Shown piece by piece: positions 1-32,000 of a stretch of 32,000 nucleotides of DNA. Origin of the DNA: Candidatus Syntropharchaeum caldarium (lineage in GTDB: Archaea > Halobacteriota > Syntropharchaeia > Syntropharchaeales > Syntropharchaeaceae); assembly GCA_001766815.1 (NCBI GenBank), contig LYOS01000002.1, positions 294,577-326,576 of the forward strand. The letters are read 5' to 3'. Both the position numbers and the translations under genes were made by a program. Under the pieces are notes generated by a model. That model ran no database searches, had not been told where the DNA came from, and saw only the letters and a list, made by a program, of their open reading frames with translations. Positions within the stretch are counted from its first letter, which is position 1; each line of letters begins with the position of its first letter.

Positions 1-1
1 T

Positions 2-1201
2 ATTATGAAGTTTGTCAGGGCAAAGAAGCAAAAGGATGCATTTCAGAACTTCAACATCTCTGTGGCAGTTACAGATAGTTTCATGCATGCTGCGTCTTCT
101 GGTGAATCGTATCAGCTCATAAACCCGCGTACAGGTGAAGCAGCAGGAGAGATGGATGCAGGTGATCTCTTCGACCTGATCGTCAGTATGGCATGGGAGG
201 GTGGCGAGCCAGGGATTTTATTTATCGATGAGATCAACCGAAATAACCCAACTCCCCAGCTTGGTATGATTGAGGCGACAAATCCATGTGCAGAACAGCC
301 CCTCCTCCCCTATGAGTCCTGTAATCTCGGCTCAATAAATCTTGCAAGGATGATGACGAATGATGGCGAGATAGACTGGGATCGGCTTGCTTCAACCGTT
401 AGAACGGCTGTACACTTTCTTGATAATGTCATCGACGTGAACAGATACCCGTTACCCCAGATTGAAGCGATCACAAGAGCAAATCGAAAGATAGGGCTTG
501 GTGTGATGGGGTTTGCTGAGCTTTTATTCAGGCTGAGAATCCCTTACAATTCCGAAGAGGGAGTTGAAGTGGCAGAGCGTGTGATGAGCTTCATCTCCAG
601 AGAGGCAAGGAAAAAGTCTCAGAATATCGCAGAGAGTAGGGGATCATTTAAAAACTTTGAAGGGAGTCTATGGGATCTAAAAGGCTATACAGCGATGCGA
701 AATGCCACACTCACAACGATCGCGCCTACAGGATCAATCAGCATAATCGCAGGGACAACAAGCGGGATAGAACCCTTATTTGCAATTTCGTTTGTGCACA
801 ACGTGATAGATGGAACGCGCTTGGTCGAGATAAACAGCGTCTTTGAAGAGGTTGCACGAAGACGCGGGTTCTACAGCCATGAACTGATGCAAAAAATTCT
901 AAGAACAGGCTCAATAAGCGAGATTGCAGAGATTCCAGATGATGTAAAGGATGTATTCCAGATTGCAATGGATATATCTCCAGACTGGCATGTTAAGATG
1001 CAGGCGGCATTCCAGCGGTATGTGGATAACGGCGTCTCAAAGACCGTGAACCTTCCGCCTGATGCTACGATAGAGAGTGTGCGCGAGGTCTTTCTGCTTG
1101 CTTTCAGACTTAAATGCAAGGGCATCACGGTTTACAGGTACAAAAGCAGGGGTGAAGGTGTTCTGACGCCTGGATGTTCAGGTGTCATATGCAACGAGTA
1201 G
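2..1201 (+). CDS. nrdJ: Class II (adenosylcobalamin-dependent) ribonucleotide reductase, C-terminal ~400 aa; 5' end lies outside the window
   Basis: The frame is open from the window edge. It carries the motif TNPCAEQPLLPYESCNLGSINL typical of B12-dependent RNR active-site and thiyl-radical regions. A C-terminal Cys pair (PGCSGVICNE) is also present. Confidence 0.85.
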   Translation: MMKFVRAKKQKDAFQNFNISVAVTDSFMHAASSGESYQLINPRTGEAAGEMDAGDLFDLIVSMAWEGGEPGILFIDEINRNNPTPQLGMIEATNPCAEQPLLPYESCNLGSINLARMMTNDGEIDWDRLASTVRTAVHFLDNVIDVNRYPLPQIEAITRANRKIGLGVMGFAELLFRLRIPYNSEEGVEVAERVMSFISREARKKSQNIAESRGSFKNFEGSLWDLKGYTAMRNATLTTIAPTGSISIIAGTTSGIEPLFAISFVHNVIDGTRLVEINSVFEEVARRRGFYSHELMQKILRTGSISEIAEIPDDVKDVFQIAMDISPDWHVKMQAAFQRYVDNGVSKTVNLPPDATIESVREVFLLAFRLKCKGITVYRYKSRGEGVLTPGCSGVICNE

Positions 1202-1255
1202 AGCTCTGATCAGGCACGTTATCTTTATGAGGAGGAAGGTTTTATGCAGAGATAG

Positions 1256-1774
1256 ATGGGAGAGATACTTTACACCCTGCCTGAAGAGCTTAGATCGGTG
1301 CTTAAAAAACCGTTTGGAAAGCTGTATCGTGGAAAAGGAATTGAATGTATCGAGATGGTAGCGGATGACCTTGATCTTCTCACATCACGTCTCATCGCTG
1401 TTGGGGATGTTGTCACCCACTATCTGCTATGCTTCGGGGTGATCCCACATCTTGTGATCGTTGATGAGCGAACAAAACGAGGTGAGATTCCAGAGGAGAT
1501 CAGGGTAGACAGGGGTGATTTCAGGAAGGTTGAGGTTGAAAACCCTGCTGGAGTCATAACGGTAGAACTCGATCGGGCGATAAAGAATGCGATGAGTTCT
1601 GATCATCCTGTGCAAATATGGGTTAACGGAGAGGAAGATCTCGCGGTGCTTCCTGTTATAAAATATGCACCCCTCGCTTCGATCGTCATCTATGGACAAC
1701 CAGATGAGGGCGTGGTTGCGGTTGTTGTGAATAATAAGATCAAAAGAGAGGTGGAAAAGATATATGGGGTCTGA
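1256..1774 (+). CDS. GTP-dependent dephospho-CoA kinase (DUF359 family, archaeal CoA biosynthesis)
   Basis: 172 aa. The N-terminus LPEELRSVLKKPFGKL, VGDVV, IVDERTKRG and ENPAGVIT match my recollection of the DUF359/TK1697-type family. The gene overlaps fen by 11 nt. Confidence 0.7.
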   Translation: MGEILYTLPEELRSVLKKPFGKLYRGKGIECIEMVADDLDLLTSRLIAVGDVVTHYLLCFGVIPHLVIVDERTKRGEIPEEIRVDRGDFRKVEVENPAGVITVELDRAIKNAMSSDHPVQIWVNGEEDLAVLPVIKYAPLASIVIYGQPDEGVVAVVVNNKIKREVEKIYGV

Positions 1775-2777
1775 TATCGGGGAATTATTTGAGAAGATAG
1801 AGGTCACATTTGATGAACTCAAGGGTATGCGGGCTGCAATTGATGGGCACAATATCATTTACCAGTTTTTATCCAGTATAAGACAACCAGATGGAACACC
1901 ACTGATGGATCGAAACGGAAATATCACGTCACATCTCACAGGCATCATTTACCGATTTACAAACCTGATAGAGGTTGGAATCAGGCCAATATTTGTATTT
2001 GATGGGAAACCGCCCGACCTCAAAGCAAAAACGATTGAGAAAAGGAGGGAGGTGAGAAACAACGCAGAACTGAAGTGGGATGAGGCAAAAGAGCGGGGTG
2101 ATCTGGAGGATGCGATGAAGTATGCAAAAGCCTCGACAAGAATCACACCAGAGATAATTCAGGATGCAAAGGAGTTACTCGGGATGATGGGAATACCATG
2201 GATAGATGCACCTTCAGAGGGTGAAGCTCAGGCGGTTTATCTTCTGAAAAATGGTGATTGTGACTTTGTGGGATCACAGGACTTTGATTCTCTACTCTTT
2301 GGCGCAGATCGGCTTGTAAGAAACCTTGCTACAACAGGAAAGCGGAAAATACCCGGGAAGAAGTTATATGTGGACATATCCCCGGAGGAGATATGGCTCG
2401 AAGAGAACCTCAAACGACTTGGGATAACACAGCAACAGCTCATCGATATCGGAATACTCGTTGGAACAGACTTCAACGAAGGTGTTAAGGGCGTTGGGCC
2501 AAAGACGGCATTGAAGTTGATAAAGCAGGAAGGCACAATCGAGAAGGTGCTCGATCTGCTTAACGTCGAGATAGGGGAGCTTGATAAGGTTAAAGCAATC
2601 TTCACATCACCTGAGGTGAGGACAGACTACGAGATCTCTGAATCGATAGTCGATGAAGAGGGGCTGTTTAACTTCTTATGTGTCCAGCATGACTTCTCCA
2701 GAGATCGGATAGAAAAAGCAATTTCAAGGCTTAAAAACGCAAACAAAGGACAGATGAGGCTTGATAAATGGTTCTGA
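1764..2777 (+). CDS. fen: Flap endonuclease 1 (FEN1)
   Basis: 337 aa. The N-terminus MGSDIGELF...AIDGHNIIYQFL, the FVFDGKPP motif, the GEAQAVYL I-domain and the H3TH region GVKGVGPKTALKL are all present. Confidence 0.93.
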   Translation: MGSDIGELFEKIEVTFDELKGMRAAIDGHNIIYQFLSSIRQPDGTPLMDRNGNITSHLTGIIYRFTNLIEVGIRPIFVFDGKPPDLKAKTIEKRREVRNNAELKWDEAKERGDLEDAMKYAKASTRITPEIIQDAKELLGMMGIPWIDAPSEGEAQAVYLLKNGDCDFVGSQDFDSLLFGADRLVRNLATTGKRKIPGKKLYVDISPEEIWLEENLKRLGITQQQLIDIGILVGTDFNEGVKGVGPKTALKLIKQEGTIEKVLDLLNVEIGELDKVKAIFTSPEVRTDYEISESIVDEEGLFNFLCVQHDFSRDRIEKAISRLKNANKGQMRLDKWF

Positions 2778-3409
2778 TGATTCCACTTCTACTTGACATC
2801 TCGAATCGAAAAGTTGTGATATTCGGTGGTGGAAGGGTAGGTGAACGTAAGGCAAGACTATTTGCAGAGTATAGTGATGTTGAAGTTATAAGCAGGGATT
2901 TTACGCCGAATCTACGGTCCATGGGAGAGAAGGGCAAGATCAGATTGAGAGAGATCACGCTCCCTGATGAATCTTCTGAGATTGAAGCACTCATCAAGGA
3001 TGCATTCATCGTGATACCTGCAACCGATGACGATGAAATAAATTCAAGGATTATCGAGGTTGCAAAACGATCAGAGGTGCTTGTTAATAGCACAGGCGAG
3101 GTTACAGCCGATATTATTGTTCCATCGGTGATAAGAAGAGGTGATATCACGATTGCAATCGCAACAGGAGGGAGGAGTCCTGCGATGAGTAAATTCCTCA
3201 GAAAGCGGATCGAGCGAGAGATCACCGAATCAGATTCGCGGATGTCAAAGCTCCAGCAGCGGCTTCGAGCGATCCTGAAAACACGGGTTGAAAACCAGCG
3301 GGAACGGGAGAGGATACTCTGGGAAGTCCTGGAAGATCAGCAAATCTGGAGTCTGCTCCCTGAAAACGAGGATCAGGCACTTGAGCTTGCCCTTAAAAAG
3401 ATTGAGTGA
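2768..3409 (+). CDS. sirC: Precorrin-2 dehydrogenase / sirohydrochlorin ferrochelatase (SirC / CysG N-terminal-like)
   Basis: 213 aa. It has the Rossmann motif VVIFGGGRVGERKARL and the GGRSPAMSKFLRKRIE motif typical of siroheme synthase N-domain proteins. The start is 2768 or 2777, both in frame; it overlaps the fen stop. Confidence 0.8.
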   Translation: MVLMIPLLLDISNRKVVIFGGGRVGERKARLFAEYSDVEVISRDFTPNLRSMGEKGKIRLREITLPDESSEIEALIKDAFIVIPATDDDEINSRIIEVAKRSEVLVNSTGEVTADIIVPSVIRRGDITIAIATGGRSPAMSKFLRKRIEREITESDSRMSKLQQRLRAILKTRVENQRERERILWEVLEDQQIWSLLPENEDQALELALKKIE

Positions 3410-3425
3410 GAGATTGGTGTGATGC

Positions 3426-4613
3426 ATGAAAGAGCAAGATCGGAGGTTATTTTTCGTTGTAATTCGCTTTTCAATCGCGATTTTTTTGTTCTGCCTCGCC
3501 CAGGGGGCTGTGTCTGCTGTTTATCCATCGTATCTCGAATCGTTCGTTGAGAAGGCATATCTTATTGGTTTTCTCGCATCACTCATCTATCTGATACAGC
3601 TTCCGGTGAGTATACCTGTTGGAGCATTTTCTGATCTTGTTGGAAGAAAAAAACTCTTGCTCACAGGTTTATCAGTTTTTACAGGTGTTGAACTTCTCTA
3701 TTACCTCAACGAGTATCTTGCTGCCCTTATCATCTTGCAGCTTGCAGTTGGGATCCTCATGATAACAGTTTTTGTTACATCGGAAGCATTCATAAGAGAT
3801 ATATCACCTATTTCAAGAAGGGGGGCGATCAGATCATTTTTTGGGACCTGGATAACAGCAGGCTATCTTTTTGGACCGATAATCGGTGGCTGGATTGGGG
3901 ATAATTACTCGATAAGGATGCCATTTTTAATATCTGCGATTCTCATGCTCCTGTCACTTATACTGTTATCAGGGGTGAAAGATGAACACAGATCTCAGGT
4001 TGCTGTGCGTGATAAACCGATCAAAGAGAAGATCTCATTCTTCAAACCGTTAAAACGTTTTCTCTCACTTGGGGGTGGAGTTCGTTACCTTTTCATAAAT
4101 GCGATCATCCTCTACTTCTGGTATGTAACAAAGTGGATCTATGCTCCGCTCTTCCTCCTCTATCTTGGATATGATCTCGGAATTGTTGGTATCTGGCTTG
4201 GTGTCTCACTGATACCACTGATCCTCTTCCAGATACCCGCGGGGATACTTGGCGATCGTATCGGGAAAGAACGCATGATAACGATAGGTGTTCTCATCTC
4301 TGCAATCTCTATCGCACCGCTCGGGTTTATATCAGATCTGGATGGACTTATTCTGATCATTCTCATCATATCAACTGGATCTGCATTTATCGAACCGCTA
4401 ATTAATGCAAAAATCACAGATCTAATCCCGAAAGAGAACTACGGTGAATGTTCAGGCGTATTCGAGGCTGCAAAGATCACGGGGTGTATCAGTGGCCCGA
4501 TTGTAACAGGTATTATCGTTGATCTTGCAGGGTTTGAGTATGCTTTCATCCCTTCAGCGATTCTATTTTTGTTTCTCCTGATCTATGATGTGACAGGGCA
4601 TGGAAAAAACTGA
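3426..4613 (+). CDS. MFS-type transporter (about 12 TM helices)
   Basis: 395 aa, hydrophobic throughout. It carries the MFS loop 2-3 motif GAFSDLVGRKKLLL and the second-half equivalent GILGDRIGKERM. Confidence 0.8.
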   Translation: MKEQDRRLFFVVIRFSIAIFLFCLAQGAVSAVYPSYLESFVEKAYLIGFLASLIYLIQLPVSIPVGAFSDLVGRKKLLLTGLSVFTGVELLYYLNEYLAALIILQLAVGILMITVFVTSEAFIRDISPISRRGAIRSFFGTWITAGYLFGPIIGGWIGDNYSIRMPFLISAILMLLSLILLSGVKDEHRSQVAVRDKPIKEKISFFKPLKRFLSLGGGVRYLFINAIILYFWYVTKWIYAPLFLLYLGYDLGIVGIWLGVSLIPLILFQIPAGILGDRIGKERMITIGVLISAISIAPLGFISDLDGLILIILIISTGSAFIEPLINAKITDLIPKENYGECSGVFEAAKITGCISGPIVTGIIVDLAGFEYAFIPSAILFLFLLIYDVTGHGKN

Positions 4614-4630
4614 AAAATTTTGGGATGATC

Positions 4631-5827
4631 TCACTCAGGTTCAATGCCCCAGAGTTTTATGAGCCGTTCCTCCCCACTCCTTGTACCACGCACAATCAGC
4701 GCCTCCCCGCCTTTCAGCCTGAGATCAGGGTCCGGGTCGTAGATCCAGCGATCGTTTCCCCGCCTCACAGCCATCACATACATACCGGTCTCATCCTCAA
4801 CAGTGGCGATATCAAGTGGCTTACCGTCAGAATTCAGTACCCCGCTCCTCAGATCCACCTTTGATACAACTTCATCGGATTCTCTTATCGCAAGCATGAA
4901 GACAGGGTGGAGCTCGATCTCTCTTAAAACAATATCCGCGATCTCATAGGCCGCATCCGATATGATCTCCGTTGAAATTCCGATTGGAATGATACCCTGT
5001 ATCTCTGATATATCCTCAACCTCCTTTGCGGCCTCAAGCACCGTCGTCTCAAGGCACAGAAGCATCTCATCCATCTTCTCTTCAAGGATCTTAACCTCTG
5101 ATGCAAGCATGTTGCTGTAGAAGAGCACTGCAGAATATGCAAGCCCAACAATAAGTTCAGACAGGTCTTTCATCTCTATGATAAGGCTTATAGCAGCGTT
5201 GAGCTTTTTTGAGGTTGATATGACCTTCTCTTCACGTACACCTGGCTTGCACCCTGCAAGTTCCCGAATATCCTGTATACCCTCAGGAGGTCCTCTTGCA
5301 AGGAGAATATCTCCTTCAAAGATCACTGTATCTCTTTCAGGGGCATATATCCACTTGTGCCCTCTTTTAATAGCTATAACGCGCATACCTGTCTCGGTTT
5401 CGAGCTGAAGATCACCGAGTGTCCTTGAGTCAAGCTTTGAACCCTCATAAACTTTTACAGAAGTTATTGTCTCATCTGCACTTTGAATATCATGTTTGAG
5501 CCTATTTGAAGTCCTGGAATCAACTAAAACAAGTTTTGCAATATCAGCTGCTGCATTTGAGATCTTTTCTGCGGCTGATGCGATTTGGAGCACACCTGAT
5601 AATTTATTTGCATCATCAACGCTTCTTGCACCAAGCATTATTGATATTCGTGCCCGATACAGGAGATCGTCCATCTCTTCTTCAAGTTTCATCACTTCGT
5701 CAGCGATCTCTGCATCGCCAAAGATTACAGCAGAATACGCAAGGTCAAGCATCAGCTCTGAGATGTCCTTCATCTCAACAAGAACTTCCTTGGCGTTGGT
5801 CGGCCTGTCACCGCTATCGTCTTTCAT
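4631..5827 (-). CDS. Uncharacterized regulator with two tandem [PhoU-like helical domain + TrkA_C (RCK_C)] units
   Basis: 398 aa. An internal duplication is visible: MKDISELMLDLAYSAV... followed by a TrkA_C-like block (ETGMRVIAIKRG...GDILLARG), then MKDLSELIVGLAYSAV... followed by ETGMYVMAVRRG...GEALIVRG. Confidence 0.75.
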   Translation of the reverse strand: MKDDSGDRPTNAKEVLVEMKDISELMLDLAYSAVIFGDAEIADEVMKLEEEMDDLLYRARISIMLGARSVDDANKLSGVLQIASAAEKISNAAADIAKLVLVDSRTSNRLKHDIQSADETITSVKVYEGSKLDSRTLGDLQLETETGMRVIAIKRGHKWIYAPERDTVIFEGDILLARGPPEGIQDIRELAGCKPGVREEKVISTSKKLNAAISLIIEMKDLSELIVGLAYSAVLFYSNMLASEVKILEEKMDEMLLCLETTVLEAAKEVEDISEIQGIIPIGISTEIISDAAYEIADIVLREIELHPVFMLAIRESDEVVSKVDLRSGVLNSDGKPLDIATVEDETGMYVMAVRRGNDRWIYDPDPDLRLKGGEALIVRGTRSGEERLIKLWGIEPE

Positions 5828-5925
5828 AAGTTCCAGTAAAACATTATTTTGTCTGTTAGTAGATATACTTTGTGATCATTCGATAAGCACCATATCCACT
5901 GCCCATAAAGATTGTGCTTCATGAG

Positions 5926-7137
5926 TTATGTATTCTGATCCAGGATCTCAAGACATTCATCAAATGTCATGGTCTGCTGTTCACCCTTTGCAAGATTCTT
6001 AAGCGTGACCTTTCCTGCTGCCACCTCTTTTGAACCAAGAATGATTGCATAGTCTGCATTCCATTTATCCGCAAAATTTAGCTGTGATTTGAGGTTGCGC
6101 CCCATTATATCAAGATATGTCTTATAACGCGTTCTCAGAATCTTTGAGATCCTCACTCCTTCTTCCCTCACATCATCGGTTGGTACAACAGCAATTCTAA
6201 GCTTTTTCTCAACTTCAGGCTCAAATATCTCCATTATCCTGTCAAATCCGATCGCAAAACCGGTCGAAGGAATATCAGGACCTCCAAATAGTGGTATCAA
6301 CCGATACGACCCTCCTCCACAGACCTGATTCTCTGCACCAAGCCCTTCAGCATAGATCTCAAAGACGATCCCTGTGTAATACTCAAGACCCCTTGCAACA
6401 CCAGGATTAAGCTGATACTCCACACCATAGCAATCGAGCAGAAGAAGAACTTTTCTCAGGTGGTCAAGCTCAGGGGTTTCTCCAATTATCTCACTGATCT
6501 CATCACATGATCGTGAAGATATCAGATCAAAGAGTTTGTCTGCGAGATCAGGATCAAGGGCTTCTTTCAGACCTTCTTCATCATTTTTATCCATCAATCG
6601 CATGATGGCAGCCTGTTCATCAGCTGTCAAACTTTCAAGCACGCTCCGTACAAGCTCAAGATTTCCGATATGAAGTGCAGTCCTCACTCCAGTCTCATTC
6701 ATGATCGCCGAAGCAAGCGCGATAACCTCTGCCTCAGCCTCTGGTGTCTCTGTTCCGATTATCTCGCATCCAAACTGCCAGAACTCCCTGAACCTGCCGC
6801 GCTGCGGTCTTTCATATCTGAAACAGTTTCCGAAGTAGTAGAACTTGAGTGGTATTGGTGCATTTTTCAGTTCATTTATGTACATCCTGACAACAGGGGC
6901 TGTGAGCTCGGGCCTGAGTGCCAGGTCCCTCCCACCCCTGTCTTTGAATGCATAGAGTTCTTCACTGATCGCTTCACCTGATTTCAGCGTGAAAAGCTCA
7001 AGATGCTCGAAAGTCGGTGTCGCGATCTCGTCATATCCCCATCGCTCAAATACCGATCGCATCCGTCCCTCAAGATCTCGTCGCCGCGCCATTGTATCAG
7101 GCAGGAAATCTCGTGTGCCTCTGGGTCTTGAGATCAT
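5926..7137 (-). CDS. hisS: Histidyl-tRNA synthetase
   Basis: 403 aa. It has the class II aaRS motifs: RGTRDFLP at the N-terminus, FRYERPQRGRFREFWQ, GGGSYRL (HisA-like motif) and GFAIGFDR. Confidence 0.93.
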   Translation of the reverse strand: MISRPRGTRDFLPDTMARRRDLEGRMRSVFERWGYDEIATPTFEHLELFTLKSGEAISEELYAFKDRGGRDLALRPELTAPVVRMYINELKNAPIPLKFYYFGNCFRYERPQRGRFREFWQFGCEIIGTETPEAEAEVIALASAIMNETGVRTALHIGNLELVRSVLESLTADEQAAIMRLMDKNDEEGLKEALDPDLADKLFDLISSRSCDEISEIIGETPELDHLRKVLLLLDCYGVEYQLNPGVARGLEYYTGIVFEIYAEGLGAENQVCGGGSYRLIPLFGGPDIPSTGFAIGFDRIMEIFEPEVEKKLRIAVVPTDDVREEGVRISKILRTRYKTYLDIMGRNLKSQLNFADKWNADYAIILGSKEVAAGKVTLKNLAKGEQQTMTFDECLEILDQNT

Positions 7138-7221
7138 TGTTTGGTAAGAGATTGGAAGATGGATAAAAAGTTATTTATCGATCACCTCAATGCTTTTTAG
7201 AAACAGTTCATTACATATCCT

Positions 7222-7758
7222 TTGGTGGCAGCCGTGGCGAAACGAAATAATTTCCCGATATTTTTGGCTTTAACATGCACATACGCGCTATTCATCTTCT
7301 TCCTGTCTTCTCTATCCTCGCCACCAACCCCATCAAATGTGGGTTTCTTCATCGAGCTTGTGAAGGAAGTTATGAACTTGCTTGAAGGTCTCGGGCTTGA
7401 GTTTCTCCTCTATCCTTTTTATGCTGTATATCTGTATCCAGACAAGTTCATGCATGCTCTTCTATACATGGGCTTTGGTCTTCTATTGAATATGACCTTT
7501 CGGAATGCGAAGAATGCGGATTTGAGCAGGTACCCTGCTTTTGCTGCAGTTATAATCGGTACATTTTATGCTCTCACGGATGAGTTTCATCAGTCTTTTG
7601 TACCGTATCGCAACCCGAGCCTGACGGATCTTCTTGCAGATTTTACTGGTTTGGTACTTGCTCAACTTCTCATTCTCGTTTATCCTGGCATCCTGAAGCT
7701 GTTAAGCAAGAAAGGCAGGAAGAGGAGAAACAGTATAACCACCAGAAGGTATAAATAA
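7222..7758 (+). CDS. VanZ-like integral membrane protein
   Basis: 178 aa with about 4 TM segments. DKFMHALLYMGFGLLL and TDEFHQSFVPYRNPSLTDLLADFTGLVLA match the VanZ-like family signature. The ORF-track start is a TTG, so the exact start is uncertain. Confidence 0.65.
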   Translation: MVAAVAKRNNFPIFLALTCTYALFIFFLSSLSSPPTPSNVGFFIELVKEVMNLLEGLGLEFLLYPFYAVYLYPDKFMHALLYMGFGLLLNMTFRNAKNADLSRYPAFAAVIIGTFYALTDEFHQSFVPYRNPSLTDLLADFTGLVLAQLLILVYPGILKLLSKKGRKRRNSITTRRYK

Positions 7759-7790
7759 GTTTTGTGATATATTTTGCACGAGGGGTATTC

Positions 7791-10700
7791 GTGAAGGGAT
7801 CAACCAGGATATTATTCTTTGACCTCTTAATCGTCCTGCTATTCACATTCCTGGCGTATCTCTTTGTTCTCATTCCACCGTTTAATCAGACATCACTCAG
7901 AATTATTTTTGCGCTTCCAATACTGCTCTTCCTGCCAGGTTATCTCCTGATAGCAGCGATCTTTCCGAGAAGAGAAGAGCTGAGTGGTATTGAAAGATTC
8001 ACATTGAGTATAGGACTGAGTATCGCGATCTTTGTCTTTGATGGTTTTGCTATAAGCGTCACTCAATGGCGATTCAGGCCCACATCGATCATTTATTCAC
8101 TCTCACTGATAATATTAATCCTCACATTGATTACACTACTCGTGAGGCTCAGGATTCCAGAGGACAGACGATTCTATCTTGATCTCTCGATTTTTTCAGG
8201 TTTTATTGAATCATTACGCTCAGACGAGAGGCCGAGCGATATCGAGAAAGCACTTATAATCGCACTTGCTGGTTCGATCATAATCGCAAGCGGAATGCTC
8301 GTTTATGCCAAACTCACATTTGAGGAGGAGAAGTTCACCATGTTATACATCCTTGGTGCAGGAGGGAAAGCAGAGGATTATCCATCTGTAGTCTATCTGT
8401 TGGAACCCAGTTCCATAACCGTGGGTATTGAAAACTATGAGCATGCACCGGCGAATTATACACTCCAGGTTAAATTGGGAGGATACCTGCTTAAAGAAGA
8501 AAATCTGTCGCTTTCACATGGTGAAAAATGGGTAAATAAAGTCTATTTCACGCCAAAACACGTAGGTAAACACCTGAAACTTGAATTCGTGCTGTATAAG
8601 GATGGATCGATGATCCCCTATCGCTCGGTGCATCTATGGGTCGATTCGTTGATTGACTATGGCAATCTTACAAGGGTTCGAGAATATGCCTTATCAGATC
8701 TACCAGTCGTGGATAACCCGGACATGGAAGCAGATTCAGGCTGGATTTTTACAAAGAATATCGGATACTTCAGAGGCCATTTCACCAAATTCTATCAACT
8801 GGAGGAGAATGCAACCCTCTGTGGTTACGTGACCGATAACGTTACCAGCAAAGGGATTGCATACGCCCGTGTGAGTATTAACAACCATTATGGCTATGTA
8901 AAAACCACAACAACAAACAGCAGTGGTTATTACGAGATTCCAACAATCGCAGATCATTTCTGGATTGTATCCACCGCCAATGGCTACAGAGAAAGTGCGA
9001 CTGAATTTGATATATCCCCTGGAAAGAGGCTTGTTGTTAACATGAGTAATGATCCTCAGCCGATAGCCCAATTCAATATGACACTGGAGGAATTATCCAT
9101 CATAAATGAGACGATAGACACGCTGCCGCCTGATGAAGTACCTGAATGGATATTAACGCTTGATGGATATGTCATCGATGATGTAACCAGGCTACCGATT
9201 GCAAATGCGAGTGTGAAGGTGACGATTGAAGACATCTTTGAGAAGGTGCTTGTAACCGATCGAAGCGGGCACTTTGAGCTAAAGGCAATTCCGGGATCGG
9301 CAACGATCTCTGTTGATGCAGCAGGATACAGTGAGAAGACGACCTCATTCACGATATCTGATGATTCCACAATCGATCTAAGGCTTGAACCTGCAAACAC
9401 CACACCACCTCCATCATCCATGATGATCTTACCGATTGTGAGGGCAGGAGAGGAGGGGAACAGACCAGCGAGCGGGTTACCACCATGGGTATCTATTATC
9501 AAAGGATATGCAATCGATAATGTGACCTGTTTGCCGATTCCAGATGCAAGCATAAAGATCAGAAACGATTACGGTTTTGAGAGGTACACCACGACTGATA
9601 AGAATGGATACTTTGAGCAGAAAGTGATAACAGGCAGATCATGGGTAGAGGCTGAAGCAGATGGGTACATGAAAAGCAGTACAAGGCATGATATATCTGG
9701 TGAATATATAACTGACCTGAGACTGACGCCCGAGAGTGTCACCATTCAGGGGTACATCCATGATAATACCACAGGTGCCCCAATCTCCAACGCCCACGTG
9801 CGCTTAAAATGTGATGGGTATTCCAGCTATACCAGGACGAACACAAGCGGTTATTACGAGATTAAGACGATCGCAGGACTTATAAGGCTTGAAGTTACTA
9901 AAACAGGTTATTTTACCAATGAAACAGAGATCGAGATTCCTTATGGTGAGATACAGATAGTTAATATGACAATCGAGAGGACACCGCCACCAGCAACAGT
10001 CAGTGGGTATGTGTACTACAACCATACAGCACTTGCGGGTGTGATGGTTCTCCTGACAGATCATAAAGGTTATGAAGAAACAACTGTAACAGACAGAAAC
10101 GGATACTTCGAGACCGAGATTCTTCCTGGCCACATCTATTTACAGGTATTGCCGAGTGCTTATATGACGAGTAGTGTTGAGTTTGACGTGGGGAGTGGGG
10201 AGAGTGTGATTTTAAGAGAGATTGAGCTTGATGCGCTTCCAGAGAGTAGCTACCAGATCGATTATCCATCGAAAACACCCATACAGAAGGGATACTATGG
10301 AGAGATATATCAGGATATTGTATCAGATGAGGGTCTTGCAACCATATCGTTCAAGGTCAGCGACTCCTACACTTCAAATAGGAGTGAGGGGTATCTATTC
10401 AAGCAGGTTCTTTTGAACAATCTCGTTGTCTGGGAGGATGACGTTGCAGAGGATGAAGTCTGGCAGGAGATCAACGTCCCTGTTACACTTAATAATGGAA
10501 CAAACAGACTGGCATTACGCGTCTATGCAAAGAAAGAATCAAATAACTTCCCCCTGAGTGTGTGGTGGGATAGTATCAGGATCAAACCGTTTGAGAAGGT
10601 TACAAAAGATGTGGCTACCAGTTTCACCATCCTCGATGCAGAGGGAACCAGAGAAAATTACCCCACAAAACTTTATCTTGGCAAACCTGCGGCAGTTATT

Positions 10701-12428
10701 GCAAATATAGAAAATAACGAAGGTGAAACGATCAATTACATTCTCCAGGTTAAGCTCAACGATATATTGTTGAATAGCAAGAATGTGACCCTTGAGGATG
10801 GATCTAAATGGGAAGGAAAGATAACATTCACGCCAAATCAGATCGGTTCACTTTATAAATTGGAGTTTCTCCTATTCAAAGATGAGGTGAAAGAGGAACC
10901 TTACAAGAAGTTTACACTCTGGGTTTCATCAGATATCGACTATGATAACCTGGATCTTCTCGAAGAATATGACGTCTCACCACTTCCAGCACTCGTAAAT
11001 GGAGATATGGAATCTGGAGCATCTGATGGCTGGACGTACACCGAGCACGGCGCCAACTTCACAGGAGAAATAACCGATTCAACGATGGTCTCACCGATGC
11101 ACTCTTATGAGATCGGTCATAACGAGACACATGTTGGAGAGGGTGAGTACGCTGATATAACCCAGAACTTTACATCCGAGATCTATCCAGCCACCGTGGT
11201 AATATCATTCAACGTCAGAGATTCATACACTGCAAAGGAGGATGGTTACTTCCTGAAACAGGTTCTCCTGAATGATGAGCTGATCTGGGAAGAGGATGTT
11301 GCAGGCGATGAGGGGTGGCAGTACAAGAAGATCCCTGTACAGCTCGATGCTGGTGAAAACAGGCTTACATTGCGGCTTCTTGCTGTAAAAGCGAGTGACA
11401 ATTTCCCGATCAAACTCTGGTGGGACGATGTTAAGATAGAGCCTGTAACAGCCCTCAGAGAGGAAGCCCCCCTAACTTTCTCGATACTCGATGCAGAAGG
11501 GACAGATAAGAACTACCCAACCCAGTTACACCTTGGAGAGCCTGCAAATTTCATCAGCAAAGTCGATGTCAATGAGCGAGGGCAGATCAAATATATCTTA
11601 CAGATAAAACTTGATGGCAGGGTGCTTGAAGAGAGGAGCAGATGGCTTGAAAAGGGTATGAGATGGGAAGAAAATATATCGATTGTACCGGATCAAATAG
11701 GGGATGGACAGCAGCTTGAGTTTATGCTCTTTAGAGGGGTGGTAGAAGGTACACCATACAGGTACTTCCATCTTACAGTCTCAACAGATCTAAACTATGA
11801 TAGGATAGAGCCGCTTTTAAGATACGGGATAACTCCTCTTCCAATCCTCGATGGTGGAACGATGCAGCATATCTCAGCATGGAGCTCAAATTTTAACGGT
11901 AGTTTCAGGGGCTTTCTATCATGTGAGAACGCATCCTCACCACTATCCTATTGCATTGAGCAGAACGGCGCATCCAATAAAGGAGATTTTGGTGAGATCT
12001 GGCAGAATATAAGTGCTTCATCGGATGGTGTTGCGGTTTTATCCTTCAATGTACGGGACTCATACACCACAACATCAAGCAGTGCGAAGAACCTGACCAA
12101 AGAAGTTATCCTGAACAATAAAATCATCTGGTCAGACGATATTGCTGGCAGTGATTCAGGATATACAGGATGGGTTGTAGAGGAATACACATGGTTTGAT
12201 GATGAATGGTCGATAAAGGAAGTTCCAGCCGTTAAATCTGGATGGAGACACGTTGATGTTCCTGTGTATCTCAACCATGGTGAGAACAACCTGCGACTGG
12301 GTGTATATGCACGAGATCCTGCTGATGGACTTGCTGTCAGGACGTACTGGGACGATGTTGAGATAAAGCAGATTAGCGATCTGGTTAAGACCGGTGATAA
12401 TATCAGGATGAAACGGTATGGATGGTGA
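7791..12428 (+). CDS. Giant N-terminally membrane-anchored surface protein (DUF1616-type N-terminus; 3 x [Ig-like + CBM4/9-like] units; 5 CarboxypepD_reg-like repeats)
   Basis: The ORF is continuous from 7764 (GTG). GTG 7791 is preferred because GAGG lies 7 nt upstream. Five N-terminal TM helices are followed by a large repetitive beta-rich ectodomain. I counted 29 N-X-S/T sequons by hand. There is no C-terminal anchor. Confidence 0.85.
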   Translation: MKGSTRILFFDLLIVLLFTFLAYLFVLIPPFNQTSLRIIFALPILLFLPGYLLIAAIFPRREELSGIERFTLSIGLSIAIFVFDGFAISVTQWRFRPTSIIYSLSLIILILTLITLLVRLRIPEDRRFYLDLSIFSGFIESLRSDERPSDIEKALIIALAGSIIIASGMLVYAKLTFEEEKFTMLYILGAGGKAEDYPSVVYLLEPSSITVGIENYEHAPANYTLQVKLGGYLLKEENLSLSHGEKWVNKVYFTPKHVGKHLKLEFVLYKDGSMIPYRSVHLWVDSLIDYGNLTRVREYALSDLPVVDNPDMEADSGWIFTKNIGYFRGHFTKFYQLEENATLCGYVTDNVTSKGIAYARVSINNHYGYVKTTTTNSSGYYEIPTIADHFWIVSTANGYRESATEFDISPGKRLVVNMSNDPQPIAQFNMTLEELSIINETIDTLPPDEVPEWILTLDGYVIDDVTRLPIANASVKVTIEDIFEKVLVTDRSGHFELKAIPGSATISVDAAGYSEKTTSFTISDDSTIDLRLEPANTTPPPSSMMILPIVRAGEEGNRPASGLPPWVSIIKGYAIDNVTCLPIPDASIKIRNDYGFERYTTTDKNGYFEQKVITGRSWVEAEADGYMKSSTRHDISGEYITDLRLTPESVTIQGYIHDNTTGAPISNAHVRLKCDGYSSYTRTNTSGYYEIKTIAGLIRLEVTKTGYFTNETEIEIPYGEIQIVNMTIERTPPPATVSGYVYYNHTALAGVMVLLTDHKGYEETTVTDRNGYFETEILPGHIYLQVLPSAYMTSSVEFDVGSGESVILREIELDALPESSYQIDYPSKTPIQKGYYGEIYQDIVSDEGLATISFKVSDSYTSNRSEGYLFKQVLLNNLVVWEDDVAEDEVWQEINVPVTLNNGTNRLALRVYAKKESNNFPLSVWWDSIRIKPFEKVTKDVATSFTILDAEGTRENYPTKLYLGKPAAVIANIENNEGETINYILQVKLNDILLNSKNVTLEDGSKWEGKITFTPNQIGSLYKLEFLLFKDEVKEEPYKKFTLWVSSDIDYDNLDLLEEYDVSPLPALVNGDMESGASDGWTYTEHGANFTGEITDSTMVSPMHSYEIGHNETHVGEGEYADITQNFTSEIYPATVVISFNVRDSYTAKEDGYFLKQVLLNDELIWEEDVAGDEGWQYKKIPVQLDAGENRLTLRLLAVKASDNFPIKLWWDDVKIEPVTALREEAPLTFSILDAEGTDKNYPTQLHLGEPANFISKVDVNERGQIKYILQIKLDGRVLEERSRWLEKGMRWEENISIVPDQIGDGQQLEFMLFRGVVEGTPYRYFHLTVSTDLNYDRIEPLLRYGITPLPILDGGTMQHISAWSSNFNGSFRGFLSCENASSPLSYCIEQNGASNKGDFGEIWQNISASSDGVAVLSFNVRDSYTTTSSSAKNLTKEVILNNKIIWSDDIAGSDSGYTGWVVEEYTWFDDEWSIKEVPAVKSGWRHVDVPVYLNHGENNLRLGVYARDPADGLAVRTYWDDVEIKQISDLVKTGDNIRMKRYGW
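8340..10589 (+). repeat. Ectodomain unit 1: Ig-like module A1 (8340-8648) plus CBM-like module B1, which is split (8649-8820 and 10245-10589) by a nested repeat array
   Basis: A1 (YILGAGGKAEDYP...HLWVDS) aligns with A2 and A3. The B1 halves (PDMEADSGWIFTKN... and ...GYLFKQVLLNNLVVWEDDVAEDEVWQ...SVWWDSIRIKP) align collinearly with the uninterrupted B2 and B3. Confidence 0.8.
8821..10230 (+). repeat. Five tandem ~78-aa CarboxypepD_reg-like (PEGA/carboxypeptidase regulatory-like) domains
   Basis: The repeats lie at 8821-9048, 9159-9392, 9498-9731, 9744-9977 and 9999-10230. Each begins G-Y-[VAI]-x-D/Y-N/D-x-T and contains T-[DN]-x-[NS]-G-[YH]-[YF]-E. Pro-rich linkers (TTPPPSS, RTPPPAT) separate some of them. 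Confidence 0.8.
10617..11444 (+). repeat. Ectodomain unit 2: A2 (10617-10931) + B2 (10932-11444)
   Basis: TSFTILDAEGTRENYPTKLYLG...FTLWVSS is followed by NGDMESGASDGWTY...GYFLKQVLLNDELIWEEDVAGDEGWQ...KLWWDDVKIEP. Confidence 0.8.
11472..12371 (+). repeat. Ectodomain unit 3: A3 (11472-11786) + B3 (11787-12371)
   Basis: LTFSILDAEGTDKNYPTQLHLG...FHLTVST is followed by a B-type module ending RTYWDDVEIKQ. B3 carries an extra ~25-aa insertion (SGYTGWVVEEYTWFDDEWSIKEVPAVKS) relative to B2. Confidence 0.75.
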
Positions 12429-13450
12429 AACTTGCTATGAAAAACGCTAAGAAGCTCTTATTGCTCTGGATTGTGCTTGCAATACCGATTGTTGGGCTGG
12501 GCGGCGCTATCGGATGGATTACTGGATTTTTTCTTCATGCTCTGATTGTGATGCTTGTATTCGTCCTGCTTCTTGCCACCCTCTTCTACCTATACAGCGA
12601 CAGGATACTCCTCAGGTGGTACCATGCAGAGAAGGTGGTTGATGCTACCTCACCTCTATATGAGATCGTGCATAAGCTTGCAAAAGAAGTAGAGATCCCG
12701 GTTCCAGACGTATATATCGTGGATACGGCGATGCCGAATGCATTTGTTGTGGGTAGAAACTTTCAGCATGCATCACTGGTTGTGACCACCGGTTTAATGG
12801 AACTTCTTGAAAGTGATGAGATGGAGGCTGTGCTTGCAGATATGATTGTGCACATTAAAGAAGGAGATCTACTCACTGAAACGGAAATCGGAGCATTGGC
12901 TGGAATTTTAACTGCGCTGCCGATTATTGCCTTCTGGTGCTCGATCTTCACAGGATTTGGACAGGAGGATGATCCTGCACCGAACCTGATTAAATTCTTT
13001 GTAACCTCCCTCTTTGCACCGATAGCAGCAACGATTGTCCAGTTCGGGATCGCGGGTTCACGGCAGAAATACAGTGGGAATGCACCTGAAAAAAAGATCA
13101 AAGAAAAGCTGACGTCAGAGGAATTTTATGTAAATCCATCACATGCACACCTTTTGATCGTGAGCCCACCCTATCAGGATAATCAGGTTATACTGGACCT
13201 CAACCTTCCCACATATCATTCACTCTTTCAGAGGGTGAAACGTGAGAAATTCAACCTTAGAAGGCATCTCTTCTTCAGTTCCCTCTCGTATCTTTTTGTG
13301 CTCTTTATGATAATTGTGATCTATACATTCAGCAGAAAGGACTTTGACTTTCTCCACTCTGCTGCCATCTCAGCGGTTTATCTGAGTGCAGTTCTCATCT
13401 TTTATGCGATTATGTTGAAAATATTCAGGACTAATGCCAGGACCGCTTAA
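12422..13450 (+). CDS. M48/HtpX-like membrane protein with degenerate (probably inactive) metalloprotease motifs
   Basis: It has HtpX-like topology and conserved blocks (VPDVYIVDTAMPNAFVVGRN...ASLVVTTGLMELLESDEMEAVLA). The HExxH position reads D-M-I-V-H (12839-12853), and the distal SR-E-Y-x-AD block reads SRQKYSGN. The start is ATG 12422, overlapping the upstream stop as ATGGTGA, or ATG 12437. Confidence 0.7.
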   Translation: MVKLAMKNAKKLLLLWIVLAIPIVGLGGAIGWITGFFLHALIVMLVFVLLLATLFYLYSDRILLRWYHAEKVVDATSPLYEIVHKLAKEVEIPVPDVYIVDTAMPNAFVVGRNFQHASLVVTTGLMELLESDEMEAVLADMIVHIKEGDLLTETEIGALAGILTALPIIAFWCSIFTGFGQEDDPAPNLIKFFVTSLFAPIAATIVQFGIAGSRQKYSGNAPEKKIKEKLTSEEFYVNPSHAHLLIVSPPYQDNQVILDLNLPTYHSLFQRVKREKFNLRRHLFFSSLSYLFVLFMIIVIYTFSRKDFDFLHSAAISAVYLSAVLIFYAIMLKIFRTNARTA

Positions 13451-14276
13451 CATCTGCCATCTTGTTCAATATATACAGGAGAATTGCCACAACAATCACG
13501 AATACGATCCACCCAAGATGGACATGAACCATATACATTACCTCTTTACCATAGAAGAAGGCTGCAAGACAGATTGCTGTAACACGCATGAGATTTGCGA
13601 AATATGCAACGATGACCGTTATTCCAAGCAGCGAATAGAACTTATGCCGCTCTATCTGCTCTATCTTCATATATCCCACCATTATCCCAACCAGGAGAAA
13701 CATTGAGTACAGTCCTGAACAGGGTCCTCCGATTACGACGTTCATCTCTTCCACACCAGGAATATGAACTGTCTCGGTGGCGAGCACTTCAACAGGAATC
13801 CCTATCACGTTGAGTATTTTGACCATGGGAAGCAGAACAAAATAATGGTCAAAGATGTGCATGAATGCGATATCGAGCCTGCCAAAGATGATGAATAAAG
13901 GTATAAAGAGTAGAAGGAAGGTGGTAGACATGTACGTGCCAAACGCCCCCATCCTGCTTATCTCCTCGTTCTTTATGTCATAGGCAACAAGCGAGATGCC
14001 GAGCATGAAGGTCATAATATCCAGTGTACCGAGACTGCTCTGGGTCAGGATATTGTACGCAATGTCTGCTACAAGAATCAGGACGCCCAGTAGCATGTGT
14101 AATCTGGATTCAGGAACAATATGTGATTTACCCACCTTTATCCTTGAAATAAGTGCAAGAGCAATCAAAAGGAGAAAAATTCCGAGTGGGATGGAACCCT
14201 CGCTGATCTCAACGGTTGCACCCAGAAATAGTGCAAATATGAACAGAAACAGGATGATATTTTTAAAGTTTGTCAT
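13431..14276 (-). CDS. artC: Archaeosortase (exosortase/archaeosortase family); assigned to the PEF-CTERM-specific type (ArtC) from the adjacent cargo
   Basis: 281 aa, polytopic. The family triad is in canonical order and context: Cys186 in IGGPCSGLYSM (13719-13721), Arg231 in ANLMRVTAI, and His in HVHLGWIVF. Two PEF-CTERM genes lie immediately divergent. Confidence 0.8.
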   Translation of the reverse strand: MTNFKNIILFLFIFALFLGATVEISEGSIPLGIFLLLIALALISRIKVGKSHIVPESRLHMLLGVLILVADIAYNILTQSSLGTLDIMTFMLGISLVAYDIKNEEISRMGAFGTYMSTTFLLLFIPLFIIFGRLDIAFMHIFDHYFVLLPMVKILNVIGIPVEVLATETVHIPGVEEMNVVIGGPCSGLYSMFLLVGIMVGYMKIEQIERHKFYSLLGITVIVAYFANLMRVTAICLAAFFYGKEVMYMVHVHLGWIVFVIVVAILLYILNKMADVKRSWH

Positions 14277-14533
14277 CTTTACTGGTTTAAATTTAGCTTT
14301 CAGCTCTTATAAGTTTTTGCTCGGTGAAATTTTTTTCGCAATTAAGGCTTTGCACACCTTAAACCCCTAATTAACATGGTAACTTTGATATGGTATACTT
14401 AAACTTTTGTTTTCGATATTCGAAATTAATTTTAGCATGTTTTTACAAAGTGTCGTTAAATACTCTTAAAACTCAGTAGGAAGATGGATATATCCTAAAC
14501 TTTGAAATAAAGAAAGATCCACTCCCACACGGC

Positions 14534-14541
14534 TTTTATAA
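14534..14541 (+). promoter_or_regulatory. Candidate archaeal TATA box (TTTTATAA) for the PEF-CTERM gene pair
   Basis: It lies in the 320-nt AT-rich divergent intergenic region, about 55-60 nt upstream of ATG 14597. That spacing leaves room for a short leader carrying the AGGAGGT Shine-Dalgarno sequence. Confidence 0.3.
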
Positions 14542-14596
14542 TGCACCATATCCGTGATAACATTACAAACAAAATATAATAGGAGGTCGAGAATAA

Positions 14597-15148
14597 ATGA
14601 AAATCGAAAAAACAACAATTGTGTTTGTGATAAGTATAGCATTGCTTACGGTGATGGCAGGGACAGCGATGGCAATGCCGGCTACAGTAAATATAGCAGA
14701 CAATCCGATAATCAATCCGCTGGATGGCACTACAGTGACAACTCATACGGTGACCGTATCTGATATAGATTATGGAAACCTGGGTAATCCACAGACACGA
14801 TATATAAGCGTTATTACGGATGATCCAAATCTTCAGGTGAAGATCACAGGCAATGACGTTGATACAGGCTGGACAAGTACCACCAGAGCAGGAGGCACAT
14901 ACACTGCAAGTGGAGGAAGTGATTACACCTTTACACTCTATGTAAAAGGATCTGCAAGTGCAGATGGGAGCCACGTAACAGTATCTGACAACGAAGGAAC
15001 CAGTTATGATCCCGATGCATCAGCCGATTGCGCATCAGCTACAAGACCGGTCAATATCCCAGAGTTCGCGACAATAGCACTACCACTTGCTGCAACAATC
15101 GGGCTGTTCATCTACTTTGACAGCAGACGCAAGCGTGAAGAAGAGTGA
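14597..15148 (+). CDS. Secreted PEF-CTERM sorting-signal protein 1 (small beta-rich domain of unknown function)
   Basis: An AGGAGGT Shine-Dalgarno sequence at 14581-14587 lies 9 nt upstream of the ATG. The signal peptide is MKIEKTTIVFVISIALLTVMAGTAMA. The C-terminus PEF-ATIALPLAATIGLFIYF-DSRRKREEE has the motif + TM helix + basic tail layout. Confidence 0.85.
   Translation: MKIEKTTIVFVISIALLTVMAGTAMAMPATVNIADNPIINPLDGTTVTTHTVTVSDIDYGNLGNPQTRYISVITDDPNLQVKITGNDVDTGWTSTTRAGGTYTASGGSDYTFTLYVKGSASADGSHVTVSDNEGTSYDPDASADCASATRPVNIPEFATIALPLAATIGLFIYFDSRRKREEE
15059..15145 (+). other. PEF-CTERM sorting signal of cargo 1
   Basis: It is tripartite: a P-E-F motif, a 17-residue hydrophobic helix, and an RRKR-containing tail at the extreme C-terminus. 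Confidence 0.8.
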
Positions 15149-15206
15149 TTGGGGTTTTGAGTTTCTTCAAAGCTCTGTGAATTTTTCATAAGTGTGGAGG
15201 TGAAAA

Positions 15207-16022
15207 ATGAAAAAGACAAAAACAGCAATGGTACTTGTGGTGAGTATAGCGTTGCTTACGGTGATGACAGGGACAGCGATGGCAGCATACACGATTGACG
15301 GTGATCTCGATGATTGGGGTGTCCATCCCCCTGGCAGCTGGTACGCCAGCTCTCCTGCCAAAAGTGCAGTTGAGAACTGGGGCGATGGTCCCAATTCCGA
15401 TAGTATCAGTCCAGGTATAGAGGAATGCGATATCGAAGCGATGTACGTGGATGAAGATGTAAGTGGTCCGTATATTTATATAGCGATCATCACATCGATG
15501 CCACCAGAAGGTGTTGATTATGCCTGTGGCAGTGGTTCAATTCACCTTATATCTGGAGATCTTGCACTGGACTTCGACAACGATGGTATCTATGAGTATG
15601 GTGTAAAACTGACAGATGATAGTAGAACTGTGCCAGGTGATATAGGAGATGTATTCAGTAATCCAACGTGGGTTAAGATCACCACGCACTGCGCCCAGTC
15701 GCAGTTAGCCTTCAGTAACATCGATAGTGGTACAAAGACGGGACATGCAACGATCGTTTACACAAACTACGCAGACTGGTCATGGGATAACGGTGCAGCC
15801 AACTATGTTATCGAGATGAAGATTCCAAAGTCAGCACTTGGAATCTCCACAGAGGGCGAAGTTGACCTCTGCGCCACGGTGAGCTGTACAAACGACGTGA
15901 TAACGATCAAAGACTTTCACTACACTGAAATACCAGAATTCGCGACAATAGCACTACCACTTGCTGCAACAATCGGGCTGTTCATCTACTTTGACAATAG
16001 ACGCAAGCGCGAAGAAGAGTAA
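15207..16022 (+). CDS. Secreted PEF-CTERM sorting-signal protein 2 (mature domain begins AYTIDGDLDDWG, a CBM9/DOMON-like start motif; function unknown)
   Basis: A GGAGGTGA Shine-Dalgarno sequence at 15196-15203 precedes the start. The signal peptide is MKKTKTAMVLVVSIALLTVMTGTAMA. The C-terminus is PEF-ATIALPLAATIGLFIYF-DNRRKREEE. Confidence 0.85.
   Translation: MKKTKTAMVLVVSIALLTVMTGTAMAAYTIDGDLDDWGVHPPGSWYASSPAKSAVENWGDGPNSDSISPGIEECDIEAMYVDEDVSGPYIYIAIITSMPPEGVDYACGSGSIHLISGDLALDFDNDGIYEYGVKLTDDSRTVPGDIGDVFSNPTWVKITTHCAQSQLAFSNIDSGTKTGHATIVYTNYADWSWDNGAANYVIEMKIPKSALGISTEGEVDLCATVSCTNDVITIKDFHYTEIPEFATIALPLAATIGLFIYFDNRRKREEE
15933..16019 (+). other. PEF-CTERM sorting signal of cargo 2
   Basis: The tripartite tail is the same as in cargo 1. 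By my manual alignment, the DNA differs from 15059-15148 at only 5 of 90 positions. Confidence 0.8.
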
Positions 16023-16179
16023 GGGTTTGAGAGGATCAAGCCCTGTGAATTTTTCATAATTATGTATCGTGTTCATCCCTGAATTGGGGTAACCGTTAAG
16101 ATTATAACTTTATAAAGCTTAGATGGGGGCATGGAGTGGATACATCTCATCTATGCACTGATAATTCTCTGTATACTCG

Positions 16180-16827
16180 ATGCGATCCTCTTTTTCACCG
16201 GGATCTACCATCGATTTGGGCTATGCCAGCGGTTATTTAGCGGCAGGTGGTGCAGGTATCACAGGTGATGGTGTGAGGTTGATTAACATATCGTACATAC
16301 TGCTTATCATATTGTTCGCAGGGATCACACTCAGTGGAGGATGTCTCCAAAAGGATATAAAGACAGAGGAGATAGAAAAGTTCGAGGTGGGTGATATGAG
16401 ACTTACAAGTACCGTCTTTGATTATGGTGGCAGGATACCGCAGAAGTACACATGCGATGGAGAGGACATAAATCCGCCGCTTGTGATTGAGGATGTTCCA
16501 GCAGATGCAAAAACACTGGTTTTGATTGTTGATGACCCGGATGCACCGATGGGCACATGGGATCACTGGATTGTCTGGAATATACCAGTGATTGACAGGA
16601 TCGAAGAAGATAGTGTTCCAGGTACAGTGGGTGTGAATTCATGGGGAAGAAATGACTACGGTGGGCCATGTCCGCCATCCGGGGAACACAGGTACTTCTT
16701 CAAGCTATATGCACTGGATACAACGCTGAATCTTGATACAAACTCGACGAAAAAGGATCTTGAACGGGCGATGGAAGGGCATGTCATCGCACAGACCGAT
16801 CTGATCGGAGTATACTCAAGAGCGTAA
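16180..16827 (+). CDS. PEBP-family protein (YbhB/YbcL, Raf-kinase-inhibitor-like) with N-terminal hydrophobic signal and lipobox-like Cys
   Basis: It contains YTCDGEDINPPL, DDPDAP, WDHWIVWNIP and GPCPPSGEHRYFFKLYALD. The N-terminus ISYILLIILFAGITLSGGC puts the Cys at 16342-16344. The true start may be GTG 16273 or TTG 16279, behind a GGTGAT Shine-Dalgarno at 16264-16269, rather than ATG 16180. Confidence 0.8.
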   Translation: MRSSFSPGSTIDLGYASGYLAAGGAGITGDGVRLINISYILLIILFAGITLSGGCLQKDIKTEEIEKFEVGDMRLTSTVFDYGGRIPQKYTCDGEDINPPLVIEDVPADAKTLVLIVDDPDAPMGTWDHWIVWNIPVIDRIEEDSVPGTVGVNSWGRNDYGGPCPPSGEHRYFFKLYALDTTLNLDTNSTKKDLERAMEGHVIAQTDLIGVYSRA

Positions 16828-16902
16828 TCACCACCAGTGTGGTTACAGCAATGCTAAAATATGTGAACTGACGTACAGAGTGTAACCTAAATCGATTGAG
16901 GT

Positions 16903-18261
16903 ATGATCGTGGATCAAAAGATATTACTAACAGAGGAAGAGATACCGAAGCAGTGGTACAACATTCAGGCAGATATGCCAGAACCGCTCGATCCGATGCT
17001 CCATCCAGAAACACATGAACCTACACAGCTACCACCCTTTTTATTTTCTTCAGAACTCAACCGTCAGGAGTTCAGCAAAGAGCGATGGATCGATATTCCA
17101 GAGGAGATACGTGATGTTTATCGTATATGGCGGCCATCTCCACTGTATCGTGCTACAAGGCTTGAGAAAGCGCTCAAGACTCCTGCTAAGATCTACTACA
17201 AATGGGAAGGGGTTAGCCCACCTGGTAGTCATAAACCAAACACTGCGATTGCTCAGGCTTACTACAACATGAAAGAAGGCATTGAACGGCTTACAACTGA
17301 GACAGGTGCAGGACAGTGGGGGTCATCACTGGCGTTTGCGACAAAACTCTTTGACCTTGAGTGTATGGTGTACATGGTCAGGGTGAGTTACCAGCAGAAA
17401 CCGTACAGAAAGAGTCTTATGCATATATGGGGCGCAGAGGTTGTTCCATCACCAAGCAACAGAACGCAGACTGGACAAAAACTCCTTGAAAAAGACCCTG
17501 ACTCGCCAGGGAGTCTTGGGGTTGCGATCTCAGAAGCAGTCGAGGATGCAGCCACGAACGAAAATTCTCACTACACGCTCGGCTCTGTCCTGAACCATGT
17601 GGTACTGCACCAGACGATTATGGGACTCGAAGCAAAGCAGCAATTTGCAAAGATTGATCTGTACCCTGATGCAATCTATGGTTGTGTTGGTGGCGGAAGC
17701 AACTTTGCTGGTGCAGCCTTCCCGTTTCTGGGCGATAAACTCAGGGGTGAGCGAAAAGATCTGGATGTTGTTGCGTGTGAGCCTGCAGCATGCCCAACAC
17801 TCACGAAAGGGCTGTATGAGTATGACTTTGGTGACTCGGTCGGGCTTGCACCGATTGTTAAGATGTACACGCTCGGTCATGACTTCATACCACCAAAAAT
17901 ACATGCAGGCGGACTGAGATATCATGGCGATTCACCACTTTTATCACGGCTCACAAAGGATGGCTACATACGTGCTGAGGCTTACCATCAAACCGATATA
18001 TTTGATGCAGCCATGCTCTTTGCTCATACTGAAGGTTTTGTAATCGCACCTGAGACCGCACATGCAGTAAAAGGTGTGATCGATGAGGCTAAAAGGTGTA
18101 AAGAGACGGGAGAAGAGAAGACAATCTTCTTCTTGAACTCAGGACATGGACACTTTGATCTCTCATCGTATGATGCATATTTTGAAGGAAAACTCGTGGA
18201 TTATGAATATCCAGCAGAACTTGTAAAGCGGGCGCTTGAGAATTTGCCAAAGGTTGGATGA
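16903..18261 (+). CDS. trpB: Tryptophan synthase beta chain, TrpB2 (long, TrpB-like) type
   Basis: 452 aa. It has the N-terminal extension typical of TrpB2, the PLP-lysine motif GSHKPNTA, and [15 protein letters not shown] and [14 protein letters not shown] Shine-Dalgarno sequence lies upstream. Confidence 0.88.
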
Positions 18262-18265
18262 GTAC

Positions 18266-19261
18266 ATGCAACAATACATCGAGAAGATAACATCGGGTAA
18301 CGATCTCTCGGTCGATGAGGCAGCAGATATGATGGATCAGATCCTGACCTCTGCCACAGACAGCCAGATAGCATCTGTTCTGATCGGTTTGAAGCTTAAG
18401 GGAGAGGCCACATCTGAGATAGCGGGACTTGTAAAAGGGATGAAGGCAAAGTCCAGATCGATCAATCCCGACGTTCCAGTCCTGATCGATACCTGTGGAA
18501 CTGGCGGGGATAGTTCACATACAATCAATATCAGCACCATAGCAGCAATTATCGTTGCATCCAGTGGTGTAGGGGTTGCAAAACATGGAAACTACTCGAT
18601 CACGTCGAAGTGTGGTAGCGCTGACATACTGAAGGCTGCTGGCGTCAGGATCGATCTTGGTCCTGAAGAAGTCACCAGGATGATAGAAGAGGTTGGGTTC
18701 GGGTTTATGCTTGCTCCGATCTTTCACCCTTCGATGAAGCGTGTTGCCCCCATAAGACGTGAGATCGGCGTCAGAACAGTATTCAATATCCTGGGTCCAC
18801 TCACAAATCCCGCAAATGTGAAAAAACAGGTGATTGGAGTCTTTAATCCCGAACTATGCACGAAAATGGCAGAGGTTTTAAGAGAACTCGGATCAGAACA
18901 TGCGCTTGTTGTTCATGGTTCAGGGCTTGATGAGATCACAACAACAGGTCCAACAGATATCATTGAACTTAAAAACGGTGATATTGCATCCTTCAGGATC
19001 ACACCCGAAGATTATGGTCTCAGAAAGGCAAAGCTTGAAGATCTCAAAGGAGGAGATGCTGAATATAACTGTAAGATGATGCTTGAGATATTGAATGGGA
19101 GAAAAGGCTTTATGCGCGATATTGTCCTCTTGAATGCTTCTGCAGGGCTATATATCGGTGGGCAAGCATCGGATATTAAAGAAGGGATCGAGATCGCTGA
19201 GAACCTCATTGACGAAGGGCGAGGAATCGCAAAACTCAATGAGATGATTGAGTTTGGATGA
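18266..19261 (+). CDS. trpD: Anthranilate phosphoribosyltransferase
   Basis: It contains DTCGTGGDSSHTINIST, KHGNYSITSKCGSADIL and NILGPLTNPA. ATG 18266 (MQQYIEK) is preferred over the ORF-track TTG at 18236. It lies 4 nt after the trpB2 stop. Confidence 0.9.
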   Translation: MQQYIEKITSGNDLSVDEAADMMDQILTSATDSQIASVLIGLKLKGEATSEIAGLVKGMKAKSRSINPDVPVLIDTCGTGGDSSHTINISTIAAIIVASSGVGVAKHGNYSITSKCGSADILKAAGVRIDLGPEEVTRMIEEVGFGFMLAPIFHPSMKRVAPIRREIGVRTVFNILGPLTNPANVKKQVIGVFNPELCTKMAEVLRELGSEHALVVHGSGLDEITTTGPTDIIELKNGDIASFRITPEDYGLRKAKLEDLKGGDAEYNCKMMLEILNGRKGFMRDIVLLNASAGLYIGGQASDIKEGIEIAENLIDEGRGIAKLNEMIEFG

Positions 19262-19914
19262 CTTTTGTAAAAATTTGTGGTATAAAGACGAGAAAGGATC
19301 TTGAGGTTGTGATCGGTGCATCACCCGATGCTGCAGGGTTCATCGTGGAGGTGCCGGTTAAGACACCGCGAAAGATCAGGAGGGAGACGGCAGCATCGCT
19401 TGTCGCATCTGTGCCAGAGGAGATACTCTCTGTTGCTGTTTTGATGCCAGAGAGTGTTGATGAAGCGGTCAGTATACTTGATACAGTAAGGCCAGATATG
19501 GCTCAGATTCACTGTGAGATGGACGTTGATGCTTTAGCCAGGATCAAAGAAGAGACAGGGGTGGATCTCATAAAGGTGATCGGGATTGATGCAGATACAG
19601 ATCCGTATAAGCTGATATCTGACCTCTGTGAGATGGACGGAATCGTTGACTTTATTTTGCTTGATACAAAGACCGCTCTAAAAAGCGGCGGCACAGGAAA
19701 GGTCCATGACTGGAGTATAAGCAGGGTAATCACTGAAAGATCGCCCATTCCAGTCATACTTGCAGGAGGGCTTGATCACCTGAATGTTGCCGATGCAATC
19801 AAGACTGTTGAACCGTTTGGCGTTGATACAGCATCAGGAGTTGAGACCGGCGGTAGTAAAGATCCAGAAAAAGTTAAGAAGTTTGTTACGGCAGCTAAAC
19901 GATTTTCAGACTGA
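19258..19914 (+). CDS. trpF: Phosphoribosylanthranilate isomerase
   Basis: 218 aa. It contains MTFVKICGI, the LLDT...GGTGKVHDW motif and AGGL. It overlaps trpD by 4 nt (ATGA). Confidence 0.88.
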   Translation: MTFVKICGIKTRKDLEVVIGASPDAAGFIVEVPVKTPRKIRRETAASLVASVPEEILSVAVLMPESVDEAVSILDTVRPDMAQIHCEMDVDALARIKEETGVDLIKVIGIDADTDPYKLISDLCEMDGIVDFILLDTKTALKSGGTGKVHDWSISRVITERSPIPVILAGGLDHLNVADAIKTVEPFGVDTASGVETGGSKDPEKVKKFVTAAKRFSD

Positions 19915-20692
19915 AGTCGAGCCAGGGTGCATGATGTGTGATTGCGCCCACAGAAATTATGTCAACACCGCTCTCTGCGTATTCTGTGATGTTCTCAAGT
20001 GTGATCCCGCCCGATGCCTCAAAGAGGATGTGATCCCGCAAACCACGCGCCTCGAGCATCGCCATCGTTTCACGAATCTTATCGGGCGGCATATTATCAA
20101 ACATTATCACGTCGGCCCCAAGCTCTGCCGCCCTCACTGCATCCTCTGGCGCTGAAACCTCAACCTCAACCTTCTTTGTGAAACTCGCCTGCTTTCCGAG
20201 TTCAATCGCCCTTTCAAGCCCAAAAAGCGAGATGTGATTTTCTTTTATCATCACCATATCAGCGAGGTTGAACCGGTGAGGATCGCCTCCTCCTGCAATT
20301 ATCGCACGCTTCTCAAATATCCTGAACCCTGGTGTGGTCTTTCTTGTTCCTGCAATCTTAACGCCACCTGCCCGCTCAACAAAACGCGCGGTGAGTGTTG
20401 CAATACCACTCATTCTTCCAAGGATATTGAGAGAAAGCCTTTCAGCCTTCAAGATCCCACGAGCATCTCCTTCTGCCTCCAGGATCAAATCACCCTTCGT
20501 GATCCTGTTTCCATCCTCAAACCACGTCCTGGCACTGACCCCAAAGTATTCAAAGACCGCAATGGCATCTGATATACCAGAAATCACCCCATTTTCTCTC
20601 ACGGTGACCACAGCTCTTGCTTCGATCTCTGGTAGAAATTCGATGTAACCTGAGAGATCCTCCTCGATAAAACGCTCGATCAGGGCTTTCAT
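19895..20692 (-). CDS. nadC: Nicotinate-nucleotide pyrophosphorylase (quinolinate phosphoribosyltransferase)
   Basis: It contains ERLSLNILGRMSGIAT, GTRKTTPGFR, GGGDPHRFNL and MIKENHI. The ORF opens at ATG 20710. The second ATG at 20692 has GAGGAG about 8 nt upstream and is preferred. Confidence 0.88.
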   Translation of the reverse strand: MKALIERFIEEDLSGYIEFLPEIEARAVVTVRENGVISGISDAIAVFEYFGVSARTWFEDGNRITKGDLILEAEGDARGILKAERLSLNILGRMSGIATLTARFVERAGGVKIAGTRKTTPGFRIFEKRAIIAGGGDPHRFNLADMVMIKENHISLFGLERAIELGKQASFTKKVEVEVSAPEDAVRAAELGADVIMFDNMPPDKIRETMAMLEARGLRDHILFEASGGITLENITEYAESGVDIISVGAITHHAPWLDFSLKIV

Positions 20693-20768
20693 GCATATAT
20701 CTCCTCTCATAGATTCTCCATCATTCTTTTTATAATGTGTAGTTGCTGGCTTCTTTTACATCGTTACC

Positions 20769-20776
20769 TATAATTA
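20769..20776 (+). promoter_or_regulatory. Candidate TATA box (TATAATTA) for tpiA; the spacing suggests a leaderless or near-leaderless mRNA
   Basis: It is about 22-29 nt upstream of ATG 20798, and no Shine-Dalgarno sequence lies in between. Confidence 0.3.
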
Positions 20777-20797
20777 CTGTGAGAACGATCTCTCCAC

Positions 20798-21475
20798 ATG
20801 ACAAAGATAAAGACACCCGTTATTATCCTGAACGTCAAGGCGTACAGCGAGTCAATGGGGGATAAGGGACTTGCTCTTGCAAAAGCGTGTGAAGAAGTGA
20901 CTGAAGAGAGTGGTATAACTACAGTGATCTGTCCACAGCAGTTTGATCTTGGCTTTATCGCCCATCAGACGGATGTTCCCTGTTTTGCCCAGCATATTGA
21001 TCTGAAGGACGTGGGGGGTGCAACAGGATGGGCACTTCCCGAAGCTGCAAAGGCAGCGGGGGCAGCGGGCACGCTCATCAACCATGCCGAGCACCGTCTT
21101 AAGCTGGCCGATATAGATGCACTGATCACGAGATCTCGCGCACTCGGACTTACAAGTGTTCTGTGCACAAACAACATTCAGGTGAGCGCGGCAGGAGCAG
21201 CCCTTAATCCCGATATGATTGCGATCGAGCCGCCTGAGCTGATTGGAACCGGCGTACCTGTATCAAAGGCAGATCCTGATATTGTCACAGGCAGTCTCCA
21301 GCGGGTCAAAGAGATAAACAAAGATGTTGTGGTGCTCTGTGGTGCAGGGATCTCGACCGGTGAGGATGTTAAAGCGGCCATAGAACTTGGCACAGCGGGT
21401 GTGCTGCTTGCATCGGGTGTTGTAAAAGCAACAGATCCAAAAGCAGTGCTTCTCGATCTTGTATCAGGGATTTAA
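20798..21475 (+). CDS. tpiA: Triosephosphate isomerase, archaeal short type
   Basis: 225 aa. It contains ILNVKAY, LINHAEHRL, AIEPPELIGTG and CGAGISTGEDV. Confidence 0.9.
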   Translation: MTKIKTPVIILNVKAYSESMGDKGLALAKACEEVTEESGITTVICPQQFDLGFIAHQTDVPCFAQHIDLKDVGGATGWALPEAAKAAGAAGTLINHAEHRLKLADIDALITRSRALGLTSVLCTNNIQVSAAGAALNPDMIAIEPPELIGTGVPVSKADPDIVTGSLQRVKEINKDVVVLCGAGISTGEDVKAAIELGTAGVLLASGVVKATDPKAVLLDLVSGI

Positions 21476-21527
21476 ACAAGGAATGGAGGAAGAGGAGGAA
21501 AAGGGGTTCAAACCTCCTCTTCACAAA

Positions 21528-21752
21528 TTAAGCCTGATCAGTTCTTGACCGCGGGTAGCCGATGATAACTTCGATGAGCGATTTTTTAAGCCTCACAAGA
21601 TCCCGCTCGATCTCAACAAGATCTGCATCCTCAAGCTTCTGGAGACAGTCAGTACAAAAACTTACCACACCTCCACCGTCTACATCAAGCGTTTTTACAG
21701 GTTTGCCACAGAACAGACAAACCACGTGGTTTGTTTTTGCATCACCAACCAT
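21528..21752 (-). CDS. Small zinc-ribbon protein, unknown function
   Basis: 74 aa. CLFC-x17-CTDC forms a 4-Cys ribbon, followed by a helical acidic/basic tail. It is separated from the upstream operon by 91 nt. Confidence 0.5.
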   Translation of the reverse strand: MVGDAKTNHVVCLFCGKPVKTLDVDGGGVVSFCTDCLQKLEDADLVEIERDLVRLKKSLIEVIIGYPRSRTDQA

Positions 21753-21843
21753 GAATAGAGGTTATCATGTAGAAATATCTAAATCTAATCTACATTAAAT
21801 CCACAGGTTCATGCGCACATTAGGATAAAATATCACAATGTGA

Positions 21844-23388
21844 TCAGGAATTTCTGGCTGGTGTCACATCCAGAAAGTAAACATCCCCTTTCCTGACGCC
21901 ATCGAGTATCTCAAGCCCTGAAACCACCCTTCCAATGACGTTTGTCGAGGCTGCAATCTCACCTGTCGGACCAAATACTGGGTCGTCAATGAGCCGTATC
22001 CCGATCGTGCCTTCATGGGGCCTGCTCATGTTTGTAACACCGATCACCCCACGTTCAAACCCCACATCCTCGGCAGGTGTGTTCTCGGGCTTGATCATCA
22101 CACGCCGATCGCCACCCCTGAAGAGTATGAGTGATTCGATTGCACCGGTAACCACGAGTTTTCCAACACGATGATTTCGGTAGAGGCCCGTAACGTCCTT
22201 GAAATAATGAACAGTCTCAGGAGCCTCCTCCTCAAACAACTCCACACGCAGCAGATTATCAGGTGCGATCGCTTCGGTTTCGACCTTTCCCTGCTTAAAT
22301 ATCTCGATAGTCATATCTGGCTGCTGTGAGACGATGATCGCATCATCCGCCTCTTCACCCTTTCTAATATGTGTGATACCGATCTCTTCGAGGAGTTTTT
22401 CTGCTTCATACTGGCTCATACCAACGAGAAATACCTGTACAGGATTTGTATGAACCGCTATCTTATCTCCAAGCCTTGCAACATCAATGAGTTCGATCCC
22501 TGACCTGACCGTGCCAAAGGCGTTCATGTAGTGCTGGGGCATCCTGAGCTTTTTGTAGAAGTAGATCGAGTTTTTCCGATCGCCATCGTTCCTGAGAAAC
22601 GCCATTCCCCGATCTCGGAATGTGCGATTGTTCTCAACACCTATCTCAAATATCGGTGGACTCACCGAGCGAATGTAACTGTTCGAGACCTCATCCACCG
22701 TTAAAAATCCGTTATTATTCCTTAAATATGCCAGGAATGACTCTGCAGAGCAGGGTGCCATCTCTGATAGCTCAAGAGCGATCGATGTATAGATCTCCAT
22801 GCCATCCTCGACGACATCGGTTAAGGAGAGCCTGTCAAGAAGTGACTCAATCGCATATTCGGGTGCAATCTCCTTTATGACATCATCGATCACAAGATCC
22901 TGCAAAATTGTTCTGCCGCCACCTATCACCCGCCCGATCACTGCATCATCTGGATCTGGTGGGAGAAATAGTCGATCCTCGTGTTCAGTGCGTGCAATAC
23001 CGAGATAAGTCTCAGGGTCACCTGAGCCGATTCTAAAAAGGAAAATATCTCCGCGTTTGAGCCTGATTGAAGCTGCCGAGTACTTTGTGTCACTATCCAG
23101 CCTCACGGGTGAGAAGATCACAGCATTTTTTCCAATGATCTCAACCTTTTTTCCGATCCAGGCCTCATATATTGGATGCCATTTTTCCCGCATTCTCGCC
23201 TGGAACTTACCCTTCGTTGTTGTGAATGTGTATTTATCTGTGCGGGCTTCTATCTCTCCTTTACGCTCAACCACAAGCATATCGGGATCAAATATCGGCT
23301 CGAACTTCTCAACAAGCGATTTTACAGTTGTAACTCGATCAAGTTCTTCTTCTGAGATTATAGTACCGTTGAGCTTTATACTACGCAT
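21844..23388 (-). CDS. Probable methanogenesis marker protein 3 (UPF0288 family) with cyclophilin-like C-terminal region
   Basis: 514 aa. Its length and N-terminus (MRSIKLNGTIISEEEL) fit my recollection of the family. There are two cyclophilin-like G-rich blocks (VIGRVIGGGRTILQDL and NVIGRVVSGLEILDGV). The assignment is from memory and unverified. Confidence 0.5.
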   Translation of the reverse strand: MRSIKLNGTIISEEELDRVTTVKSLVEKFEPIFDPDMLVVERKGEIEARTDKYTFTTTKGKFQARMREKWHPIYEAWIGKKVEIIGKNAVIFSPVRLDSDTKYSAASIRLKRGDIFLFRIGSGDPETYLGIARTEHEDRLFLPPDPDDAVIGRVIGGGRTILQDLVIDDVIKEIAPEYAIESLLDRLSLTDVVEDGMEIYTSIALELSEMAPCSAESFLAYLRNNNGFLTVDEVSNSYIRSVSPPIFEIGVENNRTFRDRGMAFLRNDGDRKNSIYFYKKLRMPQHYMNAFGTVRSGIELIDVARLGDKIAVHTNPVQVFLVGMSQYEAEKLLEEIGITHIRKGEEADDAIIVSQQPDMTIEIFKQGKVETEAIAPDNLLRVELFEEEAPETVHYFKDVTGLYRNHRVGKLVVTGAIESLILFRGGDRRVMIKPENTPAEDVGFERGVIGVTNMSRPHEGTIGIRLIDDPVFGPTGEIAASTNVIGRVVSGLEILDGVRKGDVYFLDVTPARNS

Positions 23389-23857
23389 TCCCTTTCACCT
23401 TTGACTCTACCCTGATTTCCTCTATTCGCGTCTCAGGGTAATTTCCAGTTGCATCCTTCTCATTCGACTTCACCATATCCCAGATGGTAAGAAGGGCGGT
23501 GGATACGCCATTGAGTGCATCCATCTCAACACCTGTCTTTCCAACCGATTTTACTGTGGCTGATGCGGTTATATGATCATCTTCAATATCAAATTCAAGA
23601 TCAACATCGGTTATCGGAATCTGATGGCAGAGCGGGATCACATGAGGTGTGTTTTTGACTGCCATAATCCCCGCAATCCGTGCTGTCAGGAGAACATTTC
23701 CTTTCTCAACCTGCCCTTCACGAATTTTTTGGATCGTGGATTCTCTGAGTTTTATCGAACCGACCGCACGGGCAGAGCGTACAGACACTGCTTTATCAGA
23801 GATGTCCACCATCTTTGCACGATCATTCGTGATGTGCGAGAAAGCGTGGGCTGTCAT
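23381..23857 (-). CDS. moaC: Cyclic pyranopterin monophosphate synthase (molybdenum cofactor biosynthesis protein C)
   Basis: 158 aa. It contains MVDISDK, GNVLLTARIAGIMAVKNT, IPLCHQIP and GVEMDALNGVSTALLTIWDM. It overlaps the downstream gene by 8 nt. Confidence 0.92.
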   Translation of the reverse strand: MTAHAFSHITNDRAKMVDISDKAVSVRSARAVGSIKLRESTIQKIREGQVEKGNVLLTARIAGIMAVKNTPHVIPLCHQIPITDVDLEFDIEDDHITASATVKSVGKTGVEMDALNGVSTALLTIWDMVKSNEKDATGNYPETRIEEIRVESKVKGNA

Positions 23858-24315
23858 TTCTCTTTCTTGCCCCCTTTAAGCCTCGAGAACATCGATGAAA
23901 GATGGATCACATAACTACCATCACCCTTGAGGGCAACGATGAGTTCGTCACGCTCGAGCAATGCCTCAATATTAACCTCATAAGAGCCAGGTTCTATTAT
24001 TCTGACAGATTCGAGCCTTGAATCGTGCTCTATAGTTCCATCTTCGATCTTATCGATTATCTCCTCGATATCCTCAGGCGCACACTTCTTTTCGATCAGG
24101 TCTATATCTGCCTCGTGACGCTCTTCTCTTTCAGGGGGTCGCTCGCCTTCACGTATAAATAAGAACCGATTCGATCCGCAATCCGGACAGCCTGCAAGTA
24201 TTGCGTCATCGTTCTTCTCGAATACTCTTCCACACCCGATGCATTTATGTCCCACGCGGTACACCTGCTGTTTCTTACCTATTTTTTGTTGAAATGACCG
24301 CAGAGATAAAGTCAC
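23854..24315 (-). CDS. Archaeal Zn-ribbon protein (DUF2072-like)
   Basis: It contains HKCIGCGRVF...GCPDCGSNRF (4-Cys ribbon). Its stop overlaps the moaC ATG (ATGA). The maximal ORF starts at GTG 24315. GTG 24264 or 24255 (giving M-GHKC...) would avoid a 41-nt overlap and fits homolog N-termini as I recall them. Confidence 0.6.
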   Translation of the reverse strand: MTLSLRSFQQKIGKKQQVYRVGHKCIGCGRVFEKNDDAILAGCPDCGSNRFLFIREGERPPEREERHEADIDLIEKKCAPEDIEEIIDKIEDGTIEHDSRLESVRIIEPGSYEVNIEALLERDELIVALKGDGSYVIHLSSMFSRLKGGKKEK

Positions 24316-24646
24316 GCTCTTTTGAGATTGTTTTAAGCTCGTTTGCAGGTCCTATTATCGTAAGGCGCGGCTCGTGAACGGCGCCTTTTCCAAAAATCTT
24401 TTCCAGCCAGCCACTTTTTTTCTCTGGTGGATAGCTCTCGATCTCGATGCCTGGAAAGTCATCCCTGATCTCGGTCATTGTATACTCAATGAGTGTCGCT
24501 TCCTCAGCAGGGGTAAGCCCACGCTCCAGTATGACGATCGACCCTTCCTGCACCCGATCCAGTATCATCCGTGTCTTCTCGATCGAGGTCATCCCGTTTA
24601 GCATATCATAAGAGATGAGATCAAGTTGAATATCTTTATCTTTCAT
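24275..24646 (-). CDS. Conserved archaeal protein (DUF2073-like)
   Basis: About 123 aa starting MKDKDIQLDLISYDMLNGMTSIEKTRMILDRV. ATG 24646 lies 4 nt behind a GGTGA Shine-Dalgarno sequence that also spans the GTPase stop codon. The family assignment is from memory. Confidence 0.55.
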   Translation of the reverse strand: MKDKDIQLDLISYDMLNGMTSIEKTRMILDRVQEGSIVILERGLTPAEEATLIEYTMTEIRDDFPGIEIESYPPEKKSGWLEKIFGKGAVHEPRLTIIGPANELKTISKERDFISAVISTKNR

Positions 24647-24650
24647 CCAA

Positions 24651-25292
24651 TCACCCAAACCTTTCTGCTATCGCCTCATACATCTCATCAAGGTTCTCCC
24701 CCTCAAGTGCCGATATCGCAACCATGGGATGCTGAGGAAATGCGGTTGCTATACGCTGAGGTGAGGCGCTCGATAGATCGATCTTATTTGCAACAACAAG
24801 CAATGGTAGATTTCTTGCTTCCATATTTCCGATCACAACGACGTTCACCTGCGTAAATGGATCTTCGGTTGAGTCCATCACAAGAAGAACACCGTCAAGA
24901 TCTTCAAGCCACTTGATAGCCTCAATAACACCTTCTGTCGCTTCTTTGGCGCGTTTTTTGGCTTCCTCTTCTTTGAGACCCTGCTTCATAAAGTCATGAA
25001 AATCGATCTTGGTTGCAAGACCTGGTGTATCAACGATATCGAGCTCAACCACCCCACCATTCACACATATTGCAATACCCTCCTTACGCATTGCACGCCG
25101 TGTTTCATGAGGGATATGAGATGTCTCCCCAAATGTCTCCTCGCCGTTTGTCCAGTCCATCAGGATTCGATTTGCAAGCGTGGTCTTGCCTGCATTTGGC
25201 GGTCCATAGATACCGATGCGCGTCCTTCCCTTCTTAAAGAGCTTCTTTATCAGATATGATATGTTACGCCTGAATTTTTTGAATATACCCAT
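24651..25292 (-). CDS. Small GTP-binding protein (TrmE-Era-EngA-like P-loop GTPase)
   Basis: 213 aa. G1 is GPPNAGKT, G3 is DTPG, G4 is NKID and G5 is SAL. A basic amphipathic N-terminal segment, MGIFKKFRRNISYLIKKLFKKGR, precedes the P-loop. Confidence 0.85.
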   Translation of the reverse strand: MGIFKKFRRNISYLIKKLFKKGRTRIGIYGPPNAGKTTLANRILMDWTNGEETFGETSHIPHETRRAMRKEGIAICVNGGVVELDIVDTPGLATKIDFHDFMKQGLKEEEAKKRAKEATEGVIEAIKWLEDLDGVLLVMDSTEDPFTQVNVVVIGNMEARNLPLLVVANKIDLSSASPQRIATAFPQHPMVAISALEGENLDEMYEAIAERFG

Positions 25293-25393
25293 CCCGTCCC
25301 CGCTTTATCTTGATTACTGGTTAAAACTCTCTGATTGTATATAATACTTTTCTTGAAAGAAGGTTGCCAGCTCACAAGGTATCATTTCGCACC

Positions 25394-27508
25394 TCACGGC
25401 AGTCCGATCATTCCGTGCTTGGGGCTGAAAAATGTCCCATCCCGCAGAAGTCCCTCAACAATCTCCTCTGCCCGCTGCCTCTCGATCCCACTGGACTCGG
25501 CACGCTCATAAACCTCCTCGATCGGGCATGCATCACCACCATGTTCCTTTATCAACCCGCGCACGATATCTCGTATGATCTTCGCACGATCTCGACGGGT
25601 TTTTGTTGTTCCAACAGCGATCCAGTCGGCATCAAGCCTGCCTGTCTCAGGATCAACTCCCACCTGCAGAAGACTATCTTTTACGACCTTTATGATACGA
25701 CTCGCATCCTCCTCTGTTACCTCCTCGCTCAACCGCATCCGTGCACACGCTTCACCCAGTCGCACAAGTGCCTCAAGCTGCCTTGCTGTGACGGGAACAG
25801 GCGCATCAGAACCGATACCCTGAGACCGCAGATCCACATAGAATTGTTTGAACTTCTCCTGTGCTTCTGTCGTCATAACAGGGAAGATGTTTCGCCGTGC
25901 GTATGCGATGTACTTTCTGAGAAGATCTGGTGAGATCTGCGGGACGTTCGCCAGGTCATCCTCACTATCGACACCTCTTGCTTTCAGTTCACCAGCGTGA
26001 TGGGATTTGAGGATGTGCTCTGCGATTTTTGTATCGAGCACCTCGTCTGGGTCGTCCGTTAGTGTAAATATGAGATCAAACCGTGATAAAAGCGTGGGCG
26101 ACATCTCAATTTGTACGCTTATCGGCTCATATCGATCAAACCTTCCGTATTTTGGGTTTGCAGCACCAAGAAGTGCACATCTTGATTTCAGCGTTGCTAT
26201 AATACCTGCCTTTGCCACAGAAACTGTTTGTTGCTCCATAGCCTCATGCAGCGCGGATTGGTCTTTCTTATCCATCTTATCTATCTCATCAACCGCAGCA
26301 AGTCCTTTATCAGCCAAAACAAGCGCCCCAGCTTCAAGCGTCCACTTACCATCTCCTAACTCATCCCTCACAGCGGTTGCGGTCAGGCCTGCACTTGTTG
26401 TGCTCTTTCCAGATGTGTAAATACCACGGGGAGCAAGTTTAGCGGCATAGCGCAGGAGTTGTGACTTTGCAATTCCTGGATCACCCACCACAAGCGTATG
26501 AATATCCCCCCTGATTCTCCCACCATCAGGAAGATCTTTTGCAACCCCAGAGAATAGCTGAAGTGCCATCGCCTCTTTAATGTTCTCGTAACCAAATATA
26601 GAAGGTGCTATAGAGGATATTATCTTATCATAGATATCTGGATCGTTTTTTAACTTATTTATCTCCTCTTCATCCTCTTTGGTGATTTTAAGCTCATCAA
26701 ACTCCTGTTCTTCTCTCTCGATCGATATTCCTTCAAGATAGATCTCAAATACTGGTGATCGCACCCCGGTCTTGCTCCGCCGCTGATATGAGCGCAGAAT
26801 ACCGTTGATGATGATGCGATCCCCTGGCATTACCATACCTGTTATATCCTCCTCAACTTCGATATCAAGCGTCTGCGGCTGCTCACCACCACGTAAATTC
26901 TCTGGATACTCCTGTATTCTGATCCTCTGTGCATCGATGTACGCGGACTTATCCTTCAAAAATCTGAATATTTTACCACTGCTCTTGCAGCCCTCATCCT
27001 CCGTGCCTTCACCGCAGGTTCTTGGCTCTCGGAATATAAGCCCCTGCTGTATAACTTTATTGACGACGTGACATTTCATACACTCAAAGTGGGCCACCCT
27101 TACCTTTGGTCGCACATCTGCAACTGTCCGCACCAGCCCTTCAACTGCTATGAATTTGTTGATGTGTTGCCCCCGTATGCTCCTTATCGGGAGTTTTTTT
27201 GGAAGCTTTGTCACCCTGATGTGCGCATCGGGCATTTCCCCACCTGTTGAGAGATCACTCTTTCGAAGCGCCTCCTCTGCTGCGTGCAGGATTTCGGTGG
27301 GGTTCTCAATAAGCTCGTATGCAAGTGAGGGATCAAATCGCTCAATATCCTGAAAATTAACATTGAGGCTCATCTCATCGGGATAATAGACAGATAACCT
27401 CCGTACATCCTCTTCATAATACTTCCTCAAAAACTCCATCCATCGGTCAATACTCGCATCTTCCATACGGCTGAGTATTGTGTTGACCATATTTGTATTT
27501 TGTTTCAC
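25394..27508 (-). CDS. mcm: Replicative helicase MCM
   Basis: 704 aa. It has a C4 zinc motif (CMKCH...CGEGTEDEGC), Walker A GDPGIAKSQ, Walker B DEIDKM, sensor/Arg-finger SRFDL and a C-terminal winged-helix region. The ORF start is GTG 27508; an alternative ATG lies at 27490. Confidence 0.95.
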   Translation of the reverse strand: MKQNTNMVNTILSRMEDASIDRWMEFLRKYYEEDVRRLSVYYPDEMSLNVNFQDIERFDPSLAYELIENPTEILHAAEEALRKSDLSTGGEMPDAHIRVTKLPKKLPIRSIRGQHINKFIAVEGLVRTVADVRPKVRVAHFECMKCHVVNKVIQQGLIFREPRTCGEGTEDEGCKSSGKIFRFLKDKSAYIDAQRIRIQEYPENLRGGEQPQTLDIEVEEDITGMVMPGDRIIINGILRSYQRRSKTGVRSPVFEIYLEGISIEREEQEFDELKITKEDEEEINKLKNDPDIYDKIISSIAPSIFGYENIKEAMALQLFSGVAKDLPDGGRIRGDIHTLVVGDPGIAKSQLLRYAAKLAPRGIYTSGKSTTSAGLTATAVRDELGDGKWTLEAGALVLADKGLAAVDEIDKMDKKDQSALHEAMEQQTVSVAKAGIIATLKSRCALLGAANPKYGRFDRYEPISVQIEMSPTLLSRFDLIFTLTDDPDEVLDTKIAEHILKSHHAGELKARGVDSEDDLANVPQISPDLLRKYIAYARRNIFPVMTTEAQEKFKQFYVDLRSQGIGSDAPVPVTARQLEALVRLGEACARMRLSEEVTEEDASRIIKVVKDSLLQVGVDPETGRLDADWIAVGTTKTRRDRAKIIRDIVRGLIKEHGGDACPIEEVYERAESSGIERQRAEEIVEGLLRDGTFFSPKHGMIGLP

Positions 27509-27557
27509 CCCCTCCTTTCAGAACCTTTAAGTAGATTCAACAGGTAGTTTCATTTAA

Positions 27558-29978
27558 ATGGTAGTCTCAGAGCGCGTAATACCGGTCAGCATAGAAGACG
27601 AGATGAAGCGTTCTTACATTGATTATGCGATGAGCGTCATCATAGGACGGGCGCTACCAGACGTGAGGGATGGCCTGAAGCCGGTTCATCGCAGAATCCT
27701 TTATGCAATGTATGATATGGGGCTTACCTCAGATAAGCCATACAGGAAAACTGCCAGGATCGTCGGTGATGTTCTCGGTAAGTACCATCCTCATGGTGAT
27801 ATCGCAGTCTATGATGCACTGGTCAGGATGGTGCAGGATTTTTCGCTCCGCTATCCGCTCATCGATGGACAGGGGAATTTTGGATCGGTTGATGGTGACA
27901 GCGCTGCTGCGATGCGATACACGGAGGCACGGCTTGCAAAGATCGCTGAACTGATGCTCGTGGATATCAAGAAAGAGACGGTTGATTTTACACCCAACTT
28001 TGATGAAACGCTGCAGGAACCTGTGGTTCTCCCTGCTATGCTTCCAAATTTGCTCATAAACGGATCTTCAGGGATAGCTGTTGGAATGGCGACCAATATG
28101 CCACCTCACAACCTCTCAGAAGTTGTTGATGGAATTTTGATGGTTCTCGAGAATCCAGAGGTTACAACAACTGAAATTATGAAGGCAATTCCTGCACCCG
28201 ACTTTCCCACGGGCGGAATCATAATGGGTGTTGAGGGTGTGAGGAACGCATATGAAACAGGCAGGGGTAGCATCAAAATTCGTGCAAAAGCAGCCATCGA
28301 GAATGGAGGAAAGTACGCAAAGATCATCGTCTCAGAGATTCCATATCAGGTGAACAAATCAAGACTGATCGAGAAGATCGCAGGGCTTACCAGGGATAAA
28401 ACGATCGAAGGAATCAGGGATCTGCGGGATGAGTCAGACAAAAATGGCATGCGCATCATGATCGAGCTTAAGAGTGGTGTAAATCCCAATATCGTCCTCA
28501 ATCAGCTCTACAAACACACTGAGATGGAGGTAGGATATGGCATCATCAATCTGGCAATCGTTGATGGTGTACCAGAGGTGCTTGGGCTTAAGCAGATCAT
28601 ATCACACTATATCGCACACAGGCGAGAAATTATCAGAAGAAGAACCGAGTTTGACCTGAAAAAAGCAAGGAATCGATTTCACATCGTTGAAGGGTTGTTA
28701 ATTGCGCTTTCGGATATAGATCGAGTGATAAAGATTATTAAATCATCCGAGAACGCCGAGCGTGCGAGAGTGACGCTACAGGATCTGCTGAAGCTCTCAG
28801 AAATTCAGGCAAAAGAAATCCTCAATATGCGACTTCAGCGCCTGACTGCGCTTGAACAACAGAAGCTCGAGGATGAGCATAAAGAGCTGACAAAGCAGAT
28901 CGAGCATCTTGAGGGTATACTTGCAGATGAGACCAAGATTACTGCGATCATCGGGGACGAACTGCGGGAACTTAAGACAAACTATGGTGATGAACGAAGA
29001 ACCGAGATAATTCATACCTCAGGCGAGATTGAGATCGAGGACCTGATCGCTGATGAACCGATGATAATAGCGATCACACACGCTGGATATATAAAACGGA
29101 TGCCCACTGACACATTCAGAAGTCAGGGGCGAGGTGGAAAGGGCGTGATCGGGATGGAGACAAAGGAGGAGGACTTTGTCGAGGATATATTCTCGGCGTC
29201 GATGCGCGATTTTCTTCTGTACTTCACAAATCGGGGCCGTGTATTCAGGCTCAAGGTTTATGAGATACCCGCAGGAACCCGCCAGACAAGAGGTAAGCCG
29301 ATTATAAACCTCCTGAATCTTGATCAGGGTGAACGAGTGGTTGCGATCTCGAGAATAGCAGATTTTGACGAGGAACATTATCTCTTCTTTGCAACCAAAT
29401 CTGGAATGGTGAAGAAAACAGTGGCATCTGCGTTTGAGAATGTAACAAAAGCTGGAAAGATAGCGATCGGCCTGAAAACAGGTGATGAGGTCGTTGGTGT
29501 CAAATCCACAGATGGTAGCTCTGAGATCATACTCGGATCACGGTTTGGCAAGGCGGTAAGGTTCTCAGAATCAGATGTTCGACCCATGGGAAGAACAGCG
29601 CGTGGGGTCAGAGGCATCAGGCTTGATGAAGGAGATAGCGTTATAAGCATGGTTATTGTGAACGAGGATGAAACGCTTCTGACAGTGACCACAAATGGAT
29701 ATGGCAAGCGAACCAAATTTGAGGAGTACCCACTTCACAGAAGAGGTGGTAAAGGAGTCATAAACATCATTACGACGAGGCGAAATGGCCTGGTTGCAGG
29801 GATCATCGCGGTTAAAGATGATGATGAGATCATGATAACAACACAGAAGGGGCTTGTAATACGCCAGCGTGTCGATAATATCCGGGTGATCGGCAGGAAC
29901 ACCCAGGGAGTGCGGATCATGCGCCTCGGGAATGGTGACGGAGATCAGGTTGTCGGGGTCGCAAGAATTGTAGACTGA
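27558..29978 (+). CDS. gyrA: DNA gyrase subunit A
   Basis: 806 aa. It contains [32 protein letters not shown], the active-site [10 protein letters not shown], and a C-terminal beta-pinwheel repeat region with a GRGGKGV box. Confidence 0.95.
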
Positions 29979-29990
29979 AAAAACTACAGC

Positions 29991-30491
29991 TCAAAGCGTC
30001 TTTGCACCCCTGACCATTGCAACCTTACCTGTGCGTGCAACCTCTTTTATACCAAAATCAGATAACAATGTGAGCATCGCCTCGATCTTATCTTCATCCC
30101 CTGTGACCTCGATGATCATCGACTCCGGGGCGATATCAACGGTCTTTGCCCTGAATATCTCGACGATCTGAAGTATCTCAGCCCGCTTCTTGGGTGCTGC
30201 ATCAACTTTGATCAGCACAAGCTCCCGCTCGATCGACTCATACGCCGTGATATCCTTGATCGTTATGACATCAATCAATTTATTGAGCTGTTTTGTTATC
30301 TGCTCAAGCTGTCGCTCTCCCCCCTCTCTATCGCTTGTGATAACGATAGTAAGTCGAGAAATATCTGGTTTATCTGTTATCGCCGCATTTATGCTGTCGA
30401 TGTTAAATCCACGCCTCGTAAAAAGTCCTGTGACACGCGCTGCAACACCTGGTGTGTTCTCAACGAGGACGGTGAGCGTATGTTTCACCAT
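29991..30491 (-). CDS. ilvN: Acetolactate synthase small (regulatory) subunit
   Basis: It starts MVKHTLTVLVENTPGVAARVTGLFTRRGFNIDS (ACT domain). ATG 30491 lies 1 nt after the ilvB stop. The longer 242-aa ORF-track model overlaps ilvB and is rejected. Confidence 0.9.
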   Translation of the reverse strand: MVKHTLTVLVENTPGVAARVTGLFTRRGFNIDSINAAITDKPDISRLTIVITSDREGGERQLEQITKQLNKLIDVITIKDITAYESIERELVLIKVDAAPKKRAEILQIVEIFRAKTVDIAPESMIIEVTGDEDKIEAMLTLLSDFGIKEVARTGKVAMVRGAKTL

Positions 30492-30492
30492 C

Positions 30493-32000
30493 TCACTCAA
30501 CCTCCAGTGCCTCTTTTTCACTGGATAAAAGGAGCTTCTCAGAGACTGTTTCAGGCTCGATGATCTCATCGAGTGGTTCACCAGCAGGCACCATTGGAAA
30601 GACGTTCTCCTCCCGTGCAATCCTGAAATCGATGACAACCACCTCATCGATCTCAAAGGCTTTCTCAAGTGCTGGAACCACCTCTGCTGGGCTTTTAACC
30701 CGCATTCCAACGGCACCAAACGCCTCTGCGAGCTTTACAAAGTCAGTCCTGGATTGAATGTCGGTACAGGAGTAGCGTCTCTCAAAGAAGAGTTCCTGCC
30801 ACTGGCGAACCATCCCGAGGTACTGATTGTTCAATATCATAACCTTGATCGGTATGTGATTCTCAACCGCTGTTGCAAGTTCCTGACACTTCATCATGAA
30901 ACTTCCATCCCCTGCAATATCGATCACCAGTCGATCTGGCAACCCGGCCTTTGCACCGATTGCAGCAGGCAAACCGTATCCCATCGTCCCAAGCCCGCCT
31001 GACGTGAGGAGGGTTCGGGGTTTGGTATATCTGAAGTACTGTGCTGCCCACATCTGGTTCTGTCCAACCTCTGTGACAATGATGGCATCAGGGGCAAGTT
31101 CATTGATCTTCTCGATGATAAACTGTGGCTTAAGTCCATCATCAGGATTGTACCTGAGCGGATATTTTATCTTCCAACGCTGAACCAGATCTAACCATTC
31201 GCTGGTGTGGGGTTTAACCTTTTTAAGCCGATCGATCAACGCCCGCAGGATATTTTTTGCATCACCCACAATCGGAACGTCTGGTATCACAATCTTTCCG
31301 ATCTCAGCAGGGTCTATATCGATGTGTATGACCTTTGCATTTTTTGCAAACTGTGAAGGATCTGTCGCAACACGATCATCAAACCGCACCCCCACCGCGA
31401 TGATAAGGTCTGCACCACAGATTGCATAGTTTGCATACTTTGTACCGTGCATCCCAACCATCCCAAGCGCAAGGGGATGATCCACCGGAAATGCACCAAT
31501 TCCAAGCAGTGTGGTTGTAACAGGTATCTTCATAAGCTCTGCAAGCTCCACAAGCTCTTCTGAAGCACCTGATGCAATAATTCCGCCTCCAGCATAGAGA
31601 ATTGGTTTCTTTGAATTTGCAATTAGTTCTGCTGCTTTTTTAATCTGGCGTGCATGTCCTTTTATCGTGGGTTTGTATCCTCGAAGTTTCACAGCCCGCG
31701 TGAAGAGTCGCTCGTCGAGTTCAAACTCCTCGACCTGAACATCTTTTGGAAGATCGATCAGCACAGGTCCTTTTCTACCAGTGGATGCGATATAGAATGC
31801 TTCTCTGATCACGCGAGGGATCTCTACCGCGCTTTTAATTAAGTACGAATGCTTTGTGATTGGGAGAGTGATCCCTCTGATATCGATCTCCTGAAATGCG
31901 TCGTTCCCGATTGATGTTGTCAGCACCTGCCCTGTGATAGCAACAACCGGGATTGAATCCATGTATGCGTTTGCGATACCTGTCACAAGGTTCGTGGCTC
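30493..32000 (-). CDS. ilvB: Acetolactate synthase large subunit (ThDP-dependent); the N-terminus lies beyond the window end
   Basis: It contains GIANAYMDSIPVVAITGQV, GGLGTMGYGLPAAIGA and GDGSFMM...LNNQYLGMVRQWQ. The frame is open to position 32000. Confidence 0.92.
   Translation of the reverse strand, partial: ATNLVTGIANAYMDSIPVVAITGQVLTTSIGNDAFQEIDIRGITLPITKHSYLIKSAVEIPRVIREAFYIASTGRKGPVLIDLPKDVQVEEFELDERLFTRAVKLRGYKPTIKGHARQIKKAAELIANSKKPILYAGGGIIASGASEELVELAELMKIPVTTTLLGIGAFPVDHPLALGMVGMHGTKYANYAICGADLIIAVGVRFDDRVATDPSQFAKNAKVIHIDIDPAEIGKIVIPDVPIVGDAKNILRALIDRLKKVKPHTSEWLDLVQRWKIKYPLRYNPDDGLKPQFIIEKINELAPDAIIVTEVGQNQMWAAQYFRYTKPRTLLTSGGLGTMGYGLPAAIGAKAGLPDRLVIDIAGDGSFMMKCQELATAVENHIPIKVMILNNQYLGMVRQWQELFFERRYSCTDIQSRTDFVKLAEAFGAVGMRVKSPAEVVPALEKAFEIDEVVVIDFRIAREENVFPMVPAGEPLDEIIEPETVSEKLLLSSEKEALEVE

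Follow-up and report, generated by a model that had tools for sequence, protein, structure and literature searches.

Seven predicted envelope genes in the window

In Candidatus Syntrophoarchaeum caldarius, seven consecutive genes for predicted membrane or secreted proteins sit among housekeeping genes such as hisS and trpB2, which raises the question of whether they work together or are neighbours by chance. A sequence-only reading of the 32-kb stretch of DNA that contains them (32,000 nucleotides, hereafter the window) had proposed one seven-gene envelope module. ORF and domain calls recover all seven genes at the coordinates it gave, and they confirm its domain identities and its overlaps.

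7222-7758, + strand: VanZ-family (Lipocone, VanZ-2-like) membrane protein (PF04892, 50.7 bits; NF037970, 68.9 bits)
7764-12428, + strand: predicted giant DUF1616 surface glycoprotein, 1554 aa (PF07760, 325.8 bits in 3 stretches; 5 CarboxypepD_reg)
12422-13450, + strand: ArtC-linked M48/HtpX-like pseudoprotease, 342 aa, 6 TM (Peptidase_M48, 53 bits)
13431-14276, - strand: archaeosortase C (ArtC), 281 aa, predicted Cys transpeptidase (TIGR03762, 267 bits, cut-off 100)
14277-14596, no strand: divergent intergenic region between artC and cargo 1, 320 nt, AT-rich, read from sequence
14597-15148, + strand: PEF-CTERM cargo 1, 183 aa (Sec signal peptide, ~120-aa passenger, IPEF tail at 15056-15145)
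15207-16022, + strand: PEF-CTERM cargo 2, 271 aa (signal peptide, tail at 15930-16019)
16180-16827, + strand: PEBP/YbhB-family putative lipoprotein (PF01161, 140 bits; TIGR00481)

The packing is as tight as had been described: the start of the giant follows the VanZ stop after 5 nt if it is the GTG at 7764, or after 32 nt if it is the GTG at 7791; the giant and M48-like genes overlap by 7 nt, and the convergent M48-like and artC genes share 20 nt. GC content falls to about 0.39-0.40 in the divergent region (14277-14596), which presumably holds the promoters of artC and cargo 1. The suggested comparison of GC and codon usage finds the block indistinguishable from the flanking genes, the 32-kb window contains no tRNA, and a search for flanking direct repeats returned only short matches at chance level; the earlier view that nothing speaks for mobility therefore stands.

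Archaeosortase C and its cargos

The ArtC of the window is 100% identical to P0001, whose source name is 'archaeosortase C, PEF-CTERM variant [Ca. Syntrophoarchaeum caldarius]', and residues C186, R231, H251 and H253 are invariant across the ArtC alignment (A1). The searchable literature contains no experimental study of any ArtC or PEF-CTERM protein.

13698-13730, - strand: ArtC motif GGPCSGLYSMF
within 13581-13595, - strand: ArtC R231
13509-13526, - strand: ArtC motif HVHLGW

The two cargos carry almost identical signal peptides and tails around unrelated passenger domains. Both tails have TIGR03024 as their top match over the full profile, at 13-20 bits and thus under the cut-off of 23, and both fit the consensus of IPEF, hydrophobic stretch and basic residues drawn from 38 other ArtC loci. 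Tails of this type are present at 38 of the 80 ArtC loci surveyed. The cargo 1 family (~175 aa) is present at 30 of these loci and directly follows the DUF1616 gene in Methanosarcinaceae, while full-length homologues of cargo 2 adjoin artC in L006 (72% identity), L057, L062, L068 and L069.

Conservation of the gene set around artC

Neighbourhood conservation, the check that the sequence-only reading had called for, bears out its central hypothesis: artC, the M48-like gene, DUF1616 and VanZ recurrently co-localize. Of the 37 fully flanked loci (at least 6 kb on each side of artC, from other, mutually different GTDB species), 28 have an M48/HtpX-like gene no more than 2 kb from artC, 30 have a DUF1616 gene no more than 10 kb away, and 29 have both. 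The linked loci come from ANME-1, Argoarchaeum (GoM-Arc1), ANME-2, Methanosarcina, Methanolobus and Methanococcoides (Methanosarcinaceae), Archaeoglobus and Hydrothermarchaeota, so that the artC-centred arrangement extends over several orders of archaea and a second phylum, while the order of the genes varies. The M48-like and DUF1616 genes are directly adjacent in 47 of 50 loci (median gap 206 nt), in the same direction in 16 loci and in opposite directions in 34, and they remain adjacent in L021 and L040, where an insertion parts them from artC. The M48-like gene is mostly downstream of and convergent to artC, and upstream in L056, L076 and L078. A reciprocal look-up on an independent 61-kb contig (L082) finds VanZ, DUF1616 (1445 aa) and the M48-like gene, followed by a convergent artC. 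Neither curated family models nor the searchable literature describe a link among these genes, and the earlier reading was likewise aware of none between an inactive HtpX homologue, a DUF1616 protein and an archaeosortase.

Could the adjacency be fortuitous or simply inherited, with uncoupled genes and an M48-like gene that is a decaying housekeeping HtpX paralogue? About 45 loci are from Methanosarcinaceae, many of them closely related, and this shared phylogeny means that the raw counts exaggerate the number of independent observations. Moreover, both the M48-like and the DUF1616 gene are missing from the 10 kb on either side of artC in three Methanoperedens loci, in L070 and in two ANME-1-like loci (L007 and L013), so the linkage is gone in some ANME-1 and Methanoperedens genomes. 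Against this, the neighbours are kept in at least four gene orders or orientations over phylum-level distances, gene fusions exist (VanZ-DUF1616, and the M48 core with its 2-TM module), and conservation never extends to housekeeping flanks such as hisS and trpB2 (near artC in 0 of 80 loci). We regard this explanation as largely refuted and very improbable.

The PEBP-family gene behaves differently from the other six. A module of all seven genes would account for their contiguity, for the predicted membrane or secreted nature of every product, and for a PEBP gene that reads in the same direction as the two cargo genes, after a gap of 157 nt. However, the 80 ArtC loci, even the closest (L006 and L001-L004), contain no PEBP homologue, while the other six families all recur; PEBP/YbhB is also a widespread family. 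The PEBP protein was accordingly rejected as a cassette member, and a seven-gene module is disfavoured and improbable. Its ...AGITLSGGC sequence can be read as fitting the PROSITE lipobox pattern, with an uncertain start codon:

16330-16344, + strand: PEBP lipobox-like LSGGC

The single module proposed earlier thus survives for six genes, linked by recurrence, rearranged orders and fusions. The accompanying argument from three co-occurring anchoring modes is partly coincidental, as the lipobox protein falls outside the module.

An M48-like pseudoenzyme under selection

The protein beside ArtC scores 149 bits against HtpX models, far under their cut-offs of 245-422, and carries the following features:

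12839-12853, + strand: degenerate HEXXH, DMIVH (aligned with 3cqb)
12947-12985, + strand: conserved loop FTGFGQEDDPAPN
13058-13072, + strand: lost third zinc ligand, SRQKY (motif alignment)
13223-13447, + strand: clade-specific C-terminal 2-TM module, fused
13322-13351, + strand: conserved loop YTFSRKDFDF

Its AlphaFold2 model (pLDDT 85, pTM 0.83) has HtpX and Ste24 as best Foldseek matches. AHEVSH of the solved HtpX domain 3cqb aligns to ADMIVH, and the third-ligand motif SREY becomes SRQK, followed by a deletion. With DMIVH in place of HEXXH, the third ligand missing and these deletions, the window protein cannot be a zinc protease. The description of this gene as a dead M48 is therefore correct for this genome, although it does not extend to the family as a whole, in which 31 of 57 clade members, including all from Methanosarcina, have an intact HEXXH. 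The third Glu ligand is kept in those 31 and goes missing along with HEXXH, which was lost about eight separate times (at least seven state changes by parsimony); the clade ancestor was probably an active protease.

Loss of the catalytic site did not relax constraint. dN/dS is equally low in HEXXH-degenerate (0.10-0.26) and intact (0.09-0.30) lineages, and the GFGQ.DDPAP and NPxHxHLF motifs are retained in about 55 of 57 members; a gene with such values in its degenerate copies and with its clade-specific motifs kept is not decaying. By these sequence criteria, the window protein is a maintained pseudoenzyme and the conserved role of the family is independent of catalysis. The positive-inside pattern suggests that both clade-specific loops (GFGQ-DDPAP and RKDFDF) face outside. 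Only 21 of 1.84 billion representatives contain the 2-TM module; 13 of these are small stand-alone proteins, and the module is fused to or split from the M48 core depending on the locus. In two ANME-1 genomes (L081, L084), a clade member occurs alone beside ribosomal protein genes, so that a physical complex is not demanded by the data.

It is conceivable that the M48-like protein is instead an active protease in all lineages, a dedicated 'signal-peptide peptidase' that degrades the TM remnant of PEF tails released by ArtC. HtpX and Ste24 relatives of family M48 act on membrane proteins and C-terminal tails, and the 31 members noted above keep both HEXXH and the third Glu. ArtA-type cleavage does free a C-terminal peptide (PMC7157517). 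Such an activity is impossible for the window protein, however, and equally so for 25 other members, which purifying selection nonetheless holds just as tightly; the conserved function therefore cannot be proteolysis, and we give this proposal very little credence.

The DUF1616 giant and the VanZ protein

The giant combines a membrane anchor with a long repetitive part:

7764-8321, + strand: 5-TM anchor
8325-8663, + strand: CARDB-like Ig domain
about 8811-10223, + strand: five CarboxypepD_reg domains
10239-10607 (X1), 11094-11456 (X2) and 11880-12389 (X3), + strand: copies of module X (~120-170 aa)
10617-10943 and 11460-11798, + strand: CARDB-like domains within the repeat part (internal repeats)

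Internal repeats give three copies each of the CARDB-like domain and module X. In the AlphaFold2 model of residues 1-340 (pLDDT 86), Foldseek matches the beta-sandwich to CARDB domain 3idu/2kl6 (E=2e-6) and finds no structural match for the TM bundle. The protein has 29 N-X-S/T sequons (1.87 per 100 aa), compared with 0-0.9 in four cytoplasmic neighbours. From this fold and sequon density the giant is predicted to lie at the cell surface; it has no PEF tail.

VanZ is an accessory cassette member in a subset of genomes, present in about 10 of 80 ArtC loci. It adjoins artC in some other genomes, and in-frame fusions with DUF1616 occur in L001, L010 and L056 as well as P0243, P0247, P0277 and P0320. 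The window protein keeps the motifs DKFMH (7438-7455), DEFHQ (7576-7593), PYR (7603-7620) and DLLAD (7624-7641), whose residues are conserved in 10 of 10 ArtC-linked VanZ homologues and which we read as the catalytic H/E/R/D/D set reported for VanZ/Llp1. The family is reported to be a Ca2+-dependent lipid-linked-oligosaccharide pyrophosphatase (bioRxiv 10.64898/2026.09.16.752124) and is predicted to work on the head groups of lipid carriers (PMC12419801). The cassette VanZ is thus most likely an active enzyme on lipid-linked oligosaccharides, which disfavours the passive helper role suggested for it earlier.

A membrane lipid or a glycan as possible acceptor

An intact VanZ also fits a possible, if unlikely, glycan-centred system, in which DUF1616, VanZ and the M48-like protein would help to assemble or turn over a lipid-linked surface glycan, and ArtC would join PEF-CTERM proteins to this glycan, at a branch that is an amine or a peptide, instead of to a membrane lipid. 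This would be the archaeal counterpart of bacterial exosortase/EPS loci, with a model in sortase A, which uses lipid II carrying a pentaglycine made by FemXAB. In Methanosarcinaceae, ANME-2, Argoarchaeum, L017, L019 and L082, artC abuts a conserved glycan cluster (FemAB-like protein, polysaccharide deacetylase, PIG-L deacetylase, DegT aminotransferase, GT2, GT4/DUF354, hexapeptide acetyltransferase, Wzx-type flippase and WbqC), several enzymes of which create free amines or put amino acids on glycans. However, the cassette is complete in S. caldarius with no glycan gene in the 32-kb window, including the kinds that flank artC elsewhere; in several loci 4-10 kb separate the cluster from artC, and it could simply be a separate envelope locus nearby; the Methanosarcinaceae loci with the cluster lack VanZ; and a PS-decarboxylase gene in L082 favours an ethanolamine-lipid acceptor, as for ArtA (PMC7157517).

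A proposed ArtC anchoring cassette

Taken together, we favour, at a probability of roughly 0.6, the reading that 7222-16022 is the S. caldarius copy of a conserved, vertically inherited ArtC cassette for anchoring surface proteins, which may work as follows. On the outer face of the membrane, ArtC would cut Sec-exported cargo at the PEF motif via a thioacyl intermediate and pass it to an acceptor that bears an amine; if ArtA is a guide, this may be a lipid such as archaetidylethanolamine, or alternatively a lipid-linked glycan. The M48-like protein would be a non-catalytic subunit that holds or hands over the C-terminal TM helix, or that stabilises ArtC and the DUF1616 protein, with its two invariant loops, predicted to face outward, on the side presumed for the ArtC active site; where HEXXH is retained, it may in addition break down the freed TM remnant. 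The glycosylated giant would be a surface scaffold embedded in the membrane, which the system decorates or around which it builds, and VanZ, apparently catalytically intact, would hydrolyse or recycle the polyprenyl-pyrophosphate-linked glycan carrier in local use. The PEBP lipoprotein would be a mere neighbour. Several of the observations above speak against this reading: the loci without linkage, the solitary M48-like genes of L081 and L084, the sub-threshold PEF scores, the giant's lack of a PEF tail, the presence of VanZ in a minority of loci, and a window devoid of the glycan genes seen beside artC elsewhere.

There are precedents for both parts of this argument. The synteny that artA shares with pssA and pssD led to accessory factors that experiment then confirmed (PMC7157517). 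The proposed pairing of the M48-like protein with ArtC would resemble the GPI transamidase, in which protease-fold subunits that have no zinc sites, proposed to be substrate recruiters, stand beside a Cys protease (PMC9098846). The six-gene set recurs around ArtC in many methane- and alkane-metabolising archaea, and the repeated loss of the catalytic site in a protein that selection has kept points to undescribed helper proteins for archaeal surface attachment.

The gene block and its surroundings

Each of the seven consecutive genes called in the sequence-only reading was recovered as an open reading frame (ORF) where that reading had placed it, and the products are as follows.

Genes of the block (coordinates in the window, strand, product and family evidence)
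7222-7758, plus strand: VanZ-like protein (PF04892, NF037970)
7764-12428, plus strand: giant protein of 1554 aa (DUF1616, 326 bits; five CarboxypepD_reg domains)
12422-13450, plus strand: M48/HtpX-like protein (PF01435; HtpX models at most 149 bits against cut-offs of 245-422)
13431-14276, minus strand: archaeosortase C, ArtC (TIGR03762, 267 bits against a cut-off of 100)
14597-15148, plus strand: predicted PEF-CTERM cargo 1 (no family match except the tail)
15207-16022, plus strand: predicted PEF-CTERM cargo 2 (no family match except the tail)
16180-16827, plus strand: PEBP/YbhB protein (PF01161)

The tight packing described earlier also stands, with a VanZ-giant gap of 5 or 32 nt, an overlap of 7 nt between the giant and M48-like genes, and a convergent overlap of 20 nt between the M48-like gene and artC. 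As claimed, the block sits among housekeeping genes (ribonucleotide reductase, FEN1, HisS, TrpB2/TrpD/TrpF, NadC, TIM, MoaC, MCM, GyrA and AHAS) and shows no sign of mobility: no tRNA gene lies within the 32-kb window, no integrase domain was found among the window ORFs scanned, and the direct repeats bracketing the block are just 16-17 nt matches at chance level. A composition check gave GC, GC3 and codon usage for the block that are those of its flanks. With no tRNA, bounding repeats or compositional shift, a mobile island or horizontal transfer was ruled out, and the block is native to the genome.

In the region 16180-16340, the PEBP ORF as listed begins about 30 codons before a hydrophobic signal and lipobox segment (MRSSFSPGSTIDLGYASGYLAAGGAGITGDG-VRLINISYILLIILFAGITLSGGC), and a downstream start is therefore likely. 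Further along the window, a 514-aa ORF on the minus strand (21844-23388) has as its sole Pfam signal a weak cyclophilin-type match over its last ~120 residues (E=1.4e-5), within which no single stretch passes alone, and its first ~380 residues have no Pfam match. The proximity of OapC (23854-24315) to MCM (25394-27508) and GyrA (27558-29978) suggests that a replication origin is nearby; when 24250-25450 was quickly scanned for repeats, no convincing ORB-like or origin-type ones were seen, and 24315-24651 resembles coding sequence on the minus strand.

Conservation of the artC neighbourhood

Using a 13-sequence ArtC alignment, we retrieved 80 ArtC loci with flanks of up to 10 kb, one genome per GTDB species, and then searched them with the proteins of the window. 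In the fully flanked subset, comprising the 37 loci whose flanks reach 6 kb or more to each side of artC, a member of the M48-like clade is encoded within 2 kb of artC in 28/37 loci and within 8 kb in 30/37, DUF1616 is no further than 10 kb away in 30/37, and the two occur together in 29/37. The loci represent Methanophagales (ANME-1), Ca. Argoarchaeum, ANME-2, Methanosarcina, Methanolobus, Methanococcoides, Archaeoglobus, Ca. Methanoxibalbensis and Hydrothermarchaeota, and the trio of artC, M48-like and DUF1616 genes is scattered across most of the ArtC tree.

The arrangement of the three genes varies. The M48-like gene is usually convergent with artC and just downstream of it, and is found upstream in three loci (L056, L076, L078). 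The DUF1616 and M48-like genes share a strand in 16 loci, the type to which the window belongs, and lie on opposite strands in 34, among them all Methanosarcinaceae; they adjoin each other directly in 47 of 50 loci with a median gap of 206 nt, an adjacency that is kept despite insertions of 3-7 kb separating the pair from artC (L021, L040). A reciprocal look-up from the M48-like clade returned an independent 61 kb contig, L082, that carries in order VanZ, a small ORF, DUF1616 (1445 aa), two ORFs, the M48-like gene and a convergent artC. The look-up also returned two ANME-1 genomes (L081, L084) whose M48-like gene has ribosomal protein genes, and none of its cassette partners, for neighbours. 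One of these loci, L081, shares an assembly with L007, where artC is without partners, and the M48-like gene and artC can therefore be unlinked yet both be kept. Three Methanoperedens loci and L070 likewise have no partners near artC. From the counts in the 37 loci, the varied gene orders and these unlinked exceptions, we conclude that the linkage is frequent, ancient and kept through rearrangement, and that it is not obligatory.

The families that recur at up to 10 kb from artC, and do so across unrelated lineages, are M48-like, DUF1616, VanZ and those of the two cargos (PEF1 and PEF2). HisS, TrpB2, TrpD, TrkA and PEBP were each found in 0/80 ArtC loci, and the MFS gene of the window had one weak match among the 80. 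The seven genes had been proposed to form a single functional module; six of the gene families do recur near artC, and PEBP, on its 0/80 count, is ruled out as a member of what we call the cassette (artC, M48-like, DUF1616, VanZ and the two PEF-CTERM cargos). A single-linkage ORF cluster that joined the M48-like, giant and VanZ families was not counted as an M48-DUF1616 fusion, and the only fusions verified are VanZ-DUF1616 and that of the M48 core with its C-terminal two-helix hairpin (the 2-TM module).

Archaeosortase C and its predicted PEF-CTERM cargo

The window ArtC, a predicted Cys transpeptidase for PEF-CTERM proteins, scores 267.1 bits against TIGR03762 (cut-off 100) with profile positions 3-272 of 274 aligned, also matches the exosortase family PF09721, and is 100% identical to an NCBI/UniRef protein of Ca. 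Syntrophoarchaeum caldarius named 'archaeosortase C, PEF-CTERM variant'. Residues C186, R231, H251 and H253 are unchanged throughout the 13-sequence alignment and, by comparison with Cys-173 of ArtA (PMC7157517), are probably catalytic. The pairing of ArtC with PEF-CTERM is already known (Haft et al. 2012, as cited in PMC5244752 and PMC9723798). A 2017 comparative review gave ArtC and PEF-CTERM domains as absent in ANME-1 (PMC5244752); ArtC with 61-67% identity to that of the window is encoded in the ANME-1 Methanophagales MAGs L001, L005, L007, L008, L010 and L011, and the newer MAGs revise this picture of ArtC absence.

TIGR03024 (PEF-CTERM) is the best match of both cargo tails over the full profile length, scoring 13.3 and 15.9 bits with the whole proteins and 18.7 and 20.5 bits with the tails against a cut-off of 23. 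The tail motif, IPEFATIALPLAATIGLFIYFD(S/N)RRKREEE, agrees with a 38-locus consensus, IPEF[PA]T[IV]ALP...GL.F...RRK.EE, that ends ORFs in 38/80 ArtC loci in a motif scan. A family of ~175 aa proteins homologous to cargo 1 is present in 30 ArtC loci, and in Methanosarcinaceae its gene directly follows the DUF1616 gene, while full-length homologues of cargo 2 adjoin artC in L006 (72% identity), L057, L062, L068 and L069. In Methanosarcina the genes run artC, M48-like (with HEXXH intact), DUF1616 and PEF1-like. The two cargo genes have unrelated passenger domains and closely similar ends: their signal-peptide regions (14595-14674 and 15205-15284) are 85% identical over 80 nt, their PEF tails (15056-15146 and 15930-16020) are 95% identical over 91 nt, and the 27-nt stretches just past the stop codons (15170-15196 and 16038-16064) are 89% identical. 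These homogenised ends suggest gene conversion, or passengers being swapped like cassettes while the export and sorting ends stay fixed. We also considered whether the passengers resemble modules of the giant and rejected this, as cargo 1 gave only a marginal 62-residue match (E=0.006) and a sub-threshold CarboxypepD_reg match, and cargo 2 gave no match at all. Sequence searches of the PDB with cargo 1 and cargo 2 returned nothing meaningful.

A maintained pseudoprotease and its 2-TM module

The M48-like protein of the window had been called dead, and both the HEXXH motif and the third zinc ligand are indeed gone. Its ADMIVH aligns with AHEVSH of the solved HtpX domain 3cqb, leaving the first His and the catalytic Glu missing, and at the third ligand, a Glu in the S-R-E-Y/F-x-A-D region after TM4, it has SRQKY followed by a ~19-residue deletion relative to the SREYxADE members of the clade. 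The protein matches PF01435 with 53 bits and falls far short of every HtpX cut-off, its best NCBIfam HtpX equivalog score being 148.8 bits against a cut-off of 369. An AF2 model (pLDDT 85, pTM 0.83) has an HtpX-type fold with six TM helices, and its top Foldseek matches are HtpX 3cqb (E=6.5e-5) and Ste24. The charge distribution suggests an N-in, C-in topology, which would leave two loops facing outwards, GFGQEDDPAPN between TM3 and TM4 and RKDFDF between TM5 and TM6.

The catalytic site has been lost repeatedly within the clade. H-E-x-x-H and the downstream Glu are kept in 31/57 ArtC-linked members, including all Methanosarcina, most ANME-1 and Argoarchaeum, and both motifs are lost in the 26/57 degenerate members (the window, L010, L012/L018, the Archaeoglobus locus L026, L029, L031, L056, all Methanolobus and most Methanococcoides). 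On a neighbour-joining tree, parsimony requires at least 7 changes of HEXXH state, or ~8 independent losses if regain of a lost site is excluded. Pairwise dN/dS is 0.10-0.26 in degenerate lineages versus 0.09-0.30 in intact ones, and the motifs GFGQ(E)DDPAP(N/R) and NPxHxHLF are kept in ~55/57 members. Judged by its sequence, the window protein is a maintained pseudoenzyme, and the degenerate genes are not decaying.

The last two helices of the protein (window 13223-13447) form the 2-TM module, which is specific to the clade. It is fused to the M48 core in the window, Methanosarcina and some ANME-1; many other genomes encode it in a gene of its own (~75 aa) that lies between the M48 core and artC, and separate ORFs occur in different orders (L001-L004, L010, L014, L015, L023-L025, L031, L034, L036). 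The module has only 21 matches among 1.84 billion representative proteins, of which 13 are stand-alone (58-96 aa) and 8 lie at the C-terminus of proteins of 324-471 aa. Compared with HtpX itself, the M48B membrane quality-control protease, the clade has the same fold and TM layout through TM1-4, and those members with HEXXH and Glu share its active site motifs as well. It differs in the additional C-terminal module that is sometimes its own gene, in invariant loops that we did not spot, by inspection, in the canonical HtpX sequences of the alignment, in a fixed position beside artC and DUF1616, and, for the window protein, in the loss of all three catalytic or ligand positions tested.

The DUF1616 giant and VanZ

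The giant matches DUF1616 (PF07760) with 325.8 bits against a gathering threshold of 31.6. An AF2 model of residues 1-340 (pLDDT 86) shows five TM helices and then a beta-sandwich, which in a Foldseek search of the PDB matches CARDB, complement-type and other Ig-like domains (E=2e-6). A self-comparison gives the layout as a TM anchor, a CARDB-like domain, five CarboxypepD_reg domains and then C-terminal repeats, in which a CARDB-like domain and a module of ~120-170 aa each occur three times. The protein carries 29 N-glycosylation sequons, or 1.87 per 100 residues, where four cytoplasmic neighbours have 0-0.9, and has no PEF tail. We know of no function for DUF1616. In the searchable literature the family is found only in a study that reports AglB-dependent N-glycosylation of Haloferax HVO_2173, a protein with at least 2 TM helices (PMC8241124). 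From the TM anchor, the Ig-like domains, the sequons and HVO_2173, the giant is most plausibly a glycosylated surface protein anchored in the membrane. We also considered whether the TM domain has an enzyme-like fold, and Foldseek against the PDB gave no match for the 5-TM bundle; nothing points to an enzymatic role.

VanZ passes both of its family models (PF04892, 50.7 bits versus 30.1; NF037970, 68.9 bits versus 20). Homologues occur in ~10/80 ArtC loci, in two arrangements. In ANME-1, Argoarchaeum, L056 and L082, VanZ adjoins or is fused with the DUF1616 N-terminus, with single in-frame VanZ-DUF1616 ORFs in L001, L010 and L056, and PF07760 and PF04892 occur together in four database proteins (P0243, P0247, P0277, P0320). 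In an ANME-2c-like arrangement, VanZ lies directly beside artC (L062, L066, L067, L068, L075). All ten ArtC-linked homologues have the motifs DKxxH, DExHQ, PxR and DxxAD in the same order, which in the window read DKFMH, DEFHQ, PYR and DLLAD. VanZ has recently been assigned to the Lipocone superfamily, with a predicted action on the head groups of sugars linked to lipid carriers (PMC12419801). The VanZ-2 motifs are RKxxH and DxxxD, and a preprint describes Llp1, VanZ and YfiM as Ca2+-dependent lipid-linked-oligosaccharide pyrophosphatases, with H87, E128, R137, D143 and D147 as key residues of E. faecium VanZ (bioRxiv 10.64898/2026.09.16.752124). The window motifs appear to fit the VanZ-2 pattern and to retain the H/E/R/D..D residues, a correspondence to the E. 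faecium protein by motif pattern and order only. The archaeal context, the DUF1616 fusion and the archaeosortase link are absent from the main text of both papers, and 'exosortase' and 'archaeosortase' have 0 occurrences in that of PMC12419801.

Proposed mechanism and the glycan cluster

Around these parts, with their conservation, linkage and fusions, a pseudoenzyme and a giant predicted to lie at the surface, we propose that ArtC would process the adjacent PEF-CTERM proteins on the outer membrane face, by analogy with ArtA, for which a thioacyl intermediate resolved by an amine has been proposed (PMC7157517). The M48-like protein and its 2-TM module would have a non-catalytic accessory role, either binding the tail helix or stabilising ArtC and DUF1616, and proteolysis of the released remnant by the M48-like protein would be ancestral and by now dispensable. 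The DUF1616 protein would provide a surface scaffold, and VanZ, going by its motifs, may handle a lipid-linked glycan carrier.

The main rival is a glycan-centred reading of the ArtC system. A conserved cluster for glycan biosynthesis adjoins artC in Methanosarcinaceae, ANME-2, Argoarchaeum and L082, and recalls exosortase/EPS loci and the FemXAB-made acceptor for sortase A; the cluster is absent in the window. It encodes polysaccharide-deacetylase-like, FemAB-like, DUF354/GT4 and GT2 proteins, a DegT aminotransferase, a hexapeptide acetyltransferase, a Wzx-type flippase, a PIG-L deacetylase, WbqC, and a 517-aa multi-TM protein without a Pfam match. Several of these enzymes make free amines or put amino acids on glycans, and could thereby supply an acceptor for the transpeptidase. 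The loci with the cluster are L006, L017, L019-L022, L024, L029-L064, L070, L072, L080 and L082, and it lies 0.2-10 kb from artC, on the side away from the M48-like gene.

Two further features of L082 were observed. A phosphatidylserine-decarboxylase-family gene (L082:20000-20821) lies ~9 kb from artC, and two HepT/MNT-type (nucleotidyltransferase) toxin-antitoxin pairs (L082:12646-14920) are inserted immediately next to artC, separating it from the glycan genes. In Haloferax, PssD is required for ArtA-dependent lipid anchoring (PMC7157517), and by analogy the decarboxylase gene may hint at an ethanolamine-lipid acceptor for ArtC too.

A bolder form of our proposed mechanism is a physical complex of ArtC, M48-like/2-TM and DUF1616, an 'archaeal anchor transamidase' resembling GPI transamidase, with VanZ acting on the glycan acceptor or carrier. 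The Cys transpeptidase would supply the chemistry, the pseudoprotease and the multi-TM Ig-domain subunit would recruit the signal helix and the acceptor, and the PEF-CTERM proteins would end on a glycolipid or glycan and not on a simple phospholipid. Taken jointly, we consider these claims unlikely, with a probability of roughly 0.15.

Comparison with known systems

The closest studied relative is the ArtA/PGF-CTERM system of Haloferax volcanii with PssA and PssD (PMC7157517). The transpeptidases of the two systems are homologous and keep the Cys, Arg and His residues. Both systems have Sec substrates, predicted ones in the case of ArtC, with a tripartite C-terminal sorting signal, and the accessory factors of ArtA were likewise first hinted at by gene neighbourhood, artA-pssA-pssD synteny in Methanosarcina having rightly foretold them (PMC7157517). 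In contrast, the window enzyme belongs to another subfamily and its signal is PEF, not PGF; the recurrent neighbours of ArtC are an HtpX-like (pseudo)protease, a multi-TM DUF1616 protein with Ig repeats and VanZ, and not lipid-synthesis enzymes.

In GPI transamidase (PIGK with GPAA1, PIGS, PIGT and PIGU), a Cys-protease cuts a hydrophobic C-terminal signal and attaches an amine-bearing anchor, and the complex contains metalloprotease-like membrane subunits without a zinc site, GPAA1 and PIGS being protease-fold proteins proposed to recruit substrate (PMC9098846). The components are not homologous, as M48 stands against M28/metzincin folds and the exosortase family against caspase-like PIGK, and the likeness is an analogy only: the cassette is known from genes, and the complex is hypothetical.

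Bacterial exosortase (EpsH/XrtA)/PEP-CTERM systems of EPS loci use enzymes of the family to which ArtC belongs (PF09721), and the polysaccharide-biosynthesis genes that artC abuts in many other archaea extend the likeness, whereas the window cassette has no glycan genes beside it. We know of no described bacterial exosortase system that includes M48-like, DUF1616 or VanZ partners.

Novelty and significance

The ArtC/PEF-CTERM pair is known; what appears to be new is its association with M48-like, DUF1616 and VanZ proteins, for which the mechanism is inferred and the linkage is not universal. The sequence-only reading was aware of no described link between an HtpX homolog, a DUF1616 protein and an archaeosortase, and the searchable literature bears this out, containing no paper that pairs an archaeosortase or exosortase with HtpX/M48, DUF1616 or VanZ, with a passing mention in Haft et al. 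2012 possible. Among the models of NCBIfam release 20, none covers the M48-like clade, the 2-TM module, the DUF1616 subfamily linked to ArtC or the cargo families. With its catalytic site lost ~8 times independently while purifying selection stayed the same, the clade offers a clean natural case of a protease becoming a pseudoenzyme subunit.

Archaeosortases anchor S-layer and other surface proteins, and to our knowledge ArtA is the only one that has been studied, its helpers having been found through gene neighbourhood. ArtC/PEF-CTERM is present in archaea that oxidise methane or alkanes (ANME-1, ANME-2, Syntrophoarchaeum and Argoarchaeum), whose surfaces mediate syntrophic contact and extracellular electron transfer, and also in Methanosarcina, which is genetically tractable. 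A conserved partner set made up of an HtpX-like (pseudo)protease with a small 2-TM protein, a DUF1616 protein and VanZ would yield the first candidates for ArtC substrate recognition, for the attachment target and for handling of the released tail, and DUF1616 would gain a context from the cassette.

Follow-up and report, generated by a model that had tools for sequence, protein, structure and literature searches.

A catalytically degenerate HtpX-like membrane protein as the near-obligate genomic partner of archaeosortase C

The window, by which we mean the whole 32,000-nucleotide stretch of Candidatus Syntropharchaeum caldarium DNA analysed here, encodes a membrane protein that has kept the shape of the HtpX zinc protease while its cutting residues are gone. 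As judged from sequence, the gene belongs to a distinct HtpX-like (M48) subfamily and its product is catalytically dead. This ArtC-linked subfamily, apparently previously undescribed, nearly always lies beside archaeosortase C (ArtC), and the window gene evolves under purifying selection. Our main reading is that this dead subfamily member and near-obligate ArtC partner serves the ArtC/PEF-CTERM sorting machinery as an accessory subunit without proteolytic action; we assign it a probability of roughly 0.55, the role being read from gene adjacency. The features of the cassette are collected in Table 1.

Table 1 Features of the HtpX-like/ArtC cassette in the window.
Feature	Position	Strand	Basis
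VanZ-like membrane protein, cassette head	7222..7758	+	Pfam VanZ, NCBIfam vanZ_1
DUF1616 giant membrane/surface protein, 1554 aa; stop overlaps HtpX-like start	7764..12428	+	Pfam DUF1616 326 bits, 5 CarboxypepD_reg domains
HtpX-like (M48) predicted pseudoprotease gene with fused C-terminal 2-TM module	12422..13450	+	ORF, 342 aa
TM1-TM2 hairpin, residues 2-66	12425..12619	+	Helices 2-34 and 37-66 in model; hydropathy; dN/dS 0.17
Degenerate HExxH site, D-M-I-V-H, residues 140-144	12839..12853	+	Same columns as HEVSH in 3cqb and HELxH in 50 intact members of the family
TM3 - outer loop - TM4, residues 150-209	12869..13048	+	Helices 150-176 and 185-209; dN/dS 0.13
Family-signature loop GFGQEDDPAPN, residues 178-188, predicted outside the cell	12953..12985	+	0 K/R, 3 D/E
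Degenerate third-zinc-ligand block S-R-Q-K-Y-S-G, residues 213-219	13058..13078	+	Family S-R-E-Y-x-A-D in alignments
Fused 2-TM mini-protein module, residues 271-342, motif YTFSRKDFDF	13232..13450	+	Separate ORF in other loci
Archaeosortase C (ArtC)	13431..14276	-	TIGR03762 267 bits vs cutoff 100
PEF-CTERM protein 1, predicted ArtC substrate	14597..15148	+	Signal peptide and tail PEFATIALPLAATIGLFIYFDSRRKREEE
PEF-CTERM protein 2, predicted ArtC substrate	15207..16022	+	Tail PEFATIALPLAATIGLFIYFDNRRKREEE

Homology to HtpX is clear across residues 8-215 of the window protein. Pfam Peptidase_M48 (PF01435) scores 53.2 bits against a gathering score of 20.3, the match being confined to residues 79-215 and to profile positions 7-138 of 186. 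None of the eight NCBIfam HtpX equivalog models, with cutoffs of 245-422 bits, is reached by the protein; the best of them gives 148.8 bits against a cutoff of 369, and the matches to the HtpX models stop by residue 215. The AlphaFold model (pLDDT 89.4, pTM 0.86) predicts six TM helices at residues 2-34, 37-66, 150-176, 185-209, 279-305 and 310-341, in agreement with hydropathy. Searching the model with Foldseek returned the HtpX domain 3cqb as best match at an rmsd of 1.3-1.8 Å, and Ste24, ZMPSTE24 (next-best), BepA and BlaR1 among the other matches, confirming the M48 fold. The HtpX scaffold of two N-terminal TM helices and a TM3-TM4 pair, proposed by an earlier sequence-only reading of this DNA, is thus borne out by M48 homology, model and hydropathy alike. 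The M48 domain is predicted to be cytoplasmic from the positive-inside pattern, with 4 K/R at the N-terminus, and by analogy to the known E. coli HtpX. The conserved strand segments of the N-terminal M48 core, putatively the region of the substrate-binding edge strand of BepA, are retained.

The same reading had assigned the substituted positions to the M48 active-site columns, and alignment to 3cqb and to the family gave identical assignments: three positions carry substitutions, H140D, E141M and E215Q, and H144 is unchanged. In the HMMER alignment to the solved 3cqb domain, AVLAHEVSHI pairs with AVLADMIVHI, so that D-M-I-V-H takes the place of HExxH. No HExxH was found elsewhere when the whole 342-aa sequence was read directly. 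In the family alignments G-S-R-Q-K-Y falls under S-R-E-Y-x-A-D, leaving the window protein without the third-ligand Glu. The helix that carries this ligand is missing as well: residues ~210-220 of the model form a non-helical loop with the lowest pLDDT (58). The corresponding residues 209-222 of the intact orthologue P0012 are modelled confidently as a helix. In addition, the C-terminal M48 motif THPxxxxR and its helix, which the sequence-only reading had not mentioned, were lost through deletion according to the family alignments; the THP helix of P0012 (287-294) has no counterpart in the window model. Overall, the fold persists without three of its four catalytic/zinc residues and without two active-site helices. 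Of 35 columns with at least 90% conservation across 50 intact members, the window protein retains 27, and six of the eight lost ones lie in catalytic signatures (Fisher P = 4.3e-4). Together with a dN/dS of 0.28 at dS ~0.5, these losses from a retained fold support the term pseudoprotease well.

Loss of the active site recurs within the subfamily. HExxH is lost in 14 of 31 GTDB species (~13 without L042, which runs off its contig) and in 14 of 52 ArtC-anchored loci; overall, roughly one quarter to one third of the family is without it. The replacing residues differ (D, Y, F, N, R, L, C), and on an unbootstrapped tree the losses fall in at least six clades.

The outer loop between TM3 and TM4, in contrast, is kept in every HExxH-less member. 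G178, F179, G180, D184 and P187 are present in all degenerate members, and Q181, P185 and A186 in 81-95% of them; in intact members each of the eight positions reaches at least 90% conservation. In an alignment of 29 sequences (A2), G178, F179, G180, D184, P185, A186 and P187 are invariant, and individual members vary at Q181, E182 and D183. The signature GFGQ[ED][ED]DPAP, carried by the window protein, is near-invariant across the GTDB and metagenome members, and no loop of the GFGQEDDPAPN type was found in classical HtpX in the family alignment.

The C-terminal extension had been described as two TM helices in about 100 aa. The two helices stand, but the length is ~72 aa (residues 271-342), and comparison of sequences across loci indicates that the extension is a fused small protein encoded elsewhere by a separate gene. 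This 2-TM mini-protein, with the consensus LFFSxxSYLxVLFxIIVxDTFxRKDFxF, lies either fused or immediately downstream: of 31 loci, 16 encode it on its own in an ORF of 71-110 aa, and 15, the window included, carry the fused form. Across 1.84 billion representative proteins only 21 clusters match the module, nine of them fused and 12 standalone.

At its 3' end the HtpX-like gene overlaps the convergent ArtC gene by 20 nt (13431..13450), as had been noted from the sequence. ArtC itself scores above its cutoff, its catalytic Cys186, Arg231 and His253 are invariant, and PEF-CTERM proteins lie nearby. The convergent HtpX-like/ArtC pair is found in the window, the P0002 lineage, Argoarchaeum, ANME-1, Archaeoglobi and cultured Methanolobus, the lineages including Methanosarcinales. 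When the search started from ArtC, an HtpX-like gene was present at 47 of the 51 metagenome loci that extend at least 1.3 kb downstream. Like the other locus counts, this one takes in near-duplicate metagenome contigs, and the ArtC search patterns were built on ArtCs already M48-linked. The pair occurs in nearly all loci whichever of the two genes starts the search; the exceptions are the degenerate L019 and L027, which do not adjoin ArtC, and four ArtC loci without an HtpX-like gene. Both adjacent PEF-CTERM proteins end in PEF, a TM helix and RRKREEE. The short TIGR03024 model gives them 13-16 bits (13 bits for protein 1) against a cutoff of 23, and because of these sub-cutoff scores they are assigned as substrates by the visible motif and by the 72% identity of the second to the PEF-CTERM protein of the Argoarchaeum cassette. 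The VanZ-like gene at the cassette head holds an equal place in Argoarchaeum, L006, L018, L025 and L026.

The sequence-only reading had coupled the protein to the giant surface protein instead, and it is conceivable that the HtpX-like protein is a dedicated non-proteolytic factor for insertion, assembly or quality control of the DUF1616 giant, with ArtC merely co-located. The overlap of the HtpX-like start with the stop of the giant's gene recurs in L001 and Argoarchaeum, and in the window the ATG (12422-12424) and TGA (12426-12428) can be seen to overlap as ATGGTGA. DUF1616 also adjoins the pair in most GTDB loci and in 28 of the 36 ArtC-anchored loci whose DNA extends far enough, either upstream on the same strand or divergently as in Methanolobus. 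Frequent adjacency is therefore upheld, but the steady partner across lineages is ArtC: the orientation of DUF1616 changes while the convergent pairing stays, the ANME-1 loci L008, L012, L013 and L053 have the pair without a nearby DUF1616, and in L006 the giant and the HtpX-like gene lie apart, with two other genes between them. The giant, moreover, is without a PEF-CTERM tail. Across the loci compared, the tie to ArtC is close and that to DUF1616 looser, and we consider it unlikely that the giant is the real partner. The two partnerships are compatible, and all three proteins could form one machine.

Two further explanations concern the protein itself. It may still be a peptidase, a variant enzyme working through a non-canonical site made of Asp140, His144 and His241 or through another metal/water arrangement. 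Asp is capable of zinc binding, the window protein retains His144 and the family-conserved His241 (NPxHxH), and the sister lineage P0002 reads D-E-I-V-H with the catalytic Glu present; because these three residues remain, the window protein could bind some metal. However, its general-base Glu is Met, its third ligand is a Gln in what is now a low-confidence loop, and its THP helix is deleted. Other lineages have lost different combinations, including both His residues (RExxR in Methanolobus), which speaks for loss and not for a new conserved site, and no alternative motif is conserved among the degenerate members. We regard a surviving peptidase activity as very unlikely. Marginally less probable still is a recently inactivated gene drifting toward loss, a pseudogene in waiting with no retained function. 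Such a gene might show two internal deletions relative to the family, a score far under the HtpX equivalog cutoffs and a dN/dS a little above that of its neighbours, as is the case here (0.28, compared with 0.21 for ArtC and 0.20 for the DUF1616 giant). This value was obtained against the 75%-identical orthologue of the P0002 lineage, and since that lineage has H140D and both deletions in common with the window protein, purifying selection has acted after the loss. All sub-regions lie within 0.13-0.40 (cytoplasmic N-half 0.29), and TM3-loop-TM4 is the most constrained stretch, with 91% identity to the P0002 lineage. A dN/dS below 1 among orthologues, suggested earlier as a check, was thus obtained, and the gene is not decaying. 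The reading frame stays open across three independent lineages or assemblies. DMIVH recurs unchanged in a 98%-identical copy from independent assemblies, and dead versions persist in cultured Methanolobus species. Finally, the losses cluster in catalytic columns and are not evenly spread.

Returning to the accessory-subunit reading, the window protein probably helps surface-protein sorting without cutting, and it is reasonable to infer a substrate-binding or scaffold role, as was first proposed from the sequence. The HtpX-like protein would hold or position a client in the membrane. That client could be ArtC itself or, on PEF-CTERM precursors, the C-terminal TM helix with its basic tail, and contact might be made through the M48 binding cleft, still present on the cytoplasmic face, together with the conserved outer-face loops. 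Relatives with intact HExxH probably also cleave, e.g., the anchor peptide left after ArtC action, or stalled precursors. Because ArtC catalytic residues are invariant and PEF-CTERM substrates are still present in the cassette in lineages where the HtpX-like gene is dead, this cutting step may now be dispensable in the window lineage and several others.

Among known systems, HtpX (MEROPS M48B; E. coli HtpX, Vibrio parahaemolyticus 3cqb) has the same layout of two N-terminal TM helices, a soluble domain and a TM3-TM4 hairpin. From the HtpX active site, the window protein has lost the first His and the Glu of HExxH, the third-ligand Glu together with its helix, and the THP motif; it adds the family-specific loop and the fused 2-TM module. 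The gene context differs too: HtpX is a stand-alone stress-response gene, and the HtpX-like gene is tied to ArtC. The inactive rhomboids, i.e., iRhoms and Derlins, are membrane protease folds that have lost their catalytic residues, are under selection and are thought to be adaptors for TM clients. With these the window protein would share the concept, but neither fold nor domain of life, and its family differs in mixing active and inactive members with recurrent loss. Ste24 is the M48A enzyme of the CAAX pathway, acting on lipidated C-termini. The myxosortase MrtX, of the CPBP family, acts on tripartite C-terminal sorting signals (PMC11980579). Both systems use a protease fold embedded in the membrane, of the metallo- or glutamic-protease kind. 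In the MrtX and CAAX systems the protease is the sorting enzyme itself, whereas in the window system ArtC (Cys transpeptidase-type) sorts and the HtpX-like protein is an extra, often inactive partner. BepA, a periplasmic M48 protease and chaperone for LptD, has a chaperone-like role beyond cutting: its protease-dead variant E137Q holds the client at the edge strand more stably than does the wild-type protein, and part of the chaperone-like function survives in it (PMC8423444). By analogy, E137Q may serve as a working model for a dead M48 fold that holds a client, although BepA is soluble, bacterial, TPR-fused, catalytically competent in nature and a remote structural match (TM-score ~0.2).

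A broader version of the accessory-subunit reading, which we put forward as tentative and rather doubtful, is that ArtC forms the catalytic core of a multi-part machine comprising ArtC, the HtpX-like protein, the 2-TM mini-protein and usually the DUF1616 giant and VanZ. The essential part played by the HtpX-like protein would be non-proteolytic, e.g., that of a receptor for the PEF-CTERM TM-plus-basic-tail or of an extractor of the cleaved anchor. If true, such a machine would explain why the active site was switched off at least six times while the outer loop stayed invariant.

The M48-like gene of the window encodes a dead-site M48 fold that is under purifying selection, and its protein belongs to a subfamily tied to archaeosortase C (ArtC) and to a small protein with two transmembrane (TM) helices. 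In Pfam, the Peptidase_M48 match (53 bits) is confined to residues 79-215, and the eight HtpX equivalog models of NCBIfam reach 149 bits at best, below their cutoffs (245 to 422), with matches that stop by residue 215. HMMER aligned AVLADMIVHI of the protein to AVLAHEVSHI of the solved HtpX domain 3cqb, which places the HExxH column at D140-M141-I-V-H144 and bears out the sequence-only reading of D-M-I-V-H in place of HExxH. In family alignments, G-S-R-Q-K-Y falls under S-R-E-Y-x-A-D, so that the third zinc ligand position is Gln215, the Glu to Gln exchange likewise proposed before. The same alignments revealed two deletions, one of the C-terminal M48 motif THPxxxxR and one of ~14 residues after the SRE block. 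A check for an alternative metal-binding motif elsewhere in the protein found none, the sole other His-rich element being the family-wide NPSHAH. Both gene overlaps described earlier were recovered as well: positions 12422-12428 read ATGGTGA, where the ATG overlaps the stop codon (TGA) of the 1554-aa gene upstream, and the 3' end overlaps that of the convergent ArtC gene by 20 nt. The one correction concerns the C-terminal extension, which measures ~72 aa and not ~100 aa. An antisense ORF (12763..13101, minus strand) is unsupported; codon-level purifying selection acts on the plus frame. The window as a whole yielded no tRNA and no match in Rfam.

Features of the window
Feature	Coordinates	Strand	Remarks
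DUF1616 giant	7764..12428	+	1554 aa; three DUF1616-type stretches, five CarboxypepD_reg domains
M48-like gene	12422..13450	+	342-aa ORF
Archaeosortase C	13431..14276	-	TIGR03762, 267 bits vs cutoff 100
Two tandem PEF-CTERM proteins	14597..15148 and 15207..16022	+	tails PEFATIALPLAATIGLFIYFD[SN]RRKREEE
PEBP/YbhB-family (phosphatidylethanolamine-binding) protein	16180..16827	+	N-terminal extension ~85 aa; directly after PEF-CTERM genes
Mmp3, methyl-coenzyme M reductase-associated marker	21844..23388	-	TIGR03268, 357 bits

Two other accounts, a sequencing or assembly artefact and a decaying pseudogene, were rejected. A copy (P0001, 98% identical) and an orthologue (P0002, 73-75% identical), both from independent assemblies, have uninterrupted reading frames and are flanked by the same genes. 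DMIVH and the deletions recur in the 98%-identical copies of other assemblies, on which ground the artefact was rejected. P0002 reads D-E-I-V-H and has both deletions too; H140D and the deletions are thus older than the divergence of the two lineages, and E141M arose later in the lineage of the window.

Decay of the gene was rejected on the basis of dN/dS together with the location of the losses. Between the window and the P0002 lineage (dS about 0.5), dN/dS was 0.28 for the whole M48-like gene, in line with the expectation of a ratio below 1, and 0.21 and 0.20 for the ArtC neighbour and the C-terminal part of the giant, respectively. Along the M48-like gene the ratio was 0.17 for TM1-2, 0.29 for the cytoplasmic N-half, 0.13 for TM3-loop-TM4, 0.38 for the degenerate C-half and 0.40 for the 2-TM module (residues 271-342). 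The window protein keeps 27 of the 35 columns whose conservation is 90% or higher across 50 members that have an intact HExxH. Six of the eight lost columns lie in catalytic signatures (H140D, E141M, E215Q, A218S, D219G and the Pro of THP; Fisher P = 4.3e-4 for the enrichment), the other two being conservative changes (I to L, A to G). These findings fit a pseudoenzyme and not a decaying gene.

Modeling with AlphaFold from a 121-sequence alignment yielded six TM helices and a beta-alpha core at pLDDT 89.4 and pTM 0.86, the model carrying no metal. Its best Foldseek match was the HtpX domain 3cqb (rmsd 1.3-1.8 A), followed by Ste24/ZMPSTE24, a Geobacter M48 peptidase, BepA and BlaR1. P0012, the Ca. 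Argoarchaeum orthologue with intact HExxH, models equally well (pLDDT 89.9), and after TM4 it is predicted to form a confident helix 209-222 carrying SREYMADE and a helix 287-294 carrying the THP motif. The window protein has an 11-residue loop instead of the SREYMADE helix, the least confident part of its model (pLDDT 58), and a counterpart of the THP helix is absent. E. coli HtpX has its N-terminus inside the cell and a cytoplasmic M48 domain. Hydropathy and charge distribution of the M48-like protein fit this topology, by analogy with which loops 177-188 (no K/R, three D/E) and 304-312 would lie outside and the M48 domain would be cytoplasmic.

Homologues with 40-57% identity are proteins of 370-390 aa from ANME-1/Methanophagales, Ca. 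Argoarchaeum and other Methanosarcinales, and most of them have intact HELxH, SREYxADE and THPATxxR. All subfamily members share a near-invariant loop, GFGQ[ED][ED]DPAP, between TM3 and TM4, which classical HtpX lacks. A scan of GTDB species representatives returned 31 subfamily loci, Archaeoglobi among them, with Methanolobus vulcani, M. bombayensis and M. halotolerans as cultured hosts. NCBIfam release 20 has no dedicated model for the subfamily, the protein matching HtpX equivalogs only, all far below cutoff. Public names for its members are 'heat shock protein HtpX', 'Protease HtpX' and 'zinc metalloprotease', given even where HExxH is missing.

Catalytic loss is recurrent in this subfamily. 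HExxH is missing in 14 of the 31 GTDB representatives (~13 of them secure, since one locus, L042, runs off its contig) and in 14 of 52 assessable ArtC-anchored loci. The replacements are DMIVH, DEIVH, YELTH, HELVL, HELIR, HELIQ, YEMSR, YGMSH, FQLLH, NQFVH, RExxR, LEVTK/LEVSK, CEAAK, HDLVQ, HNIVQ and YNLVQ. Degenerate members retain the third-ligand Glu in only 14% of cases, and W172, G178-G180, D184 and P187 in 100%. They fall in at least six separate clades, an approximate count taken from a neighbour-joining tree without bootstrap support. In the same unbootstrapped tree, the sister of the window and P0002 clade is the intact Argoarchaeum protein, and Ca. Argoarchaeum is the nearest relative beyond that clade.

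With residues 271-342 as query, tblastn detected the 2-TM module at every subfamily locus, inside the M48-like ORF at 15 and as a separate ORF of 71-110 aa at 16. Loci with a split module include L022-L026, L029 and L033-L041 (e.g., 4465..4692 in L023 and 10909..11151 in L039); the start of the separate ORF often overlaps the M48-like stop and is a TTG at some Methanolobus loci. Annotation easily overlooks genes of this size. When 1.84 billion representative proteins were searched exhaustively with phmmer, only 21 clusters matched, nine being C-termini of 324-471-aa proteins and 12 standalone proteins of 58-96 aa. Neither Pfam nor NCBIfam holds a known family for the module, which gave a sub-threshold 7tm_3 match only. 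This pattern of fusion and fission is an argument for a joint function of mini-protein and M48-like protein. Catalytic loss does not correlate with the fused or split state, as all four combinations occur.

In the window, the gene order is VanZ, DUF1616 giant, M48-like gene, convergent ArtC and two PEF-CTERM proteins, and the same cassette, 20-nt convergent overlap included, is found in Argoarchaeum and the P0002 lineage. The convergent M48-like/ArtC pair is present in nearly all loci with enough sequence. An M48-like gene accompanies ArtC, usually at a distance of 2-600 bp, in 47 of 51 ArtC-anchored metagenome loci that extend 1.3 kb or more downstream; these counts take in near-identical contigs and are not phylogenetically independent, and the search patterns were derived from ArtCs already linked to M48. 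A few loci (L054-L057, L081, L088 and L116) have ArtC but lack an M48-like gene in the flank that is available; L054-L057 are a single lineage with an ArtC 61-62% identical to that of the window. Two degenerate members (YELTH, HELIR; L005/L019 of ANME-1 G60 and L027) adjoin no archaeosortase gene, the neighbours in L005 being ribosomal protein genes. The ArtC Cys, Arg and His are invariant throughout, and the cassette encodes PEF-CTERM proteins in lineages with an intact and with a dead M48-like gene.

Of 36 loci with 4 kb or more of flanking sequence, 28 have DUF1616, which lies on the same strand upstream in most and is divergent in Methanolobus; several ANME-1 M48-like/ArtC pairs have no adjacent DUF1616. 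By tblastn, the giant has internal repeats of ~340 aa across its C-terminal two-thirds. It ends in ...IRMKRYGW without a PEF-CTERM tail, and is therefore anchored N-terminally and no ArtC substrate. In the tandem PEF-CTERM proteins the signal peptides and tails are near-identical and the middles unrelated; the curated model TIGR03024 scores both at 13-16 bits, below its cutoff of 23, and the second shares 72% identity with a protein of the Argoarchaeum cassette. The PEBP/YbhB gene was considered as a part of the system because ArtA needs an ethanolamine lipid, and was rejected, as a homologue occurs in 0 of 122 related loci; it probably has no connection with the cassette beyond its position. 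On one ANME-1 contig (L006), a gene for phosphatidylserine decarboxylase (20000..20821) is situated 9 kb away from the cassette, and in Argoarchaeum (L003) the PEF-CTERM genes are followed by one for BacA, of the undecaprenyl-diphosphatase family (9887..10678). By analogy with ArtA, which requires PssA/PssD, these two genes are possible lipid-anchor links. The rest of the window holds trp genes, HisRS, MCM, GyrA and a truncated ribonucleotide reductase, and is an ordinary chromosomal region of a Methanosarcinales methanogen or alkane-oxidiser.

Taken together, we infer a conserved role of the subfamily that is independent of peptide-bond cleavage. In the most economical model, the M48-like protein would serve the ArtC/PEF-CTERM sorting machinery as an accessory subunit. 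It might bind a client in the membrane, be it ArtC itself or the TM helix plus basic tail found in PEF-CTERM precursors, and active members may additionally clear leftover anchor peptide or stalled precursors. BepA is an M48 precedent, as its protease-dead form still binds the client (PMC8423444). Our literature search found no paper linking HtpX/M48 to archaeosortase C, the founding paper, Haft et al. 2012, lying outside the search, and none connecting PEF-CTERM, DUF1616 and archaeosortase C. The protein is an HtpX-family pseudoprotease within a conserved, apparently undescribed ArtC-associated module.

The names 'zinc metalloprotease HtpX' and 'heat shock protein HtpX', used by several sources, are unsuitable for these genes. 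To our knowledge, little is understood of how exosortases and archaeosortases other than Haloferax ArtA recognise substrates and of which partner proteins they need. A conserved accessory module would supply concrete candidates for experiment, with the cultured Methanolobus that bear the cassette as a starting point. Within one genomic context, the subfamily also offers membrane metalloprotease folds that range naturally from active through intermediate (DExxH) to dead, a useful system for asking what a protease fold does after cutting stops.

Follow-up and report, generated by a model that had tools for sequence, protein, structure and literature searches.

Two adjacent genes beside an archaeosortase C (ArtC) gene, g1 (14597-15148, + strand) and g2 (15207-16022, + strand), have near-identical ends and unrelated bodies. 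Both lie in the window, the whole 32,000-nt stretch of DNA analysed here, to which all coordinates refer. We consider it probable that the shared ends are homogenised by gene conversion, that cassettes are gained, lost or exchanged there, and that g1 and g2 encode substrates of ArtC. Many archaea are known to fix proteins to their surface chiefly in the form of archaeosortase substrates, and in uncultured alkane and methane oxidisers the cell surface is the site of contact with syntrophic partners and viruses.

Constant ends and unrelated cores of g1 and g2

The ArtC gene (281 aa; 13431-14276, − strand) is divergent to the g1/g2 array. Its product aligns with TIGR03762 (archaeo_artC) over model positions 3-272 of 274 with 267.1 bits, well above the cut-off of 100 (E 2.3e-79), is also matched by PF09721 in Pfam, and has 403 homologues at E <= 1e-60, for many of which archaeosortase C is the recorded name. 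PMC5244752 states that archaeosortase C recognises PEF-CTERM. As genes adjoining ArtC, g1 and g2 are presumed to encode its substrates. By our criterion, the C-terminus of a substrate carries a PEF motif, then ~17-20 aa of hydrophobic helix, and finally a basic cluster that ends the protein, and all three are present in both tails (IPEFATIALPLAATIGLFIYFD(S/N)RRKREEE-stop), of which residues 157-182 (g1) and 246-270 (g2) are modelled as helix by AF2. At the N-termini, a putative Sec signal peptide is recognised by inspection, with charged residues in the n-region, a hydrophobic core and the motif A-M-A for cleavage, and AF2 predicts an N-terminal helix. Aligned over the full length of the curated model TIGR03024 (1-25 of 25), the tails of g1 and g2 score 13.3 and 15.9 bits, respectively, below the cut-off of 23, and the relatives P0102, L017_A and L017_B score 23-24 bits; PEF-CTERM membership of the two genes is therefore argued from tail anatomy, linkage to ArtC and these relatives. 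For PF26596 (PEF-CTERM_ARCH), precomputed matches are recorded for both genes, and our Pfam search of both genes returned none. At the loci of the ArtC homologue P0107 (L039-L041), a PEF-CTERM gene adjoining ArtC was looked for and none was seen.

Upstream of g1, sequence inspection delimits a control region (14534-14596, + strand) that may function as a promoter, comprising a TATA-like element TTTTATAATG (14534-14543), a 36-nt block (14543-14578) identical in the related locus L005, and the ribosome-binding site GGAGGT (14582-14587); positions 14485-14680 align with L005 positions 115-308 at 84.8% identity. Three parts follow on the same strand: a constant 5' module encoding the signal peptide MKIEKTTIVFVISIALLTVMAGTAMA (14597-14674), a variable core of ~127 aa (14675-15055), and a constant 3' module encoding the PEF-CTERM sorting tail IPEFATIALPLAATIGLFIYFDSRRKREEE with the stop codon (15056-15148). 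The parts of g2, also on the + strand, are the ribosome-binding site GGAGGTG (15196-15202), the signal peptide (15207-15284), a core of ~215 aa starting with AYTIDGDLDDWG (15285-15929), and the PEF-CTERM tail IPEFATIALPLAATIGLFIYFDNRRKREEE with its stop codon (15930-16022).

The initial annotation had counted 2 differences in 42 nt between the signal-peptide blocks (14633-14674 and 15243-15284) and 5 in 90 nt between the sorting tails (15059-15148 and 15933-16022), and both counts were reproduced. Our repeat search reports an 80-nt direct repeat at the gene starts (85% identity; partner at 15205-15284) and a 91-nt direct repeat at the tails (95% identity; partner at 15930-16020), and the claimed continuation of the similarity past the stop codons is recovered as a 27-nt direct repeat (89%; 15170-15196 and 16038-16064). 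The mature regions, described beforehand as unrelated, are so: BLASTP aligns the two proteins over residues 1-26 (73%) and over their 31 C-terminal residues (94%) alone, and the two cores by themselves give E = 7.3 across 9 residues, so that alignable mature regions, named in advance as evidence against the claim, are not what is found.

The 3' flanks of the two genes have terminator-like features. Downstream of g1, folding and a terminator scan identify a terminator-like hairpin (15150-15177, + strand) followed by T5 (15182-15186), with an MFE of -11.9 kcal/mol (z -2.75); together they occupy 15150-15186, the first half of the g1-g2 junction, and the hairpin is retained in L005 and in the locus L012 in spite of stem differences. 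Downstream of g2, the same two approaches identify a second hairpin (16022-16044, + strand; MFE -14.5 kcal/mol, z -3.48) with T5 (16050-16054) and CATAA. This element (16022-16059) is the end of the repeated unit, and the similarity of the window to L005 stops at 16066. Among five sequences, no hairpin pair is altered on both sides, and the hairpins are therefore backed only by folding energy and conservation. The second flank had been described as leading nowhere, like the scar of a duplication unit; its similarity to the first flank holds, and the scar reading is not required for a flank that carries a hairpin and T5 as in the first copy.

Each core belongs to its own family. The g1 core is modelled by AF2 as an all-beta, Ig-like sandwich (pLDDT 83), for which the Foldseek matches are Ig-like or adhesin domains of a generic kind (E values from 1e-4), and no similarity was detected when it was compared with the g2 core or with the core of g1', the counterpart of g1 in L005. 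The g2 core is likewise a predicted beta-sandwich (pLDDT 82), with no Foldseek match in the PDB at E <= 0.001 and faint matches only to CBM9 and the ethylbenzene-dehydrogenase gamma subunit. Searches of both cores gave nothing significant in Pfam or NCBIfam and no match in a PDB sequence-profile search. For the g2 core, 89 homologues were found (the nearest at 85%, 77% and 73% identity), and the family frequently adjoins ArtC. A recent foreign donor of the g1 core was considered and rejected, its nearest relatives having just 60-70% DNA identity.

These family histories bear on the possibility that the whole gene was recently duplicated in tandem and that the mature domains then diverged very fast while the ends were conserved. 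The tandem layout, the repeated 3' flank and ribosome-binding site, which resemble a duplication unit, and the beta-sandwich fold of both cores would suit such a history. However, the g2 core is 77-85% identical to its orthologues in L005, L016 and L017, that is, across genera, and its family is detectable in Methanosarcina, and the g1 core is related to Ca. Methanogaster proteins (P0092, 59%, E 8e-39; P0100, 55%, E 2e-30) that have different ends and lie at other loci. The cores are thus older than the near-identity of the ends. The flank repeats may have originated by duplication, but divergence from each other in place is not how the two bodies arose, and we regard this account of the whole pattern as improbable.

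Cassette identity and number in related loci

If the shared ends are sites at which cassettes are gained, lost or exchanged, as we favour, related loci should differ in what lies between them, and the initial annotation had called for this comparison. Both the identity and the number of cassettes are found to vary between constant ends in relatives, all of which are represented by metagenome contigs or MAGs. The identity varies between the window and L005, a relative at ~85% nucleotide identity with a two-gene array like that of the window. The two align at 84-85% identity along the array save for the g1 core, from 14675 to ~15052, which is unalignable, and the break points are sharp (14674/14675 and ~15053): g1 and g1' are 86% identical through 14674, after which the similarity collapses. 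The replaced body thus runs from the signal-peptide cleavage site precisely to the I-PEF motif. Like P0103, whose gene is the first to follow ArtC in L014, g1' is a member of a large family of small PEF-CTERM proteins. The g1 core of the window, unlike that of g1', is of the P0092 family. A third allele at the first position was also considered: P0089 (L034/L035) was rejected, since it sits at a different locus, adjoining BacA, and its 5' 116 nt are the end of an IS element that also occurs in L005 and L036.

The number varies between three cassettes in the Ca. Argoarchaeum ethanivorans locus (L017) and in L038, an independent ENA assembly, and two in their relative L037 (88% nucleotide identity), with alike flanks. 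A single 695-nt unit accounts exactly for the difference, and its ends lie inside a 240-nt junction repeat. In Ca. Argoarchaeum ethanivorans, this repeat consists of the tail, the terminator, the ribosome-binding site and the start of the signal peptide. Of the earlier suggestion that the ends serve as portable modules for swapping surface domains, these comparisons bear out the part in which they are exchange points for whole cassettes; that such modules are selected for as such is something we would only infer.

Constant ends around variable cores, cassette content that differs among close relatives and an IS element in or near the array of the L005 lineage could also be expected of programmed variation, in which a system of pilE/pilS or vlsE silent cassettes, an invertible element, an integron-like array or a diversity-generating retroelement would switch the surface domain within a clone. 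Against this, neither gene lacks a part: g1 and g2 each have their own ribosome-binding site, start codon, signal peptide and terminator-like hairpin, and silent copies devoid of a promoter are absent. Pfam annotation of the 32-kb window reveals no recombinase, integrase or reverse transcriptase, the inverted repeats around the locus are short, imperfect and without significance, and two strains that are 98.7% identical share the arrangement. The observed array changes are on evolutionary time scales, and programmed switching appears very improbable.

Homogenisation of the sorting tails

Gene conversion or recombination acting on the constant ends had been proposed for the window, and the comparison of tails among lineages upholds it. 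In a four-sequence test on the tails of g1, g2 and their counterparts g1' and g2' in L005, 7 informative sites group the paralogues by genome, 2 group the tails by orthology and 0 support the third arrangement, and 4 of the 7 concerted sites are synonymous; a second test, on the L017/L037 pair, gives 4:2:1, and both results (7:2 and 4:2:1) are to be read as counts over few informative sites, with ~20 synonymous sites per tail. For the signal peptides of the window and L005, the corresponding count is 3:3, with no clear excess of within-genome grouping. In a 60-nt tail matrix of five lineages, the g2 tail has 1-10 differences from the tail of its own non-homologous neighbour and 9-19 from those of g2 orthologues. 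The separate dS estimates that had been called for agree, with 0.21-0.24 for paralogous tails, 0.40-0.62 for orthologous tails and 0.46 for the g2 core. As expected of concerted evolution, paralogous segments of one genome are thus closer to each other than orthologous segments of different genomes are, homogenisation extends to silent and non-coding positions, and its tracts have sharp ends. Since the g2 tail is nearest to that of its own unrelated neighbour and the synonymous sites agree, gene conversion is indicated.

The extent of homogenisation differs among genomes. Where tails encode the same peptide PEFATIALPLAATIG, the number of differences in 44 nt is 0-1 within the window and within L015, 3-4 within L005 and within L012, and 4-9 between the W/L012 (W, the window), L005 and L015 lineages. 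All six tail differences between the window and the strain L012 are at sites where the two tails of the other strain agree. In L015, homogenisation joins genes 4 kb apart and so reaches beyond adjacent genes, and in L013 a 193-aa PEF-CTERM gene is not homogenised, with 17 of 60 nt differing from its neighbour. In the more distant lineages L018 and L020, no DNA repeats were seen, and a search of the back-translated tail pattern against the GTDB representative genomes gave 0 matches.

Likeness of the ends could in principle arise with no DNA exchange, from the constraint that Sec and ArtC place on the peptide in combination with codon bias. Because the peptide PEFATIALPLAATIG is identical in several genomes, constraint at the protein level is real and strong. 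However, between the two tails of the window the codons are identical at 26 of the 29 degenerate positions with the same amino acid, against 10.9 expected from the codon usage of 20 ORFs of the window, a value that none of 200,000 simulations reached, and 14 of 16 signal-peptide codons are identical against 5.2 expected on the same basis (P ~1e-5). Thus, the conservation of synonymous positions noted initially exceeds what codon usage provides, and codon constraint alone fails to explain it. The Ala codons of the tail vary by position (GCG, GCA, GCT, GCA) and both paralogues match it, the DNA for the identical peptide in other genomes shows those 4-9 synonymous differences in 44 nt, and the likeness runs into the non-coding DNA past the stop codon, the 240-nt junction of L017 spanning the intergenic spacer. 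Constraint without exchange is largely refuted here, and we give it almost no weight. It is equally hard to credit that metagenomic assemblers joined different PEF-CTERM genes via their shared ends: repeats of 90-240 nt are typical sites of short-read chimeras and the comparison loci are metagenomic throughout, but the window is part of a 410,801-nt contig, L012 comes from another sample and has the same g1-tail/spacer/g2 join (98.7% identity over 4208 nt), the three-gene array of L017 is reproduced in L038 at 99.98% identity, L017, L037 and L038 share flanking synteny with ArtC on one side and BacA on the other, and L005 has the same two-gene array.

A proposed mosaic array of surface-protein genes, and known systems

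In the reading we favour, each substrate has a putative Sec signal peptide and a beta-sandwich surface domain, followed by a PEF motif with membrane helix and basic tail. If ArtC acts as ArtA does on PGF-CTERM proteins, the tail would probably be cut off and a membrane anchor put in its place. The array probably evolves as a mosaic in which g2 is the conserved anchor gene and the partner or partners between ArtC and g2 vary by lineage. Constant in each gene are the ribosome-binding site and signal peptide at the start and the PEF tail and terminator-like hairpin at the end, and non-reciprocal copying between genes of one genome probably keeps these parts near-identical. Being alike, they probably also act as substrates for homologous or unequal recombination, which deletes, adds or replaces whole cassettes. 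What we infer is the direction and exact mechanism of each event, be it conversion in place or differential loss from a longer array, and whatever selective advantage the array confers. Our data suggest that the sorting signals are more than address tags, in that they are homogenised in DNA and act as recombination handles, through which different surface domains could be gained and lost next to the sorting enzyme while the ends stay fixed. This would be a concrete mechanism of surface diversification in archaea that population data can test.

A further-reaching proposal, which we put forward tentatively and think rather unlikely, is that alkane and methane oxidisers of the Methanosarcinales type maintain the junction module, from PEF tail and terminator hairpin to ribosome-binding site and signal peptide, as a plug-and-display scaffold and do not simply carry it as a passive outcome of recombination. 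With its ends kept identical, they could recruit any beta-sandwich domain, from their own genome or from relatives, into the ArtC locus. If so, a recruited domain would be expressed, secreted and anchored at once, allowing rapid turnover of surface domains at the population level, for example in recognition of syntrophic partners or evasion of viruses, and the array would be an archaeal counterpart of bacterial surface-antigen cassettes.

The archaeosortase C/PEF-CTERM protein-sorting system was reportedly described by Haft, Payne and Selengut in 2012 in J Bacteriol 194:36. The locus resembles that system in that the ArtC gene adjoins genes with a signal peptide and a PEF motif, helix and basic cluster, and differs in that the tails lie below the TIGR03024 cut-off. 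As far as we found, the literature on ArtC/PEF-CTERM deals with the sorting signal and the enzyme, with no homogenisation of ends or turnover of cassettes at junction repeats. Thus, the sorting is already known, and the end-homogenised cassette architecture appears to be undescribed. ArtA, which processes the S-layer glycoprotein of Haloferax volcanii by C-terminal cleavage and lipid anchoring at its PGF-CTERM signal, is to our knowledge the only archaeosortase studied experimentally; it is a model for the probable action of ArtC, although it is of another subfamily and uses another signal, and we know of no substrate cassette array reported for it.

The emm-like (emm/mrp/enn) cluster of Streptococcus pyogenes consists of tandem sortase-substrate genes with conserved signal-peptide and LPXTG ends and variable middles, and has been shaped by duplication and intergenic recombination. 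It shares with the present array the tandem substrates of a sorting transpeptidase, the conserved ends, the variable exposed middle and the recombination between neighbours. However, it is bacterial, depends on sortase A and LPXTG, and has homologous coiled coils as middles, whereas the present array has unrelated core families, an archaeosortase, and a repeat that includes the terminator and the ribosome-binding site. Flagellin and archaellin genes also have conserved termini and recombining variable central domains; as in the array, the termini are held constant by the needs of export and assembly, and the centre is exchanged by recombination inside the conserved ends. In flagellins, however, the termini build the core of the filament and variation is between alleles of a single gene, whereas in the array the ends act as cleaved or sorting signals and each variant is a gene of its own.

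The array offers a natural design for the display of foreign domains on archaeal cells. Because shared ends of 90-240 nt can mislead orthology calls and short-read assemblers, annotation and assembly of such loci call for caution. The host appears to be an archaeon of the alkane- or methane-oxidiser type. To the left of the array, Pfam/NCBIfam matches identify a VanZ-like gene (7222-7758, + strand), a giant DUF1616/CarboxypepD_reg protein (7764-12428, + strand) and an HtpX-like M48 protease (12422-13450, + strand), the gene of which is overlapped over 20 nt by the 3' end of the ArtC gene. This gene order (7222-13450) is also present in L017 and L037.

Two adjacent PEF-CTERM genes with common ends

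Two PEF-CTERM genes in the same orientation, g1 (14597-15148, + strand, 183 aa) and g2 (15207-16022, 271 aa; both from the ORF listing), lie beside the divergently oriented gene of archaeosortase C (ArtC; 13431-14276, - strand; TIGR03762, 267 bits; cut-off 100). The pairing of ArtC with PEF-CTERM proteins is already known (Haft et al. 2012, as cited in PMC5244752). The C-terminus of each protein consists of I-PEF, then a hydrophobic helix of ~17 residues, then RRKREEE. The whole NCBIfam PEF-CTERM model can be aligned, though at 13.3 and 15.9 bits, below its cut-off of 23; precomputed PF26596 (PEF-CTERM_ARCH) matches exist for both in the protein database. In the AF2 models (pLDDT 82 and 83), an all-beta body is flanked by a helix at either terminus. 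The g1 structure resembles generic Ig-like or adhesin domains, and a search of the PDB with g2 gave no significant match. On the analogy of ArtA and PGF-CTERM proteins, both are probably secreted surface proteins whose tails would be removed by ArtC.

The initial annotation described cassette-like genes with near-identical termini and unrelated mature domains, and its counts are exact: g1 and g2 differ at 2 of 42 nt in the signal-peptide block and, counting the stop codon, at 5 of 90 nt in the tail. When the entire 32-kb window was searched for repeats without preselection, the two leading direct-repeat families were those of the gene ends (91 nt, 95%; 80 nt, 85%), and a 27-nt block (89%) common to both 3' flanks was also found. 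BLASTP confines the alignment of the two proteins to their first 26 and last 31 residues, and the mature domains (cores) compared alone gave no match, bearing out their unrelatedness. If constraint alone explained the like ends, codon choice should be independent in the two genes; however, 26 of 29 degenerate tail codons are identical, with 10.9 expected for two independent encodings, a level reached in 0 of 200,000 simulations, as are 14 of 16 signal-peptide codons (5.2 expected; expectations computed from the codon usage of 20 ORFs in the window). Different tail positions encode one amino acid with different codons, and both genes copy this position-specific pattern, as shared DNA ancestry predicts. 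The identity of the ends exceeds chance or codon bias, and constraint alone is disfavoured.

The genes around the array are ordinary chromosomal genes. No recombinase, integrase or reverse transcriptase was found in the window, and programmed variation is likewise disfavoured. ArtC and an HtpX-like M48 protease gene are convergent, their 3' ends overlapping by 20 nt (13431-13450; also L037:4057-4076 in an Argoarchaeum relative), and the start of the protease gene is overlapped by the stop of a gene (7764-12428) that contains internal DNA repeats ~924 nt apart and encodes a 1554-aa protein with three DUF1616 matches and at least five CarboxypepD_reg repeats. Argoarchaeum relatives keep both the 20-nt overlap and the gene order (VanZ, DUF1616 giant, HtpX, ArtC), an arrangement suggesting that the protease, the giant DUF1616/CarboxypepD_reg protein and the sorting system are functionally linked.

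Histories of the cores and turnover of cassettes

The g2 family is conserved (89 matches) and often adjoins ArtC, with orthologues at 85% identity in L005 (JGI Ga0117909_1163230, a contig that also has this two-gene array, 84-85% identical in DNA), 77% in Ca. Syntrophoarchaeum butanivorans and 72% in Ca. Argoarchaeum ethanivorans; Methanosarcina has remoter members of the family. The g1 core matches ~179-aa proteins of Ca. Methanogaster at 55-59% identity; these are encoded at unrelated loci and carry other signal peptides and tails. The cores thus have separate histories and are older than the near-identity of the ends, which excludes a simple duplication with later divergence, another disfavoured alternative. 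GC3 is 0.34 in the g1 core (14675-15055) versus 0.45-0.52 in g2 and all neighbouring genes. No recent donor of this core emerged among its nearest relatives, because these are 60-70% identical in DNA and higher in GC3.

Between the window and L005, identity is ~86% up to 14674, the last signal-peptide base, falls to random level over the entire g1 core and recovers at ~15053, just 5' of I-PEF. The window core is a member of the P0092 protein family; that of the L005 gene at the g1 position (g1') comes from a large family of small PEF-CTERM proteins with 128 representatives, among them P0103, whose gene directly follows ArtC in contig L014. In-place conversion, or retention by the lineages of different members of a longer ancestral array, could possibly account for this difference; both histories require recombination in the shared ends. 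The syntenic locus of Ca. Argoarchaeum ethanivorans (L017; order DUF1616 giant, HtpX, ArtC, array, BacA) has three PEF-CTERM genes separated by a 240-nt junction repeat (92% identity), which runs from the tail and stop codon through a hairpin with T-run, the spacer and the ribosome-binding site into the following gene, of which it includes the first ~40 nt. Every comparison locus is metagenomic, and an assembly artefact could be suspected; the three-gene array is confirmed by an independent assembly (L038, 99.98% identical), and this explanation is disfavoured. L037, 88% identical, has the L017 flanks but only two genes, the difference being one 695-nt unit, and its single junction is J1-like on the left side and J2-like on the right. 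Across lineages, the partner cores beside g2 are unrelated (window g1, L005 g1', L017 A and B, and a 169-aa gene in L016). Core replacement and the 695-nt unit thus uphold the proposal of variable cassettes between constant ends.

In the L005 lineage, an insertion element lies between ArtC and g1', with a matching empty site at ~14485-14505 of the window. Its terminal inverted repeat, CACTCGTGATCGGTTAAG, is 18 nt long, and its target duplication, GGATGTAACTT, measures ~10-11 bp; element sequence lies at L005:1-116, L034:4-119 and L036:97-114 (reverse strand). Another PEF-CTERM gene, P0089, is abutted by the same end of the element (116 nt, 100% identical); it has no signal peptide and therefore looks truncated by the element.

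Probable concerted evolution of the ends

Among the four tails of the window and L005, 7 informative sites group by genome, 2 by orthology and 0 in the third arrangement, and four of the seven are synonymous (TTC/TTT, GCG/GCA, GCA/GCG, GGG/GGA); the corresponding counts in the Argoarchaeum pair L017/L037 are 4:2:1, all of these numbers being small. dS is 0.21-0.24 for paralogous tails, 0.40-0.62 for orthologous tails and 0.46 for the g2 core. In each of five lineages (the window with L012, a strain 98.7% identical to it; L005; L016; L017; L015), the nearest match to the 60-nt g2 tail is the tail of its unrelated neighbour gene. Where tails encode one and the same peptide, PEFATIALPLAATIG, they differ at 0-1 of 44 nt within the window and within L015, at 3-4 within L005 and within L012, and at 4-9 between the window/L012, L005 and L015 lineages. 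In L015, a distance of 4 kb that includes a 999-aa gene separates the two genes with like tails, so homogenisation is not confined to immediate neighbours. The intervening protein (L015:1221-4220, - strand; Methanosarcinales lineage) has, judged by eye, a C-terminal part resembling beta-helix repeats, then a dockerin-like end.

All four g1-tail and both g2-tail differences between L012 and the window fall at sites where the other strain's tails agree, a pattern that fits recent conversion tracts without proving them. The signal peptides of the window and L005 split 3:3 between grouping by genome and by orthology, the tail of a 193-aa neighbour gene in L013 is not homogenised, and no DNA repeats were found in the more distant lineages compared. 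Together, the site counts, dS and tail distances support the initial suggestion of gene conversion or recombination on constant ends. We regard this process, with variable cassettes between the ends, as the likely evolutionary mechanism; that it constitutes a selected display system appears doubtful, and an adaptive portability of the ends would be conjecture. In full-text literature searches on PEF-CTERM, archaeosortase gene conversion and PEP-CTERM concerted evolution, neither homogenised ends nor cassette turnover through junctions turned up. Bacteria supply the closest analogues: emm-like clusters of sortase-substrate genes, comparable to the ArtC-linked array, and flagellins, whose conserved termini parallel its constant ends.

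Elsewhere in the window, 22 of its 55 differences from L012 fall in 250 nt at the end of a TrpD-like gene (18970-19215; background ~1 per 100 nt), which may represent a recombination tract or a contig-end effect.

The 3' flanks and other features

The similarity past the stop codons had been noted, the copy behind g2 being read as leading nowhere, like the scar of a tandem-duplication unit. The repeated flank stands, with a correction: both flanks fold into a hairpin followed by T5 (15150-15186, -11.9 kcal/mol, z -2.75, for g1; 16022-16054, -14.5 kcal/mol, z -3.48, for g2), retained in L005 and L012 despite differing stem length and loop. Thus the flank 3' of g2 looks like a terminator-like element belonging to that gene, and a dead scar need not be assumed. 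Comparison with L005 and L012 revealed no compensatory double changes in the hairpin pairs.

Similarity between the window and L005 ends at 16066, a few bases past the end of the repeated flank (window 16059-16070), and the gene following g2 varies by lineage, with PEBP and TrpB2 in the window and BacA, on the opposite strand, in L011, L015, L017, L034, L037 and L038. The right edge of the array is thus a synteny break point.

For a 514-aa ORF (21844-23388, - strand), Pfam gave no match at E <= 1e-5. At 23854-27508, the genes for OapC (origin-associated protein), a small GTPase and MCM are grouped, with GyrA next, and a replication origin may be nearby.
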